Source: a virus. Taken from it: a stretch of 64,000 nucleotides of DNA. The position numbers and the translations under genes were made by a program. Of this stretch, positions 1 through 64,000 are shown piece by piece. Position 1 is the first letter of the stretch, and each line of letters begins with the position of its first letter. The DNA is taken from positions 1 to 64,000 of the IMG/VR virus record IMGVR_UViG_3300030419_005541. One strand, written 5' to 3'. The notes below the pieces were generated by a model that saw only the letters and a program-made list of their open reading frames with translations, searched no databases and was not told where the DNA came from.

Positions 1-71
1 ACAAGAAAGAGATTAAAACTAAAGTAGAAGAGTTTAATTGGGGAGATATCAGTATACCTAAGAAGTTCTAA
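1..71 (+). CDS. 3' end of a gene entering the window (...KKEIKTKVEEFNWGDISIPKKF*)
   Basis: Open frame from base 3 to TAA at 69-71, followed by a T-rich intergenic region. Confidence 0.5.
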   Translation, partial: KKEIKTKVEEFNWGDISIPKKF

Positions 72-229
72 TTTTTTGTTATTTTTGACAAACCTCAAAT
101 TTACGAAACTTTGTGTATATAAGTCAAGTCTTTTTTTCAGACGATATAATCTTTTTCTTAGTTTTATTTTCAACTGAGTTGACAATCCAAACCGGAGCTA
201 AAAAACTTTAAAAAAAGTGAAAAAAAAGC

Positions 230-259
230 TTGACACGTATATGTTTTTATAGCTATATT
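230..259 (+). promoter_or_regulatory. Early sigma70-like promoter TTGACA-N18-TATATT driving a non-coding RNA candidate
   Basis: TTGACA 230-235, TATATT 254-259, A-rich UP element; same motif recurs 14 times in the window. Confidence 0.8.
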
Positions 260-264
260 TAGAC

Positions 265-508
265 GTTGATTGAGATGATTACTTGACGAGGACTTAATTC
301 GATGCAGTGAGAACTTCTACGAGATTAAGTCGTTGAGATTGCACTTTCAAAGAAAGATAGCTTCTTAGTCTTTGAGTGACACGAGTACTGGATGAAAGGG
401 TTGCAATTGAGAGTTCGAGTCTCTCACATTCACAAAGAATCATCAATCTAAAAGAACGAGGCATCGTTTCAACAGAAGACTCAGAGTAATTAACTGAGTC
501 TTCTTTTT
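265..508 (+). ncRNA. Candidate structured ncRNA (~240 nt) with a tRNA-like T-arm module
   Basis: Lies between a promoter and an intrinsic terminator with no ORF. Closing helix 268-280/438-448, helix 291-298/324-331, T-arm TGAGAG-TTCGAGT-CTCTCA 408-426, GNRA hairpin AACGA-GGCA-TCGTT 455-468. Confidence 0.65.
474..508 (+). terminator. Rho-independent terminator
   Basis: AGAAGACTCAG (474-484) / CTGAGTCTTCT (494-504) perfect 11-bp stem followed by TTTT. Confidence 0.8.
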
Positions 509-614
509 ATATACAATAGTTTTGGACTTGGTCGCTATAATAATAATAAGCACCTCGTTTGTTAAATCACACATAGTGTGATACATACTATATAAATAAA
601 GATAAAGAAAATGC

Positions 615-644
615 TTGCCCTGTATATAGTTTTATGTGTATATT
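615..644 (+). promoter_or_regulatory. Early promoter TTGCCC-N18-TATATT
   Basis: Matches the window-wide TTGAC(A/C)YGTAT...TATATT family. Confidence 0.65.
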
Positions 645-650
645 CTTATA

Positions 651-1000
651 CAATCAGAGAGAACTAAAAAAGGAGTTACTAAGTGAACTAATGACATTAT
701 AAAGCTCGTGTCTTATCAGATATAGCGAGAGAGCTGAAACAAGTGTGAAAGAGCGTAAACACACAACGACAAACTACAAGTAGACGAGGCTGTAGAAGTA
801 CAGCCTTTTCTGCTATCTACTCACACGACAAAAACACACAACGACTTTTTCGTGAACTCAGCGGGGGAGGTGCTATTTGACCCGCTCAAACTCGTTTTCC
901 TATCGCGGACAATTTTTTCACCTATAGGAGGTTGATAGTGGTTACCCATCAGGATGGTAAAAATAAATCAGCAAAATCGTATCCACCACCCTATATATTC
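651..1000 (+). other. Non-coding structured region (ncRNA or cis element)
   Basis: No ORF in the track. Hairpin AGGCTGTA-GAAG-TACAGCCT 787-806, AGCGGG/CCCGCT 860-886, direct repeat AAACACACAACGAC at 757-770 and 832-845. Confidence 0.4.
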
Positions 1001-1062
1001 GTGAACTTATATAATATTTATGAGTATGAATAGAATAACCAAACAAGAAAGAGGAAACAATC

Positions 1063-1407
1063 ATGGAACAGATTCTACAAAAGGTTGTGGGAGAATATTC
1101 ATGGTTACTAATAAGTGGAATAGTTATCTTACTATTTCAGAATACCATCAGAGAAGCAGTAGATGGTATAATGGTTTTCTTGGGTAATGACTATAATGAG
1201 GATGATGTTGTTGAAGTAGACGGAGACCCAGGTCGTATAGTACGTGTAGGAATGTGGAAGACCGTATTCTTTATCTATCACGTAAAGAATGGAATGATAG
1301 TTGGTGGCAGTAAATTAGTTGTGGCTAATTCTAAACTTAAAGACCTTAAGATAGAGAAGCCCCTGCCTAATTTAGATTTGTCTAAGTATCAGGAAACTAA
1401 AAAATGA
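1063..1407 (+). CDS. Membrane protein with MscS-like beta-domain
   Basis: One TM helix, then YNEDDVVEVDGDPGRIVRVGMWKT resembling the MscS F..GD.I.....G.V..IG...T motif. Confidence 0.55.
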   Translation: MEQILQKVVGEYSWLLISGIVILLFQNTIREAVDGIMVFLGNDYNEDDVVEVDGDPGRIVRVGMWKTVFFIYHVKNGMIVGGSKLVVANSKLKDLKIEKPLPNLDLSKYQETKK

Positions 1408-1595
1408 TTAGGCTCCTGAAGTCTATATTACTATATGAATTAAGAATGCCAAAGTTATTTAAGTCAAGAGAAGATGTGTTGAGATGGTTAAACTCACGAA
1501 AGCCTTTATCTCAACGCATCCGGGAGTATAACCGATTACATACGTAGTGTCCTTGTGTATGGATAAACATATTTAGGTATCCACGAATTTTCCGG

Positions 1596-1625
1596 TTGTC
1601 CTATATAGTATTTCGTTGTTAACTT
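1596..1625 (+). promoter_or_regulatory. Early promoter TTGTCC-N18-TAACTT, probably giving a leaderless mRNA
   Basis: CCGGTTGTCC context; ATG at 1632 lies 6 nt after the -10 box with no SD. Confidence 0.55.
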
Positions 1626-1631
1626 CTCATT

Positions 1632-2090
1632 ATGAACAATGCCGATTACGAAAACAATAAACGTATTTGTCGTGACTTGCGTAAAATACTCTCCGACACA
1701 TTGTATACGCCACAACCGCCAAATGAATATACTCGTATGTTATCTTCTATGTTACAACAACTTCATTCTATCCAAGGTGCATTTCGTAAAGAGAAAACTA
1801 ACATACCATTTAAAACGTTATCTAAGAAACAGATGGCCGTTGTTGATAAAGCCATTGTTAAGTATAAGAAATGGTTAACTAAAGATTCTGATGATGCCAA
1901 CTTTATATCTAATAAGAATGAACAGATGAGAAAGTTAAATAGTCTATTATCAATATGTGACCAATTCGATAGTAACAGAAAGATTATATTCTCTATGATA
2001 AACCAATTAGAGAAGAGAAAACTATTACTGACCAATAAACAAAAGTTATTGTGTAATAAAATGTTTAAAGAAATTAAAAAAACCGGTTGA
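1632..2090 (+). CDS. Hypothetical basic protein
   Basis: 152-aa ORF directly after a promoter. Confidence 0.6.
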   Translation: MNNADYENNKRICRDLRKILSDTLYTPQPPNEYTRMLSSMLQQLHSIQGAFRKEKTNIPFKTLSKKQMAVVDKAIVKYKKWLTKDSDDANFISNKNEQMRKLNSLLSICDQFDSNRKIIFSMINQLEKRKLLLTNKQKLLCNKMFKEIKKTG

Positions 2091-2116
2091 CCTGTATTGG
2101 TTTTTATCACTATATT
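2087..2116 (+). promoter_or_regulatory. Early promoter TTGACC-N18-TATATT
   Basis: AAAAAACCGGTTGACCTGTATTGGTTTTTATCACTATATT. Confidence 0.8.
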
Positions 2117-2145
2117 TAGGTGTTATGAGAGACAAAAGGAGTTTT

Positions 2146-4137
2146 ATGTTTAATAGATTTACTGACAAAGGTTCGAGATATTCTTCGTTTTGGAGAACTG
2201 ATTTCGATACTGCGTCTATCTTTGATGACTTAGATTCATCTGAAGATAAACCAAAACGTAAGGGTAAAGATATTGTTGCTCTTGCGGCTCATCGTAGAGC
2301 CATTGCGAACTTTGTTCGTATCTGTACTTCTAAAGATATTCCTGTTCAATTCACAAGTGGTGGTGATTCTTATACTGATGGTGAGAAGGTTGTGTTGAGT
2401 GGTTCTGTTAATGATAAGAATTTTGATTCAACCGTTGGTCTTGCTCTTCACGAAGCATCTCACATCGTCAAGACCGATTTCGATGCTCTGAAAGATTTCA
2501 TTTTTAATCTACGTCACAATCTTGATGTTCCTAATGAAGATATTATGAATATCAAATCTATCGCCAATTATATCGAGGACAGAAGGATTGACTTTTATAT
2601 GTACAAGTCAGCCCCGGGATATATGGGTTACTATGATTCGATGTATGATAAGTACTTTCACTCTAAGCATATTGACAAAGCTCTCAAGTCTAATCATTGG
2701 GATGAGCAGACTTATGAGAACTATATGAATCACATTATTAATTTTACTAATATCAATCGTAATCTTGATTGTCTTCCAGGACTTCGTGAGATTTACAAAA
2801 TGATTGATATGAGAAATATTTCTCGACTCTCTAACACACAGGAAGTGCTTGAGTTGGCAAAGGAGATTCACGAGTTTATTATGAATCAACTTCCAACTCA
2901 AGATGCTTCTCAAGATGGTGAGGGTGAAGATTCTCAAGGACAAGATGGTGATGACTCTCAAGGCGGTAGTGGTGATGGTGACGGTACTGAAGTTGATTCA
3001 GGTGATAAGGAGATGACTCCTTCTGATGATGCTCAGACATCTAACTCTTCTGATTTGTCTGACCGTCAAAAGAAAATGATTGACAATGCTGTAGAGAAGC
3101 AAAAAGATTTTATCAATGATGGTCCACGTAAAACTAAGTTGTCTAAAAAAGATGCAAAGGCTGTCAATGCGATGGACAAGGCTGAGGCTCAAATTCACGA
3201 GGCAGGTGAGAAGTATGATGCTGATTATTATCGTAGGAGTGGTATCACAAGAGTTATCGAAATGGACTTAACAAAGTCTGCTGTTGAAAACGGACTCATT
3301 CCTTGTGCTTCTTCTCATCATTATTATAATACTGATAAAAGGCAAGAGGTCATTAACAAAGGTTTGAGTATGGGAACTATCTTAGGTCGTAAACTAAAGA
3401 TACGTAACGAGGAAACTTCAATTAAGAATACTCGCAGAGATACAGGACGTATCGATAGAAGATTGATTGCTGAGTTAGGTTTCGGTAATGATAGAGTTTT
3501 CTCTAATACTTTCAAGACCGAATACTCTGATGCTTTCATTCACATTAGCATTGATGTTTCAGGTTCAATGAGTGGTGACAAGTTTGACCAAGCGATGGTG
3601 AGTGCAGTAGCAGTTGCGAAGGCTTGTTCAATGATTGAAGGTATTGATGTGAAAATTAGTTTGAGGACTACTACTAATGATTACACTTATGGTCAATGTC
3701 TTCCATTCATTTTGAATGCTTATGATTCTCGTAAAGATTCAATTCAGAAAATCAAATCTATGTTTTGGATGTTACAATCATCAGGAACTACTCCTGAAGG
3801 ATTGTGTTTCGAGGCTGTTATGAAATCTATCATTAATGATTCAAAAGGTAAAGATTCTTACTTTGTGAACTATTCAGATGGAATGCCAATGTTCGGAAAC
3901 AATGACATCGAATATTATCACGATGGTGCTTTGAATCACACTAAGTCTCAGGTCGATACAATGAAGAGAAATGGTATCAAGGTTCTTTCTTATTTCATTG
4001 GTGGTGTTTACTCTGAGGAAGATGGTAGAGAATCAAGGGACTTTAAAAGAATGTATGGTTCAGATGCTCAGTACATTAATGTACAAAATGTATCAGCAGT
4101 CGCAAGAACTATCAATAAGAAAATGTTAGCTCAGTAA
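2146..4137 (+). CDS. vWA-domain protein with N-terminal HExxH domain (CobT-like MoxR partner)
   Basis: LHEASH motif, acidic linker, MIDAS DVSGS, GTTPEG, SDGMP; SD AAAAGGAG before ATG 2146. Confidence 0.85.
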   Translation: MFNRFTDKGSRYSSFWRTDFDTASIFDDLDSSEDKPKRKGKDIVALAAHRRAIANFVRICTSKDIPVQFTSGGDSYTDGEKVVLSGSVNDKNFDSTVGLALHEASHIVKTDFDALKDFIFNLRHNLDVPNEDIMNIKSIANYIEDRRIDFYMYKSAPGYMGYYDSMYDKYFHSKHIDKALKSNHWDEQTYENYMNHIINFTNINRNLDCLPGLREIYKMIDMRNISRLSNTQEVLELAKEIHEFIMNQLPTQDASQDGEGEDSQGQDGDDSQGGSGDGDGTEVDSGDKEMTPSDDAQTSNSSDLSDRQKKMIDNAVEKQKDFINDGPRKTKLSKKDAKAVNAMDKAEAQIHEAGEKYDADYYRRSGITRVIEMDLTKSAVENGLIPCASSHHYYNTDKRQEVINKGLSMGTILGRKLKIRNEETSIKNTRRDTGRIDRRLIAELGFGNDRVFSNTFKTEYSDAFIHISIDVSGSMSGDKFDQAMVSAVAVAKACSMIEGIDVKISLRTTTNDYTYGQCLPFILNAYDSRKDSIQKIKSMFWMLQSSGTTPEGLCFEAVMKSIINDSKGKDSYFVNYSDGMPMFGNNDIEYYHDGALNHTKSQVDTMKRNGIKVLSYFIGGVYSEEDGRESRDFKRMYGSDAQYINVQNVSAVARTINKKMLAQ

Positions 4138-4258
4138 TGAGAAATAAAATTAAAAAACTAATAGCGGAACACGTTAAGAAAATGAGAAGGTCAATGTCCT
4201 GGTCAGGTGAGAATGATTATGTGGTGGAAAAAATAATGAAAATAATTGAAAAAAAAGG

Positions 4259-4288
4259 TTGACCTGTATTAGTTTTTATGCTTATATT
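4259..4288 (+). promoter_or_regulatory. Early promoter TTGACC-N18-TATATT
   Basis: Same conserved motif. Confidence 0.8.
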
Positions 4289-4323
4289 TAGTTGTTATTC
4301 AAGAGATAAAAAAAGGAGTTCGA

Positions 4324-5490
4324 ATGAATAAATATCCAATGTTAATCAAAGTTGAAAGTGTGAATGGCAAGTTAGTCGCCATCGACTCTCAAAATAATGA
4401 TGTGACCGATATGGTCTCATACAGCACTCGGAAGAAGGCTGTTACTAACAATACTGCTCTTTACAAAGCAGATGAAAATTCAAAACTAAAGCAGGTAGCG
4501 TTAGAAGAGTTCGATAGAGCTTCTAATGTTCCTGTTGCTAATGAACCTGTTGATGTTCCTGATGAACAAGCAGAAGTGATGAATTTCATTTCTAATTCTT
4601 ACTCACTAAAGCCTGAGTCGCTTGTGATGAAAGAACTGAAGTGGAAGTATCTCATTCGGTCTGCTGTTCGTGGTCGTAACATTATGATGACAGGTCCTGC
4701 GGGTTGTGGTAAGACAATGGCCGCTAAGTCACTTGTCAATTCACTTGATAGACCTGACTTCTATTTTAATCTTGGAGCGACTCAAGACCCAAGAGCAACT
4801 CTAATTGGTAACACTCACTTTGATTCTGAGAAAGGTACTTACTTTTCTGAGGCATTGTTTGTCAAGGCGATTCAGACTCCTAATGCGGTTATTCTTCTTG
4901 ATGAGTTGACAAGGGCTCATCCTGATGCTTGGAATATTCTGATGACCGTTCTTGACCAAGGTCAAAGATATTTGAGACTTGACGAGGCTCAAGGTCAGGC
5001 GACTATTGAGGTAGCAGATGGAGTTACTTTCATTGCGACAGCAAACATAGGTAACGAATACACAGCGACTCGTACTCTTGACAAAGCATTGATGGACAGA
5101 TTCATTGTTGTTGAGATGGACTTGTTGAATGACTCTGAAGAGAAAGGTCTTCTTCAATATATGTTTCCTAATGTTGATTCGGATGAGTTAGGAAAGGTTG
5201 CAGAGATTGCTCACTTGACTCGTGTCGAGGCGATGTCCGAGAATGGTCGATTTACTTCAGGAGTTTCAACAAGGACTTCTGTTGAGATAGCAGGTCTTCT
5301 CTATGATGGCTTCTCACTTCAAGAGTCGGCTGAAGTATGTATCTACCCTCAGTACTCTGCTGATGGTGGGGCTGACTCAGAGAGAACTTTCGTCAAGCAG
5401 TTAGTTCAAAAGTATGTCGGTGAAGAAGGTGATGGTAATCTGTTCAATGATGTTGAGGATGAGGATAGTAGCGACAACGTAAGAGTCTAA
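4324..5490 (+). CDS. MoxR/CbbQ/CobS-family AAA+ ATPase
   Basis: Walker A GPAGCGKT, Walker B ILLDE, ATAN sensor, DKALMDRF; adjacent to the vWA gene. Confidence 0.9.
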   Translation: MNKYPMLIKVESVNGKLVAIDSQNNDVTDMVSYSTRKKAVTNNTALYKADENSKLKQVALEEFDRASNVPVANEPVDVPDEQAEVMNFISNSYSLKPESLVMKELKWKYLIRSAVRGRNIMMTGPAGCGKTMAAKSLVNSLDRPDFYFNLGATQDPRATLIGNTHFDSEKGTYFSEALFVKAIQTPNAVILLDELTRAHPDAWNILMTVLDQGQRYLRLDEAQGQATIEVADGVTFIATANIGNEYTATRTLDKALMDRFIVVEMDLLNDSEEKGLLQYMFPNVDSDELGKVAEIAHLTRVEAMSENGRFTSGVSTRTSVEIAGLLYDGFSLQESAEVCIYPQYSADGGADSERTFVKQLVQKYVGEEGDGNLFNDVEDEDSSDNVRV

Positions 5491-5505
5491 ATACAGACTC
5501 TCTTT

Positions 5506-5546
5506 AAGGGCCAGGTTTTACTCCTTTTTTTTCCTGGCCCTTTTTT
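5506..5546 (+). terminator. Terminator hairpin with anti-SD-like loop
   Basis: AAGGGCCAGG/CCTGGCCCTT stem, loop TTTTACTCCTTTTTTTT, T-tract. Confidence 0.75.
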
Positions 5547-5597
5547 GCATCCGGAATAAAAGGAAGTTTTTTGAAATTTAACTCTATTTATTATTAA

Positions 5598-5685
5598 TAG
5601 ATTTTGAGTGGGTTTGTGGTAGTCAAACTCACGGTGGTAGTGCCCCGGGTCTTTTATACTCCTTTCTCCTGGGGCACGTTTTTTT
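5598..5685 (+). ncRNA. Candidate small RNA with anti-Shine-Dalgarno loop
   Basis: Follows TATTTAT motif (5585). Hairpin GTGGGTTTG/CAAACTCAC 5608-5632; terminator GTGCCCCGGG/CCTGGGGCAC 5640-5677 with loop TATACTCCTTT and T7. Confidence 0.5.
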
Positions 5686-5707
5686 AATTGAAAGGATGGA
5701 GTGTGTT

Positions 5708-6094
5708 ATGGGAAAACAAGTTTACAAGCATGGTTATAGTTGTAAGTTAGATAGAGTAGTTGATGGTGATACCTGTGATGCTTATATCGATTTAGGATTT
5801 GATGTTTGGGTTAAATCAAGAATTAGGTTCTATGGTGTTGATACTTGGGAAAGTAGAACAAGAGATTTAGCAGAAAAGGAAAAGGGATTAGCGGCAAAGG
5901 CTTACGTAAAAGATTTATTAGAAAATTCTGATGATGGTAAGTTTAGTATTATATCGCATGGTCGCGGTAAGTATGGAAGAGTCTTGGGAGAGATTTTTGT
6001 TAAAGGTCACGACAAATCAGTAAATGAATTACTTAAAGAAAACGGACACGCATACGAATATCACGGAGAAAAAAAGAAAGTCTTCGGAGAATAA
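5708..6094 (+). CDS. Staphylococcal nuclease (thermonuclease)-like protein
   Basis: VVDGDT, RIRFYGVDT.E, GKYGRVLG, VNE.L.ENG motifs. Confidence 0.9.
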   Translation: MGKQVYKHGYSCKLDRVVDGDTCDAYIDLGFDVWVKSRIRFYGVDTWESRTRDLAEKEKGLAAKAYVKDLLENSDDGKFSIISHGRGKYGRVLGEIFVKGHDKSVNELLKENGHAYEYHGEKKKVFGE

Positions 6095-6683
6095 TTTTTA
6101 TTGGGAAATTATTCCAAACGTCCTATCTTCTATTGAAGTACAGCAATTAAGACATATCGCTCTTAAAGCTAAAGACTTAGTTCTCAAATATAATAAAACT
6201 AAGAAAACTATTGGTAGTCCAAAGTATTGGCGTGGACTTGATATGGCGAGTAAGGATATTAATTTACATAAGTATTACCGCTCTTATCTTAATAACACTA
6301 TCCATTCCAAACGTTACACAAAAATAGCATCAGAGTATTTAAATCCTTTATATCTTTTCAATGACCAATTAGTTACTAAACTACCTAATGAAAACTTTTC
6401 TTTTGATATACATTATGATAATCAATTTGATATTGGAGATGATTATAATGGTATAACCTTAATGTTAATCTTAGATGACTTTACAAGTGTAAATGGTACG
6501 ATACAATGTTATGCGGGTGAGTGGGTAACTCTTTATCCTAAAGAAGGTGACATACTTGTTTTAAACGGAACTACCAAACACAGGTCTTCTATAAATCGTA
6601 GTAAAGATTCTCGCTCTACTTATATTCTACATTATACAGATGGTTTTATAAATCCACGTTTCCATAATGAAAGGTTAGTATAA
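6024..6683 (+). CDS. PhyH-like 2OG-Fe(II) dioxygenase (start uncertain)
   Basis: HYD, LDDFTSVNGT, GDILVLNGTTKHRSSINRS..SR; first in-frame ATG overlaps the upstream gene by ~70 nt. Confidence 0.75.
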   Translation: MNYLKKTDTHTNITEKKRKSSENNFYWEIIPNVLSSIEVQQLRHIALKAKDLVLKYNKTKKTIGSPKYWRGLDMASKDINLHKYYRSYLNNTIHSKRYTKIASEYLNPLYLFNDQLVTKLPNENFSFDIHYDNQFDIGDDYNGITLMLILDDFTSVNGTIQCYAGEWVTLYPKEGDILVLNGTTKHRSSINRSKDSRSTYILHYTDGFINPRFHNERLV

Positions 6684-7495
6684 TGTTTTTATCTGTAGTA
6701 GCTTGTTTCCGGAATGAATCTCATATACTTGAGGAATGGATTGAACATTATCTTAATGAAGGTGTAGACCAATTTATATTATGTGCTAACAGGAATGATG
6801 ATGACTATAAACATATAACGGACCGATATGACAATATTATAATGTATACTGATGATTCTGAATCTATACAATTAGAATGTAAACCACCACACAATAAATA
6901 CGGACCTAATATCTATTCTAAAATGATTTATGAAAATGATAGTGAATGGTTTATGATAGTTGATTTAGATGAGTTTATGTACTCAAGAGGAAAATATAAA
7001 ACTATAAAAGATTTATTAAAAGAACGTGGTTCAGAGTTCGACCAACTTATCGTGCCTAACCTTACGTTCCATAACAAGTTTCCAAATGAAATTAAAACAC
7101 AACCGGAAAGTGTTGTAGATACATTTACCAAATCTTCTTATAAAGACTTAGTAAAATCTATTGTTAAAAAAGAATCTTTACTTAGATGTTATTTACACGA
7201 ACATATAGTAAAAGGAAAAAGTGTTTGTGCTAATCTAAAAGATAGTTATGATTTACAATCTCCGTGGAAAGATAAAGATAAATGGAGAGAATACCCTACA
7301 GGAGAAGTTTTTATACATTCTAATCATTATAGATATCAAAGTAAAGATTTCTTTTTCAATACAAAAACTAATAGAGGATATGCGGATAGGGTGGATAATC
7401 ATAATAGATTAGAAGAGTGGCATTCTGCGAATAACTTAGATTATACAGACGATTTTCAATTAAAAAATAAAAAGAAAATGTATAAAAGAAAATAA
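6683..7495 (+). CDS. Glycosyltransferase (GT2/GT92-like)
   Basis: FRNE..ILEEWIEHYL..GVD.F, W...VDLDEF, KSIV, NHY. Confidence 0.85.
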   Translation: MFLSVVACFRNESHILEEWIEHYLNEGVDQFILCANRNDDDYKHITDRYDNIIMYTDDSESIQLECKPPHNKYGPNIYSKMIYENDSEWFMIVDLDEFMYSRGKYKTIKDLLKERGSEFDQLIVPNLTFHNKFPNEIKTQPESVVDTFTKSSYKDLVKSIVKKESLLRCYLHEHIVKGKSVCANLKDSYDLQSPWKDKDKWREYPTGEVFIHSNHYRYQSKDFFFNTKTNRGYADRVDNHNRLEEWHSANNLDYTDDFQLKNKKKMYKRK

Positions 7496-7540
7496 GATTA
7501 TATTTATATTAGAACAACAAACTTACTTTAGGAGTAAACA

Positions 7541-7924
7541 ATGTTTGATAAATTTATTATTACATACGATGAAAACGGTAACTTCACAAGTTCCGCTCAT
7601 CCTAATGGTTGGAGTGAACAATTCTCAGGTTCATTTGCTGACCGTGCTTCCGTTCTTAAAGCTCAGATACAAGGATACTATCCTACTGCTTCAGTTGATT
7701 TAGTTTCAACAGGTTCTTCTGATTTTATTGTCGCTTGTCAAGTAGCAGATGGCGATGTAAGAAGTATATGGAATCGTCAAGAGCAAAGTAAATTTGATAC
7801 AGAAGATTACATTGCACAAGGATTGAGTACGAACAGAGTGATATATCAAACTATTCATAACGGGACTTTAGCTAAGTCTTGTGATAAATGGGTTGGCATA
7901 TATACCGCATCAATAGCTGAGTAA
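7541..7924 (+). CDS. Hypothetical protein (possibly virion-associated)
   Basis: TATTTATA motif at 7501, SD TAGGAG; SGS/TGS/TAS motifs like the structural genes. Confidence 0.65.
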   Translation: MFDKFIITYDENGNFTSSAHPNGWSEQFSGSFADRASVLKAQIQGYYPTASVDLVSTGSSDFIVACQVADGDVRSIWNRQEQSKFDTEDYIAQGLSTNRVIYQTIHNGTLAKSCDKWVGIYTASIAE

Positions 7925-7954
7925 ACAATAAAACAATAAAATAAGAGGTTATAA

Positions 7955-8134
7955 ATGAGTAGACGAAAAATTTCTACCTTGTTAAAGGGTGAGAAACGTT
8001 TGGAGAATGAGTCCTATGAGGAATTCAAACTTAGACGTAAAGCAGAGAAATTATTATTAAAACAATATCTTAAAGGGCAACCTGTTGAACCTACACAAGG
8101 TGTTCCAAGAGAAAATCTAACATCTTGGAAATGA
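7955..8134 (+). CDS. Small basic hypothetical protein (59 aa, not in ORF track)
   Basis: SD GAGG; MSRRKISTLLKGEKRLENESYEEFKLRRK...; ATGA overlap with next gene. Confidence 0.6.
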   Translation: MSRRKISTLLKGEKRLENESYEEFKLRRKAEKLLLKQYLKGQPVEPTQGVPRENLTSWK

Positions 8135-8307
8135 AACAAAAACTCAAACTAAAAGAAACTTACTTCTCACATAACGGAACTCTGTATAAAGGTGATAAAG
8201 TTCTCACTACAGACCCTATGTGGATGACTAAAGATATTGTCAAAGTGACAGACTTGTCAGGAAGAATTTACAGATTAGAAAGTAAGTTACTGACAGATAG
8301 TCACTAA
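8131..8307 (+). CDS. Small hypothetical protein
   Basis: ATGA-coupled ORF. Confidence 0.55.
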   Translation: MKQKLKLKETYFSHNGTLYKGDKVLTTDPMWMTKDIVKVTDLSGRIYRLESKLLTDSH

Positions 8308-8314
8308 ATTCTTA

Positions 8315-8332
8315 TTAGTATACTTTTTGTAT
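8315..8332 (+). promoter_or_regulatory. Sigma54-like -24/-12 element upstream of hsp20
   Basis: TTAGTATACTTTTTGTAT, 17/18 identical to 30773-30790; upstream TGACA-N-(T/A)GTCA palindromes at 8246-8259 and 8291-8303. Confidence 0.45.
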
Positions 8333-8404
8333 ATAATATAGTAACGAATCGCTCAAGTGAGGATTCGAGTTAGTTCAAATGAATAACAACATAGGAGAAA
8401 TAAA

Positions 8405-8860
8405 ATGACTATATTTCATAAAATAGATAGAGACGCTTTCTTATCACCATTCGATAAAGTGTATGACCAAATGATGGAAGCACACTTTCCTGAAGTAGTA
8501 AAACAAGTTGGCGTAAATCCAATGCAAGGTACTGCATATCCAAAAGTTAATGTATACGAATATGAAGACAAGGTAGGTGTAATAGCTGAGATACCTGGTC
8601 TTGATAAGAAACATATCGACATCGAAGTTGAAGATGGCATCCTCACCGTCTCAGGTGACAAGCATGGTTTACCTGAAGATAACGGTGCTAAAGTAATTCG
8701 TAGAGAATTAAAGACCAGCTCTTTCAAGAGGTCGTTCACTCTCGGTGAAGAACTTGATGGCGATAGTATAGATGCTAACTTTAAAGATGGTATCTTATCT
8801 ATATCTATTCCGAAGATAGCTCCAAAAAAGCCAAAGGTTAATAAAGTTAAAATCAAGTGA
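8405..8860 (+). CDS. Small heat-shock protein Hsp20/alpha-crystallin
   Basis: P.VNVYE, AEIPG..K..IDIEVEDGILTVSG, F.RSFTL, ANFKDGILSISIPK. Confidence 0.95.
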   Translation: MTIFHKIDRDAFLSPFDKVYDQMMEAHFPEVVKQVGVNPMQGTAYPKVNVYEYEDKVGVIAEIPGLDKKHIDIEVEDGILTVSGDKHGLPEDNGAKVIRRELKTSSFKRSFTLGEELDGDSIDANFKDGILSISIPKIAPKKPKVNKVKIK

Positions 8861-9033
8861 GACTAATTCCCGTTAACGGAGAATTATATTTGCTTAAAGG
8901 CAAAGTGTCGGTTGATACTAACTTCACTACTGAAGAGTTGAAGAAGCAGTATTCAGCCGACACCGTGCTACGTAATAATAATAAATGGTATTTAGTAGAA
9001 AAAGTAATTGAGGCAGAATGGGAAGACTTGTAA
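8857..9033 (+). CDS. Small hypothetical protein (58 aa, not in track)
   Basis: GTGA overlap with hsp20 stop; MRLIPVNGELYLLKG...EAEWEDL*. Confidence 0.55.
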   Translation: MRLIPVNGELYLLKGKVSVDTNFTTEELKKQYSADTVLRNNNKWYLVEKVIEAEWEDL

Positions 9034-9045
9034 CTATTTATTATT

Positions 9046-9255
9046 ATGAAAGACGGATTTATAACAATCACTAATTTCCTTAGTGAAAATAATATTGATA
9101 ACTTAGAGAAGTTTGTTACTAAACTTCCTGTATTTCCTAAATTCATACAAACTATATTAGCTCATAGACATCAAGATTATTCGTTTAGCAGAGAAGATAT
9201 GGATAGACTTTTTCTGTATTTAATGCGAGATGACGAGAATCAAGCGAGGGCTTAA
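9046..9255 (+). CDS. Hypothetical protein
   Basis: ORF immediately after TATTTAT motif (leaderless). Confidence 0.55.
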   Translation: MKDGFITITNFLSENNIDNLEKFVTKLPVFPKFIQTILAHRHQDYSFSREDMDRLFLYLMRDDENQARA

Positions 9256-9767
9256 TGAATGAGTATGACATACTTCAATTAAAAAAACTAAAAGCAAAGC
9301 AAACATTTTTAGAATCAGTACACGAAGAAAAGAATTATATATTCCAATCTAAAGCAGTACCTATGTTCCATAAAGACTTTGCTGAAATTATTCCAAAACC
9401 TGAACAACAAAAATATAAGAATGAAAAAAAGAAACCACGTAAACTTGTAAATGATGTATTTAAAAAACTTTCTACAAAACTACATCCTGATAGAGGTGGT
9501 GATAAAGAACTATTTCAGAAAGCAAATGAAGCAAAAGAGAATAATAATCTATCAGAATTATTAGACATTGCTAATGAAGTTAATATCAAAATAGAAGATG
9601 ATGTGACTATGATACCAATATTAAAAGAAAAAAATAGTATAGTAGAGAAAACTATAGAGATGATTGATAAAAGTTTAGCGTGGCAATGGTATCATATGGG
9701 TGAAAAAGAGAAGGAACAAGCTTATCCTGTTTTCTTAGAAATATTAAAGAAAGAATTGTCTAAGTAA
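9255..9767 (+). CDS. J-domain-like (HPD) protein
   Basis: FKKLSTKLHPDRGGDKELFQKANEA. Confidence 0.7.
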   Translation: MNEYDILQLKKLKAKQTFLESVHEEKNYIFQSKAVPMFHKDFAEIIPKPEQQKYKNEKKKPRKLVNDVFKKLSTKLHPDRGGDKELFQKANEAKENNNLSELLDIANEVNIKIEDDVTMIPILKEKNSIVEKTIEMIDKSLAWQWYHMGEKEKEQAYPVFLEILKKELSK

Positions 9768-9780
9768 TATTTAATATTAT

Positions 9781-10668
9781 ATGTTAGAATCATTCAAAAA
9801 ATTCCCTGCCTTGGTGGGTGCTTCAGCATTTTTTGTAGCATTCAATGCGGCGTTCTTTTCAATATTCGGATTAAGTAAATTGTTCTCCGGAGCATTTTGG
9901 TCTGTAGTATTGATGGCTACTTCGTTAGAAGTTGGTAAACTTGTTACGGCAAGTTTTGTTTATCAGTATTGGAATAAGATTAGTAATCTAATGAAAACAT
10001 ATTTGATTACTGCTGTAGTCACATTAATACTTATTACATCTATAGGTATCTTTGGATTCTTATCAAATGCTTATCAAGGAGCTACATTAAACTTTACAAA
10101 AGAATCTACAGCACTATTAGCACTTGAAGAAAGATTAGACCAATTAGAAGAAGATAAACAATTTTTAAAAGAAGAATTAGATGCTCAGGTACAAGACTTA
10201 CCTGATAACTATCGTACTGCTCGTAGAAAATTACGTGAACAATATAATCCTATGATACAAGATGTATCTAAAAAGATTATAGATATGAAACAAGAAATAG
10301 CTGATGTAGAAATTGGTCTTGTACAAACAGGAGTTGATGTAGGACCAGCAATATTTGTAGCAAAAGTTTTTGGCACGGATGTAGATACCGTTGTCACTTG
10401 GTTGATTTTTATTTTTATATTTGTCTTTGACCCATTAGCAGTTGTGCTAACAATCGGTTTTAATATTGCATTAGGTACTCGTGAGATGGAAATGTATATT
10501 AAAGAAGAGGAAGAAGAGGAATCAACATCTGTTGAAATAGAACCTGACGTAGATGATATACCTGATATTGGAGAGGATAAGTCTGATGTACACGTTCCAT
10601 CTTCCTATGATGTAGTTGAGAAAGTAAAAGGAATATTTACAGGAAAAGACGGACACAAAATAAACTAA
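9781..10668 (+). CDS. Multi-pass membrane protein with coiled coil
   Basis: Three N-terminal TMs, SLEVGKLV, coiled coil, FIFVFDPLAV TM. Confidence 0.75.
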   Translation: MLESFKKFPALVGASAFFVAFNAAFFSIFGLSKLFSGAFWSVVLMATSLEVGKLVTASFVYQYWNKISNLMKTYLITAVVTLILITSIGIFGFLSNAYQGATLNFTKESTALLALEERLDQLEEDKQFLKEELDAQVQDLPDNYRTARRKLREQYNPMIQDVSKKIIDMKQEIADVEIGLVQTGVDVGPAIFVAKVFGTDVDTVVTWLIFIFIFVFDPLAVVLTIGFNIALGTREMEMYIKEEEEEESTSVEIEPDVDDIPDIGEDKSDVHVPSSYDVVEKVKGIFTGKDGHKIN

Positions 10669-10676
10669 AAAAAAGG

Positions 10677-10705
10677 TTGTCCTGTATTAATATTTTTATT
10701 ATATT
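10677..10705 (+). promoter_or_regulatory. Early promoter TTGTCC-N17-TATATT
   Basis: Motif family member. Confidence 0.65.
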
Positions 10706-10729
10706 CTCGTAAACAAACCAGGAGATGTA

Positions 10730-11305
10730 ATGAATAAAGAATCATTTATGTTGGGCGTTAGTCTAACCTGTTTATGTGTAATGTTAATAGGACCTAAGGT
10801 ACTAAACGTTTCACACACATTATGTGAAACAGAACCGGACACGTTGAAAGTAGAAGTTGTTCAACCAACACCAAACTTTCAATTAGAAGCTCATCAGATA
10901 AGTTCATCATTAAACAAATCAAAACTAAAACATTTACTAATATACACTTATGCTCTTTGTCAAGAGTATGATGTAGATTACAATTTAGTTAAGGCTATAA
11001 TCTCTACAGAATCAAGTTGGAATCATAAGGCAGTATCAAAGAGTGATGCACGTGGTCTTATGCAAATCAAACCACAAACAGCCTTTGCTGAGTTCAAAAC
11101 ACCATCAGGTGATTTATATGACCCTTATGTAAATGTAACATTAGGTGTTATGTATTTATCCAAGTTAACTCATAAGTATAGTATGAATACTTTAGAAAAA
11201 GTATTGACTGCTTATAGTCACGGACCGACAGCTACTAAAGGTTATAGTGGACATTATGTAGCGAGTAACTTTTACGTAAACAAAGTATTGGAGAATTTAA
11301 ATTAA
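10730..11305 (+). CDS. Soluble lytic transglycosylase (SLT) with N-terminal anchor
   Basis: AIISTESSWN, ARGLMQI, DPYVNVTLGVMYL, AYSHG. Confidence 0.9.
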   Translation: MNKESFMLGVSLTCLCVMLIGPKVLNVSHTLCETEPDTLKVEVVQPTPNFQLEAHQISSSLNKSKLKHLLIYTYALCQEYDVDYNLVKAIISTESSWNHKAVSKSDARGLMQIKPQTAFAEFKTPSGDLYDPYVNVTLGVMYLSKLTHKYSMNTLEKVLTAYSHGPTATKGYSGHYVASNFYVNKVLENLN

Positions 11306-11313
11306 AAAACCGG

Positions 11314-11343
11314 TTGACCTGTATAGTAAAAAAGTGCTATATT
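11314..11343 (+). promoter_or_regulatory. Early promoter TTGACC-N18-TATATT
   Basis: Motif family member. Confidence 0.8.
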
Positions 11344-11368
11344 CTGTTATGATTAAAAAGGAGTTATA

Positions 11369-11722
11369 ATGAATAAAATATATGATAGAGATTCATCGAT
11401 TGATTTTTGGGATGCAATCAATGAGTTACTTTCAAACATCAAAAAAGATTATTCTCGTTGGTCTGATTGGGACGAAGGTATCCAAAAATTCAATGAGGGT
11501 ATTGATTTCAAGATTGGTAAGAAATACACTAAGATACTTCAAGGAAGTTCTGTTTGGGGCTTTGTCGCTAATGGTGATGGAGTTCTAAAAGGGATACCTT
11601 ACAAGAAAGGTGATGTGTTCAAAGCCGCAGGTTGGGCTGCTCCCGCTAAATGGGCGAGAGGTAACATCTTTGATTCAAATCAAAATTACTTCAGATGGAC
11701 CGGTCCTGATTATTTAATTTAA
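11369..11722 (+). CDS. Conserved phage early hypothetical protein
   Basis: GKKYTKI...SVWGFV...GDVFKAAGWAAPAK..RGNI pattern typical of T4-like early proteins; strong SD. Confidence 0.75.
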   Translation: MNKIYDRDSSIDFWDAINELLSNIKKDYSRWSDWDEGIQKFNEGIDFKIGKKYTKILQGSSVWGFVANGDGVLKGIPYKKGDVFKAAGWAAPAKWARGNIFDSNQNYFRWTGPDYLI

Positions 11723-11740
11723 CTAATTGGAGAATAGTAA

Positions 11741-12046
11741 ATGAACAATAACATAGTAGATAAGGTCGAGAATCACATCAAAGAGATGTACAGATTCAAT
11801 GACCCTTCAGTAAAAAATATAATGTTAGAAGTGAAAGATTCTAACGTTCCGATGCCTGTAAAGGTTCAATTGGTAACGAAGTTGAGTCAAGCTTCTGATA
11901 AAATAAGTGGAAAGTGGACACCTGCTTCTCAACTGATGAGAGCACCTAAGTTCTCTACGAGACATAGAAAGACTTCGTATAGAGCAAAGTACTCAGGTAA
12001 CTTCAGTGGTGGCGGTCCGGGCTCTGCTAAAAATACGAGGCAGTAA
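11741..12046 (+). CDS. Hypothetical protein
   Basis: SD GGAG, 101 aa. Confidence 0.6.
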   Translation: MNNNIVDKVENHIKEMYRFNDPSVKNIMLEVKDSNVPMPVKVQLVTKLSQASDKISGKWTPASQLMRAPKFSTRHRKTSYRAKYSGNFSGGGPGSAKNTRQ

Positions 12047-12249
12047 TGACTATAAATGAGTTAATAGAAAAACTTGAAGACATCGAAGGCACAGCAGGAG
12101 ATGCTTACTCTTGTTGTCCTGAAGGTGATATAGGTACAGACACATCAGATACTATGTACTATATTAATCACGTTCAAGATGAACTTGAAAAGTTGGTAAT
12201 AGAATTAAAAAAAGATAAGTATCAACTGACTAATGATGCAGGTTCTTGA
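12046..12249 (+). CDS. Hypothetical protein
   Basis: TAATG-coupled ORF. Confidence 0.55.
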   Translation: MTINELIEKLEDIEGTAGDAYSCCPEGDIGTDTSDTMYYINHVQDELEKLVIELKKDKYQLTNDAGS

Positions 12250-12631
12250 TGTCTGTATAAATTACGGATGTAACAATAAGAGAGCATCAAGTGGTGCGAA
12301 GAGTAAGGGTGATAAACTTCGCCCTTATTGCGGTCGTTGCCATATGGCAGTTCGTGGTAAGACTACATATAAAGAAGGTGTAGTACCTGTAAAGAAAACT
12401 TATTGTGAAAACAAAGATGGTAGATTAGGATTTATATGTGCTACTAAAGGAGCTACATTGTTTTCGTGTATGTTAGATATGGACCACATAGAACCTGAAG
12501 CACAAGGCGGACAAAATGTTCCTGAGAACATACAAACACTTTGTAAGAATTGTCACGCACGTAAATCTTGGGAAGATGGTGATGGTAGAATACAAAGTCC
12601 AAGAAAAAATAGAAAGTTAATCTATAGTTAG
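12233..12631 (+). CDS. HNH endonuclease
   Basis: DMDHIEP...GGQN..ENIQTLCKNCHARK. Confidence 0.85.
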   Translation: MMQVLDVCINYGCNNKRASSGAKSKGDKLRPYCGRCHMAVRGKTTYKEGVVPVKKTYCENKDGRLGFICATKGATLFSCMLDMDHIEPEAQGGQNVPENIQTLCKNCHARKSWEDGDGRIQSPRKNRKLIYS

Positions 12632-12646
12632 ATATTTATATATATA

Positions 12647-13363
12647 ATGTTTTTAAGTGAGATATTACATCCCGTACATCCTCAAAAGTTTCGTGAAGAA
12701 ATATTAGGAAAAAGATATTACTATTGGAGAGCACCTGTAGGTGCAACTGATAGATATCAATCTTTATATTCTTGGCAACGCTTCGAAGATTATTTAAATG
12801 ATTGGCGTAATGCTAATCACGTTCAGTTAGCGGCTATGACATCTGAAGGAAAACCTAAACACGGTCATAAGTGGGATAAAGGTAAAGATGGTACACTTAG
12901 TAAATCAGATGTGTACAATTATTGGAGACACGGACATTCTATAGTTATACCTTTTTGTGAATTTCAATCACAAGAATTATGGACCGTTAATAATACTATT
13001 GAACGTGCTATGCCTTTTGGAAGAGGTTGTGCTAATATGTATTGTTCTTCACGACAAGGTGCAAAAACATTTGAACCACATAGAGATAGTACAGAAAACT
13101 TTTTATTTCATATAGACGGACAGGTTGAATGGACTTTTTATGAAAAGACTAACGACAAAAAGAATTTAAAGAAAAGTAATCAAGTAATATTAGGCACCGG
13201 AGATTTGTTATACATACCAATAGGTATGTGGCACTCGACTAAACCATTAGGACCAAGATTGACAGCGAGTGTACACTTTCAACCTGAACCGGGAAAGGTT
13301 GTTAGAGATAAGATGTATGATTGGTATAGATGGTTTGAGTATCAAAGGGAGATAAAACTATAA
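12647..13363 (+). CDS. JmjC/cupin 2OG oxygenase (ROX-like)
   Basis: ANMY.S, PHRD..ENFLFHIDG, GDLLYIPIGMWH. Confidence 0.85.
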   Translation: MFLSEILHPVHPQKFREEILGKRYYYWRAPVGATDRYQSLYSWQRFEDYLNDWRNANHVQLAAMTSEGKPKHGHKWDKGKDGTLSKSDVYNYWRHGHSIVIPFCEFQSQELWTVNNTIERAMPFGRGCANMYCSSRQGAKTFEPHRDSTENFLFHIDGQVEWTFYEKTNDKKNLKKSNQVILGTGDLLYIPIGMWHSTKPLGPRLTASVHFQPEPGKVVRDKMYDWYRWFEYQREIKL

Positions 13364-14074
13364 ATGAAAATAGATGTATTAGATAAAGGATTTATTGAAG
13401 TAGTAGATTCACTTGGAAATGATTTAACGGTTGTTAATTCTGCTCGTGTATCATTTGGTAAAAGAAAATCTGTATGGTCATCTGCGGATAGAAGGTTGTG
13501 TCACTACTTAGCAAAACATAAACACTACTCACCATTCAGACACTTACAGGTTCAGTTCCACTTAAAGGCACCTGAGTTCGTAATGCGACAATGGTATAAA
13601 CACGTTGTAGGTATTGAGACTACTTCTAATGCTTCAACTAAAGACCACGCTTGGAATGAGATAAGTGGTAGGTATGTTCCTGTAGAAGAATTTTATATAC
13701 CATCTGTTTGGAGAAAACAATCAGAAGATAATAAACAAGCTTCTGAAGGTGAGTTAGATGACCTACAACAGAAACGTATGAATATGACTTACAATGTATT
13801 TATGAATCAAGTTGAAATGGCTTACGATAGAATGATTGAAGCGGGTGTTGCAAAAGAACAAGCAAGAATAATGTTACCACTTTCACAATACACCGAAGTA
13901 TATTGGACAGCATCATTTCAAGCTATTATGAATTTTATTGAGTTACGAAATGAACAAACGTCACAATGGGAGATACAGGAATATGCTAAAGCATTATTGG
14001 AATGTATGTATGATACTTTTCCAAAGATAACTGAGATATGGGCGAAAGCACATGGTTGGGATGAGACAAGATAA
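13364..14074 (+). CDS. thyX: Flavin-dependent thymidylate synthase
   Basis: VNSARVSFG, H.SPF.H, WNEISGRY, KEQARIMLP, NFIELRN...QWEI. Confidence 0.95.
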   Translation: MKIDVLDKGFIEVVDSLGNDLTVVNSARVSFGKRKSVWSSADRRLCHYLAKHKHYSPFRHLQVQFHLKAPEFVMRQWYKHVVGIETTSNASTKDHAWNEISGRYVPVEEFYIPSVWRKQSEDNKQASEGELDDLQQKRMNMTYNVFMNQVEMAYDRMIEAGVAKEQARIMLPLSQYTEVYWTASFQAIMNFIELRNEQTSQWEIQEYAKALLECMYDTFPKITEIWAKAHGWDETR

Positions 14075-14270
14075 AATTTATAACAGACCAAACAACGAAG
14101 TTTTAGTTAAATCTGAAGATAACAAACTTTATATAATCTGTCACAAAAAAGAACAGATGCAAAATGTTATAGATAGAATGACTACAGATAATTGTAAGTT
14201 AACCGAATACGAGGAATGGGATGGACAATATCTTATGACATTTGAAGTAGGAGAAGATATTCCAAATTAA
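14052..14270 (+). CDS. Hypothetical protein
   Basis: Short ORF, start 14052 or 14061. Confidence 0.55.
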   Translation: MVGMRQDKIYNRPNNEVLVKSEDNKLYIICHKKEQMQNVIDRMTTDNCKLTEYEEWDGQYLMTFEVGEDIPN

Positions 14271-14283
14271 TTTAAAAAAACGG

Positions 14284-14313
14284 TTGACACGTATTGGTTT
14301 TTATTACTATATT
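14284..14313 (+). promoter_or_regulatory. Early promoter TTGACA-N18-TATATT
   Basis: Identical core to 34211-34240. Confidence 0.85.
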
Positions 14314-14410
14314 TAAGTGTTATGAGAGAGAAAGGAAAGACATTGAAATCGAGAAAATTTAAAAATAGAAAACAAATGCTTAATTTTTTCAAACAACTAA
14401 AGGAGTCTAA

Positions 14411-14653
14411 ATGACTATAAATGAAATAATTATCGAGGCGTTACACGACCCTGATAATTGGACTGCAGATGGTTCTGTAGATTGGAACTTTATTGATTCT
14501 GATTTATGGCTTCATCCTGAGTCAAAGAAGTTCTCTGATGAAGAGAAGATTTTAGGGTTGGATAATTTTCCTGATGAGTTGATTCCGCAAACGGAATTGA
14601 TTGATGGTGTTCATACACCAATCAATGCTCGTCAGACTCATCCACTACCTTAG
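14411..14653 (+). CDS. Hypothetical protein
   Basis: SD AAGGAG. Confidence 0.65.
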   Translation: MTINEIIIEALHDPDNWTADGSVDWNFIDSDLWLHPESKKFSDEEKILGLDNFPDELIPQTELIDGVHTPINARQTHPLP

Positions 14654-14661
14654 GAGTTAAA

Positions 14662-15045
14662 ATGAAAAGAATATCATTATCTTGGTTGCATATCCTTATA
14701 GTAGCGGTAGCATTTTTATATTCATTTACAAAAGGTCAAGACTATCCGTATATGATACCTGACCCGATACTATTACAGGAACAAGCTAATTCAGTTGAAC
14801 GACCTGAGATTATAGCATATCAGTTAGTACCTGGTAGAGATTTATATTGTCACTTTGAAATACAAATTGTAGAAGCATTTGCTTGGAATAATATACCTGA
14901 GATGCAACGTGAGGAAACAAAAGAAATTGTTATAGATAGAATTGTTTTTGAACATACTAATCCTTGGGCGGTTAATGAAATGTTCTACATAGATGATAAG
15001 GCATATTTCTTAGTACGTGTTCCTTATCAAGGACACGAATGGTAA
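14662..15045 (+). CDS. Hypothetical exported/membrane-anchored protein
   Basis: N-terminal hydrophobic signal; SD TAGGAG. Confidence 0.65.
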   Translation: MKRISLSWLHILIVAVAFLYSFTKGQDYPYMIPDPILLQEQANSVERPEIIAYQLVPGRDLYCHFEIQIVEAFAWNNIPEMQREETKEIVIDRIVFEHTNPWAVNEMFYIDDKAYFLVRVPYQGHEW

Positions 15046-15177
15046 AACTTCAAACGTGTAAACGTTGTAAAAAGAAAGTTCAACATTTAGCAATAACTCA
15101 TTTTCCCCAAACACTCTACACAATATGTTTTGATTGTTTGATTGAGTTAGATATTAATCATAAAGATTATAGTAAGT

Positions 15178-15402
15178 ATGAAAAAAATAAGACATAGTAA
15201 ATTACCAATAACTTTAGAATGTTCTGATATATTAGATTATGATATGTTATATGCAATACAATTAAATCTAATGTATGATGAACAAGATAGTAGAAATGAA
15301 AATCAAGGTTGTTGGAGTGCTTGGATAGATGAATATGGTAATTGGTTCAATCCATATAAACCTAATCCAAATCAATTAGAATTATTTAATGAAAACGGTT
15401 GA
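15178..15402 (+). CDS. Hypothetical protein
   Basis: 74 aa ending in QLELF (clamp-binding-like motif). Confidence 0.5.
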   Translation: MKKIRHSKLPITLECSDILDYDMLYAIQLNLMYDEQDSRNENQGCWSAWIDEYGNWFNPYKPNPNQLELFNENG

Positions 15403-15428
15403 CACGTATTACTTTTTATTGTTATATT
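15399..15428 (+). promoter_or_regulatory. Early promoter TTGACA-N18-TATATT
   Basis: Motif family member. Confidence 0.8.
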
Positions 15429-15450
15429 CAGTAATATTAAAAGGAGTAAA

Positions 15451-15597
15451 ATGAAATTTAAACACATGGATTGGAAAGGCGCTGTTGTATTCTTCAACGG
15501 CTTTATGGCTAAAGTTGTAGACTTTGATGGCGTAGATAAATTTAAAATCTCTATCCACAAAGGATGGATTCACAAAGACCTTATTGTTTGGAGTTAG
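15451..15597 (+). CDS. Small hypothetical protein (48 aa, not in track)
   Basis: SD AAAAGGAG after promoter; MKFKHMDWKGAVVFFNG... Confidence 0.55.
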   Translation: MKFKHMDWKGAVVFFNGFMAKVVDFDGVDKFKISIHKGWIHKDLIVWS

Positions 15598-15598
15598 T

Positions 15599-16105
15599 AT
15601 GAAAAAGACTATTATATTTGACCTTGATGGCACTCTTGCTGACATTGATGTTAGAAGGAGTAAGTCTCTTAAACCTAACGGCAAACTTGATTGGGATATT
15701 TTTGCTGACCCTAAGTCAATACTTGATTGGGATAAACCTAATCTTCCTGTAATCAAGATGGCTCAACTTTTCAAAGCTGACGGATTCAAGATTGTTATTT
15801 TTTCAGGTAGGAACGATAGGGGCTTCTTTGCAACTAAGGATTGGCTCAAGAAACACGATGTTCCTTTCGACCTTCTTGTTCTTAGGCCCGATAAGTTCAA
15901 AGACAAGTCTTGGCCGATTGCTGATGGTAATCCTGCGACAGCAGATATGAGGTTTATGCCTGATGACATTCTCAAGAAGAAGATGCTCGATACTTTCGTA
16001 GATATCAACGATGTCTTTCTTGTTGTGGATGATAGGCAAAAGGTTGTCGATATGTGGAGGAGTCTTGGTCTCAACACTTTTCAAGTCGCACCAGGAGACT
16101 TCTAA
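15599..16105 (+). CDS. HAD phosphatase (PNKP 3'-phosphatase-like)
   Basis: FDLDGTLAD, FSGR, R..PD..LKK, VDDRQKVVDMWR..G. Confidence 0.9.
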   Translation: MKKTIIFDLDGTLADIDVRRSKSLKPNGKLDWDIFADPKSILDWDKPNLPVIKMAQLFKADGFKIVIFSGRNDRGFFATKDWLKKHDVPFDLLVLRPDKFKDKSWPIADGNPATADMRFMPDDILKKKMLDTFVDINDVFLVVDDRQKVVDMWRSLGLNTFQVAPGDF

Positions 16106-16172
16106 TTAATATGCACGGAAAAGCTATCCTTCTTCATTCTCCAAAGGTTATTGTTCCCCGAAGGAGGATAGC

Positions 16173-17102
16173 GTGCAATTAGGTTATGCTTGTATAAATA
16201 TGGAACTTAGTTATCCACCTAAAGGTGTGCAACGAAGAACCACAGGTCGTTCTATGATTAAACGAACATTTGAATCTAAAGGCTTGGACTATGTAAGTGA
16301 ATTATCTTTAAAGAATGCTCGTGACCTACATCATATTATGACGTGGAATGTTCTGAACAATTACAAGTTCTTCCGTATAGGTAGTGACTTGTTTCCTTGG
16401 GCGAGTGAATATAAAATATCTGAACTAAAAGATATTGAACAAATTAAGATGTGGTTACATTCTGCAGGTACGATGGCAAAGACACACGGAGTTAGGTTGA
16501 CATCACATCCCGGACCATTCAATGTATTGGTATCCCCACATCAACACGTAGTAGAAAAATGTGTTGTTGATTTATCTATCCATGGTGACCTATTTGATAT
16601 GATTGGTCTAAGTCGCACACCTTACAACAAGATTAACATACATCTTGGTGGTGTATATGGAGACAAAGAATCTGCTATGGATAGATTCTGTAAGAATTTC
16701 GAACTACTACCTAAGAGTGTAAGTAGTCGCTTAACCGTCGAGAATGACGACAAAGAATCAATGTATTCAGTAAAGGACTTATATTATGGAATCTACAATC
16801 GTATTGGCGTGCCCATCGTGTTCGACTACCATCACCACCGTTTTTGTGATGGCGGGCTTAGTGAACAAGACGCTTTGGAAATGGCTATATCAACTTGGCC
16901 TGAAGGCATCACACCAGCTACTCACTATAGCGAAAGTCGCAGTACCGAACAACTTGACGAATCAATTAGACCTCAGGCCCATTCTGATTATGTCTACAAT
17001 TACATTAATACTTATGGTAATGACATTGATGTTATGGTAGAGGCAAAGAAGAAGGAGTTAGCAGTTGCGAAATATCTTGAGTTACACGGTCAACATAATT
17101 AA
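16173..17102 (+). CDS. uvsE: UV damage endonuclease UvdE
   Basis: LGYACIN, FFRIGSDLFPW, RLTSHPGPF.VL.SP, HLGG.YGDK, ENDD, FDYHHH, HSDY, EAK.KE. Confidence 0.95.
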   Translation: MQLGYACINMELSYPPKGVQRRTTGRSMIKRTFESKGLDYVSELSLKNARDLHHIMTWNVLNNYKFFRIGSDLFPWASEYKISELKDIEQIKMWLHSAGTMAKTHGVRLTSHPGPFNVLVSPHQHVVEKCVVDLSIHGDLFDMIGLSRTPYNKINIHLGGVYGDKESAMDRFCKNFELLPKSVSSRLTVENDDKESMYSVKDLYYGIYNRIGVPIVFDYHHHRFCDGGLSEQDALEMAISTWPEGITPATHYSESRSTEQLDESIRPQAHSDYVYNYINTYGNDIDVMVEAKKKELAVAKYLELHGQHN

Positions 17103-17180
17103 ACAAACTATAATGCTTTGGATGTACAAACGACATTTGAAAAAAAGAATTGAAAAGAATAACTTTGGAAGGAGAGAAGA

Positions 17181-17396
17181 ATGGTAGAAATCAAAAAGAA
17201 TAATACTGAGATTATTCGTATAAAACAAAGTGAGTTCAAAGGAAACAAGTTTATTGATTGTAGAGTATTCTACGAAAAGGATGGTGAATACTTACCTACT
17301 AAAAAAGGTATTGCATTTAGTCCATCAGTAACACAAAAAATAGTAGAGGGAATATTAGAAGTCCACGAAGAAATTAATTGGGATGAATTTAAATAA
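17181..17396 (+). CDS. PC4/p15-like ssDNA-binding protein
   Basis: EFKGNKFIDCRVFYE..GEYLPTKKGI. Confidence 0.85.
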   Translation: MVEIKKNNTEIIRIKQSEFKGNKFIDCRVFYEKDGEYLPTKKGIAFSPSVTQKIVEGILEVHEEINWDEFK

Positions 17397-17693
17397 GGAG
17401 AATATTTATGAAAGAGATAATTAAAAAAGTATTAGATAGACATAAGGATAGTCAAGTCAATATGGCATCAGATGCATTTCGTCAAATGTTAGCAACTGAA
17501 ATAGAAGCAGTGCTATTGAACGAAGGAAGGAAATCAAACAGATGAATAAGTTTATAAAAGTATTAAATGATGTACACGAGTTTATTGTAGGTGGTATAGA
17601 AAAACGACCTGAAAAAGCAAAGATGGGTTTTGTTTCAGAAAAACCAAAACGTAAGTACACACGTAGAAAGCCAACAAGAAGGAAATCTAAAAA

Positions 17694-17954
17694 ATGATTA
17701 TGAAAATACTACGGACAATATGTTGGCCGTTAATAAAATTAAAAGAATGGACAGACCCAAACTATTGGGCTGAACGAGTAGGTGAGAGTAGTGGTCTATA
17801 TGATAAGGCAAGAAACTCTAAAACTCGTCAATGGGTTGATAGTTTAGAAGGTTGGAAATGGTGGGCCTGGCAGATAGTTGGTGGTTTAGTCGGTGTAATT
17901 ATAATCGAGTTCTTACTGAATAAAGTAGGGATGACAATGTTACCTTGGAGATAA
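17694..17954 (+). CDS. Small membrane protein
   Basis: Trp-rich with C-terminal TM. Confidence 0.6.
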   Translation: MIMKILRTICWPLIKLKEWTDPNYWAERVGESSGLYDKARNSKTRQWVDSLEGWKWWAWQIVGGLVGVIIIEFLLNKVGMTMLPWR

Positions 17955-17955
17955 T

Positions 17956-18549
17956 ATGGTATTAGATAGTTTATTAGCAGGTGTAATGTTATTTACATCA
18001 TTCGCCGCAAGAACACCAAACGTTCAACCTAATCCTGATGACTATGAAGTTAGTATTGGATTTAGTCACAAGAATGTTTATGTAAATCGTCAATGGGAAA
18101 GAGAACTTGGTGAGTTTTATATTGATGATTTAGTATGGGCTAAGTTAGAAAATGGTGTTTACTTCAAACCGGAATATATGAACAAGGAAAGTCAAGGTGT
18201 AAAGTATTTCAAAATGGATTGGAGAAATAAATGGAAAGATTGGTCGTATGGATTTACAAGTCGTAATAGCGATGATAATGTTTTCAGTAAAAACTTTGAG
18301 ACATTCTTTTCTTTTGGTATGAGTAAAAAGACAAAGTATTACGATGATAAAGTAGAAGTTGATATTTCATTTGATGGATACTTTCCGCCAAGTCAAGAAG
18401 ATGAAAGAGATACATTTGAGTTTGAAGATAAGTTCAAAATATCTTATAAACTTACTGAAAAAATTAGACTATATAATCTTGGAGAAATTTCTAAATTACA
18501 AGGTAAACAATTTTACAAAGCTAAAATTGGAGTGGAGATATCTCTGTAG
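17956..18549 (+). CDS. Putative outer-membrane beta-barrel protein
   Basis: Signal peptide, alternating amphipathic strands, C-terminal strand KAKIGVEISL. Confidence 0.55.
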   Translation: MVLDSLLAGVMLFTSFAARTPNVQPNPDDYEVSIGFSHKNVYVNRQWERELGEFYIDDLVWAKLENGVYFKPEYMNKESQGVKYFKMDWRNKWKDWSYGFTSRNSDDNVFSKNFETFFSFGMSKKTKYYDDKVEVDISFDGYFPPSQEDERDTFEFEDKFKISYKLTEKIRLYNLGEISKLQGKQFYKAKIGVEISL

Positions 18550-18572
18550 AAAAAATAATTGATGAGGTACTT

Positions 18573-19076
18573 TTGTATCTTGTATGGTTACAGACACCTA
18601 ACGAAACTTTCAACGGTATGCCTGTATGTCCTTTTATCAAAAAAGATTTGGACAATGACGAAATACTATTTCTTGTACAAACTAAAAAAGATGAGTTTAT
18701 TGATTTAGTAAAGAAGTGGGATGAGTCAGGTAAAAAGACAGGTCTAATTATTCAAATGAATATGCCTCAGTATGGTGATAAAAGAAGAAAGTATCAAGTC
18801 TTACTGAATCGAAAAATAAAAAAAGTTTGGCCTAGGAGTGCTGACCAACCTAAAGTATTAGTATTTGACCCTACAGAAAATTGGAGTCTTGCTGATGTTG
18901 AGACACGAAAGAAAGCACCTACACTTTTGATTAATTTAGCAAGAAGAAAAGATTTGGCTGATGCACATAAAACGTTAACTAAAACTAAATGGTATGACAA
19001 ACTCTCAAATGAAGATTTAAAACAATTAGCAATGGAACCTAAAGATGAACAAACTATACCTAGCGATAATAGCTAA
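18573..19076 (+). CDS. Hypothetical protein (PVCPF motif)
   Basis: 167 aa, start uncertain. Confidence 0.55.
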   Translation: MYLVWLQTPNETFNGMPVCPFIKKDLDNDEILFLVQTKKDEFIDLVKKWDESGKKTGLIIQMNMPQYGDKRRKYQVLLNRKIKKVWPRSADQPKVLVFDPTENWSLADVETRKKAPTLLINLARRKDLADAHKTLTKTKWYDKLSNEDLKQLAMEPKDEQTIPSDNS

Positions 19077-19386
19077 TTTCATAGCAAGTATACTTGCTTT
19101 CTTTCAATTACAAGGACACTACGTTTGGAAACAGCCTTGGTTAAAATCACTATGGTTTATTTATGTAACAAGTTTATTGATTGCACCATTATATTGGTAT
19201 TCTACTAAATGGTCATATGAACACTTCGGTGCGTTTTGGAATATGAGACTTGCCGGATTTGGAATTGGTACACTTACATTTGGTTTGTTGACTTGGTTCT
19301 TGATTGGAGAAGTTCCTACCTTAAAAACTGCTATAACACTTTTGTTAGCAGTATCGATTATATTAATTCAGATAACTAATTTATAA
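19045..19386 (+). CDS. Small 4-TM membrane protein (DMT/SMR-like)
   Basis: Four hydrophobic helices, LIGEVPTLK. Confidence 0.65.
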   Translation: MNKLYLAIIANFIASILAFFQLQGHYVWKQPWLKSLWFIYVTSLLIAPLYWYSTKWSYEHFGAFWNMRLAGFGIGTLTFGLLTWFLIGEVPTLKTAITLLLAVSIILIQITNL

Positions 19387-19424
19387 CTTGACTTGTAACA
19401 AATTATTTTGTAATTTATAACATT

Positions 19425-19934
19425 ATGAATTATAACTTTACAAATGATTGGACACATACACGCTACATAGATTCTCGTTTTAAAAAACGTTGTTTAGAAA
19501 TTGGTGCGTATGAAGGTCGTACAACTATTGAACTTGCAGATAAATATGAATTTGTAGATGTAGTTGACCCGTGGGAAGACTATTGGGATATTCCTGATGT
19601 ATCTAAAGCATATGATAGATTTAAATATAACACACAAAATTTTGACAACATTAATGTTTATAAAGATAAGAGTGAAAATGTTTTACCTAAATTAACAGAA
19701 AAATATGACTTGATTTATATTGACGGAGACCATAAATTAGACTCTGTTTATAATGACATCAAGATGAGTTGTAATCTATTAACAGAAGATGGTGTTATAG
19801 TTGTTGATGATTATGGAATATCAACTCATCCTGAAGTAAGAATAGCTGTTATTAGATGGTTAGAAGAAGATAATAATTTATACAATATACATTTTCAAAG
19901 TGATGATAGACAATGTTGTTTTAAATTTAAATGA
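19425..19934 (+). CDS. Class I SAM-dependent methyltransferase (Methyltransf_24-like)
   Basis: LEIGAYEGRTT, DLIYIDGDH, GVIVVDDY; promoter-like TTGACT at 19388. Confidence 0.9.
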   Translation: MNYNFTNDWTHTRYIDSRFKKRCLEIGAYEGRTTIELADKYEFVDVVDPWEDYWDIPDVSKAYDRFKYNTQNFDNINVYKDKSENVLPKLTEKYDLIYIDGDHKLDSVYNDIKMSCNLLTEDGVIVVDDYGISTHPEVRIAVIRWLEEDNNLYNIHFQSDDRQCCFKFK

Positions 19935-19947
19935 TATATTTATTAAT

Positions 19948-20169
19948 ATGAGAGATACAAAAATGAAAGCAAGACAATTTGCAAGTGGTGAAGAAAAAGC
20001 ACAACCATTAGATATGGGTTTGTTTAGATATGAATGTGAACACGTTTTAGGTATGGAAGATTTAGATGAAGATGAACTTTATATGTTAGCACGTTATTTA
20101 ATCGAACATTATTATCTTGTTCCTAAACGAGACAGAGGATATCTTAGATACTCTGTAACGGAGGCTTAA
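19948..20169 (+). CDS. Hypothetical protein
   Basis: ATG right after TATTTAT motif 19937. Confidence 0.55.
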   Translation: MRDTKMKARQFASGEEKAQPLDMGLFRYECEHVLGMEDLDEDELYMLARYLIEHYYLVPKRDRGYLRYSVTEA

Positions 20170-20170
20170 T

Positions 20171-20656
20171 ATGGGCGCAGATGTAATTGGTAGTGCAAGT
20201 AGAAATCTTCTCAAAGGAATACCTGAGATACAAGCTCCTATTACACAATTACTTCCTAATATCCAATCCGTTGCTTCTTCAGGTAATGTTGTTGGTGATG
20301 AGGCACAACAAGTAACACAAACATTAGTACCAGGATTCTTTACTCTACAAGCTAACAAATGTATTCCTTTAATTGTAGAATGTAACAAAGCATTATCAAA
20401 ACTTCCGCCTGTCACTCCACCATCAGCTAAGATACAAAGAAAATGGTTTACACAAATGAGGTCTGAATTACAAACATTACAGACACAAACATTTCCAACA
20501 TTAGAGACTAATATAAATACTTTCTATACGGTTCCTGAAGCCGCAACCAAATTAACTGCTCTAACAAATATAGTAGGTCAGCTACCAAGTATCATACAAA
20601 GTTTTGTCGTAATGACAGCTAATTTAGTAAAAACAAAAATGGCATTAAGAATATGA
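20171..20656 (+). CDS. Hypothetical helical protein
   Basis: SD GGAGG, 161 aa. Confidence 0.65.
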   Translation: MGADVIGSASRNLLKGIPEIQAPITQLLPNIQSVASSGNVVGDEAQQVTQTLVPGFFTLQANKCIPLIVECNKALSKLPPVTPPSAKIQRKWFTQMRSELQTLQTQTFPTLETNINTFYTVPEAATKLTALTNIVGQLPSIIQSFVVMTANLVKTKMALRI

Positions 20657-21165
20657 GAAATTGTAAATCTTGTGGTCAGTTCATTCCGAACGCACGTATT
20701 CATTTAGGTTATAAAGAATGTACAAAATGTTCTAAGGTAGAACAATACTCTGCACACGTAGTGTATCCTCATAAAACAGGAGGCTATGTACAACCTGTAA
20801 CAAAAGAAACTAAAGAAAGTCTACAAGGATTAGATAGACGTTCAGTAAAGAAAGGTAAGGTTGGTCGTTCAACATCATCTTGGGATAGATGGTTAAAACA
20901 ATTTGAAGAGAACAAGACTACACCTAAGCCTACAAGAAAATTACATTCTACACAAACATTTAACTATTTATTATTAGAGGACGCAACAAATCAAGTAATG
21001 GATGTTTACGAAAGTCTTGGATACTATAAGGCCGTAGACAAGATTAATGAGTTGTATGGCCAAGAGAAAATTAGTTTAATGATGAAGAGTAATATAAATA
21101 ATAAACTTGTTGAATGGCAAATGATGACAAGTAAACAACGCAAATGGCAGAGGAAACTAAAATGA
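20653..21165 (+). CDS. Zinc-finger protein (DksA/TraR-like C4 N-terminus)
   Basis: CKSCGQFIPNAR...CTKC. Confidence 0.6.
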   Translation: MRNCKSCGQFIPNARIHLGYKECTKCSKVEQYSAHVVYPHKTGGYVQPVTKETKESLQGLDRRSVKKGKVGRSTSSWDRWLKQFEENKTTPKPTRKLHSTQTFNYLLLEDATNQVMDVYESLGYYKAVDKINELYGQEKISLMMKSNINNKLVEWQMMTSKQRKWQRKLK

Positions 21166-21440
21166 AACAGATATTAAAAAATCTCAAAGACGTAGTTGAT
21201 AGAAGAGATAAACTACATAAACAAGGAAAAGCATTTCATCCTGATACACCAAAAGATTTACAAGTAGCAATCGATACATTTTTTGTACATTGTAAAAATA
21301 TGATTGAATACGATTTAGATTTTATACCAGGTGAAGCACTTGCAGATTTGTGTGAAGTGTTAGCTAAATATCCTAAGTATCATCATATTGCCGGAGACTT
21401 GGTAGAGACTTTGAACAATGATTATAATATGAACGTGTGA
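21144..21440 (+). CDS. Hypothetical protein
   Basis: 98-aa ORF (start may be 21162). Confidence 0.55.
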   Translation: MAEETKMKQILKNLKDVVDRRDKLHKQGKAFHPDTPKDLQVAIDTFFVHCKNMIEYDLDFIPGEALADLCEVLAKYPKYHHIAGDLVETLNNDYNMNV

Positions 21441-21591
21441 TGAAGTGGACTATTACAACATCATATAACATACCAATTAACTATGAAAGACAAAAGAACA
21501 AGAAAAGAAAAGTTAAAGAGTTACAAGCCGACAATGGCCGAGTTACCTATACCTACTACGAAAGTTCATAAAAACAAAAAGAGAAAAAGCC

Positions 21592-21915
21592 GTGCCAAGG
21601 AAAAAGAAATACTTGCCAAAGAACTTAAGCAAGTTCTACGTGAAGACTTCTGATAGGAATGACCATTTTGAAGATTGGAGACCATTTAAAGATGACCCTG
21701 TAGCAAGATTATTCACTTGGGAAGATTGTTGTTTTCGTAAGATGAAAGATGGTTGGATGTTCTTATGGCAACCTCCCGGTAATCAATACTCTAAAGGTTT
21801 TGCAGGATACGATAAAGTAGAAGCATTTGATAAAATGGTTGATTGGTTAGACCACAGAAGAAGACAAGCATTTAAAGAATTAGAAAAGGGCAAGTTACGA
21901 TTATCTAATGTATGA
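21592..21915 (+). CDS. Hypothetical protein
   Basis: 107-aa ORF overlapping the next start. Confidence 0.55.
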   Translation: MPRKKKYLPKNLSKFYVKTSDRNDHFEDWRPFKDDPVARLFTWEDCCFRKMKDGWMFLWQPPGNQYSKGFAGYDKVEAFDKMVDWLDHRRRQAFKELEKGKLRLSNV

Positions 21916-23602
21916 TTTAAGATATTTAAGACAAATAGATGTTAACCTAACAGACCTGTGTAATAAAACTTGTAGTTTCTGTCCAAGACATAGTCCTGAA
22001 GTTTATCCAAATAATAATCAACATATGACACTTGATTTATTTGAGAAGATAATTAACGAGTGTCTTGATATAGGTTTCAAAGCAGATATACTTCTTTGTG
22101 GTAGAGGAGAACCTGCTACACATAGAGAATATAAAAAAGTACTTGAGTTATTACACCATCCTGACCGAACTTGGAAAACTTGCTTAACTACTAATGGATA
22201 TAAATTTGAAGAGTATTGGGATTTCTATACTAACAATTTTGATAGTATTATTTTAAACACATATTCTACAAAAGAAGAGTATGATGAAAGAGTTGAAAAA
22301 TATGGATGGAAATTAAATACTTCAGGTAAGCAAGGTGAAAAACTACATAACATAAATAATCTTGAACATTATTATAAACCTGATTTACACGAAGATGGAA
22401 CTGCTGTTAGTGTCAAAGATGTGAATGAAGCAGAGTTTGGTTCACCATACAAAGGATTTAAATTACCATCATCTGATTCTACTTGGAAACTTTCTTTTAA
22501 TAGTAGATGCGGTTTACAAGATGAAGTAAAAGAAAATCCTTATGTACGTTGGGGATGTACACACGCTCTTGATTTTTTATTTTTAAATTTTGATGGTAAG
22601 ATTCATATGTGTTGTAATGATTGGGGCGATGGTGGTGGAAAAAATCAAACCGTAGTAGGTGACTTTACAAAAAATAATATCTTTCAACAATACAGGAGAA
22701 GTAAAAAACGTGCTAAGATAAATCACGCATTACTTAATGGAAGAAGACATTTGATTGAAGCTTGTTCTAAATGTGATGTACATAATAAAAAAGAAGATAA
22801 ATTAGCTAAAAAATTAATCAGAGAAAAAGACCCTATGTTAGCTAACTACTTAGGGAAACTTATGATGAGTAAAGAACCTTATTTTAGAAACGAAAGAGAT
22901 TTAGAGTTTATTGATAGAAAAGAAAACGAATCTAAAAAAGATAAGACAATCGTATTGTGGTCAGGCGGATGTGATTCTACTGCCGCTCTGTATAAAGTGT
23001 TAAAAGATTATGATGATGAAGTTATTGCACATCATATAAATTTTAAGAATTGGGAAAACAGATGGGAAGTAGAAAAAGAACGTATAGATAAAATGCTTCC
23101 TTGGTTAAGAAAAAATGTTAGAGATTTTAAATATTCAGAATCTTCTATCGAGATGGATTTGAATAACGTTGGTTGGGATATTCATCACGCTATGTATATG
23201 AGTGGTGTTGTGATTGCTAATGAAAAAAAAGATAATCGATATGAAGGTGATTATGGAAGTACTCAATATAAAAGATACAAATTAATTTTAGGAATACATA
23301 AAGACGAATTTAATTTAGAGAAATGGGATGCTTGGAGATTAAATTCTTCACAGATGTTATCGATGATGGGAAATTTAAAAAACCCACAAGAGTCTCAAGA
23401 CATACCTTATATTTGGCAAATATTTACAAAATACTCTAAAGAAGAAGTATGGAATATACTTCCTGAGTTTTTACAGAAAAACGTATGGGCTTGTCGTAGA
23501 CCACTTAAAGAAGACACTACTTGGATTGAATGTGGTGAGTGTGTAGCCTGTAAAGAAATAAATAAAATAAGAGAACCAAATGTTAAAAGTAATCGGACAT
23601 AG
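21908..23602 (+). CDS. Radical SAM-SPASM / QueC-like PP-loop fusion protein
   Basis: CNKTCSFC, GRGEP, SPASM C..DGKIHMCCNDW..CSKC; then SGGCDS PP-loop and C-terminal C..CGECVAC Zn site. Confidence 0.85.
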   Translation: MYDLRYLRQIDVNLTDLCNKTCSFCPRHSPEVYPNNNQHMTLDLFEKIINECLDIGFKADILLCGRGEPATHREYKKVLELLHHPDRTWKTCLTTNGYKFEEYWDFYTNNFDSIILNTYSTKEEYDERVEKYGWKLNTSGKQGEKLHNINNLEHYYKPDLHEDGTAVSVKDVNEAEFGSPYKGFKLPSSDSTWKLSFNSRCGLQDEVKENPYVRWGCTHALDFLFLNFDGKIHMCCNDWGDGGGKNQTVVGDFTKNNIFQQYRRSKKRAKINHALLNGRRHLIEACSKCDVHNKKEDKLAKKLIREKDPMLANYLGKLMMSKEPYFRNERDLEFIDRKENESKKDKTIVLWSGGCDSTAALYKVLKDYDDEVIAHHINFKNWENRWEVEKERIDKMLPWLRKNVRDFKYSESSIEMDLNNVGWDIHHAMYMSGVVIANEKKDNRYEGDYGSTQYKRYKLILGIHKDEFNLEKWDAWRLNSSQMLSMMGNLKNPQESQDIPYIWQIFTKYSKEEVWNILPEFLQKNVWACRRPLKEDTTWIECGECVACKEINKIREPNVKSNRT

Positions 23603-23807
23603 AATTCCTCCTGGAGACAGATGGCAACTTGAAACCGTTGACGGACACGTTTATAATTCACTTACAGAAGCATTGAATGAAGTTTATAAACAATTTCAAT
23701 GTACTGAATTTATTATGAACGCCGCGAAAGGCACGATAGAAATTGACGATGGAAAAGAAGCTCCACCTGAACCTCCAAAAACTTGGGATTTATACGGCGA
23801 GAAGTAA
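23580..23807 (+). CDS. Hypothetical protein
   Basis: 75-aa ORF. Confidence 0.6.
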   Translation: MLKVIGHRIPPGDRWQLETVDGHVYNSLTEALNEVYKQFQCTEFIMNAAKGTIEIDDGKEAPPEPPKTWDLYGEK

Positions 23808-23872
23808 GTATATATCATATTTATAATTGAATGGTTATGTTAAGGTCTTAACTAACCTAAGGAGATTATGAT

Positions 23873-24706
23873 ATGGCACGAGCCGCAAAACACAAAGTAA
23901 AGACCATCACTCAGGTTAAATCTGAACAACCTTGTCAGAATAAACGCCAGGCCCTTTCACAGATAAGAAGAATCAAGTGGAACATAGATTTTCGAAGTGA
24001 AAATCAACATCACTTTTGGAAAACTATTGATACTAATGATATAACTTTTTGTGCAGGACCTGCGGGGTGTGGTAAAACGTTTATATCAGTATACTACGCA
24101 TTACAAATGTTAGCTCAAAAGAAATTTGAGTCTATCATTTTAACTAAGCCTTTAGTCGAGGCAGGAGGTGAAAAACTCGGCTTCTTACCCGGTGATGTCG
24201 ATGAAAAGACAGAACCATTTATGATGTCTTTCTATTATAATATGGAACAGATAATTGGTAAACAGAGATTAGATGTTCTAAGAAATTCAGGTGTAATCAA
24301 AGTTATACCTTTAGCTTATATGCGTGGATTGACATTAACAAACACTTGTGTAATTCTTGACGAAGCACAGAATACGTTACCAATTCAAATTAAGACCTTT
24401 TTAACACGTATCGGTCAAGGTAGTAAGTTTATTGTTAATGGTGATTTATTACAAACAGACATTCATCACGAAAATGGTTTAGAAGATTCGATAAAAAGAT
24501 TAGCAGGAGTTAGAGGACTCGGTATGAGTCGATTTACTTCTGAAGATATTGTAAGGCATCCTATTGTTGGAGATGTACTTGCAAGATACGCACCTGATTG
24601 GAAAGTATCACACGAATCAGCTGAAACAACTATGTCTAATTACATTGAGAACGGACAAGCATTTGCTCTTAAAGTACGTGAGAAAATAAACAAATATTAT
24701 AATTAG
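23873..24706 (+). CDS. phoH: PhoH-family ATPase
   Basis: GPAGCGKT, LGFLPGD..EK, PLAYMRG.T, LDEAQN, TRIG, GD..QTD, DIVRH. Confidence 0.95.
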   Translation: MARAAKHKVKTITQVKSEQPCQNKRQALSQIRRIKWNIDFRSENQHHFWKTIDTNDITFCAGPAGCGKTFISVYYALQMLAQKKFESIILTKPLVEAGGEKLGFLPGDVDEKTEPFMMSFYYNMEQIIGKQRLDVLRNSGVIKVIPLAYMRGLTLTNTCVILDEAQNTLPIQIKTFLTRIGQGSKFIVNGDLLQTDIHHENGLEDSIKRLAGVRGLGMSRFTSEDIVRHPIVGDVLARYAPDWKVSHESAETTMSNYIENGQAFALKVREKINKYYN

Positions 24707-24712
24707 ATATAT

Positions 24713-25078
24713 ATGGTAGAAGTAGCAGGTATATTAATTCATTACAAAGATGAAGTCCTTTTATTCAAACGTTCTAACAAAGTACGTTATAACGGAAATT
24801 GGAGTGTGGCAGGAGGTCATATTGAAATGAATGAATCCGCAGAAGGCGCGGCTAAGCGTGAAGTCTTTGAAGAAACATTGCTTATGATTTCAGGACCTAT
24901 AGAAGAAGTAGGTATCTATGATGACAGATATGCATTATTCTCAAAAGAACTTGATTCTAAAGTAGAACCTGTTATTGATGAAGAACACGATGATTGGGGA
25001 TGGTTTAACAAAAGTAATTTACCATCCCCAACCGCATCTTTCGTTAAAGAAGCTATAGGAGAAATTTATGCCGAGTAA
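24713..25078 (+). CDS. Nudix hydrolase
   Basis: Nudix box GGHIEMNESAEGAAKREVFEET; EHDDWGW. Confidence 0.9.
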   Translation: MVEVAGILIHYKDEVLLFKRSNKVRYNGNWSVAGGHIEMNESAEGAAKREVFEETLLMISGPIEEVGIYDDRYALFSKELDSKVEPVIDEEHDDWGWFNKSNLPSPTASFVKEAIGEIYAE

Positions 25079-25376
25079 GAGTGTAGATGAAAAAGTTATA
25101 GACCAAAAACATTATATAAATTCTAAATTAGTAGAGATTATGGAATACAGACAATCACGAAAGTGGTATGTTAGTATTGCTGTAGTAGGGTTGTTTTCTT
25201 TTATATTGGCATTGATGATTTTCTTTATGGCTCAAGGTAAAGATGTAACTGAGGGTTGGAAAGAAATACTATTGTTGATGTTAGGCGGATTTGTAGGTTC
25301 ATTTGCTAAAGTAATTGATTTTTGGTTTAACAATCAAGAGAACGATAATAAATTATTAGAACACGCTGACGATTAA
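25068..25376 (+). CDS. Two-TM membrane protein (holin-like)
   Basis: Two TMs, KEILLLMLGGFVGSFAKVIDFWF. Confidence 0.55.
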   Translation: MPSKSVDEKVIDQKHYINSKLVEIMEYRQSRKWYVSIAVVGLFSFILALMIFFMAQGKDVTEGWKEILLLMLGGFVGSFAKVIDFWFNNQENDNKLLEHADD

Positions 25377-25428
25377 TCTTTCTGATTATCTTTATATTTA
25401 TAATTGTATAACTAACTTGGAGATGACA

Positions 25429-25470
25429 ATGTGTGATTGTTGTGATTGCTGTAATTGTTGCTGTAAATAG
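25429..25470 (+). CDS. Cys-rich micropeptide MCDCCDCCNCCCK
   Basis: TATTTATA motif 25395, SD GGAG 25419-25422 six nt upstream, 8 Cys in 13 aa; its stop overlaps the SD of the next gene. Confidence 0.5.
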   Translation: MCDCCDCCNCCCK

Positions 25471-25479
25471 GAGAAACAG

Positions 25480-26778
25480 ATGTTAAAGAAAATATTATTA
25501 GGATTAATCCTAACTTCATCTTTGTTCGCAGAGAATGAGATATGGAAGTTTTTTAAATACTCAACTGCTTATGGTAGTTTTAGTTTAAATGCACCACGTC
25601 ACCAAGACGATAGATTTGCTATTGTTGGAGGATTATCCTCAGGTATTCTACAAGTAGAAAGAACAGAAAGAGAGTTAAAACCTGATTTTCAAACATCATT
25701 TGGTTTAAGAAAGATTGGTAGATTTCAATACGAACCAAAACGAGGTGTACGAAATGCAGGTAAAGGCGGTAAGTGGTATGATGGTTCTGAACAAAACGCT
25801 AACGAGAGTGCTACATTCGGTCCTGTAAAAGGTTGGGAATATTTAATTAAATTTTCAGAAGGTCGTCAATGGGGCAACGAATATGTAAATCAAGAATATT
25901 GGGTACGATATATTGGTGAATGGGCGATGGCTAAAGTTGGTATGACAGAATTAGGTCTTGAAGATATTAGTTACGTACACGGAGATTTAAGATTACATCT
26001 TACACCTGAAGTTTTAAATGAGAAATTACATTTCAGTATAGGTTTGAAACATAGACAACATCCTGTATACGGATTTGATGCTATGGTTCTTGATACTACT
26101 TGGTATAAAGGACAATGGTGGAACTTTGCTGAAGATGCTTTTGGTATTGATGACAATATGTGGTTTGATTCAACTATGGTTGACCCTGACTCACCGACAG
26201 GTTGGGATAGTAGAACACTTTATGAAGTAGACCCTGTAACAGGTGAACTTAGAGAGATAGAAGGTTCAGGTCCATTTTGGAATGAAGGTGGAGAGTATTG
26301 GGGTCACGATTGGTTATGGAGAGATGTTGATGGTAGAATATTTGCTTACACAGATAGAGAATACTTTATATATCACTTTCCAAGAATGTTAGAAAAATAT
26401 ATTAATGGTAAGAAAAATGATTTAGGATATCAAGGTGAAACATCAATCGTATTAGGAATAGATTGGTATCATTATGATGAGGCTTGGTGGTTACACGCTT
26501 GGGGTAATTGGTTACCATATCATTATGGTCATACTGATTATGCTTATCACAATGCCGCACATTATGCGACACATTTAGAAGAGGGTGGTGAACCATCTGA
26601 TTTTATGTTTATGGAACCAATGTGGCATAGTTGGAATGATTATGATTTTGGTGCTATCTTTGGTGTAAAGATTAAAGATAACTTAGGTGTCTTTACAGAA
26701 GGTAGATATTTAAACTATTGGGAAAGACCAGCTTATGATATTAAGTTTGGTATGAACTATCAATTTGTGGGGTGGTAA
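25480..26778 (+). CDS. Putative outer-membrane beta-barrel protein
   Basis: Signal peptide (LTSSLFA), aromatic-rich strands, C-terminal YDIKFGMNYQF beta-signal-like strand. Confidence 0.65.
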   Translation: MLKKILLGLILTSSLFAENEIWKFFKYSTAYGSFSLNAPRHQDDRFAIVGGLSSGILQVERTERELKPDFQTSFGLRKIGRFQYEPKRGVRNAGKGGKWYDGSEQNANESATFGPVKGWEYLIKFSEGRQWGNEYVNQEYWVRYIGEWAMAKVGMTELGLEDISYVHGDLRLHLTPEVLNEKLHFSIGLKHRQHPVYGFDAMVLDTTWYKGQWWNFAEDAFGIDDNMWFDSTMVDPDSPTGWDSRTLYEVDPVTGELREIEGSGPFWNEGGEYWGHDWLWRDVDGRIFAYTDREYFIYHFPRMLEKYINGKKNDLGYQGETSIVLGIDWYHYDEAWWLHAWGNWLPYHYGHTDYAYHNAAHYATHLEEGGEPSDFMFMEPMWHSWNDYDFGAIFGVKIKDNLGVFTEGRYLNYWERPAYDIKFGMNYQFVGW

Positions 26779-26779
26779 G

Positions 26780-26974
26780 ATGCCAGGATTAGAAGATATG
26801 ATAAACAAAAGTATGTTTAATAAAGGTGCCGGTAAGAAACAGAAAAAAGTTACTTTTGGTAAAGGTACTTTTAAAAACATAGAACAAGCTTATAATAAAG
26901 ATACATCATCTACTAATAAGCCAAATCAGATTTGGTGGGATGACGATGATGATGTTCAATTTGACGAAGATTAA
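26780..26974 (+). CDS. Hypothetical protein
   Basis: Short ORF, acidic C-terminus. Confidence 0.5.
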   Translation: MPGLEDMINKSMFNKGAGKKQKKVTFGKGTFKNIEQAYNKDTSSTNKPNQIWWDDDDDVQFDED

Positions 26975-27006
26975 ATTTTATTAATAGACAACGCAAGGAG
27001 CGAATA

Positions 27007-27201
27007 ATGAAATCAATACTAACAGGAATACTTTCACTTTTTATTTTCTTTGGTGCTGTTCCTACTGCTAATGCTTCAGATATGAATATGGCAGGAATGG
27101 AAGAAGTTAAGAAGAAGAAAAAGAAGAAAGGTAAAAAACTTTCTGAAAAAGGTAAAAAGAAGAAAAAGGGTTTCTTCTCAAAAGTCTTTGGAAGTAAGTA
27201 G
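27007..27201 (+). CDS. Secreted poly-Lys cationic peptide 1
   Basis: SD AAGGAG, signal peptide (ANA), AGMEEVKKKKKKK. Confidence 0.7.
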   Translation: MKSILTGILSLFIFFGAVPTANASDMNMAGMEEVKKKKKKKGKKLSEKGKKKKKGFFSKVFGSK

Positions 27202-27212
27202 AAAGGCAATAA

Positions 27213-27419
27213 ATGAAGAACATATTCAGATTATTACTCGCATCTTTTATTCTAATTGGTTCAGTTCCTACACTACAAGCAGATAGTTCTGCAGGTATGG
27301 AAGAAATCAAAAAGAAGAAAAAGAAAAATAAAAACAAGAAGTCCAAAGCCGGTAAAGGTAAAAAAGGCGGATGGGGTAAATGGAAGTCTAAATGGAAGAA
27401 GAGTAAGAAAAGTGAATAA
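27213..27419 (+). CDS. Secreted poly-Lys cationic peptide 2 (paralog)
   Basis: Signal peptide (LQA), AGMEEIKKKKKK. Confidence 0.7.
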   Translation: MKNIFRLLLASFILIGSVPTLQADSSAGMEEIKKKKKKNKNKKSKAGKGKKGGWGKWKSKWKKSKKSE

Positions 27420-27705
27420 TCCGATAGCAAAGTTTTATCAATGGCAAGTCGCATCAGGCGCCTTGGATGGATGGACATCTTACCATTTAGCCGCAGGTTT
27501 GTTTATAGCAAAAGTAGCGCAGTGGTTAGGTGCTTCTGATTTTTGGGCCGTGATGTGGGTTGCCATTATCGGAGTAGCTTGGGAAATATTTGAAGTGTAT
27601 GTTGAAGGCATGGAAGAAACTTATGGCACACGAAAGAAGTGGGCTTGGAACACAGGTACTGATATATTTGTTGAAGTAGCCGCAGCATGGTGGATGGTAT
27701 TATGA
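27412..27705 (+). CDS. Membrane protein (H...WE..E...D motif)
   Basis: Likely GTG start at 27412; WTSYHLAAG, VAWEIFE, NTGTD. Confidence 0.6.
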   Translation: MNNPIAKFYQWQVASGALDGWTSYHLAAGLFIAKVAQWLGASDFWAVMWVAIIGVAWEIFEVYVEGMEETYGTRKKWAWNTGTDIFVEVAAAWWMVL

Positions 27706-28139
27706 TACTACAAATTTTATTTTGTTTACTGATAATCTTATATTGGTTTAGTGAAGGTGTAACTGAAGGTTGGACTTGGTCTACTAAAAAGAGAAAAGAA
27801 ACCAATAAACTTATACATCCTAACAATCATAAGAACGGGATATTTGATTATCATATGTGGAGAATTTTAGAGAACGTTGGTATATGGGGTGCTGTAATTG
27901 TAGCATTTCTTATGGAAGGTTCTTTTGAAAAGTTCTTTTGGTTAGGTGTTGGTAGTTGGTTCATAGGAACATTTTGTTATGAAGCGGCGTTGAATCACGT
28001 AAACAAAGGAACGATTTATAAACCAATAGATTACAAATGGCACATCTTGGGATATGATATCCCTTGGTGGGGAGGAAAAAAGATATTCATTTTACCTGCT
28101 ACAGGATTAGCAGTATTGATTTATGGAGTTTTAATATGA
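27702..28139 (+). CDS. Multi-TM membrane protein
   Basis: ATGA overlap; four hydrophobic segments. Confidence 0.6.
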   Translation: MILQILFCLLIILYWFSEGVTEGWTWSTKKRKETNKLIHPNNHKNGIFDYHMWRILENVGIWGAVIVAFLMEGSFEKFFWLGVGSWFIGTFCYEAALNHVNKGTIYKPIDYKWHILGYDIPWWGGKKIFILPATGLAVLIYGVLI

Positions 28140-28741
28140 GACACGAAGAGATATATAATAATGTAAGAGTTGTATTAGGTTCATTTTTATTATTTGCAAT
28201 GTTTATGATGCCAAGTTGTGAAGACGATAGAGTAGAAGAACCATTAGAAGAAAACATTCAGATGTATGTTAATGGTTCAGAAATTGTACCTCGTGAATAT
28301 TATGAAAGTGTAACTACATATGGAGCATCATCAGTACAAGAAGATGGTTCTATAAAAAAGATATTTGTAATTCATTTTCAAAAAGAATTTGGTAGAGTAT
28401 CACCTGAGAAAGAACATTATGCTTTGATTATGTATGATAATAATGGTGCAGACAATGGTCAACTAATAGATGAAAAGATATATGTAGGTGGTACAGAAGC
28501 TGATTCATTACTATTAGAAAGTACAAGTGGAAGAGTAACATTAGAGATTGTAGGTTTATCTGATTACACAGAATTTGGACAAGGTTCAATTACAAAGTAT
28601 GAAGATGGTAAAGTGAATGGTATGGTAGATGGTTACTTTTATAATCCATATGCAGATATAATGCAACACGGTATAATTATTTTTGAGAACGTAGAGATAG
28701 GTACAGACCCTGAGGCTACTTTTTATCAAGGAGTATATTAG
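28136..28741 (+). CDS. Putative lipoprotein
   Basis: Hydrophobic stretch then MPSC-EDD (Cys followed by acidic residues, FCB-style). Confidence 0.6.
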   Translation: MRHEEIYNNVRVVLGSFLLFAMFMMPSCEDDRVEEPLEENIQMYVNGSEIVPREYYESVTTYGASSVQEDGSIKKIFVIHFQKEFGRVSPEKEHYALIMYDNNGADNGQLIDEKIYVGGTEADSLLLESTSGRVTLEIVGLSDYTEFGQGSITKYEDGKVNGMVDGYFYNPYADIMQHGIIIFENVEIGTDPEATFYQGVY

Positions 28742-29418
28742 TGAGTGATGGAGTTAAATTAGGACAACTCTTATGTGATGCTGATATAATTACAAAGAGA
28801 CAATTAAGTAAAGCCTTACAAGCACAAGTCAAAGGTAACAAAGGAACCATTGGTGAAATTCTCGTAGAGATGAACTTTTGTGACTTTGATGATATTACAG
28901 ATGCTTTATTAAATTCTCAAACAAATACTCAAAAACACGAAGAGAAACACGAAGAGATTCATAACGAACCAATTCAACCTGAAGTGGTTACAGGACTTCC
29001 ACCAAATAAACCTGAACCTGTAAAAGAAGAACCAAAGAAAGATGAACCAATAGAAGTATCCGAAGAAAAGATTATGGGTACTAAGTTCACAATGTCTTTA
29101 CAAACATTAGGAGCGTTAGTTGCTTTGTTAGCAAGTGGTATAGGTGGTTACTATATGTTACTACAAGAGATTGAAGAAGCAAAGAACTTACCTGAACCAC
29201 CATCGATTGAATCTATATTTGGTGATGAGTATCCATCTAAACCTGATGGTCATAATTGGCCACGTTCTTATGAACAATACAAAACACAGGTTGGTGGTCT
29301 ACAAAAAGATATGGATGAAGTCTATGATTACATAGATGAGTTTGAAGAAAAGATTGAAGATTTAGAAAAGTTAGTAGCTAATCTCAGAGTAGAAGTTGCA
29401 AAGAAGAAAGACAAGTAG
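28741..29418 (+). CDS. MshEN-like (c-di-GMP-binding) domain + TM + coiled-coil protein
   Basis: KLGQLLCDADIITKRQLSKALQAQ....TIGEILVEMNFC....ITDAL matches the tandem RLGxxLxxxGxIxxxxLxxALxxQ pattern; no ATPase domain. Confidence 0.75.
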   Translation: MSDGVKLGQLLCDADIITKRQLSKALQAQVKGNKGTIGEILVEMNFCDFDDITDALLNSQTNTQKHEEKHEEIHNEPIQPEVVTGLPPNKPEPVKEEPKKDEPIEVSEEKIMGTKFTMSLQTLGALVALLASGIGGYYMLLQEIEEAKNLPEPPSIESIFGDEYPSKPDGHNWPRSYEQYKTQVGGLQKDMDEVYDYIDEFEEKIEDLEKLVANLRVEVAKKKDK

Positions 29419-29428
29419 GAGTCGTAAT

Positions 29429-29803
29429 ATGAAGAAGATACTAAGTTTATTATTATTTCTATCTGTAGGTTTTGGTCAGATAACAGATAAGAATTTTAAA
29501 TCAGAAATTAATGGTGGTGTTACACTTGCTGTATTTGAATCAGAATGGCAAGAACAACCATTTGATAAAGATATAATTAGTGGTGTAAAAGGATATGAAG
29601 ATTGTGAAATCATTTATGTCAAGAGTGAAGAGGCACCAAGAGCAACAAAAAAATTAAGATTAAGGAATTTTCCTTCTATGGTTTTGTTTTATGATGGTTC
29701 TAAAAAAGAAACTTGGAAAGCAGATATGGATGGTGAATTAGATTGTGATAGTAAAGAAATCAAAAACGCCATAAGTGATATAATTAGTGGCGATGTATTT
29801 TAG
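29429..29803 (+). CDS. Exported thioredoxin-fold protein lacking CxxC
   Basis: Signal peptide, ITDKNFKSEI, F.SEW, LRNFPSMVLFYDG cis-Pro loop. Confidence 0.7.
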   Translation: MKKILSLLLFLSVGFGQITDKNFKSEINGGVTLAVFESEWQEQPFDKDIISGVKGYEDCEIIYVKSEEAPRATKKLRLRNFPSMVLFYDGSKKETWKADMDGELDCDSKEIKNAISDIISGDVF

Positions 29804-29812
29804 GAGGATATT

Positions 29813-29992
29813 ATGAGTAGTAAAGATTTATATAATGATTTAAAAGAACTTTGGGAAGAGTTCGAATCTAACCACGATGCGTTTGCAGATAAAGGTAACA
29901 AAGCCGCAGCAGGTCGTGCGAGAAAAGCGATTGGCGAAATTAAAAAACTTGTTACTGAATATAGGAAAGCATCTGTATCTGAATGTAAATAA
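29813..29992 (+). CDS. Hc1/histone H1-like small protein (59 aa, not in track)
   Basis: SD AGGAGG; KGNKAAAGRARKAIGEIKKLVTEYRK signature. Confidence 0.8.
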   Translation: MSSKDLYNDLKELWEEFESNHDAFADKGNKAAAGRARKAIGEIKKLVTEYRKASVSECK

Positions 29993-30643
29993 ATGAACAT
30001 CGCAACGTTAGCAGGGCACTTAGCATTTGGACTAATTGCCTTTTCTTTTTTAGTCAAAGATATATTTTGGCTAAGAATCGTTTCTATACTCGCAAGTTTA
30101 TTTTCAGTATTTTATAATTACTTCATACCTGCTGACCCGATGTGGTTAGCTATTAATTGGAACTTTGTATTCATTGTTGTAAACGTATATCATATAGGTG
30201 TTATCTTATATGAGAAACGACAAGTTAAAATGGATGCTAAAAATGAAGAGTTATATTCTACTTTGTTTAAAGAAATGACTCCTGTTGAATATCTAAAGAT
30301 TAGTCGAGCCGCAGAATGGAAAACTTTTAAAGCAGGTGAAACTATTATAACACAAGAACATCTTGTAAAAGATTTAGTACTCATATATAACGGAACCGTT
30401 GATGTTGCAGTTGATGGTCAACGAATAGCTGAACTTAGAGATGGTGAGTTTGTAGGTGAGATGTCTTTTCTAACAGAAAAATCAGCAACAGCAACTTGTA
30501 TAGTTAAACACGATGCCGAGTGTTTAGTATGGAAACAAAGAGAGTTTAAAGACTTATTAAAACGTAATCCATCATTATACTTTACTATACAATCTGTATT
30601 ATCAGCACAAGTATCTGATAAACTCGTAAAATCACATAAGTAA
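29993..30643 (+). CDS. Popeye-like membrane protein with cyclic-nucleotide-binding domain
   Basis: Three TMs (DIFWLRIVSI, WNFVF..VN), then GETIITQ, LIYNG.V.V, G.FVGEMSFL...ATAT CNB fold. Confidence 0.85.
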   Translation: MNIATLAGHLAFGLIAFSFLVKDIFWLRIVSILASLFSVFYNYFIPADPMWLAINWNFVFIVVNVYHIGVILYEKRQVKMDAKNEELYSTLFKEMTPVEYLKISRAAEWKTFKAGETIITQEHLVKDLVLIYNGTVDVAVDGQRIAELRDGEFVGEMSFLTEKSATATCIVKHDAECLVWKQREFKDLLKRNPSLYFTIQSVLSAQVSDKLVKSHK

Positions 30644-30651
30644 ACAAAAGA

Positions 30652-30790
30652 TAACAAATTGTTACAGGTGTAATATTTTGTTATTATTAAACGTTTACTT
30701 TATGTGTGTCTCTATATTCACATATAAAACAACTTAAATTTTTTTTTATTTTTTTTCTAAAAATCGAGCGGTTTAGTACACTTTTTGTAT
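30652..30790 (+). promoter_or_regulatory. Sigma54-like promoter region of the pilin operon
   Basis: Palindrome TAACAAATTGTTA 30652-30664 plus imperfect copy 30669-30684, IHF-like AAAACAACTTA ~30726-30736, TTAGTACACTTTTTGTAT 30773-30790. Confidence 0.45.
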
Positions 30791-30854
30791 TATATAGTGT
30801 AGAAAGACGAAATCACAAGGATTAAAGTCTATAAACAAACATAGGAGAACTGAA

Positions 30855-31523
30855 ATGTTCGAAACAATAAAAAATCTTATAAAATCATTTATGAGAACAA
30901 TCAAAAGTACAAAAGGTAATTCACTTGCTGAATTTGCAGTTACTACAGCTATGATGGCTACCTTAGCAACAACAGCCGCACCCAAGTTTGGTCAAGTCGG
31001 TGCAGGAGCTAAAGAAAAGAAGACAATGAATAACATTGATAAAATTCTAACCGTTGCAAATAATTTTTATAACCAAACACTATCTGAAGAAGGAAAAGGA
31101 AGATTTCCAGGACAAGAAAAGTATGATGTTGAAGTAGGTGGAGTTACACTTTCTGAAGGTCAACTTACAGATGAAGCATTAGAAATATATGTTGAAACTA
31201 TTCTTGATGCTAAAGATTCATATACATCAGATTTAGGTGAGTTTGTATATGTATTTTCACCATCTGTAGATGATGATGATGCTATTGATGGTGATTGGAT
31301 GAGTCTTGAAACATCAGTATCATTTGATGGTAACTCTGAAGTCGGTGCTCTTGACTTTAAAAGAGACTTTGGTAATAATGGTATGACAAGTCCTTTTCAG
31401 GATGGTTCATACGCATACTTAGTAATACCTGGTAGTGGTTCAGGTACATCTGCACAAGCACCTGTTATGGTCGTGATTGATACAGAGAACCCTTCAAAAC
31501 TTCATAAGACTTTAGTACCTTAA
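30855..31523 (+). CDS. Type IV pilin-like protein 1 (atypical G|NSLAEF N-terminus)
   Basis: Basic leader, KG|NSLAEFAVTTAMMATLATTAAPKF with E5 and P22. Confidence 0.75.
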   Translation: MFETIKNLIKSFMRTIKSTKGNSLAEFAVTTAMMATLATTAAPKFGQVGAGAKEKKTMNNIDKILTVANNFYNQTLSEEGKGRFPGQEKYDVEVGGVTLSEGQLTDEALEIYVETILDAKDSYTSDLGEFVYVFSPSVDDDDAIDGDWMSLETSVSFDGNSEVGALDFKRDFGNNGMTSPFQDGSYAYLVIPGSGSGTSAQAPVMVVIDTENPSKLHKTLVP

Positions 31524-31558
31524 TCGATAACAGAACGTAAGTTCGGAAAGAGAAACAA

Positions 31559-32008
31559 ATGAAGAAACTAAAAAACAAAAACGGATTCACTTTGATAGAG
31601 TTAATTATGGTAATGATTATCTTAGGGATTTTAGGAGCAGTAGCTATTCCACGATATATGGAAACTATTGACAATGCTGAAATCGCCGCAGAAGATGCAG
31701 TTATTACTAATGTCGAAGCCGCACTCGAAAACTATGCAATACATAAACTGATTGCTGATGGTCGTAGAATTTGGCCCGATAATCCTTTTGACGCATTAAA
31801 GCAGAAACCTCAAACATACACACAGGATGGTACAAACGCTGACTCAGACCAAGAGTGGACTTTTGTAGATGGTAATCCTGCATACATTACCCATCAACGT
31901 TCAGATAATTCACGTTGGAAGTGGGAGTATGATGCAGGTATCAATACAGGCACAGATGCCGATACTACAGGATTCCTTGGTTCGAGAGAAAGTTTGACCA
32001 ATGAGTAA
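31559..32008 (+). CDS. Type IV pilin/pseudopilin 2
   Basis: G|FTLIELIMVMIILGILGAVAIPRY class III signal. Confidence 0.95.
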   Translation: MKKLKNKNGFTLIELIMVMIILGILGAVAIPRYMETIDNAEIAAEDAVITNVEAALENYAIHKLIADGRRIWPDNPFDALKQKPQTYTQDGTNADSDQEWTFVDGNPAYITHQRSDNSRWKWEYDAGINTGTDADTTGFLGSRESLTNE

Positions 32009-32468
32009 CAGGAAGGGATTCACGTTGATAGAGTTAATTATGGTAATGGTAATAATTGGCATATTAGCGGCGGTATCAATTCCTAGGTTCGCAACTATTG
32101 TAAGACAATCCGAAGCCGCATCAGAACAAGGTGTTCTCATCAGTATGGTAGCGGCTTTGGATACTTACTCTCACGAAAGATTTGTTGAAGATGGTGTATT
32201 ACAATGGCCAACAAATCCTTTCGATGCTTTAAATAAAGTTCCACCCTCTTATGATAAGACTAATACTACTTTGATGAGAGAGATGACCGATAGTGATTGG
32301 ATATATACCGGCGATGGTGATGAATATCCTAAACATATTGTTCATAGAAGAAAGGAAGATAGTTTAGCTATTTGGCCTTATAATCCTTTAACAGGTGAAA
32401 TCGGATACGATGACCCACCTTATCAACCTTCAGGTATGTTATACAGACCTAATTTGGAGATACAATAA
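32001..32468 (+). CDS. Type IV pilin/pseudopilin 3
   Basis: G|FTLIELIMVMVIIGILAAVSIPRF. Confidence 0.95.
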   Translation: MSNRKGFTLIELIMVMVIIGILAAVSIPRFATIVRQSEAASEQGVLISMVAALDTYSHERFVEDGVLQWPTNPFDALNKVPPSYDKTNTTLMREMTDSDWIYTGDGDEYPKHIVHRRKEDSLAIWPYNPLTGEIGYDDPPYQPSGMLYRPNLEIQ

Positions 32469-32923
32469 TGTTTAAAACTTTTAAGAAAGTTATAAATGAT
32501 AAAATGAACGAAGGGTTTACCTTAGTTGAATTAGTAATGGTTATGATTATACTTGGTATTTTAGCCGCAGTCGCCGCACCAAAGATGACTAACGTTTTAA
32601 ACCAAGCAACGGTTAGAGCCGAAAAGACCACGGTAGATATGATATGGTCAGGTTGTGAATCTTATGCGGGTGATAAACTCATTGAGACAGGCACAGAATC
32701 CTGGCCATACAATCCATTAACAACATTTGGTAGAACAAGAAACTTAAAAATTAATTTAGAACTTGGTGTACCTGATGAAGATAATGAGTGGCAATTTAGT
32801 TTAATAGATGCAGGAGAACCTGCTATATTTCATCACAGACCTGATGATGAGATTTACTATTATACTTATGATTCTACTAACTTTGAGTTAGCAGAAGAAC
32901 CTGTTAGATACATCGCAAACTAA
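32468..32923 (+). CDS. Type IV pilin/pseudopilin 4
   Basis: G|FTLVELVMVMIILGILAAVAAPKM. Confidence 0.95.
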   Translation: MFKTFKKVINDKMNEGFTLVELVMVMIILGILAAVAAPKMTNVLNQATVRAEKTTVDMIWSGCESYAGDKLIETGTESWPYNPLTTFGRTRNLKINLELGVPDEDNEWQFSLIDAGEPAIFHHRPDDEIYYYTYDSTNFELAEEPVRYIAN

Positions 32924-32934
32924 TAGTTATTAAT

Positions 32935-33378
32935 ATGAATATATCAGAACACGATAAAAACGTATTTAAAGAAATAGGTTTAATGTTTGGTATCGTAGTC
33001 TTATTGGGTTATGTAATTCTCGGACCTGATAAAGATGCTTTGCCAAATATTCAAACACCTTCAATGGAAGACTTTTATGAACATCCAATAGTAGCTTGGT
33101 CAGCATACGATAATAAAGGCGGTGCTTGTATAAAAGTTAGATATTCTGTACAGAGAAATAAAACAAAATTATATATGTTTGATTCAGAAGGAACTATCGT
33201 TCATCAGACTCCTTTATCTTTGAGTCCTTTCAAAGATGGTAGAGAAAGAACTGAAACTTATGTATGGAAGTTATATAGAACAGAATGGTCAGATTTTATA
33301 GAACCGGGTGTGTATACAATCATAGTCGGTACTGAATATGACAAACGTGGTATAGGTACTGAAATAGAAGTATTATGA
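32935..33378 (+). CDS. Membrane-anchored FlgD/Ig-like beta protein
   Basis: TM, then KLYMFDSEG.IV ... YVW ... PGVYTI. Confidence 0.55.
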   Translation: MNISEHDKNVFKEIGLMFGIVVLLGYVILGPDKDALPNIQTPSMEDFYEHPIVAWSAYDNKGGACIKVRYSVQRNKTKLYMFDSEGTIVHQTPLSLSPFKDGRERTETYVWKLYRTEWSDFIEPGVYTIIVGTEYDKRGIGTEIEVL

Positions 33379-34001
33379 AGTATCTAACACTTATCCTATT
33401 ATTAAGTGTTACGTATTCTCAAGTTGATGAACAAGTTTTCATAGACCAAGATATCCAAAGAACATCAGAATTTAAAAGAGATGTTGCCTACGGACAAGAT
33501 TGTGATGATACAGAATATAGAGATTACAAAGGTTCACCTGCTTGGAAAGGTTATGGTGGTTGGTTATCTGAATGTGATTCAATTCGTTCAGTAAACTTAG
33601 ATAGAGAGTTTGCTGAAAAAGCAAAAATACGAGCAAGAGAAAAAGCAATCCAAGATAGTATTGATTTAGCATCTGTAGAAGATATAGATTTTGATTTAGA
33701 TGCTATGTGGGATAATACGGTTTGGGTTGAGATTCAAGATATAGAAGAAGAAATTGTATACGAAACAGAACAGGTAACTGCAGTTGCGGGAGTTCGCGGG
33801 GCGGAAGCAGAAGATGAAGCATTGGCCTTGTTATATTACAGAAGAAGTATGAAGGGTTTGGCTTTAATTGATTTACAAAAGGCCTACGGTAAATTACGAA
33901 ATACAAGAGATGGCCTTATGAAAGTTGACCCTAATCATCCTAAACTCGAAAAGATAAATAATCTCATATATCAATTAGAAATAAAAATGAAAAAAGTTTA
34001 A
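33375..34001 (+). CDS. Exported hypothetical protein
   Basis: Signal peptide; TAVAGVRG motif. Confidence 0.65.
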   Translation: MKYLTLILLLSVTYSQVDEQVFIDQDIQRTSEFKRDVAYGQDCDDTEYRDYKGSPAWKGYGGWLSECDSIRSVNLDREFAEKAKIRAREKAIQDSIDLASVEDIDFDLDAMWDNTVWVEIQDIEEEIVYETEQVTAVAGVRGAEAEDEALALLYYRRSMKGLALIDLQKAYGKLRNTRDGLMKVDPNHPKLEKINNLIYQLEIKMKKV

Positions 34002-34009
34002 AAAACCGG

Positions 34010-34039
34010 TTGACACATATATGTATTTATGTATATATT
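34010..34039 (+). promoter_or_regulatory. Early promoter TTGACA-N18-TATATT
   Basis: Motif family member; no ORF before the next promoter. Confidence 0.8.
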
Positions 34040-34044
34040 TAAGT

Positions 34045-34190
34045 GTTATTTGATAAGAAAAGAATTTGATGGCTCTATTGCCGAAAGAGGAGTAGGAATA
34101 GAGTGCTGTGAGAAGCTTAAAATGTCAGACACAGGTCAACTCGGAGTAAAAAAGAATCGGCCGATAACTTTTTGAAACAGACCATCATCT
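34045..34190 (+). ncRNA. Candidate small structured RNA
   Basis: Closed by TGATGG/CCATCA (34067-34072/34182-34187); inner helices CTCTATT/AATAGAG, CTGTG/CACAG, TCGG/CCGA. Confidence 0.45.
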
Positions 34191-34210
34191 AAAATTTTTA
34201 AAAAAACCGG

Positions 34211-34240
34211 TTGACACGTATTGGTTTTTATTACTATATT
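34211..34240 (+). promoter_or_regulatory. Early promoter TTGACA-N18-TATATT
   Basis: Motif family member. Confidence 0.85.
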
Positions 34241-34277
34241 TAGATGTAAGTTAAAGAGAAAAGAAAAGGAGTTCTAA

Positions 34278-34631
34278 ATGGCTTATATGAATCAAGAGAA
34301 AAAAAAGAAATTGGCTCCCAAGATTAAAGATATCTTGAAGAGACACAATATGAAAGGCACACTTAGTGTCGATAATTACTCATCATTAAGATTGACTCTT
34401 CAATCAGGGTCGATTGATTTTGGTACTGACTCAATCAATGAGTATTGGTACAAAGACCACTTTGCTGATAATCCTAAAGCACTTAACTTTCTTAGTGAAG
34501 TTATTCCTGCGATGAATGTTGGAAATCACGATAATTCAGACCCAATGACAGATTACTTTGATGTCGGTTGGTATATCTCTGTTAATCTCGGAAGATGGGA
34601 TAAGCCTTACGTTTACAACGGAGGTAAGTAA
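34278..34631 (+). CDS. Conserved phage early hypothetical protein
   Basis: DNSDPMTDYFDVGWY..NLGRWDKPY; strong SD. Confidence 0.75.
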   Translation: MAYMNQEKKKKLAPKIKDILKRHNMKGTLSVDNYSSLRLTLQSGSIDFGTDSINEYWYKDHFADNPKALNFLSEVIPAMNVGNHDNSDPMTDYFDVGWYISVNLGRWDKPYVYNGGK

Positions 34632-34632
34632 T

Positions 34633-34902
34633 ATGTGGAAAGAAATGAAATCATTTAGGTTTCTTCTTAGAAACAAACTCAATGGAAAGACCTTTAGTTA
34701 CACAGACCATTTAAATATTGCAGATAAGACTAAAGAATGGTACATCACTTGGGTAATGCAAAAACATTTTCTTAGTGACAACTTAGAAGTGGTTAGGATA
34801 TCTAAAGATGTTAGTGGACTTGGTCGTAGATTTGAAATGGTTTATTCTGAGTCAAAAGGTTGGCTTGAAGGTGACTTAACACAGGTTAATCCTTATGCTT
34901 AG
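34633..34902 (+). CDS. Hypothetical protein
   Basis: SD GGAGG before ATG 34633. Confidence 0.6.
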   Translation: MWKEMKSFRFLLRNKLNGKTFSYTDHLNIADKTKEWYITWVMQKHFLSDNLEVVRISKDVSGLGRRFEMVYSESKGWLEGDLTQVNPYA

Positions 34903-35131
34903 AATTACTGAAATTAAAGATGAGAACATTTACTTTAATAATGGTAAGTACATTTGGATACTTTACTATCAAGGTTTATCTGCTCTCGGTAAAGGTCCAA
35001 ACTTGTGTACTGAAGATTGTATCAAAGTAGGTAAGGCTATGGGTGAGATTGGTTATGGTGATGCAGACATTGATGAATACAGAGAAGAGTTGAGATTTGA
35101 AAATCCGGAGGCGATGTATGGCGATGTCTAA
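34895..35131 (+). CDS. Hypothetical protein
   Basis: Overlapping ORF. Confidence 0.55.
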   Translation: MLRITEIKDENIYFNNGKYIWILYYQGLSALGKGPNLCTEDCIKVGKAMGEIGYGDADIDEYREELRFENPEAMYGDV

Positions 35132-35363
35132 TCAAGCCTTAATAGATTTAGTTATTGAGAAGTTTGATGGAAGTATTGTAGAAGATAACAAATGGAGGGT
35201 TGATGGTTCTAAAGGTAATCACTATTGGGTAGAGTGGCATCCATTTCATAAACATTATAGTTGTGGATGTAAAGGTTATGCTTTCAGAAAAAAATGTAGA
35301 CACATTACAGAGGTTAGTAATCAATTTAAAAATAATTTAAAAAACCGGTTGACCTGTGTATGA
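35118..35363 (+). CDS. SWIM zinc-finger protein
   Basis: V.GSKGN.Y.V...YSCGCKGY.FRKKCRHI. Confidence 0.8.
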   Translation: MAMSNQALIDLVIEKFDGSIVEDNKWRVDGSKGNHYWVEWHPFHKHYSCGCKGYAFRKKCRHITEVSNQFKNNLKNRLTCV

Positions 35364-35378
35364 TTTTGTCCTTATATT
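35349..35378 (+). promoter_or_regulatory. Early promoter TTGACC-N18-TATATT
   Basis: Motif family member. Confidence 0.75.
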
Positions 35379-35420
35379 CTAATATGAGTTTTGAGTTAAA
35401 TATAAAGAATAGGAGTTTTA

Positions 35421-35690
35421 ATGACTTATGTTTATGAAACAACAATGGCAGGTAGAGCACTTGTTGTAGAATATTGCCATTCGTCTGTTACTGATTCCAT
35501 CAAAGTTGTCGATATGACTTGTGATGGTGAATATCACAGATTGAATTGGATGAATGATTATGGTAGAGAAACTTTGTTAGCAGAGTTAGAAGCAGATATG
35601 ACAGATAGAATGTGTGGAACAGGTGACTATGCTGACATTCCTGGATTCGAAGGAACTTTAGAAAATCTAAATGAAATAGGAGTTGCTTAA
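35421..35690 (+). CDS. Hypothetical protein
   Basis: SD TAGGAG. Confidence 0.65.
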   Translation: MTYVYETTMAGRALVVEYCHSSVTDSIKVVDMTCDGEYHRLNWMNDYGRETLLAELEADMTDRMCGTGDYADIPGFEGTLENLNEIGVA

Positions 35691-35956
35691 TGAGATGTTC
35701 AATGGATAGATTTATTGATGAATTAACAATGGCATCTTATGAATCTGAGATGGACTTAGATAGAGATATGCCAGGTGATGAAGCATTTTTAGAATTTAAC
35801 AATATGGTAGATAATGATGAGGAAGATGTGATTACAGGCCATTTTGATGTTGATGTAGATGAAAATGGTCCTTTCATTACTCAATCATTTGATGATTATT
35901 TAGATGCTCATCCTGATTTTAATGCGGCATTAAATGGTCATCCGGATTGGATATAG
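35690..35956 (+). CDS. Highly acidic small protein (possible DNA mimic)
   Basis: 88 aa, very D/E-rich, no Lys. Confidence 0.6.
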   Translation: MRCSMDRFIDELTMASYESEMDLDRDMPGDEAFLEFNNMVDNDEEDVITGHFDVDVDENGPFITQSFDDYLDAHPDFNAALNGHPDWI

Positions 35957-36022
35957 TGGTAGAGCCTGCAGGTGCGTAGAGTCCACTCAAATAAACGGCA
36001 AAATGCAAGGCGTTTTTTCTAA

Positions 36023-36052
36023 GCGGTTTTTAGCCTTATAATAAAAAACCGC
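36023..36052. terminator. Hairpin, possible terminator
   Basis: GCGGTTTTT / AAAAACCGC inverted repeat. Confidence 0.45.
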
Positions 36053-36075
36053 CTCACTCTTTACAAAGGAAAGAT

Positions 36076-36408
36076 ATGAAAGAAACTTATTTTAATAATA
36101 TGTATAAATTAGGCAAACACGAAAGTGGTGGCATAACTGATATTGGTTTCATTGATTATATTAAAGAATTAGGATTCGTTGATAAAAATGAATTTATTAT
36201 TAGTGTTGGTGTTGTTTGGGAACGCAAAGATGACGAAATTCACATAGAACATATTTACGATAATACAGGTGTTCACGATGCTTCACCGGGTAAAGGTATA
36301 TTAGTAGATTTTAGTGATTGTTATCCTGACAATACTTATTCTAAAGAACACGAAGATTTATATGAGAGTATACTTATGTATGCTGAGTTAGATGAAACAT
36401 TTTTATAA
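36076..36408 (+). CDS. Hypothetical protein
   Basis: SD AAAGGA. Confidence 0.6.
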   Translation: MKETYFNNMYKLGKHESGGITDIGFIDYIKELGFVDKNEFIISVGVVWERKDDEIHIEHIYDNTGVHDASPGKGILVDFSDCYPDNTYSKEHEDLYESILMYAELDETFL

Positions 36409-36425
36409 TAATAAAGGAGAGTAAT

Positions 36426-36806
36426 ATGTTAAGATGTTTAAAATGTCAAATGGTTGCAACAGATAGGGTGAGTTCAACAGCTCATAGTTATATCTGTTCA
36501 AGTTGTGTCACACGAATGATTCCGTTTGAACAAGACAAACCTAAACGTGTATCATCAGGTCGTCCTTCAGGTTGGCACTTTATGAAAGAATTTGTGGACA
36601 AAGATGGAAAGGTTTTTCATAAGGGCGTGGAACAACCTAAGTTGTTTGGCACACTGCCCGCTACTATAGTCAAGCCTAAGAAGAAGACAAAGCGCAGAAG
36701 TCAAGAAGAAATTCTATTAGCACGTAATGCTGAGAAGAAGGCCGCTATCAGAGATGCACTCAAGAAACAAAAAGACTTTATTAATCATAAGTTAGGAGAT
36801 ATCTAA
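36426..36806 (+). CDS. Hypothetical Zn-finger protein
   Basis: CLKC...CSSC, GRPSGWHFMKEFVDKDG. Confidence 0.7.
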   Translation: MLRCLKCQMVATDRVSSTAHSYICSSCVTRMIPFEQDKPKRVSSGRPSGWHFMKEFVDKDGKVFHKGVEQPKLFGTLPATIVKPKKKTKRRSQEEILLARNAEKKAAIRDALKKQKDFINHKLGDI

Positions 36807-36948
36807 TGCCGAAGAAAAAAACTAAGAAGAAAATTTGGGGCGGGTACAATGTATACACTTACCTTGATAAAGATGGTAATGCTGTTAAATTTTTAGCACG
36901 TGATGATTCTGACGCAGATTTGTACAGAAATAAAATAGGAGCTACTGC

Positions 36949-37572
36949 TTGAAAAAAGTAATTGATTGTACTAAAAATGTTAATACATTAATTCATAAAA
37001 GACTCAAGGAGGTTACGGTTGAAGAAGGATTGGCTATCGCAACAGAATTATTTCAGATACTTAACGAAAGAAAAGACGGGATTGGGCTTGCGGCGAATCA
37101 AGTGGGAATTGATGCACAAGTGGCCGTTGTCAATGTTCGTGAACCTTTGGTACTCATCAACCCTAAGATTGTTAAGAAGGACAATGAGATTAAGTATTAT
37201 GAAGGTTGTTTATCTTTTCCAAGCAAAGGAGTACACACCAAAAGATACGAAACGATAGAAGTTAAAACGGAGCAGGTAGAAGGCAGTTGGATATTTAGTG
37301 GTGTTGAAACAGGTGGCGGTAAAGGAAGTTGGGAATCTGATGATAGTAAAAATAGTCGTGATTTAAGATTGTTAGAAGCTGTATGTGTCCAGCACGAGAT
37401 AGACCACTTGAATGGTATTGTTTGTATGGACAGAAAAATAGATACTACTTACAGAGCAGAAAAGAAAATTGGTCGTAATGAATTGGTCACAATTAAAAAA
37501 GGTGATGCTGTCAAAGTTTTAAAATACAAGAAAGTAAAAAATTTATTAAATGAAGGTTGGGTAATTGAGTAA
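36949..37572 (+). CDS. def: Peptide deformylase with SecA-C-terminal-like tail
   Basis: GIGLAANQVG, EGCLS, QHEIDHLNG. Confidence 0.95.
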   Translation: MKKVIDCTKNVNTLIHKRLKEVTVEEGLAIATELFQILNERKDGIGLAANQVGIDAQVAVVNVREPLVLINPKIVKKDNEIKYYEGCLSFPSKGVHTKRYETIEVKTEQVEGSWIFSGVETGGGKGSWESDDSKNSRDLRLLEAVCVQHEIDHLNGIVCMDRKIDTTYRAEKKIGRNELVTIKKGDAVKVLKYKKVKNLLNEGWVIE

Positions 37573-37697
37573 AGGATTAGCACAATTTATAAGAGATAAA
37601 ATGACTCGCGGTTATCCACATAGACCTTTATTAAATTGTTATAAAAGTTATTGTCAAGTACCGACAATAGAGATGTTAGAAAAATGGATTAAACAAT

Positions 37698-37964
37698 ATG
37701 CAGAAAAAAATAAATGATAAATTAGATTATAATACAGAGTTGATGTTAATCACAATGGAAGAGTGTGGTGAACTTATTGAAGCGTGTTCAAAGGCAGTAA
37801 GATGTGAAGACTACACGATTGATAAACTTACAGAAGAAGCGGGTGATGTTTTGTGTATGATTAATCTAATGATTGAAAAAGGTATCCTTAACGACAGAGA
37901 ATTGAATAATAGAATACAAACTAAAAAAATGAAACTATTGAAATGGAGTAATCTAATTAAGTGA
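37698..37964 (+). CDS. MazG-like nucleotide pyrophosphohydrolase
   Basis: EECGELIEACSK...EEAGDV. Confidence 0.8.
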   Translation: MQKKINDKLDYNTELMLITMEECGELIEACSKAVRCEDYTIDKLTEEAGDVLCMINLMIEKGILNDRELNNRIQTKKMKLLKWSNLIK

Positions 37965-38842
37965 AAAATTTAGTTTTTACATCTGCCGGTAAACGTGAAT
38001 TTAGAGATAAAGATAATAAGCCTTTACTAAATAATAATCCTATAGATGAATGGACTAAAGGTTTAAAAGATTTTGATTTAGTAACTTATTGTTATGATGA
38101 TAGTGAGATTGGAAAAAACAAATCTAATCTTTGGGTATATAAACCTGGATTTACAAAGTATCAAAACTTTTGGCATTATGCTACTTTATATCCTGAACAT
38201 TTAGAGCAGTATGATTATGTTTGGGTTGTAGATGATGATATGTTTATGTCTACGGAAGATATTAATAAGATGTTTCAGATGATGGAAGATTATAATCTTG
38301 ATTTAGCACAACCATCTATAAGTGTAGATGGTATGAATTACATTCGTATATTTCAACATCATTCTAAATACATATTAAGATATACTGATTATATTGAATG
38401 TTGTGCTATGTTACTTAGTAAACGAGGATTAGATAAAGTTAAAAGTACTTTTAGTGAAACTATTACAGGATGGGGATGGGATGCACTTGTAAGTGATATG
38501 ATTTTTGAAGAAGGTCAAAACAATGTTGCTATTCTTGATGCTGTACAAGCATATCACGGAATGTCTATGTCTTCTATTAATAGAGTTATGACAAGAGAAT
38601 TACATAGAGTAGAAGGAACTAATTTATTAAAAAAATATAATAAGGAAAAATTGATATTAGGTAACCATAAGGTTCTTGGTGGTATACAACTAAATGGTAA
38701 ACCTTTAGATATAGTATCATATAAACCTGAAGCAAAATCACAATATTTTGTAAAAGTAAATCTTGGTGATGTAGTAACTTGGAAACCTAAATTATTACAA
38801 CACGGCGGTAGACCGCAAGTGAAGGCAGGAGGAGAAAAATGA
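37961..38842 (+). CDS. GT-A glycosyltransferase (DUF707-like)
   Basis: YDYVWVVDDD, LDLAQPS, TDYIE, GWGWD, AILDAV..H. Confidence 0.8.
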   Translation: MKNLVFTSAGKREFRDKDNKPLLNNNPIDEWTKGLKDFDLVTYCYDDSEIGKNKSNLWVYKPGFTKYQNFWHYATLYPEHLEQYDYVWVVDDDMFMSTEDINKMFQMMEDYNLDLAQPSISVDGMNYIRIFQHHSKYILRYTDYIECCAMLLSKRGLDKVKSTFSETITGWGWDALVSDMIFEEGQNNVAILDAVQAYHGMSMSSINRVMTRELHRVEGTNLLKKYNKEKLILGNHKVLGGIQLNGKPLDIVSYKPEAKSQYFVKVNLGDVVTWKPKLLQHGGRPQVKAGGEK

Positions 38843-39033
38843 AACCTATAGAAGTAATTAAACAATTAGTAAAAGATAATCCTAATGATATGCAGTTAGG
38901 AGAACTTGTTAGACAATATATTCGAGAACTCGAACCTCCTATGAATTGGATAGAGGGTATGTCTCGTGAACGGAAAGGCACGTGGCCTGGAACTGATGCT
39001 ATTTTAAATGGAGCTAATGTTGATAAAAAATAA
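38839..39033 (+). CDS. Hypothetical protein
   Basis: PNDMQLG..VR; SD GGAGGAG. Confidence 0.6.
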   Translation: MKPIEVIKQLVKDNPNDMQLGELVRQYIRELEPPMNWIEGMSRERKGTWPGTDAILNGANVDKK

Positions 39034-39244
39034 AAGTCTTATACTAAATTTATTTGTATGGTTAATTTTTATACCAGGTATGTCTGTATTGTCTTGGTAT
39101 GGAGTTTATAAATTAGTGATGTGGTTATTATATGGGTAAAAAATATTCTGATGCAGGTAAAGGTGATAAAAGCCGAGTAACTAACAAAAAGAAATATGCC
39201 GAAAATTGGGAGAAGATTTTTGGTAAAAAGAAGAAAGGAAAAAA

Positions 39245-39565
39245 ATGATAGCAACGTATTTTATAATGGGTGTTTTAGCACCATCGATTTTAAATTTAAT
39301 ACATTTAGTTATGGGAATTTATGTTGTAGTGGCACGAGGTAATATAATGAGTTTAGGATTTTCTGCTATGGGATTCTTAACCAAAACAATAGGTATGTTA
39401 TTTTTAACTTGGTTAGGTATTGAGATAGTTGGATTAGATTATAGAATCTATGTTCCAATACTTACATTTGTTTGGTTCTTCTCTCACGTAGCAGAAGCAT
39501 TTGTGATACAACATTATATGGAAAAGAATGTACCTGAACGGTTACAAAAATTACAAGTTAAATAG
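39245..39565 (+). CDS. Three-TM membrane protein
   Basis: Hydrophobic ORF. Confidence 0.6.
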   Translation: MIATYFIMGVLAPSILNLIHLVMGIYVVVARGNIMSLGFSAMGFLTKTIGMLFLTWLGIEIVGLDYRIYVPILTFVWFFSHVAEAFVIQHYMEKNVPERLQKLQVK

Positions 39566-39672
39566 GAGTTAATTATGATGGAAATATATATAAGTCTTTC
39601 AGCATTTGCTGTAGTATTTGTATTGTCAATGGTTTTATATTGGTCAGATATTGAGGACTTTTTTAAATTCTA

Positions 39673-40881
39673 ATGAAAAAAGCATTTACATTTGATGATG
39701 TACAAATTGTACCTCGATACTCTGAGTTAAAGTCTCGTGAAAAAGTAAATTTAGATTCTAAGTTTACACCTAATACTACTTTATCATTACCATTAGTAGC
39801 ATCACCTATGGACACTATTTGTGAATATAAGATGGCTAATGAAATGTTAGACGTAGGTGGTGTTGGTGTTATACATAGATTTCAAAGTATTGAAAAACAA
39901 GCAATGGATATGAAGAGACTTTGGAATCGATGGGATGGTTGGTACAATATAGGTGATGCGGATAAAGATAGAACAGACCATACACAAGCATTTGAAGATT
40001 GGTATAATCGTTTAAGCCATTGGAATCATCCGCCTACTAAATCTGATTACGAAGACTTACACGAATCACTTTGGTTTGTAGATGAGGCTGTTAAGGATGA
40101 AGACTATTGGAGTAAAAGACCTCTATGTGCGGCAGTTGGTGTTACAGGTGACTATCTTGAACGAGCGCAAGAATTAGTCAATAATGGTTGTAATGTACTA
40201 CTTATAGATGTAGCACATGGTCATCACAAATTAGTCAAAGACGCTCTAAGGAGAATCAAAAATGAAATCAAATCAACAAGAACCTTGGAGACGGTGGTTG
40301 GGTCAATCGCCACTAAGGAATCAGCAAGAGATTGTATTGAATGGGGCGCAGACGCTCTCCGAGTTGGAATCGGAAATGGTTCATTATGCGAAACAAGAAT
40401 CAGGACCGGTGTCGGAATACCTCAGGTTACTGCTCTTATTGATGTGTGTTCCATTGCTGACGATGTTGGTATTCCTATCATCGCTGATGGTGGTTGTAGG
40501 TATGTGGGTGATGTGGCTAAGTCATTGGGTCTTGGAGCCTCTTCAGTTATGGTTGGCTCGTTATTTGCCGGGACAAAAGAAACACCAGGAGAAATAATTA
40601 AACAAGGAGAATGGCCAAATGAACGACTTTATAAAAAATATAGGGGGAGCGCTTCTCTCGATAGTAAATCACACAGAAGAGAATATGGCAACATTGAAGG
40701 AAACTCTAAAATCATTGAATACAAAGGTAAAGTCTTCAGGATTATATCTGATATTCGTGATGGTCTTCGCTCAGCTTTTTCATATGTTGGCGCGGGTGAT
40801 GTTTTGGATTTTCAAGCCAAGGCAAAATTCGTACAAATCACAGAGTCCGGTAGAATCGAAGCGAAACCACACTTATTATGA
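39673..40881 (+). CDS. IMP dehydrogenase / GMP reductase family protein (no CBS domain)
   Basis: TFDDV, SPMDT, GVIHR, DVAHGH, GIGNGSLCETR..TG.G.PQ, ADGG, YRGSAS, GLRSAFSY. Confidence 0.9.
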   Translation: MKKAFTFDDVQIVPRYSELKSREKVNLDSKFTPNTTLSLPLVASPMDTICEYKMANEMLDVGGVGVIHRFQSIEKQAMDMKRLWNRWDGWYNIGDADKDRTDHTQAFEDWYNRLSHWNHPPTKSDYEDLHESLWFVDEAVKDEDYWSKRPLCAAVGVTGDYLERAQELVNNGCNVLLIDVAHGHHKLVKDALRRIKNEIKSTRTLETVVGSIATKESARDCIEWGADALRVGIGNGSLCETRIRTGVGIPQVTALIDVCSIADDVGIPIIADGGCRYVGDVAKSLGLGASSVMVGSLFAGTKETPGEIIKQGEWPNERLYKKYRGSASLDSKSHRREYGNIEGNSKIIEYKGKVFRIISDIRDGLRSAFSYVGAGDVLDFQAKAKFVQITESGRIEAKPHLL

Positions 40882-41168
40882 TGAAGACATTTTGGGAATC
40901 TAACAAGATATGGTTGTTAGGCAGGTTATTATGGTTAGTTACATTTCTTGTAGTTAGTGGAATTATTTTTGGAATATTAAAAGTTTTTTTTAATTTTTCT
41001 TTTACATTCACCTATTTACAAGTATGTATGGCACATTTTTTAGTAAGAATACTTAAAGCAGACTTACCTGTAGAAACTATTCCAAGTCTGTTTCAACAAA
41101 AACAAGTTACTGATGTAAAAACACATTTAGATGAACTCGAAAAACAAATAAAAAAAATAAATTTTTAG
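40878..41168 (+). CDS. Membrane protein
   Basis: Two hydrophobic segments. Confidence 0.55.
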   Translation: MMKTFWESNKIWLLGRLLWLVTFLVVSGIIFGILKVFFNFSFTFTYLQVCMAHFLVRILKADLPVETIPSLFQQKQVTDVKTHLDELEKQIKKINF

Positions 41169-41169
41169 G

Positions 41170-41199
41170 TTGACATTAATATTAAATTGGAGTTAGATT
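41170..41199 (+). promoter_or_regulatory. Promoter of the deazaguanine operon TTGACA-N18-TAGATT (leaderless queD)
   Basis: ATG 41206 lies 6 nt after the -10 box. Confidence 0.6.
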
Positions 41200-41205
41200 A
41201 GCACT

Positions 41206-41652
41206 ATGTATTATTCGTATAAACGTATAGGTCCTATTAGTACAGGACATAGACAATGGAAAGCAAAATCACATTGTCGTTGGGTTCACGGCTATGGTCG
41301 TTATGTAGAATTAAAATTCGCTTGTGATGAAAGAGATGAAAAGGGTTGGGTTTATAACTTTGGTGGATTAAAATGGTTTAAGAAATGGTTAGAAGAACAA
41401 TGGGACCATAAACTATTAGTAGCACACGATGACCCTGCCTTGTTAAGATTAAGAGAAATGGAAGCAGAAGACATTATCAGTTTAAACGTAATGCCTGAAG
41501 AGTATGGTCCGGGTATTGAAGATAGTTGTAGATATGTATTTGATTATGCGAATCCTGAGATTATAAATCAAACAAGTGGTAGAGTTTGGTTAGAAAGAGT
41601 TCGTATTTGGGAAACAGAAAATAATTATGCGGAGTATGTTTGGGTAAAGTAG
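41206..41652 (+). CDS. queD: 6-carboxytetrahydropterin synthase
   Basis: HRQW...SHC..VHGY, FGGLK, WDHKLL...DDP, WETENN. Confidence 0.85.
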   Translation: MYYSYKRIGPISTGHRQWKAKSHCRWVHGYGRYVELKFACDERDEKGWVYNFGGLKWFKKWLEEQWDHKLLVAHDDPALLRLREMEAEDIISLNVMPEEYGPGIEDSCRYVFDYANPEIINQTSGRVWLERVRIWETENNYAEYVWVK

Positions 41653-42383
41653 CAATAGGTGAAATGTATCCTTGTCTTCAAGGCGAGGGTAAGTTCATTG
41701 GTATTCCTCATTTGTTGATAAGGGTTTCGGGATGTAAATTGAGATGTCAATTTGCTGAGTCGTTTTGTGATACACCTTTTGCAAGTTGGGCACCTGAGAA
41801 AGGTAAATTTACTTTAGATGATGTTAGAGATTTGTATAGACAATATCCTCAAATTAAATATACAATGATTACAGGTGGTGGTCCTACAGCACACGCTGAT
41901 TTGTTAAAACAATTATGTGATATAGCAGTTAATCAATATAATCATTATGTTACAATCGAAACAGAAGGTTCAGAGTTTGTACAAACAGATGCTCAGTTTA
42001 TTTCATTATCACCTAAGTTGTCTAATAGTACACCTAGGCCTGGTACAATGAATCCGTATACAGGAAAATTAGTTACAGAAGCAAACAAGAAACAACACGA
42101 GAAATGGCGTTGTAATTATGATGCTATGAAAGAATTACTAAACAATCACGAAGACTTTCAAGTCAAACCTGTGATATCAAACAAAAATGAATTAGAAGAA
42201 TTTAGAGCACTTCAAAAGATATTAAGTGTTCCTAACGATAAAGTCTATCTAATGCCTGAAGGGTTGAATAGAGAACAATTAAGAAGACGGAGACAATGGT
42301 TGTCGGAAGTAGCAGTAGAAATGGGTTACAATTTTACAGATAGATTACATATAATAACTTATGGAGATAAACGTGGAGTATAA
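41640..42383 (+). CDS. queE: 7-carboxy-7-deazaguanine synthase (radical SAM)
   Basis: LQGEG..IG.P...IR..GC.LRC.....FCDT, ITGG, IET.G, SLSPK, RLH...G.KRG. Confidence 0.9.
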   Translation: MGKVAIGEMYPCLQGEGKFIGIPHLLIRVSGCKLRCQFAESFCDTPFASWAPEKGKFTLDDVRDLYRQYPQIKYTMITGGGPTAHADLLKQLCDIAVNQYNHYVTIETEGSEFVQTDAQFISLSPKLSNSTPRPGTMNPYTGKLVTEANKKQHEKWRCNYDAMKELLNNHEDFQVKPVISNKNELEEFRALQKILSVPNDKVYLMPEGLNREQLRRRRQWLSEVAVEMGYNFTDRLHIITYGDKRGV

Positions 42384-42384
42384 T

Positions 42385-42603
42385 ATGATAGTTGAATATA
42401 TAGGTTGGTTAGGATTTGTCTTAATACTCTTTGGCTACTACTATAACGCACAACAGAAACTCTTCTGTTTTTATATATGGGGCATCGGCAATATATTTTT
42501 TTTAATATATGCTTTGCTAATACAAGCTATGCCCCAAGTAGCTATGTCAATATTTGTATTAGGTATGAATATCTATGGTTGGAATCAATGGAGAAAAAAA
42601 TGA
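42385..42603 (+). CDS. Small PnuC-like membrane protein
   Basis: Three short TMs, W...N, NIYGW..W. Confidence 0.55.
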   Translation: MIVEYIGWLGFVLILFGYYYNAQQKLFCFYIWGIGNIFFLIYALLIQAMPQVAMSIFVLGMNIYGWNQWRKK

Positions 42604-43223
42604 AATCAAACGGAAATAAACCACTTACAGAACATCAAAAGAAAATCACAATAAATAATGCGGCTAAACGTTATGGTCAATTTATGTCGTCACTTGGTTT
42701 TGAATGGGAAACTGACCCTAATTCATCCGACACACCTATGAGAGTTGCTAAGGCTTGGGTAAATGATTTAGCAGAAGGATGTTTCAATCACCCACCTAAG
42801 ATTACAGCATTTGATAATGTTGATAAATACGATGGTATGGTATTTGAAGGAAATATTCAAGTACATTCAATGTGTTCACATCATCATCTTCCTTTCTTTG
42901 GTGTAGCTCACGTTGCGTACATCGCTAAGCCTGAAGGTAAGATTATTGGTTTAAGTAAATTAAATCGTACGGTTGAGTTTTATTCACGTAGACCTCAAGT
43001 ACAAGAAAATCTTACAATGCAGATACACGACCACTTAGATGAAGTATTAGAAGTTCATGGTGGTATAGCTGTAATGGTAAGTGCTAAACATTTATGTGCT
43101 TGTTTACGTGGTGTTAAACATCCTCACTCTGCTATGAAAACATCAAAGTTAAGTGGTGCATTCAGAGATGGTGATGTTAGTGTTCGTCAAGAATTTTATA
43201 ATTTCGTAAAGGATATGAAGTAA
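42600..43223 (+). CDS. folE: GTP cyclohydrolase I
   Basis: DTP.RVAK, SMCSHHHLPF.G, GLSKL.R, RRPQVQE.LT.QI, H.C...RGV; start refined to 42600. Confidence 0.95.
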   Translation: MKSNGNKPLTEHQKKITINNAAKRYGQFMSSLGFEWETDPNSSDTPMRVAKAWVNDLAEGCFNHPPKITAFDNVDKYDGMVFEGNIQVHSMCSHHHLPFFGVAHVAYIAKPEGKIIGLSKLNRTVEFYSRRPQVQENLTMQIHDHLDEVLEVHGGIAVMVSAKHLCACLRGVKHPHSAMKTSKLSGAFRDGDVSVRQEFYNFVKDMK

Positions 43224-43822
43224 TGAAAAGAAAAAAATGGCTACCTGACCCGAATCACCCTATATGTTGTTATCCAGGATGTGATAGAAAAGTTCACGTT
43301 ATGAGAGTGATATCAAATGATAATTCAAAAAAACCTATTGAAGTTCCTTCGGCTTATAGAGTATTTAGAGCTGTATGTAAGATGCATCACGAATATAATT
43401 GGAACGAAAAAATGAAAAGAAGAATTGACGGAGTAGGTTTGAAAACTATTAAACTTCTTAAAAAAGATTATTGTGAAAATTATGATGGACATCTTGGATT
43501 TAAATGTTGTACAAAACACGACAAAAGTAAAATTAATATGATGCAAGAAACGGGTGTGTTAGAATCAAGAAAACTTGACTTAGACCATAAAGATGGTGAC
43601 CACTTTAATAATGACCCATCTAATATACAGACACTATGTAAATCTTGTCACGCTACAAAAACTCATATTAATGGTGATTCTAAATATAGAGGAAAAAATC
43701 AATTTGTTGGTCAAAAGAAAAAAGAGAATTTTAATTGCCACCCGTTAGGTCCAAATGGAACAAAACCTTTAAAACATATAAATCCAAGTTTCTTTTTTAA
43801 AACTACAAAAGAGGAAAAGTAA
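43223..43822 (+). CDS. HNH endonuclease (paralog of 12233)
   Basis: KKDYCEN.DG.LGF.C, LDHKDGD..NN..SNIQTLCKSCH. Confidence 0.85.
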   Translation: MKRKKWLPDPNHPICCYPGCDRKVHVMRVISNDNSKKPIEVPSAYRVFRAVCKMHHEYNWNEKMKRRIDGVGLKTIKLLKKDYCENYDGHLGFKCCTKHDKSKINMMQETGVLESRKLDLDHKDGDHFNNDPSNIQTLCKSCHATKTHINGDSKYRGKNQFVGQKKKENFNCHPLGPNGTKPLKHINPSFFFKTTKEEK

Positions 43823-44166
43823 TGCAAACAAATATAATTGTAAAACTACAAGTAGAAGGTACTCATAATTGGCCTACTGCAGGTGACTTTGAACCTACTA
43901 TGAAATATCTTGAACATCAACATAGACATATGTTTCACATTGATGCACGTAGAGAAGTATTTCACGATGATAGAGATGTAGAGTTTATTGTATTCAAACG
44001 TAAAATTAAAAACTATCTTGAAATGAAATATTATAATTCAGAAATAGATTGTTGTGACTTTGGTTCTCAATCTTGTGAGATGTTAGCATCTGAAATTTAT
44101 AAAGAGTTTGAATTATGTTATTGTGCAGTTTATGAAGATAATGAAAATGGAGCAGAAGTATATTAA
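43822..44166 (+). CDS. QueD-like T-fold protein, DpdL-type (candidate CDG decarboxylase)
   Basis: LEHQHRHMF (LxxxHRHxF), DDRDVEFI, SCE, EDNENGA. Confidence 0.7.
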   Translation: MQTNIIVKLQVEGTHNWPTAGDFEPTMKYLEHQHRHMFHIDARREVFHDDRDVEFIVFKRKIKNYLEMKYYNSEIDCCDFGSQSCEMLASEIYKEFELCYCAVYEDNENGAEVY

Positions 44167-44957
44167 TGTCTGATGTAATAATACATAAACCGGTACCTGA
44201 TATTAAGTGGCCACATAGAATTGTAGATAATTTCTTTTCAGAAAAAGAATTAAATTGGATACGAAAATCATTTAACAAAGGTTACAGAGATTTAGAAAAA
44301 AGATTTCCTAAGTGTTTTGAGAATGGTAAAATGAAACCGTATGAGAAAATTAAACATATGGGAGGAGATAAAGATGTACTTCTTACAGGATTTAGTGCTT
44401 ACGTTCCTTTTTGGTCTACTGAAAGAGTTTCAGAAGCTATAGATGATGTTTGGAAAGAAGCGATAGAAATATATCCATATAAAAAAGATAAGAATATAAA
44501 AAGAAAAGATTTTTTTAGTTATCTTGAACTTAATATTTATCCTGTAGGATTAACTTACAATAGACATTTAGATGTTAATTATAAATCATTTACCGGAGTA
44601 GTTTATATAGGAAAAGAAGGCGATGGTACTACACTAATATGTGGTGAACGAGAAATTGATGTACATTGGCAAGATAATCGTAGCGTATTATTTATGAATG
44701 TTGATGAAGAACGTAGAGATAAAAGAGATTATGATGATAAATTAAGTTCTTGGCATAGATATGCTAATAAAGGAAATGACGTTAGATTTGCTATAAACTT
44801 TAATATGACACATATGGATGATGTAGGTCCTTTAATAGGAAACTTTTTACATCGTGATAAAAAAATATTTTCCCCGTTTGAAAAAGAACAAAGAGAAGTT
44901 CCTAAATTTGGTCCAATATTAGTTAGTTGGGCACCTGTAGCTAAGGAGATGTTATGA
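44166..44957 (+). CDS. 2OG-Fe(II) oxygenase
   Basis: IVDNFFS, HLD...K..TGVVY, GT, SWHRY, R..IN.N. Confidence 0.75.
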   Translation: MSDVIIHKPVPDIKWPHRIVDNFFSEKELNWIRKSFNKGYRDLEKRFPKCFENGKMKPYEKIKHMGGDKDVLLTGFSAYVPFWSTERVSEAIDDVWKEAIEIYPYKKDKNIKRKDFFSYLELNIYPVGLTYNRHLDVNYKSFTGVVYIGKEGDGTTLICGEREIDVHWQDNRSVLFMNVDEERRDKRDYDDKLSSWHRYANKGNDVRFAINFNMTHMDDVGPLIGNFLHRDKKIFSPFEKEQREVPKFGPILVSWAPVAKEML

Positions 44958-45358
44958 AAAAATATATTAGTTGGGATGAGTTAGAAAGATTAGTTGATGA
45001 ACTTTGTGATATGATTCCTGATAATCAATACGAAGGTATTTATGCAATACCAAGAGGTGGTTTGATTATAGGAGTTATGATGAGTCACAAATTAGGTTTG
45101 CCGATGATAGATAGATTACAAAGTTATTATGGTAAAAAGTTTTTAATTGTAGATGACATAGCAGATACAGGAGAGACTTTAGAAAAATTAAAAGCAGAGA
45201 TATTTGCAAATGCACATACAGCAACAATACACTATCATAAACAATCTGTAGTTGAACCTTCTTTTTGGGTAGAAGAAAAAGGTGATGATTGGATTGTTTA
45301 TCCTTGGGAACAAGAAGATAGTGAAGAAATACAAGATTATTTGAAGGAGACAAAATGA
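44954..45358 (+). CDS. Purine phosphoribosyltransferase (Gpt/Hpt-like)
   Basis: ISW, IPRGGL, LIVDDIADTGETL PRPP loop, WIVYPWE. Confidence 0.9.
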   Translation: MKKYISWDELERLVDELCDMIPDNQYEGIYAIPRGGLIIGVMMSHKLGLPMIDRLQSYYGKKFLIVDDIADTGETLEKLKAEIFANAHTATIHYHKQSVVEPSFWVEEKGDDWIVYPWEQEDSEEIQDYLKETK

Positions 45359-46386
45359 AGTTATATTTAGTTGATTTAGAACCTATCGAAAAACGATACA
45401 CTAAACAATGGCAAGAATGGATACCTAAATTAGTAAAGAAGTATGGTGGTAAGAAATTTGATGTAGAAACTATTTCAGGTAAATCAGATGGTGAAATTAA
45501 ATCAGGACAATTTCTTGATATTAACAGAACACAAACTTATAAAAGTGAACAGATAATAGAGATTGCTAATTTGTTCGAAGAAGGTAAAGTTAGTGATGGT
45601 GATGTATTTTTATTTTATGATGGTTGGCATTATGGTATACAGGCTTTACGTTATATGTCTCAATGTCAAGATATCGATGTAAAGATATATGCTATATGGC
45701 ACGCGGGTACTTACGATGAGTGGGATTTATTGGCACAGAAAGGTCTTGGATATTGGGGTGCTAATTTTGAGCGTTCTTTATTTGAAGCAACTGATGGTGT
45801 ATTCTCTTCTACAGAATTTCATAAAAATTTGATATCGACTACTCGTAATGTTCCGGCTGAGAAAATACACGTAACAGGATATCCTTTCTCACACGATTGG
45901 TTAAAAGATTATGATACATCTAAGAAAGAAAACATTGTTGTCTTTCCACACAGGACTGCTCCTGAAAAAAGACACGATATCTTTTTAGAGATTGCAAAGA
46001 AAATGAAAAAGTCAAAAATAGAATTTATAACTACTACAGATGTAACAGAAACAAAAGATGATTATTATAAATTATTAGCTAAATCAAAAGTTAGTTGGTC
46101 AGGTGGTTTACAAGAAACTTGTGGTATATCTACTTTTGAAAGTATGTGGTTAGGTAATATCGTAATGGTTCCGGATAGATTATCTTATCAAGAAATGTAT
46201 TTTGATATGTTTAAATATGAACCGCATTTAGATTCTGATGTAGATACACAATGTCAAATGATTCAATTTGCTATAGAAAATTATGATGAATATGTAGATT
46301 CTATAAAAGAAAATGCAGAAAAATTAAAAGATGAACAAGGTCCTACAGCAGTACAAAGAATGTTAAAAATTATATCGGAGGCGTAA
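45355..46386 (+). CDS. GT-B fold glycosyltransferase
   Basis: VFPHR.APEK, LQET.GI...E...LG....VPDRLSY.E (GT4-like C-lobe). Confidence 0.8.
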   Translation: MKLYLVDLEPIEKRYTKQWQEWIPKLVKKYGGKKFDVETISGKSDGEIKSGQFLDINRTQTYKSEQIIEIANLFEEGKVSDGDVFLFYDGWHYGIQALRYMSQCQDIDVKIYAIWHAGTYDEWDLLAQKGLGYWGANFERSLFEATDGVFSSTEFHKNLISTTRNVPAEKIHVTGYPFSHDWLKDYDTSKKENIVVFPHRTAPEKRHDIFLEIAKKMKKSKIEFITTTDVTETKDDYYKLLAKSKVSWSGGLQETCGISTFESMWLGNIVMVPDRLSYQEMYFDMFKYEPHLDSDVDTQCQMIQFAIENYDEYVDSIKENAEKLKDEQGPTAVQRMLKIISEA

Positions 46387-47600
46387 TGAACAAAAAGATT
46401 GGTAAATTTAAATACTTCCCTTCTTTCTCAGCAGGTGAGTTCGGACACGGGTTATTAAAGAATCATAAATTTAAAGATGAACTAACTTGTAGATTTTATA
46501 CAGAAGAGTTTCCTGAAGAATTTAGATATACAGATTTTTTAATTACAGCAGGTGCTCATAGGACACGTAAAGATTTCTATAATGAATTAGGATTCAAACG
46601 TGACACAAATCTAATTATGGGTGACTCAGGTGGTTATCAAATAGCATCAGGTGCAATCAAATGGAAACCTGAGTTGAAGACTCAAGTATTTGAATGGTTA
46701 GAAAACAATTCTGATATTGCTATGAATCTTGATATACCACCAAGATTAAAATACACAGGTAAGTTCAGAGAGTGTTTTGATATTTCAATGGAAAACTTTA
46801 AATACTTTAATGAGAATCAATCAGGTAGAACTAAATTCTTAAATGTATTACAAGGTGAAGATGATACTACATATCAAGAATGGTATAACGCTGTAAAAGG
46901 ATTTGACTTTCAAGGTTGGTCTATTGGTGGTACTGCAGGTGACATATTTAGATTTATGGCAAGTGTATGTACTCTATTAGAAGGTAGAGAACACGAAAAG
47001 AAATCAAATGAGTATCTACATATTTTAGGTACATCACGTATTCAAGATTTCTTTATGTTATTACAATTACAGAAGTCACTTGAAGATGTAGGTTCTAATT
47101 TAGTAATTACTACTGATTCATCTACTCCGGACAGAGCAGTTGTGTTTGGTTTGTATTATACTTCTTTCTCTTTTAAAGATGCAAGATTCGAAGCATTTAA
47201 TATGCCAAGAGAAAAACATCTACCTGAGATGCCTCAGATGTTAGATGAATTAAAAACACAAAATCTGATTGGTGTAAATGACTTCGATAGATTTATTGAG
47301 AAATGGGCTGATATGAGAGATGTATGTGATTGGAATTGGGATGGTCAGTTTAGAATGAGACTACATAACTTTTATTTGTTCTTAGATACTATTGAACTGA
47401 TTGAACAATCAATATATGGTATCAGACATAACTTAGAACAAATGATACCTAAAGAATTAGCTCAAGTGTTAAGGTCTATTGATGAAATGGTTAAATCAGA
47501 TAACCCTCGTAAAGTATTTGATAGATATAAAAAATTATACAACAAAGTTTCTAATGTAAAGAAAAGTCTTGTTGTAAAAGAAAATAACTTTTTTGGATAA
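46386..47600 (+). CDS. dpdA: TGT-fold transglycosylase, DpdA(3)-like
   Basis: DSGGYQ, MNLDIP, LNVLQG, GWSIGG, HILG, TDSS; context of folE/queD/queE. Confidence 0.8.
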   Translation: MNKKIGKFKYFPSFSAGEFGHGLLKNHKFKDELTCRFYTEEFPEEFRYTDFLITAGAHRTRKDFYNELGFKRDTNLIMGDSGGYQIASGAIKWKPELKTQVFEWLENNSDIAMNLDIPPRLKYTGKFRECFDISMENFKYFNENQSGRTKFLNVLQGEDDTTYQEWYNAVKGFDFQGWSIGGTAGDIFRFMASVCTLLEGREHEKKSNEYLHILGTSRIQDFFMLLQLQKSLEDVGSNLVITTDSSTPDRAVVFGLYYTSFSFKDARFEAFNMPREKHLPEMPQMLDELKTQNLIGVNDFDRFIEKWADMRDVCDWNWDGQFRMRLHNFYLFLDTIELIEQSIYGIRHNLEQMIPKELAQVLRSIDEMVKSDNPRKVFDRYKKLYNKVSNVKKSLVVKENNFFG

Positions 47601-47609
47601 GGAAATAAA

Positions 47610-48410
47610 ATGAAATTAAAAGTAGACGACTTACAAGAACGTATGCAGTATATTCGTGACCACGTTGAGGCTTTCAACACGGAAGAACGTACTGATGCGT
47701 TAAATAAAATGTATGACCATTTTGAAGAACGTATGATGTTAGCTCCTGCTTCATCTACAGATTATTTTCATAACTCTTGGCCTGGTGGATATATAGACCA
47801 CGTTATGAATATAACTGAAGCAGGTAAAAAATTGTTTGAACTTTATAAAGACTTTGGCTTTAAACTATCATACGATTTAGATTCTGTAGTGTTCTGTACG
47901 ATGCACCACGACTTAGGTAAACTTGGTAGTCTTGATGAAGACTATTACAGACCTAATCCTTCTGAATGGCATAGAATCAATCAAGGTAAGATGTACGAAG
48001 TCAATCCTAACTTACACAATATGACCGTTACTGATAGAGCAGTTTATACGTTGAGTCAATTTGGTGTAACATATTCTGAACAAGAGTATTTAGGATTAAG
48101 ACTTGCAGATGGTATGTACGAAGAAGGTAACAAAGCATATTTGATGGGATTCGGTGAATCTAAAAAAATAAAAACAAATATTGCTCAGTTAGTACATCAA
48201 GCAGATATGATTGCAACTCGTTATGAGATGGAACGTTATATGTTTAGTGATGATGCTAACATACCTTATGCTGATATTTTAGGTATTGAAAAAGACGAAC
48301 CGGTTGAAGTTAAAGAAGAAGTAAAGAAGATTGAAAAGAAAGAAAAACCTAAAGTAGATAAGGATTACAAGAACCAATTATTTGAAGACTTATTTGGAGA
48401 TAAAAAATGA
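47610..48410 (+). CDS. HD-domain phosphohydrolase (YhaM-like)
   Basis: APAS...H...GG...H, HHDLGK, HQAD. Confidence 0.85.
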   Translation: MKLKVDDLQERMQYIRDHVEAFNTEERTDALNKMYDHFEERMMLAPASSTDYFHNSWPGGYIDHVMNITEAGKKLFELYKDFGFKLSYDLDSVVFCTMHHDLGKLGSLDEDYYRPNPSEWHRINQGKMYEVNPNLHNMTVTDRAVYTLSQFGVTYSEQEYLGLRLADGMYEEGNKAYLMGFGESKKIKTNIAQLVHQADMIATRYEMERYMFSDDANIPYADILGIEKDEPVEVKEEVKKIEKKEKPKVDKDYKNQLFEDLFGDKK

Positions 48411-48673
48411 TTATTGAAGGAATATTAGGTATACTATTAATTACAAGTATAACCGCTAATCTAATTCAACTGAAACGACAAGAGACTTTAGAGTCTTGGT
48501 TTGAGGAGATGTCAATAGATTTAAATCAAGTACAATCAGAAATAAAAATAATTGATGAAAAAGAATGGTTTGAAAAAGATGATGAAGTAGGTGATACTTT
48601 CAGACAATTAAAAGAAACAATTAACAAATTAGATAAATTCACAGGAGTAGAAGACGATGCCGAAGAAGCGTAG
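48407..48673 (+). CDS. Small membrane-anchored coiled-coil protein
   Basis: N-terminal TM; FEKDDEVG. Confidence 0.65.
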   Translation: MIIEGILGILLITSITANLIQLKRQETLESWFEEMSIDLNQVQSEIKIIDEKEWFEKDDEVGDTFRQLKETINKLDKFTGVEDDAEEA

Positions 48674-49382
48674 AAAGAAAAGTAAAATGTATTTTGGTCA
48701 AGTGACCGAAGATGCGATAGTAAAGTATAACTCAATGGAACCAGGTGACCCTGAAAGAGATAAACTTTTTACAGAAAAAATTTATGCACCTATTAGAAAG
48801 ATTGCAGAAAATTTAATTCATACTTATAAATTTTATTACTTTGACAATCCTACTGAAGAAGTAATAGATGAAGTAGTTGCTAATATGGTTATTAATATGC
48901 ACAAGTATAAACAAGATAAAGGTAAAGCCTTTAGTTACTTTTCTGTAGTTGCTAAAAATTATTTAATTTTAAATAACAATAAGAATTATAAGATGGGTAA
49001 AATTCACGACCAACTTGATGTTATGGATTTCAACAGAAAGACAACTGAAGAAAAAAATATGGTTGATGTTACTGATTTTAAATTTGAAGTATTTAATCAA
49101 ATGTATCAGTATTGGGAAGATAATTTTATGCGTATCTTTAAAAAGAAAAAAGATTTAGCAGTAGTAGATGCTATATTATATCTAATGAAGAACAATAAAA
49201 GTATTGAGAACTTCAATAAGAAAGCACTCTATATCTTAATTCGTGAGATGAGTGGTTCTAATACTCAACACATAACAAGAGTTATAAATGCGATGAAACG
49301 TAAACAAAACGCATTAATTCGTGACTTTAGAGATAAAGGTATAGCATTTAAACAAAATGCTACCGGTTCTGTATTCACATAA
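48657..49382 (+). CDS. Late-transcription sigma factor (T4 gp55-like)
   Basis: KIAENL, HKY....GKAFSYFSVVAKNY resembling sigma region 2 of gp55; directly precedes the structural module. Confidence 0.7.
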   Translation: MPKKRRKKSKMYFGQVTEDAIVKYNSMEPGDPERDKLFTEKIYAPIRKIAENLIHTYKFYYFDNPTEEVIDEVVANMVINMHKYKQDKGKAFSYFSVVAKNYLILNNNKNYKMGKIHDQLDVMDFNRKTTEEKNMVDVTDFKFEVFNQMYQYWEDNFMRIFKKKKDLAVVDAILYLMKNNKSIENFNKKALYILIREMSGSNTQHITRVINAMKRKQNALIRDFRDKGIAFKQNATGSVFT

Positions 49383-49416
49383 ACACATAAAAAACGTATC
49401 TTTCTTGATTAATATA

Positions 49417-49423
49417 TATTTAT
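49417..49423 (+). promoter_or_regulatory. Putative late promoter TATTTAT at the start of the structural module
   Basis: TATTTA(T/A) also sits before starts at 1015, 5585, 7501, 9035, 9768, 12633, 19937, 23818, 25395, 62832. Confidence 0.55.
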
Positions 49424-49444
49424 TATTAATTAAGGAAGATACAT

Positions 49445-49846
49445 ATGTCAGATTCTTATGAAGTTTTTGAAGGCAAATCCTTAGCGGATGTCTTCAAAGA
49501 TATCTATACAAATTCGGAAGAAAACAAAAAACAAATAGAAGTCCTAATGAAGGACTTGTTAAAATTTGTTACAGATACTGCATCTGCAGTTGCACTCGTG
49601 CCTATCCTAAAAGATTATCTTGATGTTGCTGTAAAAAACGATGAGCAGTTAATTAAAGTAGCGGCTATTGTTCAAAAACTTGCAAGTGCAGAAGCTAAAG
49701 GTTCAGATAGTGAGTTTGGATTAAGTGAACTTGAAAAAGAACAACTTATGTCCGGTCTATCAGATTCTATTGCAGAGATACAGGAAGAGAGCGATAGAAT
49801 AAATGAGGATATAGATTCTAAACAATCTAAGTTTCCGGAGAGTTAG
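49445..49846 (+). CDS. Conserved phage hypothetical protein
   Basis: YLDVAVKNDEQLIK.A.IVQ. Confidence 0.7.
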   Translation: MSDSYEVFEGKSLADVFKDIYTNSEENKKQIEVLMKDLLKFVTDTASAVALVPILKDYLDVAVKNDEQLIKVAAIVQKLASAEAKGSDSEFGLSELEKEQLMSGLSDSIAEIQEESDRINEDIDSKQSKFPES

Positions 49847-49848
49847 TA

Positions 49849-51072
49849 ATGTCTACTAATAAGTCTTACAAAGATAGTGGCATTCTAAACTTTGACCGAG
49901 CATATCATTTTGTAAAAAATGAAATAGCAAGTTTAAAAAACTCTATTCAAAATATAAAACCTAAAGTTCCGTTCGGAAAAGTTAAGAGTGAAAACAAACC
50001 TGAAGATGCTCAATCAATAGTATCTGTACAGAATCTTGAAGAGAATACAAATAAACCAGCTAAGCCATCATCATTTCATTTCATATCAGTTCCTACAGCA
50101 GGTGAGTTTGTTCCTATTTACAATTATAAAGATGATATTTTTTACGGAAACTCTTTACCTATATTTGACTCATTAGTTAATAACGCAAAAGTATTACCTA
50201 AAGGAAGCAAACGATTTAAACCTGATTTTTCAATTAATCCTTTACAAGTAACACCTGGCGATGTAGTTGTACAAGGTAGATATGGTCACGGTATGATGTT
50301 TAGTGATGCTAAAGGCCAACCAACTTTTAGAATTGGTAATTCATTTAGAAGTAGACCTAAAGAAGATGTAGACCAATTTCTTAGTGATACACCTGTCTTA
50401 CAAAAAAAGATACGTTCAGATGTGAGTATGCCTATTTTTTATAATCCTAATATAGATGGTAGTTCTTTTTATATGTTAAAAAGAATACCTGCGGGTGTAG
50501 ACTTAGATAGTGAAACCGTTTTAGCTAAAAAGAAACATTATACAGATTATAAAGATAATGTATTACGACAAACTTTTAATGATTGGGATGGTCGTTCAGA
50601 TTCAAAAATATTTATGTCTTCAGATTCATTATTGTTTTATACAAAAGGATTAAATAATAATTCAGGTCACGATATCTCAATGTTATCATCAGGAAATATT
50701 TTTCTAAATTCTTTTAGAAATGTATTTATTACTACACCGGAAATAACTTACAAAGACAATGATGTAAATATTCCGGAAGGACGTATTTCTTTAGGTAGTC
50801 ACAGAGACCCTGGCACTTCACCAAACTCTGTAGTACAACCGGTGGTAAGAGGATTAAATTATCAAGAAACAATAAGTGACATTTTAGATACATTAAAATT
50901 TATAACTGAAAATTTTAAAAATCTTGCTGATGGTGGTGTAGCAGTAGATAAAGATGGTAGTGCGGTAACAGGAGATGCGCAGGCTCCTATAATAAATTTA
51001 CTTAACGACAAGATAGATAGTATACAAGATAAATTAAATAATGATTTAAGTAAAAAGGTATTTACAACATAA
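49849..51072 (+). CDS. Putative baseplate hub/spike (gp5/Vgr-like)
   Basis: GDVVVQGRYG, short beta-repeats, QPVVRG, LSKKVFT; position upstream of gp25. Confidence 0.55.
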   Translation: MSTNKSYKDSGILNFDRAYHFVKNEIASLKNSIQNIKPKVPFGKVKSENKPEDAQSIVSVQNLEENTNKPAKPSSFHFISVPTAGEFVPIYNYKDDIFYGNSLPIFDSLVNNAKVLPKGSKRFKPDFSINPLQVTPGDVVVQGRYGHGMMFSDAKGQPTFRIGNSFRSRPKEDVDQFLSDTPVLQKKIRSDVSMPIFYNPNIDGSSFYMLKRIPAGVDLDSETVLAKKKHYTDYKDNVLRQTFNDWDGRSDSKIFMSSDSLLFYTKGLNNNSGHDISMLSSGNIFLNSFRNVFITTPEITYKDNDVNIPEGRISLGSHRDPGTSPNSVVQPVVRGLNYQETISDILDTLKFITENFKNLADGGVAVDKDGSAVTGDAQAPIINLLNDKIDSIQDKLNNDLSKKVFTT

Positions 51073-51731
51073 TGGGACTAACAAAACCAATATTAGATAA
51101 GGTAATGCAACCTATTGACTCTATACGTGAGTATAAAGATAATGAAATACCTAAAATGCAAAAAGAAGCTGATGAAGGTAGAACACCACCCAATCTTGAT
51201 AAAGATATTGAGAGAATGGAAAAATTTAAAAAGTTAGCTGAAAAAATACCACCACTTGTTAGAACGGTACGAAATGCTATTGTTGCGATTGAAACTGCTA
51301 AGGCAATCGCAGAAGCAGCTAAAGATGCGGGTAAGATTGGTTCCGCATTAGTTCCGCCTGTAGCGGCCGCAGGAGTTCTACAAGAAAAAATTGTAGAGAA
51401 AGTAAAAGAAGAATTAGCTAAAGCAAAAGCAGAATTACCTGTTGTATCTTTAGTAACAAAAGAATTAAAAGGATTAGCAATAGCAGTCTTAATAGCTTTA
51501 TTAGCTATAAAAGTAAAGAATGGTAAAAAAGGTGCCGGTGATGGAAGCGATGGTGATAAGACTGCGCAAGATGAATTAGATGCGTTATTATCAGAACAAC
51601 AAGATATATTAGAAAGTGATGATGACGATGACGGCACAGGCGTCACAAGAATTGTAAGAACAACAACTGCTACAGGTACAACGAGTACAGGCGGAATCGG
51701 TGGAGGTTCCGGTGGTGGCGGTGGATATTAA
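51072..51731 (+). CDS. Helical structural-module protein with Gly-rich GY tail
   Basis: 219 aa, ends GGGSGGGGGY. Confidence 0.65.
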   Translation: MGLTKPILDKVMQPIDSIREYKDNEIPKMQKEADEGRTPPNLDKDIERMEKFKKLAEKIPPLVRTVRNAIVAIETAKAIAEAAKDAGKIGSALVPPVAAAGVLQEKIVEKVKEELAKAKAELPVVSLVTKELKGLAIAVLIALLAIKVKNGKKGAGDGSDGDKTAQDELDALLSEQQDILESDDDDDGTGVTRIVRTTTATGTTSTGGIGGGSGGGGGY

Positions 51732-51746
51732 CATACAGGAGTTAAA

Positions 51747-52103
51747 ATGAAGGCAAACGAGTTAAAGAAAATAATCAATAGATTAGTTAGTGAAGAAGTC
51801 AAAAAACAACTCGGCGAGATATTTATTAATGAAATTAAGTCTAAAAGGTCTACGCCAATTCAAGAGTCTGTTGAGACAAAAGAAGAATATCCAACAATGG
51901 GTGGAAAAACTTTCACGACAAATGATATGGCTGATTTATTAGGCTATGGTGATTTGAAACCAAACGGAGGCGGTATGAGTAATGCAGGTGTAGCAGAGAT
52001 AGCCCAAAAAGCAGGAGTAGCACCTGACCAAGTAGACCCTGACGTACAGAAAGCAATCACTAAAGATTATCGTGAACTTATGAATAAAATGAATAATAAA
52101 TGA
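51747..52103 (+). CDS. Hypothetical late protein
   Basis: MKANELKKII..LV.EEV, TKDYRELM. Confidence 0.65.
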   Translation: MKANELKKIINRLVSEEVKKQLGEIFINEIKSKRSTPIQESVETKEEYPTMGGKTFTTNDMADLLGYGDLKPNGGGMSNAGVAEIAQKAGVAPDQVDPDVQKAITKDYRELMNKMNNK

Positions 52104-52567
52104 GTATCAAAGAAATAGATTTAAATCCGGATAAACAATTTGGAATTGGGTTTCCTCTAAACTATGATAGACAGAGCTATGGGTTCTTTAAACAAAATAG
52201 AACTTATTATCAACAATTACAAGATAATATTAAAAATCTTATAATGACTAAAATAGGTGAGAGACCCGGTAATGTTAGATTTGGATGTCGTATACACGAA
52301 GTTATTTTTGAAGCAAACGAACCTGGTGTACTAAAAACTAAAATTGAAGAATCAATAAAAGAAGCATTATTTAATTGGATGCCTCACGTTAAGTTGATAG
52401 ACACTCGTGTTTCTTCTAATAATAATACTTTAAATATAGCGGCACAATTTTCTTCTGATTTTAATGAAGGTATAATAGAACAAGTTTTAGAGTTCAATAA
52501 TACTTTTAGTGAAAGTGGAGAAACAGGAGACAATACAACAACCGGCGGTACCGGAGGCGGGTATTAA
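52100..52567 (+). CDS. Baseplate wedge protein gp25-like
   Basis: GIGFPL, NIKNLIMT..GER...FGC.I...IFE, W.P.V. Confidence 0.9.
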   Translation: MSIKEIDLNPDKQFGIGFPLNYDRQSYGFFKQNRTYYQQLQDNIKNLIMTKIGERPGNVRFGCRIHEVIFEANEPGVLKTKIEESIKEALFNWMPHVKLIDTRVSSNNNTLNIAAQFSSDFNEGIIEQVLEFNNTFSESGETGDNTTTGGTGGGY

Positions 52568-52577
52568 GGAGAATTAA

Positions 52578-54554
52578 ATGGCTCAAGCAGTAAAACAAAA
52601 AGAAGTCAAATATCTTAACAAAGATTTTAATCAGTTTAAAGAATCATTAATAGAACACGCAAAGACTTACTTTCCTAATTCTTATAATGACTTCAATGAA
52701 GCGTCTCCTGGTATGATGTTTATTGAAATGGCCGCATATGTTGGTGATGTTCTTTCTTATTATGTAGATAATCAATTTAAAGAATCTTTGTTAGCATACG
52801 CAGAAGAAACTAAAAGTGTTTATCAAATTGCACAAGCTATGGGATATAAACCAAGACTTGTTTCTGCCGCAAATGCTTCAGTAGATGTATTTCAAACGGT
52901 ACCGGCTATAGGTTCCGGTACAGACAATAGACCTGATTTAAGATTTGGTCAAGTTTTAAAAGCAGGTAGTGAATTTTCTTCTACTTCAGGAATAAAATTT
53001 TATTCAACTGAAGATGTTAGTTTTCAATATACATCAAGTGCTTCACCAATGACTATTAGTGTATATGAAAGTTCTGCTGGTTCACCTGTAAGTTACTTAT
53101 TAAAAAAACCTGTAACTGCTATGTCCGGTACTCAAAAATCAGAACAATTTGTTTTTAACAATGCAAAGAGATATGATAAAATAAGATTGTCACAAACAGG
53201 AATAACTGAAATAGTTTCTTGTACAGATAGTGATGGTAACTCTTGGTATGAAGTTCCTTTCTTAGCACAAGACACGGTTTTTATTGAATCAAACAATACA
53301 GCAGATTTGAGTCCACAAGATTCACAATTCGCAGATAAAGCTCCTTACTTATTAAAGTTAAAAAAGACTTCGAGAAGATTTACTACTTATATAACAACAG
53401 AAGGATTTACAGAGCTAAGATTTGGTGCGGGTAATAGTACTAATCCTGATGAAGAAATAATTCCAAATCCTGATAATGTTGGTTCAAGTTTACCGAGTGG
53501 TATAGCAAGTATAGATAGAACATTTGACCCAAGTAACTTTTTAAATACAAAAGCATACGGACTCGCACCGGCTAATACTACGTTAACTATAGTATATAGA
53601 TATGGTGGCGGATTAACTCACAATGTACAAGCTACTTCTATTAATAAAGTTACTAATGCTTTATTTGGGCCTCCAGCAGCTCCTAACTTATCTTCTCAAA
53701 TAATTAACTCCGTACAGAGTTCTATTGCTTGTTCAAACGAATTACCTGCCGCAGGCGGTCGTGGTCAAGAAAGTGTTCTTGAAGTAAAAGAAAATGCTCT
53801 TGCTTATTTTCAAGCACAAGGTAGAACTATAACTAAAGAAGATTATATGATGAGAGTATACACTATGCCATCACGATTTGGTAGTGTTGCGAAAGTTTAT
53901 ATTGTTCAAGATGAACAAATACAAGCAGGTAAAGATTTAGACCCTAACACAGGTGGTAAGGCAGGTAAGAATTTACCAACAGCTAACACAAGAGTAGCAA
54001 ATCCTTTAGCTCTGAATATGTATGTTTTAGGATATACTCAAACTAAAAAATTAACTACACTAAATAGTGTAGTAAAAAGAAATCTTGCAACTTATTTAAG
54101 TGAATATAGACCTGTTACAGATGCAGTAAATATTAAAGATGCTTACATTATAAATATTGGTATTAGATTTAGTATTGTAGCAAGAGTAGGATATAATAAA
54201 CAAGAAGTGTTATTAAGATGTATAGACGCAGTAAAATTATTTTTTGCACCTGACAAGTGGCAAATAAATCAACCAATTGTAACGCAAGATTTAATTCAAG
54301 ATATAGCATTAGTAGATGGTGTAGCATCAGTTGTACCACCTGTTGAAGACAATCCTGAAAAAAGTCAAATACTTGTTTTTAATCGTTATGAAAAAGGTTC
54401 AGGTTACTCAGGAAATATTTTTGATTTAGATTCTGCAACTAAAGATGGAGTTATTTACACTTCACTTGACCCAAGTATTTTTGAATTGAAGTTTCCTTCA
54501 AAAGACATTGAGGCAAATTGTGTAGGTGATTCTTCATCCGGCGCAGGATATTAG
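52578..54554 (+). CDS. Baseplate wedge protein (T4 gp6 / P2 gpJ-like)
   Basis: YLNKDF..FK..LIE.AK.YFP..YNDF.E.SPG..FIE.AAYVGDVLSYY.D, LRFG.G, GG...ES, Q.R..T.EDY. Confidence 0.9.
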   Translation: MAQAVKQKEVKYLNKDFNQFKESLIEHAKTYFPNSYNDFNEASPGMMFIEMAAYVGDVLSYYVDNQFKESLLAYAEETKSVYQIAQAMGYKPRLVSAANASVDVFQTVPAIGSGTDNRPDLRFGQVLKAGSEFSSTSGIKFYSTEDVSFQYTSSASPMTISVYESSAGSPVSYLLKKPVTAMSGTQKSEQFVFNNAKRYDKIRLSQTGITEIVSCTDSDGNSWYEVPFLAQDTVFIESNNTADLSPQDSQFADKAPYLLKLKKTSRRFTTYITTEGFTELRFGAGNSTNPDEEIIPNPDNVGSSLPSGIASIDRTFDPSNFLNTKAYGLAPANTTLTIVYRYGGGLTHNVQATSINKVTNALFGPPAAPNLSSQIINSVQSSIACSNELPAAGGRGQESVLEVKENALAYFQAQGRTITKEDYMMRVYTMPSRFGSVAKVYIVQDEQIQAGKDLDPNTGGKAGKNLPTANTRVANPLALNMYVLGYTQTKKLTTLNSVVKRNLATYLSEYRPVTDAVNIKDAYIINIGIRFSIVARVGYNKQEVLLRCIDAVKLFFAPDKWQINQPIVTQDLIQDIALVDGVASVVPPVEDNPEKSQILVFNRYEKGSGYSGNIFDLDSATKDGVIYTSLDPSIFELKFPSKDIEANCVGDSSSGAGY

Positions 54555-54563
54555 GAGTAAACA

Positions 54564-55679
54564 ATGCACTTATTTACATACGCAACAGAAGATTCAAGTT
54601 TATATGAAGCATCATCGTCAAATAACTTTGGTTTAGATGAGATTCTTGAAATAAGAAAAGATGTAGATGCGGCAGGTGTGACCGTAGATGTATCAAGAAT
54701 AGTAATAAATTTTAACTTAACTCATCTTAGTGAAAGTATTTATGCCGCAGGAGCAGGTAGTTCTGCGAGATATTATTTAAATATGTATGATGCGGGTAGT
54801 GATAATTTAACTACTTCACAAAGTATTTATGCTTATCCTGTTAGTCAATCTTGGCAAATGGGTAGAGGTAAAAAAGTATATGACCCTGCAGTAACAGAAG
54901 GAGTTAGTTGGGATTATAGGTCAGGTAAAAATGAAGAATTATTTTGGAACGGTGGTGTAAAAGATAAGGGTGGTACTTGGTTTAGTGGTTCAGGTTTCGA
55001 AGCGTCTCAAAGTTTTATACATACAGATACGCAACTTGATATGAGAATGGATGTAACTAATATTGTAAATAAATGGTTAAGCGGTACTATTCCTAATAAC
55101 GGATTTATAGTAAAACGTTCAGGTTCTATGGGTAACGATAATGTAGACCTTGATGAAGGTTCAAGTGCTCAGTTAGGAAATTTTAAATTCTTTTCTCGTG
55201 ATACACATACAATTTATACACCAAGATTAGAAGCAGTTTGGAATTCACATTCTTGGTCAACAGGTAGTTTAAGTGGTCTTGATGGTAGAGAAATAGAAGA
55301 TTTACAAATTTATAGTCCAAATCTAAAATCAAAGTATAGTATAAATTATGATGGTAAACTTAGAATTGTAGGTAGAGCTAATTTTCCTGTATTGACTAAT
55401 TCACCATCATCATCTGCTTATACTGATGTAAAGTATTTGCCTTCAGGCTCTCAATATAGTATAATAGATAATTACACAGACGATGTAGTTGTACCATATG
55501 GTTCAGGTTCATTGATATCTTGTGACTCACGTGGTAATTATATAGATTTAAATACAAGTGGATTACAAGAACAAAGAGAATATAAACTATTAGTAAAAGT
55601 TATTAGTGGTTCATATGCTGGTAGTTCGGGAACAGACACCGAAGTTATAGATAACAATTTTACATTTTTTATAAGATAA
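54564..55679 (+). CDS. Baseplate/tail structural protein (DNRLRE-like beta domain)
   Basis: N.GLDEILE, W..G.G, DVT.IV..W.SG...N.GF, FFSRDTHTIY.P.L. Confidence 0.65.
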   Translation: MHLFTYATEDSSLYEASSSNNFGLDEILEIRKDVDAAGVTVDVSRIVINFNLTHLSESIYAAGAGSSARYYLNMYDAGSDNLTTSQSIYAYPVSQSWQMGRGKKVYDPAVTEGVSWDYRSGKNEELFWNGGVKDKGGTWFSGSGFEASQSFIHTDTQLDMRMDVTNIVNKWLSGTIPNNGFIVKRSGSMGNDNVDLDEGSSAQLGNFKFFSRDTHTIYTPRLEAVWNSHSWSTGSLSGLDGREIEDLQIYSPNLKSKYSINYDGKLRIVGRANFPVLTNSPSSSAYTDVKYLPSGSQYSIIDNYTDDVVVPYGSGSLISCDSRGNYIDLNTSGLQEQREYKLLVKVISGSYAGSSGTDTEVIDNNFTFFIR

Positions 55680-55990
55680 TGCCTTATACAAAAGAACAAC
55701 TTGCAAACAACGAGTACTTTCAGAACTTGAAACTTCAAGCTTCTAAAGAATATGAAGAAGAGAAAGCAAGAATGACTGCTGAGTTCGCAGCATCTTCTTC
55801 TTTAGATGACAATAATCAATTATTAAGACAAGGTCCCGGTGGTCCTATTTTGAGTTATGAAGACCCTGAAACAGGTAATGCGCAAGATGACCCGACAGGT
55901 TGGATAAAGATAGATAGAAAACAACCAAAACTTAAACGCGGAGATGGTCTTGAAGAAGTTATAGATAGAAATTTTAATGAGTTAATATAA
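55679..55990 (+). CDS. Hypothetical structural-module protein
   Basis: Coupled ORF. Confidence 0.6.
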   Translation: MPYTKEQLANNEYFQNLKLQASKEYEEEKARMTAEFAASSSLDDNNQLLRQGPGGPILSYEDPETGNAQDDPTGWIKIDRKQPKLKRGDGLEEVIDRNFNELI

Positions 55991-58900
55991 TGTCAAGTAA
56001 ATTATCAGAAAGAGATAAGCAAATATTAAAAGTAGGAGGAACGTTTATTCCTGGTACTCGTAGATTCGAAGGCGGTCCTTTTGGTAACGGTGAAGAAAAT
56101 GATTACATTAAATTATCTATAATAGAACCTACTACTAATCGTATCATAACTTCTAAAGAAGTAGCACCAAATATAATAGATAGTCAAATTGTTGTAAAGC
56201 CAGGTATAGATATAAGAGAGATGGGTTTTGCTTCAGGTAGATTTAATTTTAGATACGAGTTTTTTAGAAGGTTAGCAGGTAGTGAAGATGTAGTATTGAT
56301 TAATACTAAAGAAGGTAATTTAGGTGATATTTATAACGGTCCTTATTTTTTAAAACCTAATGGTGACTATCACGCAGGTACACCTGCTCAGTTAAGAGAA
56401 TCAGGTGATGAAGTAGCATTCCAATTAATGCCAAAAAAGATGAATTACGAAGTTGCTGAGATTTCACCATCAAGAACTGAAATAAGAATACGTGCTAAAC
56501 AAATAAATGATGATGTTTACAAAGACGATTTATATGATAGAGGATTTGCATTTAAAACTTTTATTTCAGATGATGATTATAGACACAGAACTAATACAGA
56601 ACCTGTAGTAAGATTTTATAATCCATTTAATCCTGATATGACTTCACCTTCTAATGCAGGATTTGGTGCACATTCAGGCGGACCGCCTGTTGATGATGAC
56701 CCTACTGCTACACATTTATTATTAGAAAATGGTGCTGGTTTTAGTTTCAAACCAATAATGCAAGATGCGTCTATTAGAATAAAAGATGCTTATGTAATAG
56801 GTGAACGTGAAGAAATCGTAATTACTGAAAATAATATTTTAAGTAATCCAAGTGGTGATACGATTATATTTGATGATAATCTTAATCCACAAAAACCTAC
56901 AGGTGTACAAGATATAGAATTACATACTGATGCTATAAAAGTAGAAGCTTGGTCTGATGGAATCTTAGGTTATAATAATCCTCAACAAGGATTTTATGGA
57001 ACAGGACCTATAGGTTATCACGCAAAATGGGTAAAGGGTGAAGGTCGTAATGGCGGTCAATGTATAAAGTTTATTGATAGAAATGCTATTTACAGAAACG
57101 ACACACAATGGCCAGGTGAACAAGGTGTACACAGACCATTAGTAATTACATCAGGACTTCCTGCTATTTCAAATTATGGTGTTAGTCCAGGACAAGATTT
57201 ATTTTATATAACATATTTTCAAAAATCATCAGACATAAATAAAGGTGCTAATATTAGTATTAAATATGGTGCAGGATTTGGTGTTGGCGAACCGAGACCT
57301 ACTGAACCACCTGCAGGATTTCATATACCAGGAACAGACGTAGGTGAAGTTCCTGATTCTTTACCTTCAGGTTATTTAGCAGAACCTACTGAAGAAAGAC
57401 CGTCTGATGAACTACAAGGTAATTCAGGCGAAGGTTTATTATCACCTGGAAAACAATGGTTTGTTTCTTCTATACAAAACGGATTGTATGTATGGGAACC
57501 AAACTATGCACAATACAATACTGATGATGGTGCTTCTCAAGGAGTTCTTGGTATAAGAAAAGTTGGTGCTCAAACACAAACATCAGGTGAAGATGGTACA
57601 AATCGTACTTGGATATGGAGAGGTACTACTTGGTTGCCTGAGATACCTGCTGTTATACCTGGATGTACAGACCCTTCTGCTTTAAATTATCAAAGTTATG
57701 CACAAGAAGATGATGGTAGTTGTGTGTTTGAACAATCTATTTTACCATCAACAGGTGATTTTGATGTAGTATTTAAATGTAGACATAAAGAATTTTTTAA
57801 AATCAATCCGTGGAATACTTTTTCAGGAAATGAATCTACATTCTTTTTAAAATACGATGAGACATTAGGTGATTATCATATTTGGCAATCTCGATTTGGA
57901 GGTGCTGAAAATGCGGTTAATTATAGATTTGGTATAGAATCTTTGTTTGGTAATAAAAGCCAACCGTCAGGTCATTCTTATTCAGGTGATGGCTCTTTTG
58001 GATGTATAAAAGCATCAGGTAATAAAGTTAGTACAGAAGATAGAGGTCTTGATAATGGATTTCAAGGCTTGATACCATTAATGAAACGATATGGTAGAAT
58101 AAAAGATATTGCAGAGTATTGGAGAACAAGTGGTAGTAATAAGAAAAAAATTCTAATTATTTACATTTCTTTTACTGAAGAGTATAGAGAAGTTCTTAAA
58201 GATTTAGGTGCAACTGAAGACCAAGCTCAAGGTATTATAGTAGAATATAATCAAAGAAATGATGGTGAAGTAGAAAACATTGACTTCTTTTCTGCAGAAA
58301 CTAAACAAGAAAATGATATAGGAACATTAGATGAATTTGTAACTTCAGTTTTTGAAGATGGTGGTGGTAGTGACCCAAGATATTGGTTATTAAATACAAC
58401 AGGTACACCTGCAAGAGCAAAAACTGCAAGTGGTGCTCGTATTATTGACCCGTTTAAAAATAATGATGACTACTTCCAACCTTGGTTTGGACAAGGAATA
58501 ACTCAATGGGATGCTATTTGGGGTGATGATAATTCAGACAAAATTCTTGGTGTAATTGGTGACCAAGTATATGCAACAGAAAATTCTGTTGGCGATAATA
58601 TCACTTCTTATTTATCAGGATACCCAAAACCAATATCAGATGTGTATCCGGGTGTTGGTGAAAAAGATTTATATGTAAATAGAGGTTGTGCTAATCCTTT
58701 TGCAAACAATTATGGTGAAATATCTGAAGGTGATGACGCTGGTGATAATCCTGTAATACAGATGAGAGAGTTTATAGAATCAAGAGAAGTAGGTGATAAC
58801 GTTCCGTTTGGTGGTTTAGTTAAGATAGTAGCAGAAAATGCACAAGAAAGATTACCGGATATATTTGGTGGAAGACCTTACCTTGAACAAAGAAAGTCTA

Positions 58901-61900
58901 CTTTGTTAAATAGATTAAATGCACCGAGTTATGGTTTAAGAAGGTCATTAAACATACCAAATGTCAATGGTGGTAATTGTGATTTCTCTGTTAGTAATGA
59001 CCCGTTAAAAAATGGTACAATGTCGCCTAATGGTTTTTGGAAATGGAATGGTCCTGATGCAGTTTGGGAATATCAAGGTGAAACTCCAGCCGCTATAGAA
59101 TATAAGACTATAGAACTTAATGGTCAAGCAAATTCTGTAGTTAATGATTGGGAAATGATGGAAGGTACAGCTCCAATACCTGAAGATATGTTAACAAACG
59201 AACCAATGGAATTAATAGTAGAAGGACATAGAATAGGCGGTGAAGATGGAAATTCAACACAAGGAATTGTTTGGGTAGATGATTTTGATTTAAGATTTCA
59301 AAAACCAGGAGAAACTACAAATCAAAATATTTATGCAGATTACATAGGTACGATAAAACAAGTTCAAGGTAATGACTTAGTTAAACTTGATAGAAGTTTT
59401 GATGAAGTAGGTACAGAGTTAGGTGCATTACAAGTACCATCAAACACAGGAAGAGAAAATAGAACACGGGGCGGTCAACCTGTAGATGTAACTCGACCAT
59501 TTAAAAATTTTGAAATACGTTATCGTGTTAATGATGATGAAGAACTTAGAACTTACGTTGAAGTTCGTGGTCAAAAATATTTAACTACTAACTTTAAAAT
59601 TGATAGAAAATCTACACCTGAGTATCCACACGCTGTAGATTATAAATTATATACTGCTTTAGAATCTTCAGTTTCAAAGTTTGACTCTATAAGTATTATA
59701 AAAGAGATGGCAGAACCATATGAAGATACTATAGACATTATTGATTATGTTCCACAAGATATAAAAGGTACCGTTTTATTAAGTCCAAAACTTGAAGATT
59801 CAGAAAGTCCGTTGAGAGCGAGACCTACTACATTTCATAATGAAAATACTTTATTAACATCTAATGTAGATATAAAAGAAAAATTACAAAATGTTATATT
59901 ATCAGGTTCTTTAGAAGAAACAGAACTAAATGTACCACACGACAAAGGTTTTAGAGAGTTTATACATTTTTCTTCTGCTGAAAAAAGAATTAGAAATTTT
60001 AAATACAAATTAGAATTGATAGAAAGTTATACACAAAGTTCTGCAAGTAGTGCGGCTATAACTCAAGCAAGTTACGGAACAGAAAAGAAAGACAAAGACA
60101 TTTGGCATCAAAGAATTAGAAATGTTAAAAATGGTTTTGATACATTTGAAAAATATATGTATGAACAATCGAGTTCTTTTTATTCTTCTTCTATGGGTAC
60201 GTTTTATGACAATTCTTGGCCAAAGGTAAGTGGTGCAGGTACAATGAATAGTCCTTATGTTCTTGCTCATACTACGTCTTCACAAGCAACTACGTGGTTT
60301 AATAATCAAATAGTTAGTTCTTCTGAATACGATAGTAGAAATGGAAGTTATCTTGTAAACAATATGCCTGAGTTTGTTAATAGTCAAGAAAATCAAGCGT
60401 ATGTAGATTTTGTTAAAATGATGGGGCAGATGTTTGATAAAATTTGGTTGTACATTAATCAAGTAGGTATGATTAATGATAGAAGGTCAAGTATATCTGA
60501 AGGACTTTCAAAACAATTATATTATTCTGTAGCTAAAAGTCTTGGATGGGGTTTAGCAGATGGTAAAGACTTAGTAGACTTACCTAATTTTATTTTAGGT
60601 CAACGTGCAAGTGGTTCTGCGGGAACATTTGAAGAAATAGAAAGAACTGAACAAGATATATCAAGAGAGATATGGTCACGTATTGTATCTAATATGCCAT
60701 ACTTTTTAAAGAATAAAGGAACCGTAAGAGCATTGAAAGGATTGATTAATTGTTATGGTATACCAAGTTCAATATTAAGAGTAAAAGAATATGGCGGGCC
60801 TGATACACCAAGTTCTGTAAACTTTGAAATAAATAGAAAATTTACAAAAGCACTTGGATTCAGAGGAGGTCAACGAGTACATTTTAGTTGGCAAGAAGCT
60901 TCTGCTTCTATAGCAACTGATAAACCACAATTTCCTGATACGGTAGAATGGAGATTTAGAGCACCATTTAGTCAAAATCAAGTTATATGGAATAAGTCTG
61001 ATAACAAGATGGGTATAGTAATGAAAGATAATAACAATGCTGATAACATTGGTAGTTTATTATTTTACTTGTCAGGTTCAGATGGTTGGAAAGCAACATC
61101 TTCTTCATTAATGCCAATATATGATAATGAATATTATAGTGCTATGATTAGAAGAACTCCACAAAGTGCATCTATACAAAATAGTGTAGACTATAATTTA
61201 GTAGTAAAAAAATATGATGCGGGTATAGATAGATTTCAATATGTGTCTTCTAATACGTTAACTATTAATGGTGCTACTGCGGCCGGTAAAACTTATAATT
61301 CATCTTGGGATAGTTTTGGCAGATTTGATATTGGTGGTGCGGCTGTTATATCAGGTGCAATAACAGGTTCTGTTAATTTTAATAAATTACCAATACAAAG
61401 ATTTTCAGGTTCATTAATGGAAGTTCGTGTTTGGACAGAAACTTTAAACACAGGTTCTTTTGATAATCACGCAAACAATCCAAAAGCGTATGATGGTAAT
61501 AGTATTTCTTCATCATATGAACACATTGTTTCTCGATATTCTTTTGACGATGATAAAAATTTACAAACAGATACTTCTGTTAGAGATGTATCTGCTAAGA
61601 CAACAGAAACTCAAAATGCTACTGCAGTAGGATTCACAGGAAACTTCTTTGAGTCTGTAGTAGATAGAACAAAAACTTTAGTACCAAACTTAGGTCCATC
61701 AAAAGTAAGTTCTAATAAAATTAGAATAGAAGCAAATGTTGTTAGACCTGAGTTTCAATATATTAGTGGTAGTGATGGTATGTATACTGAATTACAATCT
61801 GAAAAACCAATTGGCAGAGGTAGATATGATTTTGCACCAACTGATAGTAATAAACTTGGGATATATTTTTCACCAAGTGATGCCATAAATCAAGATATAA

Positions 61901-62808
61901 TAGAATCATTAGCTAATATTGATTTTGGTAATTATCTCGGTGACCCTCGTGACAGATATTCAGAAACATATCGAGGTCTCGAAGCGGCACAAGATAAATA
62001 TTGGCAGAAGTATAATGCACCATTTAATTTTTGGCAGTACTTAAAATTATTAAAAACATACGACCAAAGTATTTTTCCACAACTTAAAAAATTAACACCT
62101 GCTCGTGCTAATGCAAGATTTGGTATTTTAGTAGAACCTAATATACTTGAAAGAGCAAGAGAAGTAGTTGGTAAACAACCTATATTTGAAAATACATATT
62201 ATGAAACTTTACTACCAATTAGTGAATCATATTATGCACCAGGAATATCAGAGTTTAGAATGTACGGTCAACCAAATTCACCATCAACAGATACATCTTT
62301 TGATGAGATAAATCAATCAATAAAATTTTATACTAATGACCCAAGTTCGAGTGCTATGGTTATTCGAGGAGAGAATAAATTTTATGAGGGTGTGATTTCA
62401 CAAAGTAGAATGGAAAATTTTGAACATAGTATACTTGAAAGAAAAGGACAACCGGGAGATATTTATGCTTCAGCATCTGTAACATTTGGTGATTCGTTTA
62501 AAGACCAACAACCTTTACAGCCTAATGTTACAGGTTCAAGACTTAATCCTTTAAAAGGTAGAATTAAATTATTTTATAGTAGTCAATTTAGTGCATCATA
62601 TGAAATGCCTTCAAGTTTTTCATATGAACCAGCTGAAATTAACGTTCCTGCTGATTCATCTACTGCTATGAGAAGATTATTTTTTGAAGGAATTAAAAAT
62701 ACTAAACTTACAACACAAGATGGTGGATTACCTGTTGAAGTAACATTGACTTCACCAACAAGAATTGTAACAAAAGAACCAGGAGATTCAAAACTTGACA
62801 TTGAATAG
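55990..62808 (+). CDS. Large baseplate wedge/tail protein (2272 aa) with inserted adhesin-like domains and LamG-like domain
   Basis: EISPSRTEIR, F.HFSSA..R..NF.YK, KNKGT.RA.K.LI.CYG (gpI/gp7-like), FSGS..EVRVW LamG-like, GCTDP motif. Confidence 0.75.
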   Translation: MSSKLSERDKQILKVGGTFIPGTRRFEGGPFGNGEENDYIKLSIIEPTTNRIITSKEVAPNIIDSQIVVKPGIDIREMGFASGRFNFRYEFFRRLAGSEDVVLINTKEGNLGDIYNGPYFLKPNGDYHAGTPAQLRESGDEVAFQLMPKKMNYEVAEISPSRTEIRIRAKQINDDVYKDDLYDRGFAFKTFISDDDYRHRTNTEPVVRFYNPFNPDMTSPSNAGFGAHSGGPPVDDDPTATHLLLENGAGFSFKPIMQDASIRIKDAYVIGEREEIVITENNILSNPSGDTIIFDDNLNPQKPTGVQDIELHTDAIKVEAWSDGILGYNNPQQGFYGTGPIGYHAKWVKGEGRNGGQCIKFIDRNAIYRNDTQWPGEQGVHRPLVITSGLPAISNYGVSPGQDLFYITYFQKSSDINKGANISIKYGAGFGVGEPRPTEPPAGFHIPGTDVGEVPDSLPSGYLAEPTEERPSDELQGNSGEGLLSPGKQWFVSSIQNGLYVWEPNYAQYNTDDGASQGVLGIRKVGAQTQTSGEDGTNRTWIWRGTTWLPEIPAVIPGCTDPSALNYQSYAQEDDGSCVFEQSILPSTGDFDVVFKCRHKEFFKINPWNTFSGNESTFFLKYDETLGDYHIWQSRFGGAENAVNYRFGIESLFGNKSQPSGHSYSGDGSFGCIKASGNKVSTEDRGLDNGFQGLIPLMKRYGRIKDIAEYWRTSGSNKKKILIIYISFTEEYREVLKDLGATEDQAQGIIVEYNQRNDGEVENIDFFSAETKQENDIGTLDEFVTSVFEDGGGSDPRYWLLNTTGTPARAKTASGARIIDPFKNNDDYFQPWFGQGITQWDAIWGDDNSDKILGVIGDQVYATENSVGDNITSYLSGYPKPISDVYPGVGEKDLYVNRGCANPFANNYGEISEGDDAGDNPVIQMREFIESREVGDNVPFGGLVKIVAENAQERLPDIFGGRPYLEQRKSTLLNRLNAPSYGLRRSLNIPNVNGGNCDFSVSNDPLKNGTMSPNGFWKWNGPDAVWEYQGETPAAIEYKTIELNGQANSVVNDWEMMEGTAPIPEDMLTNEPMELIVEGHRIGGEDGNSTQGIVWVDDFDLRFQKPGETTNQNIYADYIGTIKQVQGNDLVKLDRSFDEVGTELGALQVPSNTGRENRTRGGQPVDVTRPFKNFEIRYRVNDDEELRTYVEVRGQKYLTTNFKIDRKSTPEYPHAVDYKLYTALESSVSKFDSISIIKEMAEPYEDTIDIIDYVPQDIKGTVLLSPKLEDSESPLRARPTTFHNENTLLTSNVDIKEKLQNVILSGSLEETELNVPHDKGFREFIHFSSAEKRIRNFKYKLELIESYTQSSASSAAITQASYGTEKKDKDIWHQRIRNVKNGFDTFEKYMYEQSSSFYSSSMGTFYDNSWPKVSGAGTMNSPYVLAHTTSSQATTWFNNQIVSSSEYDSRNGSYLVNNMPEFVNSQENQAYVDFVKMMGQMFDKIWLYINQVGMINDRRSSISEGLSKQLYYSVAKSLGWGLADGKDLVDLPNFILGQRASGSAGTFEEIERTEQDISREIWSRIVSNMPYFLKNKGTVRALKGLINCYGIPSSILRVKEYGGPDTPSSVNFEINRKFTKALGFRGGQRVHFSWQEASASIATDKPQFPDTVEWRFRAPFSQNQVIWNKSDNKMGIVMKDNNNADNIGSLLFYLSGSDGWKATSSSLMPIYDNEYYSAMIRRTPQSASIQNSVDYNLVVKKYDAGIDRFQYVSSNTLTINGATAAGKTYNSSWDSFGRFDIGGAAVISGAITGSVNFNKLPIQRFSGSLMEVRVWTETLNTGSFDNHANNPKAYDGNSISSSYEHIVSRYSFDDDKNLQTDTSVRDVSAKTTETQNATAVGFTGNFFESVVDRTKTLVPNLGPSKVSSNKIRIEANVVRPEFQYISGSDGMYTELQSEKPIGRGRYDFAPTDSNKLGIYFSPSDAINQDIIESLANIDFGNYLGDPRDRYSETYRGLEAAQDKYWQKYNAPFNFWQYLKLLKTYDQSIFPQLKKLTPARANARFGILVEPNILERAREVVGKQPIFENTYYETLLPISESYYAPGISEFRMYGQPNSPSTDTSFDEINQSIKFYTNDPSSSAMVIRGENKFYEGVISQSRMENFEHSILERKGQPGDIYASASVTFGDSFKDQQPLQPNVTGSRLNPLKGRIKLFYSSQFSASYEMPSSFSYEPAEINVPADSSTAMRRLFFEGIKNTKLTTQDGGLPVEVTLTSPTRIVTKEPGDSKLDIE

Positions 62809-62877
62809 TGAAGAAAAACTTAATGAACCAATATTTAATATAGAAGAATAGTCTATTTATCTAATAGGAGTCTAATT

Positions 62878-63543
62878 ATGGGATTTTTAAATAATACAAA
62901 TATTACCGTTGATGCTGTACTTACAAAGAAGGGCAGAGAACTTTTAGCCAAAGGTGAGAATCAGTTCAACATAACAAAGTTTGCTTTAGCAGACGATGAA
63001 GTCGATTATCGTTTGTGGGATGTTACACATCCTAATGGTAGTGATTTCTACGGCAACGTAATTGAGAGTATGCCTTTACTTGAAGCATTTCCTGATGAAA
63101 ATCACGTTATGCGATATAAGTTAGTAACTCTACCTAAATCAACACAAGCAATGCCGATACTTGAAGTAGCACAAAGTGCAATTACTCTGAGAAGATTAAA
63201 TTCTGTTAGTATCATAAATCCATCTACACAGAATGGTTCAGATGATACATTAGGCTATACTTTTATTCTTCATAATCAATCTATGGCGAGACTCAGAGTT
63301 AGAGCAGGTGCACAAGTAACTGCAGGTGGTACAACGGTACCATTTTTCTTAGATGAAGACGATTTACCAAATAGTATTTCAGTAGTAGGTAAAAGTGTTG
63401 AAATAAGGCCAAAAAGATTGACAAGAACACAAACTACACAAATAACCGTAGTAGGTAATGAGACAGCCGCTACTACTACTCTAAACTTAACCGTTAGACG
63501 TAATAGAACATTCGGTGTGATGTCTGCTGCGGGTCCATTATAA
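62878..63543 (+). CDS. Tail/baseplate protein (tail-collar-fibre-like N-terminus)
   Basis: DAVLTKKGRELLA...F.ITKFALADDEVDY. Confidence 0.7.
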   Translation: MGFLNNTNITVDAVLTKKGRELLAKGENQFNITKFALADDEVDYRLWDVTHPNGSDFYGNVIESMPLLEAFPDENHVMRYKLVTLPKSTQAMPILEVAQSAITLRRLNSVSIINPSTQNGSDDTLGYTFILHNQSMARLRVRAGAQVTAGGTTVPFFLDEDDLPNSISVVGKSVEIRPKRLTRTQTTQITVVGNETAATTTLNLTVRRNRTFGVMSAAGPL

Positions 63544-63557
63544 GGGAGGAATGACTA

Positions 63558-64000
63558 ATGGCGATTTATCAACGATTTCAAACAGAAGCTGAAAATCCTG
63601 AGAATCCTGATGTGATTTCAGGACTCAGAGATGTTATCTCTTCCGGAATGTGGAGCGGCGGAGCAGGTACATTAACTACATTCTTCACTTCATCAACACA
63701 ATCAGGTTCGACAGGTGACTATTACTTAGATGTTTATAAAGCAGACCCTGATGCGGATTCTACTGCTGAAGTTCAGTTTAGTATAGCTTATTGTCACTAT
63801 AATGGTAGTGGTTCTTTAGGAAACAGAGGAGCTACAGGTAAAAGAGCATCTGCGGCATTATATGGTCAGTTTTCAAATATATTATTAGGACCAGGTGAAG
63901 ATAAATTCACAATGGCAAGTAATCACGTTTTGAATCACGCATATGTTATTTCTCTACAAAGAGCGAGACTACGTGAAAAGATGGACCCAGGTAATTGGGA
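63558..64000 (+). CDS. Structural protein, truncated by window end
   Basis: SD GGGAGG; MAIYQRFQ...VQFSIAY.HYNGSGS open to the end. Confidence 0.7.
   Translation, partial: MAIYQRFQTEAENPENPDVISGLRDVISSGMWSGGAGTLTTFFTSSTQSGSTGDYYLDVYKADPDADSTAEVQFSIAYCHYNGSGSLGNRGATGKRASAALYGQFSNILLGPGEDKFTMASNHVLNHAYVISLQRARLREKMDPGNW

What the first reader, a model, noticed from the sequence alone, without database searches (positions are those of the whole stretch)
25480..34001. Phage-encoded pilus/envelope module: four pilins, MshEN and cNMP sensors, beta-barrel and lipoprotein
Seen: about 9 kb of co-oriented genes, most of them exported or membrane-bound. They encode a beta-barrel, two poly-Lys peptides, membrane proteins, a lipoprotein, an MshEN-TM-coiled-coil protein, a redox-inactive thioredoxin, Hc1, a Popeye-type CNB protein, four class III signal pilins, an Ig-like anchor and an exported protein. 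No PilB/PilT ATPase, PilC platform, secretin or prepilin peptidase is in the window. Established: MshEN binds c-di-GMP in pilus/T2SS ATPases, CNB domains bind cAMP/cGMP, and pili are common phage receptors. Inference: the phage supplies its own pilin set and second-messenger sensors to hijack the host T4P/T2SS machine. This could swap or jam the receptor (superinfection exclusion) or change adhesion, DNA uptake or aggregation of the infected cell. I know of no described lytic-phage system with this make-up; it is the best candidate for a new system here.
Basis: partly seen in the sequence, partly recalled or inferred. Interest (0 to 1): 0.9.

Follow-up and report, generated by a model that had tools for sequence, protein, structure and literature searches.

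The report
Phage pilin cassette beside envelope module
An uncultured ocean phage carries pilus-subunit genes copied from its likely host (SAR406 bacteria) next to a separate, virus-only set of cell-envelope genes that probably helps burst the cell, so this is two modules of partly known kinds rather than one new pilus-control system.

Summary
The genes are real, lie on a phage and are kept by selection (dN/dS 0.03-0.27). The block is not one system, though.

(1) 25423-29803 is a virus-only envelope set. It holds a 12-stranded outer-membrane barrel, exported poly-Lys peptides, a lipoprotein, an inner-membrane coiled-coil protein with an MshEN head, and a Cys-less periplasmic thioredoxin. The trio of barrel, coiled-coil protein and thioredoxin recurs in distant phages (76 of 81 loci). 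There the middle protein has no MshEN head, and endolysin or holin genes follow in 44 of 81 loci. The most likely role is a late lysis or outer-membrane module.

(2) 30855-34001 is an accessory pilin cassette, present in 15 of 28 evaluable relatives. It was copied from the MSHA-like pilus locus of Marinimicrobia (SAR406): a relative's pilin is 81% identical to that of a single-cell genome. The host genomes examined (5 of 5) supply PilD, MshE and secretin; PilC was shown in the one host locus scanned.

Phage pilins that enter host pili are already known (P-FimU, SNJ2). This scan had already found the same modules on other phage DNA. All functions here are inferred.

The parts
25068..25376 (+). 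Small protein with two membrane helices, just outside the finding. It or a similar family lies next to the barrel gene in several relatives. Holin-like in shape only.
   Evidence: Two hydrophobic segments; phrog_9990, function unknown, E 5e-6; cluster found in 7 loci, and the related c32 family lies before BB.
25395..25402 (+). TATTTATA motif, shared with the structural genes. Read here as a late-type promoter (inference).
   Evidence: 19 copies on the + strand of the genome; 12 are intergenic and just upstream of genes, including large structural genes. An exact copy lies upstream of BB in 17 of 43 relatives, against a background of 0.07 per 290 nt.
25423..25470 (+). Cys-rich micro-ORF of 15 codons, 9 of them Cys.
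   Evidence: Read. Peptides of at most 26 aa (those found: 14-24 aa) with at least 6 Cys were found in 22 loci of L002-L062 plus L187. In the relatives checked against a BB position they lie directly before or after the barrel gene.
25480..26778 (+). Exported outer-membrane beta-barrel (BB), 12-stranded class, with large inserts.
   Evidence: No Pfam, NCBIfam or PHROG family. AlphaFold model pLDDT 74.6, pTM 0.71. All Foldseek matches listed are outer-membrane barrels. VIA: Tsx Z 13.7, KdgM 13.3, NanC 12.7. 57 viral loci at 72-93% identity. dN/dS 0.07-0.11.
27007..27201 (+). Exported poly-Lys peptide 1.
   Evidence: Hydrophobic leader; K+R 18 of 64 residues. Cluster in 12 loci. dN/dS 0.14-0.19. 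A contig from an RNA library covers 27057-27394.
27213..27419 (+). Exported poly-Lys peptide 2.
   Evidence: Hydrophobic leader; K+R 22 of 68 residues. tblastn hits in L006, L016, L030 and L034.
27412..27705 (+). Small membrane protein, probably starting at GTG 27412 (97 aa).
   Evidence: Relatives are 96-97 aa. A GTG is in frame right at the stop of the preceding gene. Cluster in 16 loci.
27687..28139 (+). Membrane protein, 150 aa.
   Evidence: Hydrophobic segments at both ends. Cluster in 6 loci. dN/dS 0.04-0.09.
28136..28741 (+). Lipoprotein of 201 aa; Cys28 follows the leader and acidic residues follow the Cys.
   Evidence: Cys invariant in 18 of 18 aligned relatives. Its ATG overlaps the stop of the gene before it. 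Cluster in 36 loci.
28741..29418 (+). Inner-membrane protein. It has a cytoplasmic MshEN head (residues ~6-56), a Pro/Glu/Lys linker, a membrane helix (~117-141) and a periplasmic conserved segment with a coiled coil.
   Evidence: NF053729, 41.6 bits against a cut-off of 38. PDB profile hits to PilF, PilB and MshE. Alignment A3. Residues 113-210 align to the 94-aa spanin-like protein of distant phages.
29429..29803 (+). Exported thioredoxin-fold protein without CxxC.
   Evidence: Profile hits TXNDC5 at 1.2e-10 and thioredoxins. W-Q-E stands in place of W-C-G in the family. It directly follows the MshEN gene in 34 of 35 loci.
29813..29992 (+). Hc1 histone-H1-like protein (accessory).
   Evidence: Pfam Hc1 3e-18. 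Cluster in 4 loci. The family is found in 11 of 201 genomes of the host phylum.
29993..30643 (+). Membrane protein with a Popeye-type cyclic-nucleotide-binding domain (accessory).
   Evidence: cNMP_binding 2e-16, POPDC1-3 2e-14. Cluster in 14 loci. Full-length relatives at 27-29% identity in 2 of 201 host-phylum genomes.
30774..30789 (+). Degenerate remnant of the host pilin sigma-54 promoter; both GG and GC are lost here.
   Evidence: 3 mismatches to the consensus. That is not above chance on its own: 28% of random windows have a best match of exactly 3 mismatches, about a third 3 or fewer. 10 of 17 phage pilin loci (the window among them) keep a 2-mismatch version at the same place, and 57 of 61 host copies have at most 2 mismatches.
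30855..31523 (+). A-type (major-like) type IV pilin with Gly at -1, Asn at +1 and Glu at +5.
   Evidence: Alignment A1. PDB profile hits geopilin and MshA. Full-length homologues at 37-48% identity in 45 cellular loci. A 964-nt contig from an RNA library covers 30890-31853.
31559..32008 (+). GFTLIE-type pilin (pil149).
   Evidence: N_methyl 4e-8. 64% identical to a paralogue on a 583-kb bacterial contig. Sister to a cellular clade, support 99.
32001..32468 (+). GFTLIE-type pilin (pil155).
   Evidence: N_methyl 5e-9. Sister to cellular sequences in L084 and L086, support 100.
32468..32923 (+). GFTLIE-type pilin (pil151); its clade holds phage sequences only.
   Evidence: N_methyl 1.5e-7. Clade of 13 phage rows, support 100. 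dN/dS 0.03-0.12.
32935..33378 (+). Membrane-anchored protein that travels with the pilins. Its fold was not tested.
   Evidence: Membrane helix at residues 10-28. Cluster in 8 loci, always after the pilins. No family hit.
33375..34001 (+). Exported protein that travels with the pilins.
   Evidence: Cluster in 13 loci. dN/dS 0.16-0.27. No family hit.

Best explanation
The block is two modules placed side by side on a large uncultured marine myovirus whose host is most likely Marinimicrobia (SAR406).

Module 1 (25395-29803, with the add-ons Hc1 and the CNB protein up to 30643) is virus-only. It stands behind a motif shared with the structural genes, so it is probably late. It sends proteins to every layer of the envelope:
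- a 12-stranded outer-membrane barrel;
- two exported polycationic peptides;
- an outer-membrane lipoprotein;
- an inner-membrane protein with a periplasmic coiled coil;
- a redox-dead periplasmic thioredoxin-fold protein.

Its ancient core is the trio of barrel, coiled-coil protein and thioredoxin. This core most likely acts at the end of infection to breach or loosen the outer membrane, doing the job of a spanin. In this phage clade the coiled-coil protein has gained a cytoplasmic MshEN head. The head would let the host's c-di-GMP level feed into that step, or would soak up c-di-GMP.

Module 2 (30774-34001) is an accessory cassette captured from the host's MSHA-like type IV pilus locus. It holds one major-like pilin, three GFTLIE pilins, and two phage-specific exported or anchored partners. 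The host prepilin peptidase, MshE ATPase, PilC and secretin would process these pilins and build them into the infected cell's pili. The most likely effect is to re-surface the pilus so that pilus-binding phages (rivals, or the phage's own progress of progeny) no longer adsorb, as shown for P-FimU.

Shown here: gene content, folds and domains, conservation, host origin of the pilins, presence of the host machinery, and lysis-gene neighbours in distant relatives.
Inferred: every function, c-di-GMP binding, the timing of expression, and pilus incorporation.
For: Separate modules:
- BB, the lipoprotein, the MshEN protein and the thioredoxin cluster in 46, 36, 36 and 35 loci; pilins are in 20 loci (window included).
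- 13 of 28 evaluable relatives have the core but no pilins. 34 of 35 MshEN genes are followed directly by the thioredoxin gene.
- L059-L061 have the pilin cassette with no core in the flank held upstream of it, about 9 kb in L060 and L061.
- The whole block sits after phoH here and in 4 relatives, but after the tail or baseplate genes in most others.

Core is ancient and linked to lysis:
- BB homologues at 26-29% identity lie on 81 further viral loci. The trio is present in 76 of 81.
- An endolysin-like gene (PG_binding_1 + Amidase_2, or phrog_3000/33083) follows in 40, a holin (Phage_holin_4_1, 22.5 bits against a cut-off of 22.2) in 31, and either one in 44 of 81.
- The 94-aa middle protein there is a membrane helix plus a periplasmic coiled coil. 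It aligns to residues 113-210 of the window protein, and 0 of 80 carry an MshEN motif.

Core is virus-only:
- BB gave 0 of 201 and the MshEN protein 5 weak hits of 201 in host-phylum genomes.
- The nearest Atlas clusters are viral.

Late-type motif.

Pilins come from the host:
- 45 cellular loci were found; 19 are titled Marinimicrobia, 22 carry no label and 4 carry other labels.
- Of the 26 window proteins tried (23873-35956), only the pilins hit cellular loci, leaving aside L063, a 2.7-kb contig read as phage.
- Phage and cell rows interleave in the trees, with at least 2 and at least 4 forced changes.
- One phage pilin is 81% identical to that of a single-cell genome.
- The host locus reads PilD, MshE (with MshEN), sigma-54 activator, PilC, then pilins.
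- 5 of 5 host genomes have the ATPase, peptidase and secretin. 4 of 5 have a single GGDEF.
- A sigma-54 promoter lies upstream of 57 of 61 host copies and, in weakened form, of 10 of 17 phage copies, window included. Random windows reach this in 10% and 5%.

Genes are in use:
- dN/dS is 0.03-0.27 for every gene.
- Contigs from RNA libraries of 2 studies lie on the pilins, the poly-Lys genes, BB and the last gene. DNA carry-over is not excluded.

Precedent: P-FimU replaces host FimU in the pilus and blocks tip-binding phages (PMC12952977, summary and section 17 read).
Against: - No endolysin or holin was found next to the block, or anywhere in this 72%-complete record, with the queries tried. 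These were Amidase_2, Phage_lysozyme and tblastn with the distant lineage's lysis proteins. The lysis link therefore rests on distant relatives only.
- 37 of 81 distant loci show no lysis gene within six genes after BB. 16 of the 81 are too short to tell.
- No outer-membrane barrel or thioredoxin is known to take part in any described lysis system. A 115-residue cytoplasmic head is not a spanin feature.
- The MshEN motifs deviate from the consensus. The two motif-leading Arg are Lys and Thr, the turn Gly is Asp or Asn, and the spacer is 6 residues instead of 5. These were compared with the relaxed motif in PMC5013675 (passages read). Binding of c-di-GMP is therefore uncertain.
- The window's copy of the sigma-54 promoter has lost both invariant dinucleotides and is not above chance. 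How its pilins are transcribed is unknown.
- Nothing here shows that the phage itself, or any rival, uses the pilus as a receptor. Keeping the pilus working (the AMG logic) fits the pilin data equally well.
- Host assignment rests on gene similarity, mostly to MAGs. 4 of 45 loci carry other taxon labels.
Confidence: 0.55

Rival explanations
1. The whole 9 kb is one pilus-hijack system in which the MshEN and CNB proteins sense c-di-GMP and cAMP to control or jam the host pilus motor, and the barrel and lipoprotein belong to the same apparatus as the phage pilins.
For: - The genes are adjacent and co-oriented.
- Where core and pilins share a contig, the pilins lie downstream of the core, directly after the thioredoxin or CNB gene in most such loci.
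- The host's pilus ATPase carries an MshEN domain, and 4 of 5 host genomes have a single GGDEF. A phage MshEN protein would therefore tap the same small circuit.
- The MshEN head is found in the clade that also carries Marinimicrobia pilins, and in 0 of 80 members of the distant lineage.
Against: - 13 of 28 evaluable relatives keep the MshEN-headed protein but have no pilins (alignment A3 includes such loci).
- The pilin cassette stands alone in L059-L061.
- The barrel, coiled-coil protein and thioredoxin trio predates both the MshEN head and the pilins, and neighbours lysis genes.
- CNB is in 14 loci and Hc1 in 4 of the loci clustered.
Confidence: 0.15
2. The pilins are auxiliary genes of the psbA type. 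The phage resupplies the consumable subunits so that the host pilus keeps working during infection, for adhesion to particles or cells or for DNA uptake. They do not change the receptor.
For: - Only subunits are carried, never the stable machine.
- The phage copies are close to host copies (81% in one pair) and under purifying selection, as expected for parts that can still be assembled.
- The host promoter was captured together with them.
- SNJ2's pilins become the dominant filaments and promote biofilm and motility (PMC12426801, abstract read).
Against: - Differences between phage and host copies lie mostly in the central part, which is variable across the family (pair alignment). That fits a change of surface.
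- The pil151 clade and the two partner genes have no cellular counterpart in the loci searched.
- Half of the relatives do without the cassette.
Confidence: 0.2
3. The envelope core is not a lysis device. It is a superinfection-exclusion or envelope-remodelling set, or a nutrient channel: the barrel acts as a Tsx-like pore, and the lipoprotein masks a receptor as T5 Llp does (Llp is recalled, not looked up).
For: - The best structural matches are channels (Tsx, KdgM, NanC).
- No lysis enzyme lies beside the block in this genome.
- Phage lipoproteins that block receptors are known (recalled).
Against: - A shared fold shows no function.
- The trio sits directly before endolysin and holin genes in many distant relatives.
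- The middle protein has the build of an i-spanin.
Confidence: 0.1
4. The block is an artefact: a chimeric assembly, or host DNA mis-joined to a phage contig.
For: The pilins resemble bacterial genes.
Against: - GC content and skew are uniform across the window.
- The same junctions appear on independent contigs. phoH to BB is in L006, L032, L044 and L048. Thioredoxin or CNB to pilins is in 15 loci.
- 14 DNA runs from 5 studies hold at least half of the sampled words of the stretch.
- The phage pilins form their own clades.
Confidence: 0.01

Closest known systems
P-FimU and the PilA-like proteins of phages and prophages (Cell Rep 2026, PMC12952977; summary and section 17 read)
   Same: - A phage-encoded copy of a host type IV pilus subunit, with no assembly machinery on the phage.
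- P-FimU is built into the host pilus and blocks phages that bind it.
- The paper also notes PilA-like genes in virulent phages.
   Different: - Here there is a set of four pilins (one major-like, three others) plus two partner genes, on a large marine myovirus with no integrase found.
- The source is Marinimicrobia.
- A remnant of the host sigma-54 promoter is present.
- Incorporation and protection are untested.
PilA1 and PilA2 of the archaeal provirus SNJ2 (Cell Rep 2025, PMC12426801; abstract read)
   Same: Virus-encoded type IV pilins that hijack the host secretion machinery and form filaments on the host surface.
   Different: - SNJ2 is a temperate archaeal pleolipovirus with archaeal pilins.
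- Its pili serve as the receptor for a second virus.
Two-component spanins (lambda Rz/Rz1) and the phiKT gp28 cationic peptide 'disruptin' (bioRxiv 10.1101/515445; listing and start of abstract seen; spanin details recalled)
   Same: - An inner-membrane protein with a periplasmic coiled coil, plus an outer-membrane lipoprotein gene.
- Placed beside endolysin and holin genes in distant relatives.
- Small polycationic peptides in the same block.
   Different: - An obligatory outer-membrane barrel and a dead thioredoxin accompany them.
- The lipoprotein is large (173 aa when mature) and is not always present.
- The peptides have export leaders.
- The inner-membrane protein carries a 115-aa cytoplasmic MshEN head in this clade.
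- No lysis assay has been done.
MshEN domain of V. cholerae MshE (Nat Commun 2016, PMC5013675; passages read)
   Same: Two tandem ~24-residue motifs at an N-terminus. The match is above NCBIfam's cut-off, and the profile hits MshE, PilB and PilF chains.
   Different: - It is fused to a membrane anchor and a periplasmic coiled coil, not to an ATPase or a glycosyltransferase.
- The motif-leading Arg residues are replaced, and the spacer is one residue longer.
- Ligand binding is untested.

Membership tests
Type IV pilins (class III signal peptide) | Short basic leader ending in Gly(-1), Glu at +5, and a hydrophobic helix of about 20 residues. | tested here: met
   All four genes meet it. +1 is Phe in three and Asn in the A-type; the host A-type copies also have Asn or Gln there.
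Type IV pilins (class III signal peptide) | A match to a curated N-terminal methylation model. | tested here: met
   Pfam N_methyl and TIGR02532 are above their cut-offs for 31559, 32001 and 32468. The A-type (30855) is matched only by a profile against PDB pilins, at E about 3e-3.
Type IV pilins (class III signal peptide) | Cleavage by a prepilin peptidase and assembly into a filament. | not testable with these tools
   The peptidase, ATPase and secretin are present in 5 of 5 candidate host genomes, and PilC in the one host locus scanned. None is in the phage record.
GspG-type T2SS major pseudopilin | Reaches the score of the equivalog model TIGR01710. | tested here: not met
   39-47 bits against a cut-off of 88.85, and the match covers the N-terminal part only.
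MshEN c-di-GMP receptor domain | A domain-model match above the cut-off. | tested here: met
   NF053729, 41.6 bits against 38. The single sequence gave no listed match to Pfam MshEN (PF05157).
MshEN c-di-GMP receptor domain | Two 24-residue motifs that fit the relaxed pattern of Wang et al., separated by a 5-residue spacer. | tested here: inconclusive
   Checked by eye against the pattern quoted. There are two deviations in motif 1 and three in motif 2, and the spacer is 6 residues. Most relatives restore the turn Gly of motif 2.
MshEN c-di-GMP receptor domain | Binds c-di-GMP. | not testable with these tools
   This needs ITC or DRaCALA on residues 1-60.
Two-component spanin | i-spanin: an N-terminal membrane helix followed by a periplasmic coiled coil. 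| tested here: met
   This holds for the 94-aa homologue in distant phages and for residues 113-225 here. The window protein has an extra cytoplasmic head that no spanin has.
Two-component spanin | o-spanin: a small outer-membrane lipoprotein encoded within or next to the i-spanin gene. | tested here: inconclusive
   The adjacent lipoprotein has an invariant Cys. But its mature form is 173 aa, it is detected in only 11 of 81 distant loci, and its position varies.
Two-component spanin | Lies in a lysis cassette with holin and endolysin. | tested here: inconclusive
   Met in 44 of 81 distant loci. Not met in this genome with the queries tried.
Thioredoxin | Thioredoxin fold. | tested here: met
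   The profile hits TXNDC5 at 1.2e-10 and many thioredoxins. The distant homologue passes Pfam Thioredoxin, 24.8 bits against 23.5.
Thioredoxin | CxxC active site. | tested here: not met
   W-Q-E-x stands at that position in the family of 18. It has the fold only and is not a redox enzyme.
12-stranded outer-membrane barrels (Tsx, KdgM/NanC, autotransporter beta-domains) | Signal peptide, C-terminal aromatic strand, and a barrel fold. | tested here: met
   Leader and terminal ...F-x-G-W/F in the alignment. Model matches at Z 13.7-11 and Foldseek 9e-7.
12-stranded outer-membrane barrels (Tsx, KdgM/NanC, autotransporter beta-domains) | Sequence membership in one of these families. | tested here: not met
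   No Pfam, NCBIfam or PDB sequence match. It shares the fold class only.
POPDC-type cyclic-nucleotide-binding membrane proteins | N-terminal membrane helices plus a CNB domain, with both models above their cut-offs. | tested here: met
   POPDC1-3 54.2 bits against 28.1; cNMP_binding 60.1 against 27.5. The hydrophobic region spans residues 3-72. Ligand not tested.
P-FimU-type defence by pilus-subunit replacement | A phage-encoded homologue of a host pilus subunit, with no machinery on the phage. | tested here: met
P-FimU-type defence by pilus-subunit replacement | Incorporated into the pilus, and protects against pilus-binding phages. | not testable with these tools
   There is no culture of the host or the phage.

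The most novel reading that the evidence does not exclude
The trio of barrel, coiled-coil protein and dead thioredoxin is a so-far undescribed machine for breaking the outer membrane. It would be used by a very large group of uncultured ocean myoviruses in place of classical spanins. In the SAR406-infecting branch it has been put under second-messenger control: the MshEN head reads (or drains) the host's single-cyclase c-di-GMP signal. That signal also drives the MSHA-like pilus, which the phage re-surfaces with its own pilins. Lysis timing and surface change would thus be coupled to whether the infected cell is attached or free.
Probability: 0.2. Interest if true: 0.85.

Novelty: new variant of a known kind. 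Interest (0 to 1): 0.6.

Why it matters
- It gives a concrete, testable host assignment (SAR406/Marinimicrobia, which has no cultured phage-host pair) for a phage group that is abundant in ocean metagenomes. One pilin alone has 1321 relatives at E <= 1e-3.
- It extends pilus-subunit replacement, known from Pseudomonas prophages and one haloarchaeal virus, to a four-pilin set on a large marine phage.
- It points to a conserved trio of envelope proteins that may be the missing outer-membrane step of lysis in many marine phages.
- It describes the first MshEN-type c-di-GMP receptor module I could find on a phage protein. The searches turned up none among the papers listed. The supplementary files of the papers read were not opened, so those tables were not seen.

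Tried and rejected
- Structure of the barrel from close relatives only (25 sequences, 72-93% identical) gave pLDDT 38.9 and was discarded. A deeper alignment was then used.
- Complex prediction was run on the periplasmic part of the MshEN protein together with the thioredoxin and the lipoprotein. It gave 'no answer' (score 0.01, controls not run). This says nothing either way.
- The cultured-phage collection has no tblastn match to the barrel, to a distant barrel homologue or to pil149. The nearest cultured phages, judged by the baseplate wedge, are Microcystis phage Mel-JY01 (44.7%) and the Flavobacterium 'immuto' phages (38.5%).
- The lipoprotein profile found no credible PDB relative.
- The phage MshEN head is not specially close to the host MshE head (33% over 46 residues).
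- In the RNA libraries X15 and X16, no contig lay on 28012-30516 or 33022-33522, and none on 22000-23500. Contigs cannot rank genes, and a gap proves nothing.
- Endolysin and holin were not found in this record with Amidase_2, Phage_lysozyme or the distant lineage's proteins.
- The 69-aa ORF at 26765-26974 has no relative in the loci (cluster size 1) and is left out as unconfirmed.

Full report
CONTEXT. The window is the first 64 kb of a 126,522-base IMG/VR virus record (linear, CheckV 72% complete). Nearly all long ORFs are on the + strand. GC is even at 0.30-0.39 and GC skew is positive throughout. Phage markers include a gp6-type baseplate wedge at 52578-54554, and CobS/CobT-like and PhoH genes. 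The nearest cultured phages, judged by the wedge protein, are Microcystis phage Mel-JY01 (44.7%) and the Flavobacterium 'immuto' phages (38.5%). No integrase was found.

OBSERVATION.
- Three pilins pass Pfam N_methyl.
- The fourth pilin (30855) has Gly(-1) and Glu(+5). As a 12-sequence profile it hits geopilin and V. cholerae MshA.
- The protein at 28741 passes NCBIfam's MshE-related c-di-GMP motif (41.6 bits against 38). As a profile it hits PilF, PilB and MshE chains.
- Hc1 and the Popeye-type CNB protein are clear Pfam matches.
- The thioredoxin call needed a profile (TXNDC5 1.2e-10). The CxxC site is absent in 18 of 18 relatives.
- The lipoprotein has an invariant Cys after its leader in 18 of 18 relatives.
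- The barrel has no sequence family. A first model was useless (pLDDT 38.9).
- A profile search of 1.84 billion representatives then found 275 relatives. A 35-sequence alignment built with the distant ones gave a model with pLDDT 74.6 and pTM 0.71.
- All the matches Foldseek listed for that model are outer-membrane barrels. Its best VIA matches are 12-stranded ones: Tsx Z 13.7, KdgM 13.3, EstA 12.8, NanC 12.7.
- PilB, PilC, PilD and secretin families are absent from the whole record.

NOT CHIMERIC, AND UNDER SELECTION.
- The barrel gene brought in 57 viral loci at 72-93% identity (60 stretches matched, 58 confirmed).
- A tblastn table and an all-against-all clustering show the same gene order on many independent contigs.
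- Pairwise Nei-Gojobori dN/dS against close orthologues is 0.03-0.27 for every gene in the block.
- One relative (L061) has a pilin split into two ORFs.
- 14 DNA runs from 5 studies hold at least half of the sampled words.

TWO MODULES.
- The barrel clusters in 46 loci, the lipoprotein in 36, the MshEN protein in 36 and the thioredoxin in 35. CNB is in 14 loci, Hc1 in 4 and pilins in 20 (window included).
- The thioredoxin gene directly follows the MshEN gene in 34 of 35 relatives.
- 15 relatives have pilins after it. 13 have at least four further ORFs and no pilin.
- Three loci found through a pilin (L059-L061) show the pilin cassette with no core in the flank held upstream of it, about 9 kb in L060 and L061.
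- In most relatives the block sits between tail or baseplate-type genes and a primase/SbcCD region. Here and in four relatives it follows phoH, while the tail-type genes of this genome lie at 55990-64607. The block has therefore moved as a unit.

THE PILINS COME FROM MARINIMICROBIA.
- A scan of one genome per species with the A-type alignment gave 45 loci (111 stretches matched, 46 confirmed) with full-length homologues at 37-48% identity.
- 19 of the 45 are titled Marinimicrobia or Neomarinimicrobiota, among them four single-cell genomes. 22 carry no label, and 4 carry other labels.
- Of the 26 window proteins tried (23873-35956), only the pilins hit these loci. L063 is the exception: a 2.7-kb contig that repeats the phage order at 69-77% identity, and I read it as a mis-binned phage contig.
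- Host loci carry 2-5 tandem A-type copies followed by a pil149-type gene. Two long contigs (583 kb and 220 kb) carry about fifteen and about ten GFTLIE-type paralogues.
- In the A-type tree (73 rows) the window falls in a clade of 10 phage rows. A second phage group interleaves with cellular rows, and at least 2 label changes are forced.
- In the GFTLIE tree (119 rows) pil149 and pil155 are each sister to cellular clades (support 99 and 100). pil151 lies in a clade of phage rows only, and at least 4 changes are forced.
- One phage A-type pilin is 81% identical (168 of 208) to that of single-cell genome AM-382-M06. The window's pil149 is 64% identical to a host paralogue.

HOST MACHINERY.
- That single-cell locus reads: response regulator, PilD, a 554-aa ATPase with an MshEN domain, sigma-54 activator, PilC, pilins, an AAA_22 protein and PilO. 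This is an MSHA-like pilus.
- Five of five host genomes have the ATPase, peptidase and secretin families above their cut-offs.
- Four of five have exactly one GGDEF protein.

PROMOTER. This followed a lead from earlier notes of this scan.
- A sigma-54 consensus with at most 2 mismatches lies 75-126 nt upstream of 57 of 61 host A-type genes. 10% of random windows in those loci reach this.
- A weakened version lies upstream in 10 of 17 phage loci, the window among the 17, against 5% of random windows.
- In the window itself the site (30774-30789) has lost both invariant dinucleotides and is no better than chance.

THE CORE IS OLD, VIRUS-ONLY AND SITS WITH LYSIS GENES ELSEWHERE.
- The barrel gave 0 of 201 matches in genomes of the host phylum. 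The MshEN protein gave 5 weak matches of 201, four of them to the MshEN part of its sequence, three in ATPase-sized ORFs.
- The nearest Atlas clusters of both proteins are viral.
- A barrel homologue at 27% identity has 221 relatives in IMG/VR (80 loci kept), on contigs up to 168 kb.
- In 81 such loci, tblastn finds the barrel in 81, the MshEN protein in 38, the lipoprotein in 11, the thioredoxin in 8 and pilins in 0. In the loci listed the MshEN match lies directly downstream of the barrel.
- Clustering shows the trio in 76 of 81 loci.
- The middle gene encodes a 94-aa protein with a membrane helix and a periplasmic coiled coil. It aligns to residues 113-210 of the window protein at 30-33% identity and never carries an MshEN motif (0 of 80).
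- The third gene passes Pfam Thioredoxin.
- Within six genes after the barrel there is an endolysin-like gene in 40 loci, a holin in 31, and either one in 44 of 81. 65 of the 81 have at least five ORFs after the barrel.
- The same TATTTATA motif that precedes the large structural genes stands 85 nt before the barrel gene here. An exact copy lies before it in 17 of 43 relatives, against a background of 0.07 per 290 nt. That this is a late promoter is my inference from T4's TATAAATA, which I recall rather than looked up.
- No endolysin or holin was found in this record with the queries tried.

EXPRESSION.
- Contigs from two metatranscriptome studies (X15 and X16 are one sample; X17 is another study) lie on several genes at 0-16 mismatches. 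They cover the poly-Lys genes (27057-27394), the A-type pilin and pil149 (30890-31853 and 31561-32106), the barrel and the last gene.
- The tool warns that DNA can be present in RNA libraries and that contigs cannot rank genes. This result is therefore compatible with transcription but does not prove it.

COMPARISON WITH WHAT IS KNOWN.
- Pilus-subunit replacement by phages has been shown in the laboratory for P-FimU. The same paper lists PilA-like genes in Xylella prophages and in four groups of virulent phages (PMC12952977, summary and section 17 read).
- Archaeal provirus SNJ2 encodes two pilins that hijack host machinery (PMC12426801, abstract read). An Asgard virus pilin is reported in PMC13700489 (passages read).
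- The pilin part is thus a new variant of a known kind.
- I found no paper on a phage-encoded MshEN protein, or on the trio, among the listings. Supplementary files were not opened.
- The MshEN motifs deviate from the relaxed pattern of Wang et al. (PMC5013675, passages read). c-di-GMP binding is therefore plausible but open.

EARLIER NOTES OF THIS SCAN. The same pilin cassette and the same envelope trio have been described on other phage genomes, with similar readings. I re-tested the three leads they gave: the sigma-54 promoter, the lysis neighbours and the P-FimU paper. Each held, with the limits stated above.

VERDICT. All functions remain inferred.

Noticed in passing
window 25423-25470: A Cys-rich micro-ORF (MTMCDCCDCCNCCCK). 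Peptides of at most 26 aa (those found: 14-24 aa) with at least 6 Cys lie directly before or after the barrel gene in the relatives checked against a BB position; 22 related loci have one, and L187 has one further from its barrel. It could be a metal-binding peptide, a translated leader, or a by-product of a TGT/TGC-rich DNA element; which one is undecided.
   Followed up: partly
L084:9956-20116 and L086:9956-17626 (bacterial contigs of 583 kb and 220 kb): The host pilus loci hold about fifteen (L084) and about ten (L086) tandem GFTLIE-type pilin paralogues and several A-type copies. Most A-type copies have their own sigma-54 promoter. The arrays look like a variation system, possibly driven by pilus-binding phages.
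   Followed up: partly
L063, L069, L081, L100, L105: L063, a 2.7-kb contig in an unnamed MAG, repeats the phage pilin cassette at 69-77% identity and is probably a mis-binned phage contig. Marinimicrobia-type pilin loci also appear in MAGs labelled Methanobacteriota, Balneolaceae, Gammaproteobacteria and Crocinitomicaceae. These are likely binning or labelling errors.
   Followed up: no
window 34010-34039 and 34211-34240: Two strong sigma-70-like sites (TTGACA, 18 nt, TATATT; 11 of 12 matches) stand right after the block, ahead of a run of small ORFs that are unique to this genome. They mark the right-hand border of the block.
   Followed up: no
window 25068-25376; L019:2067-2369: A small protein with two membrane helices and a charged tail (phrog_9990, function unknown). 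This family, or a similar one, sits next to the barrel gene in several relatives. It is holin-like in shape only.
   Followed up: partly
genome 55990-72478 compared with the relatives: In most relatives the envelope block lies between the tail-type genes (homologues at 55990-64607 here) and the RusA, primase and SbcCD genes (68154-72478 here). In this genome about 3 kb of other sequence fills that slot, and the block lies 30 kb upstream.
   Followed up: partly
L061:9553-10008: One relative has its pil149 gene split into two ORFs of 54 and 86 aa. This is the only sign of decay seen in the cassette.
   Followed up: no
L120-L199: A second, very large group of marine viral contigs (up to 168 kb) carries the trio directly after a ribonucleotide reductase gene and before endolysin and holin genes. 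It has no pilins.
   Followed up: partly
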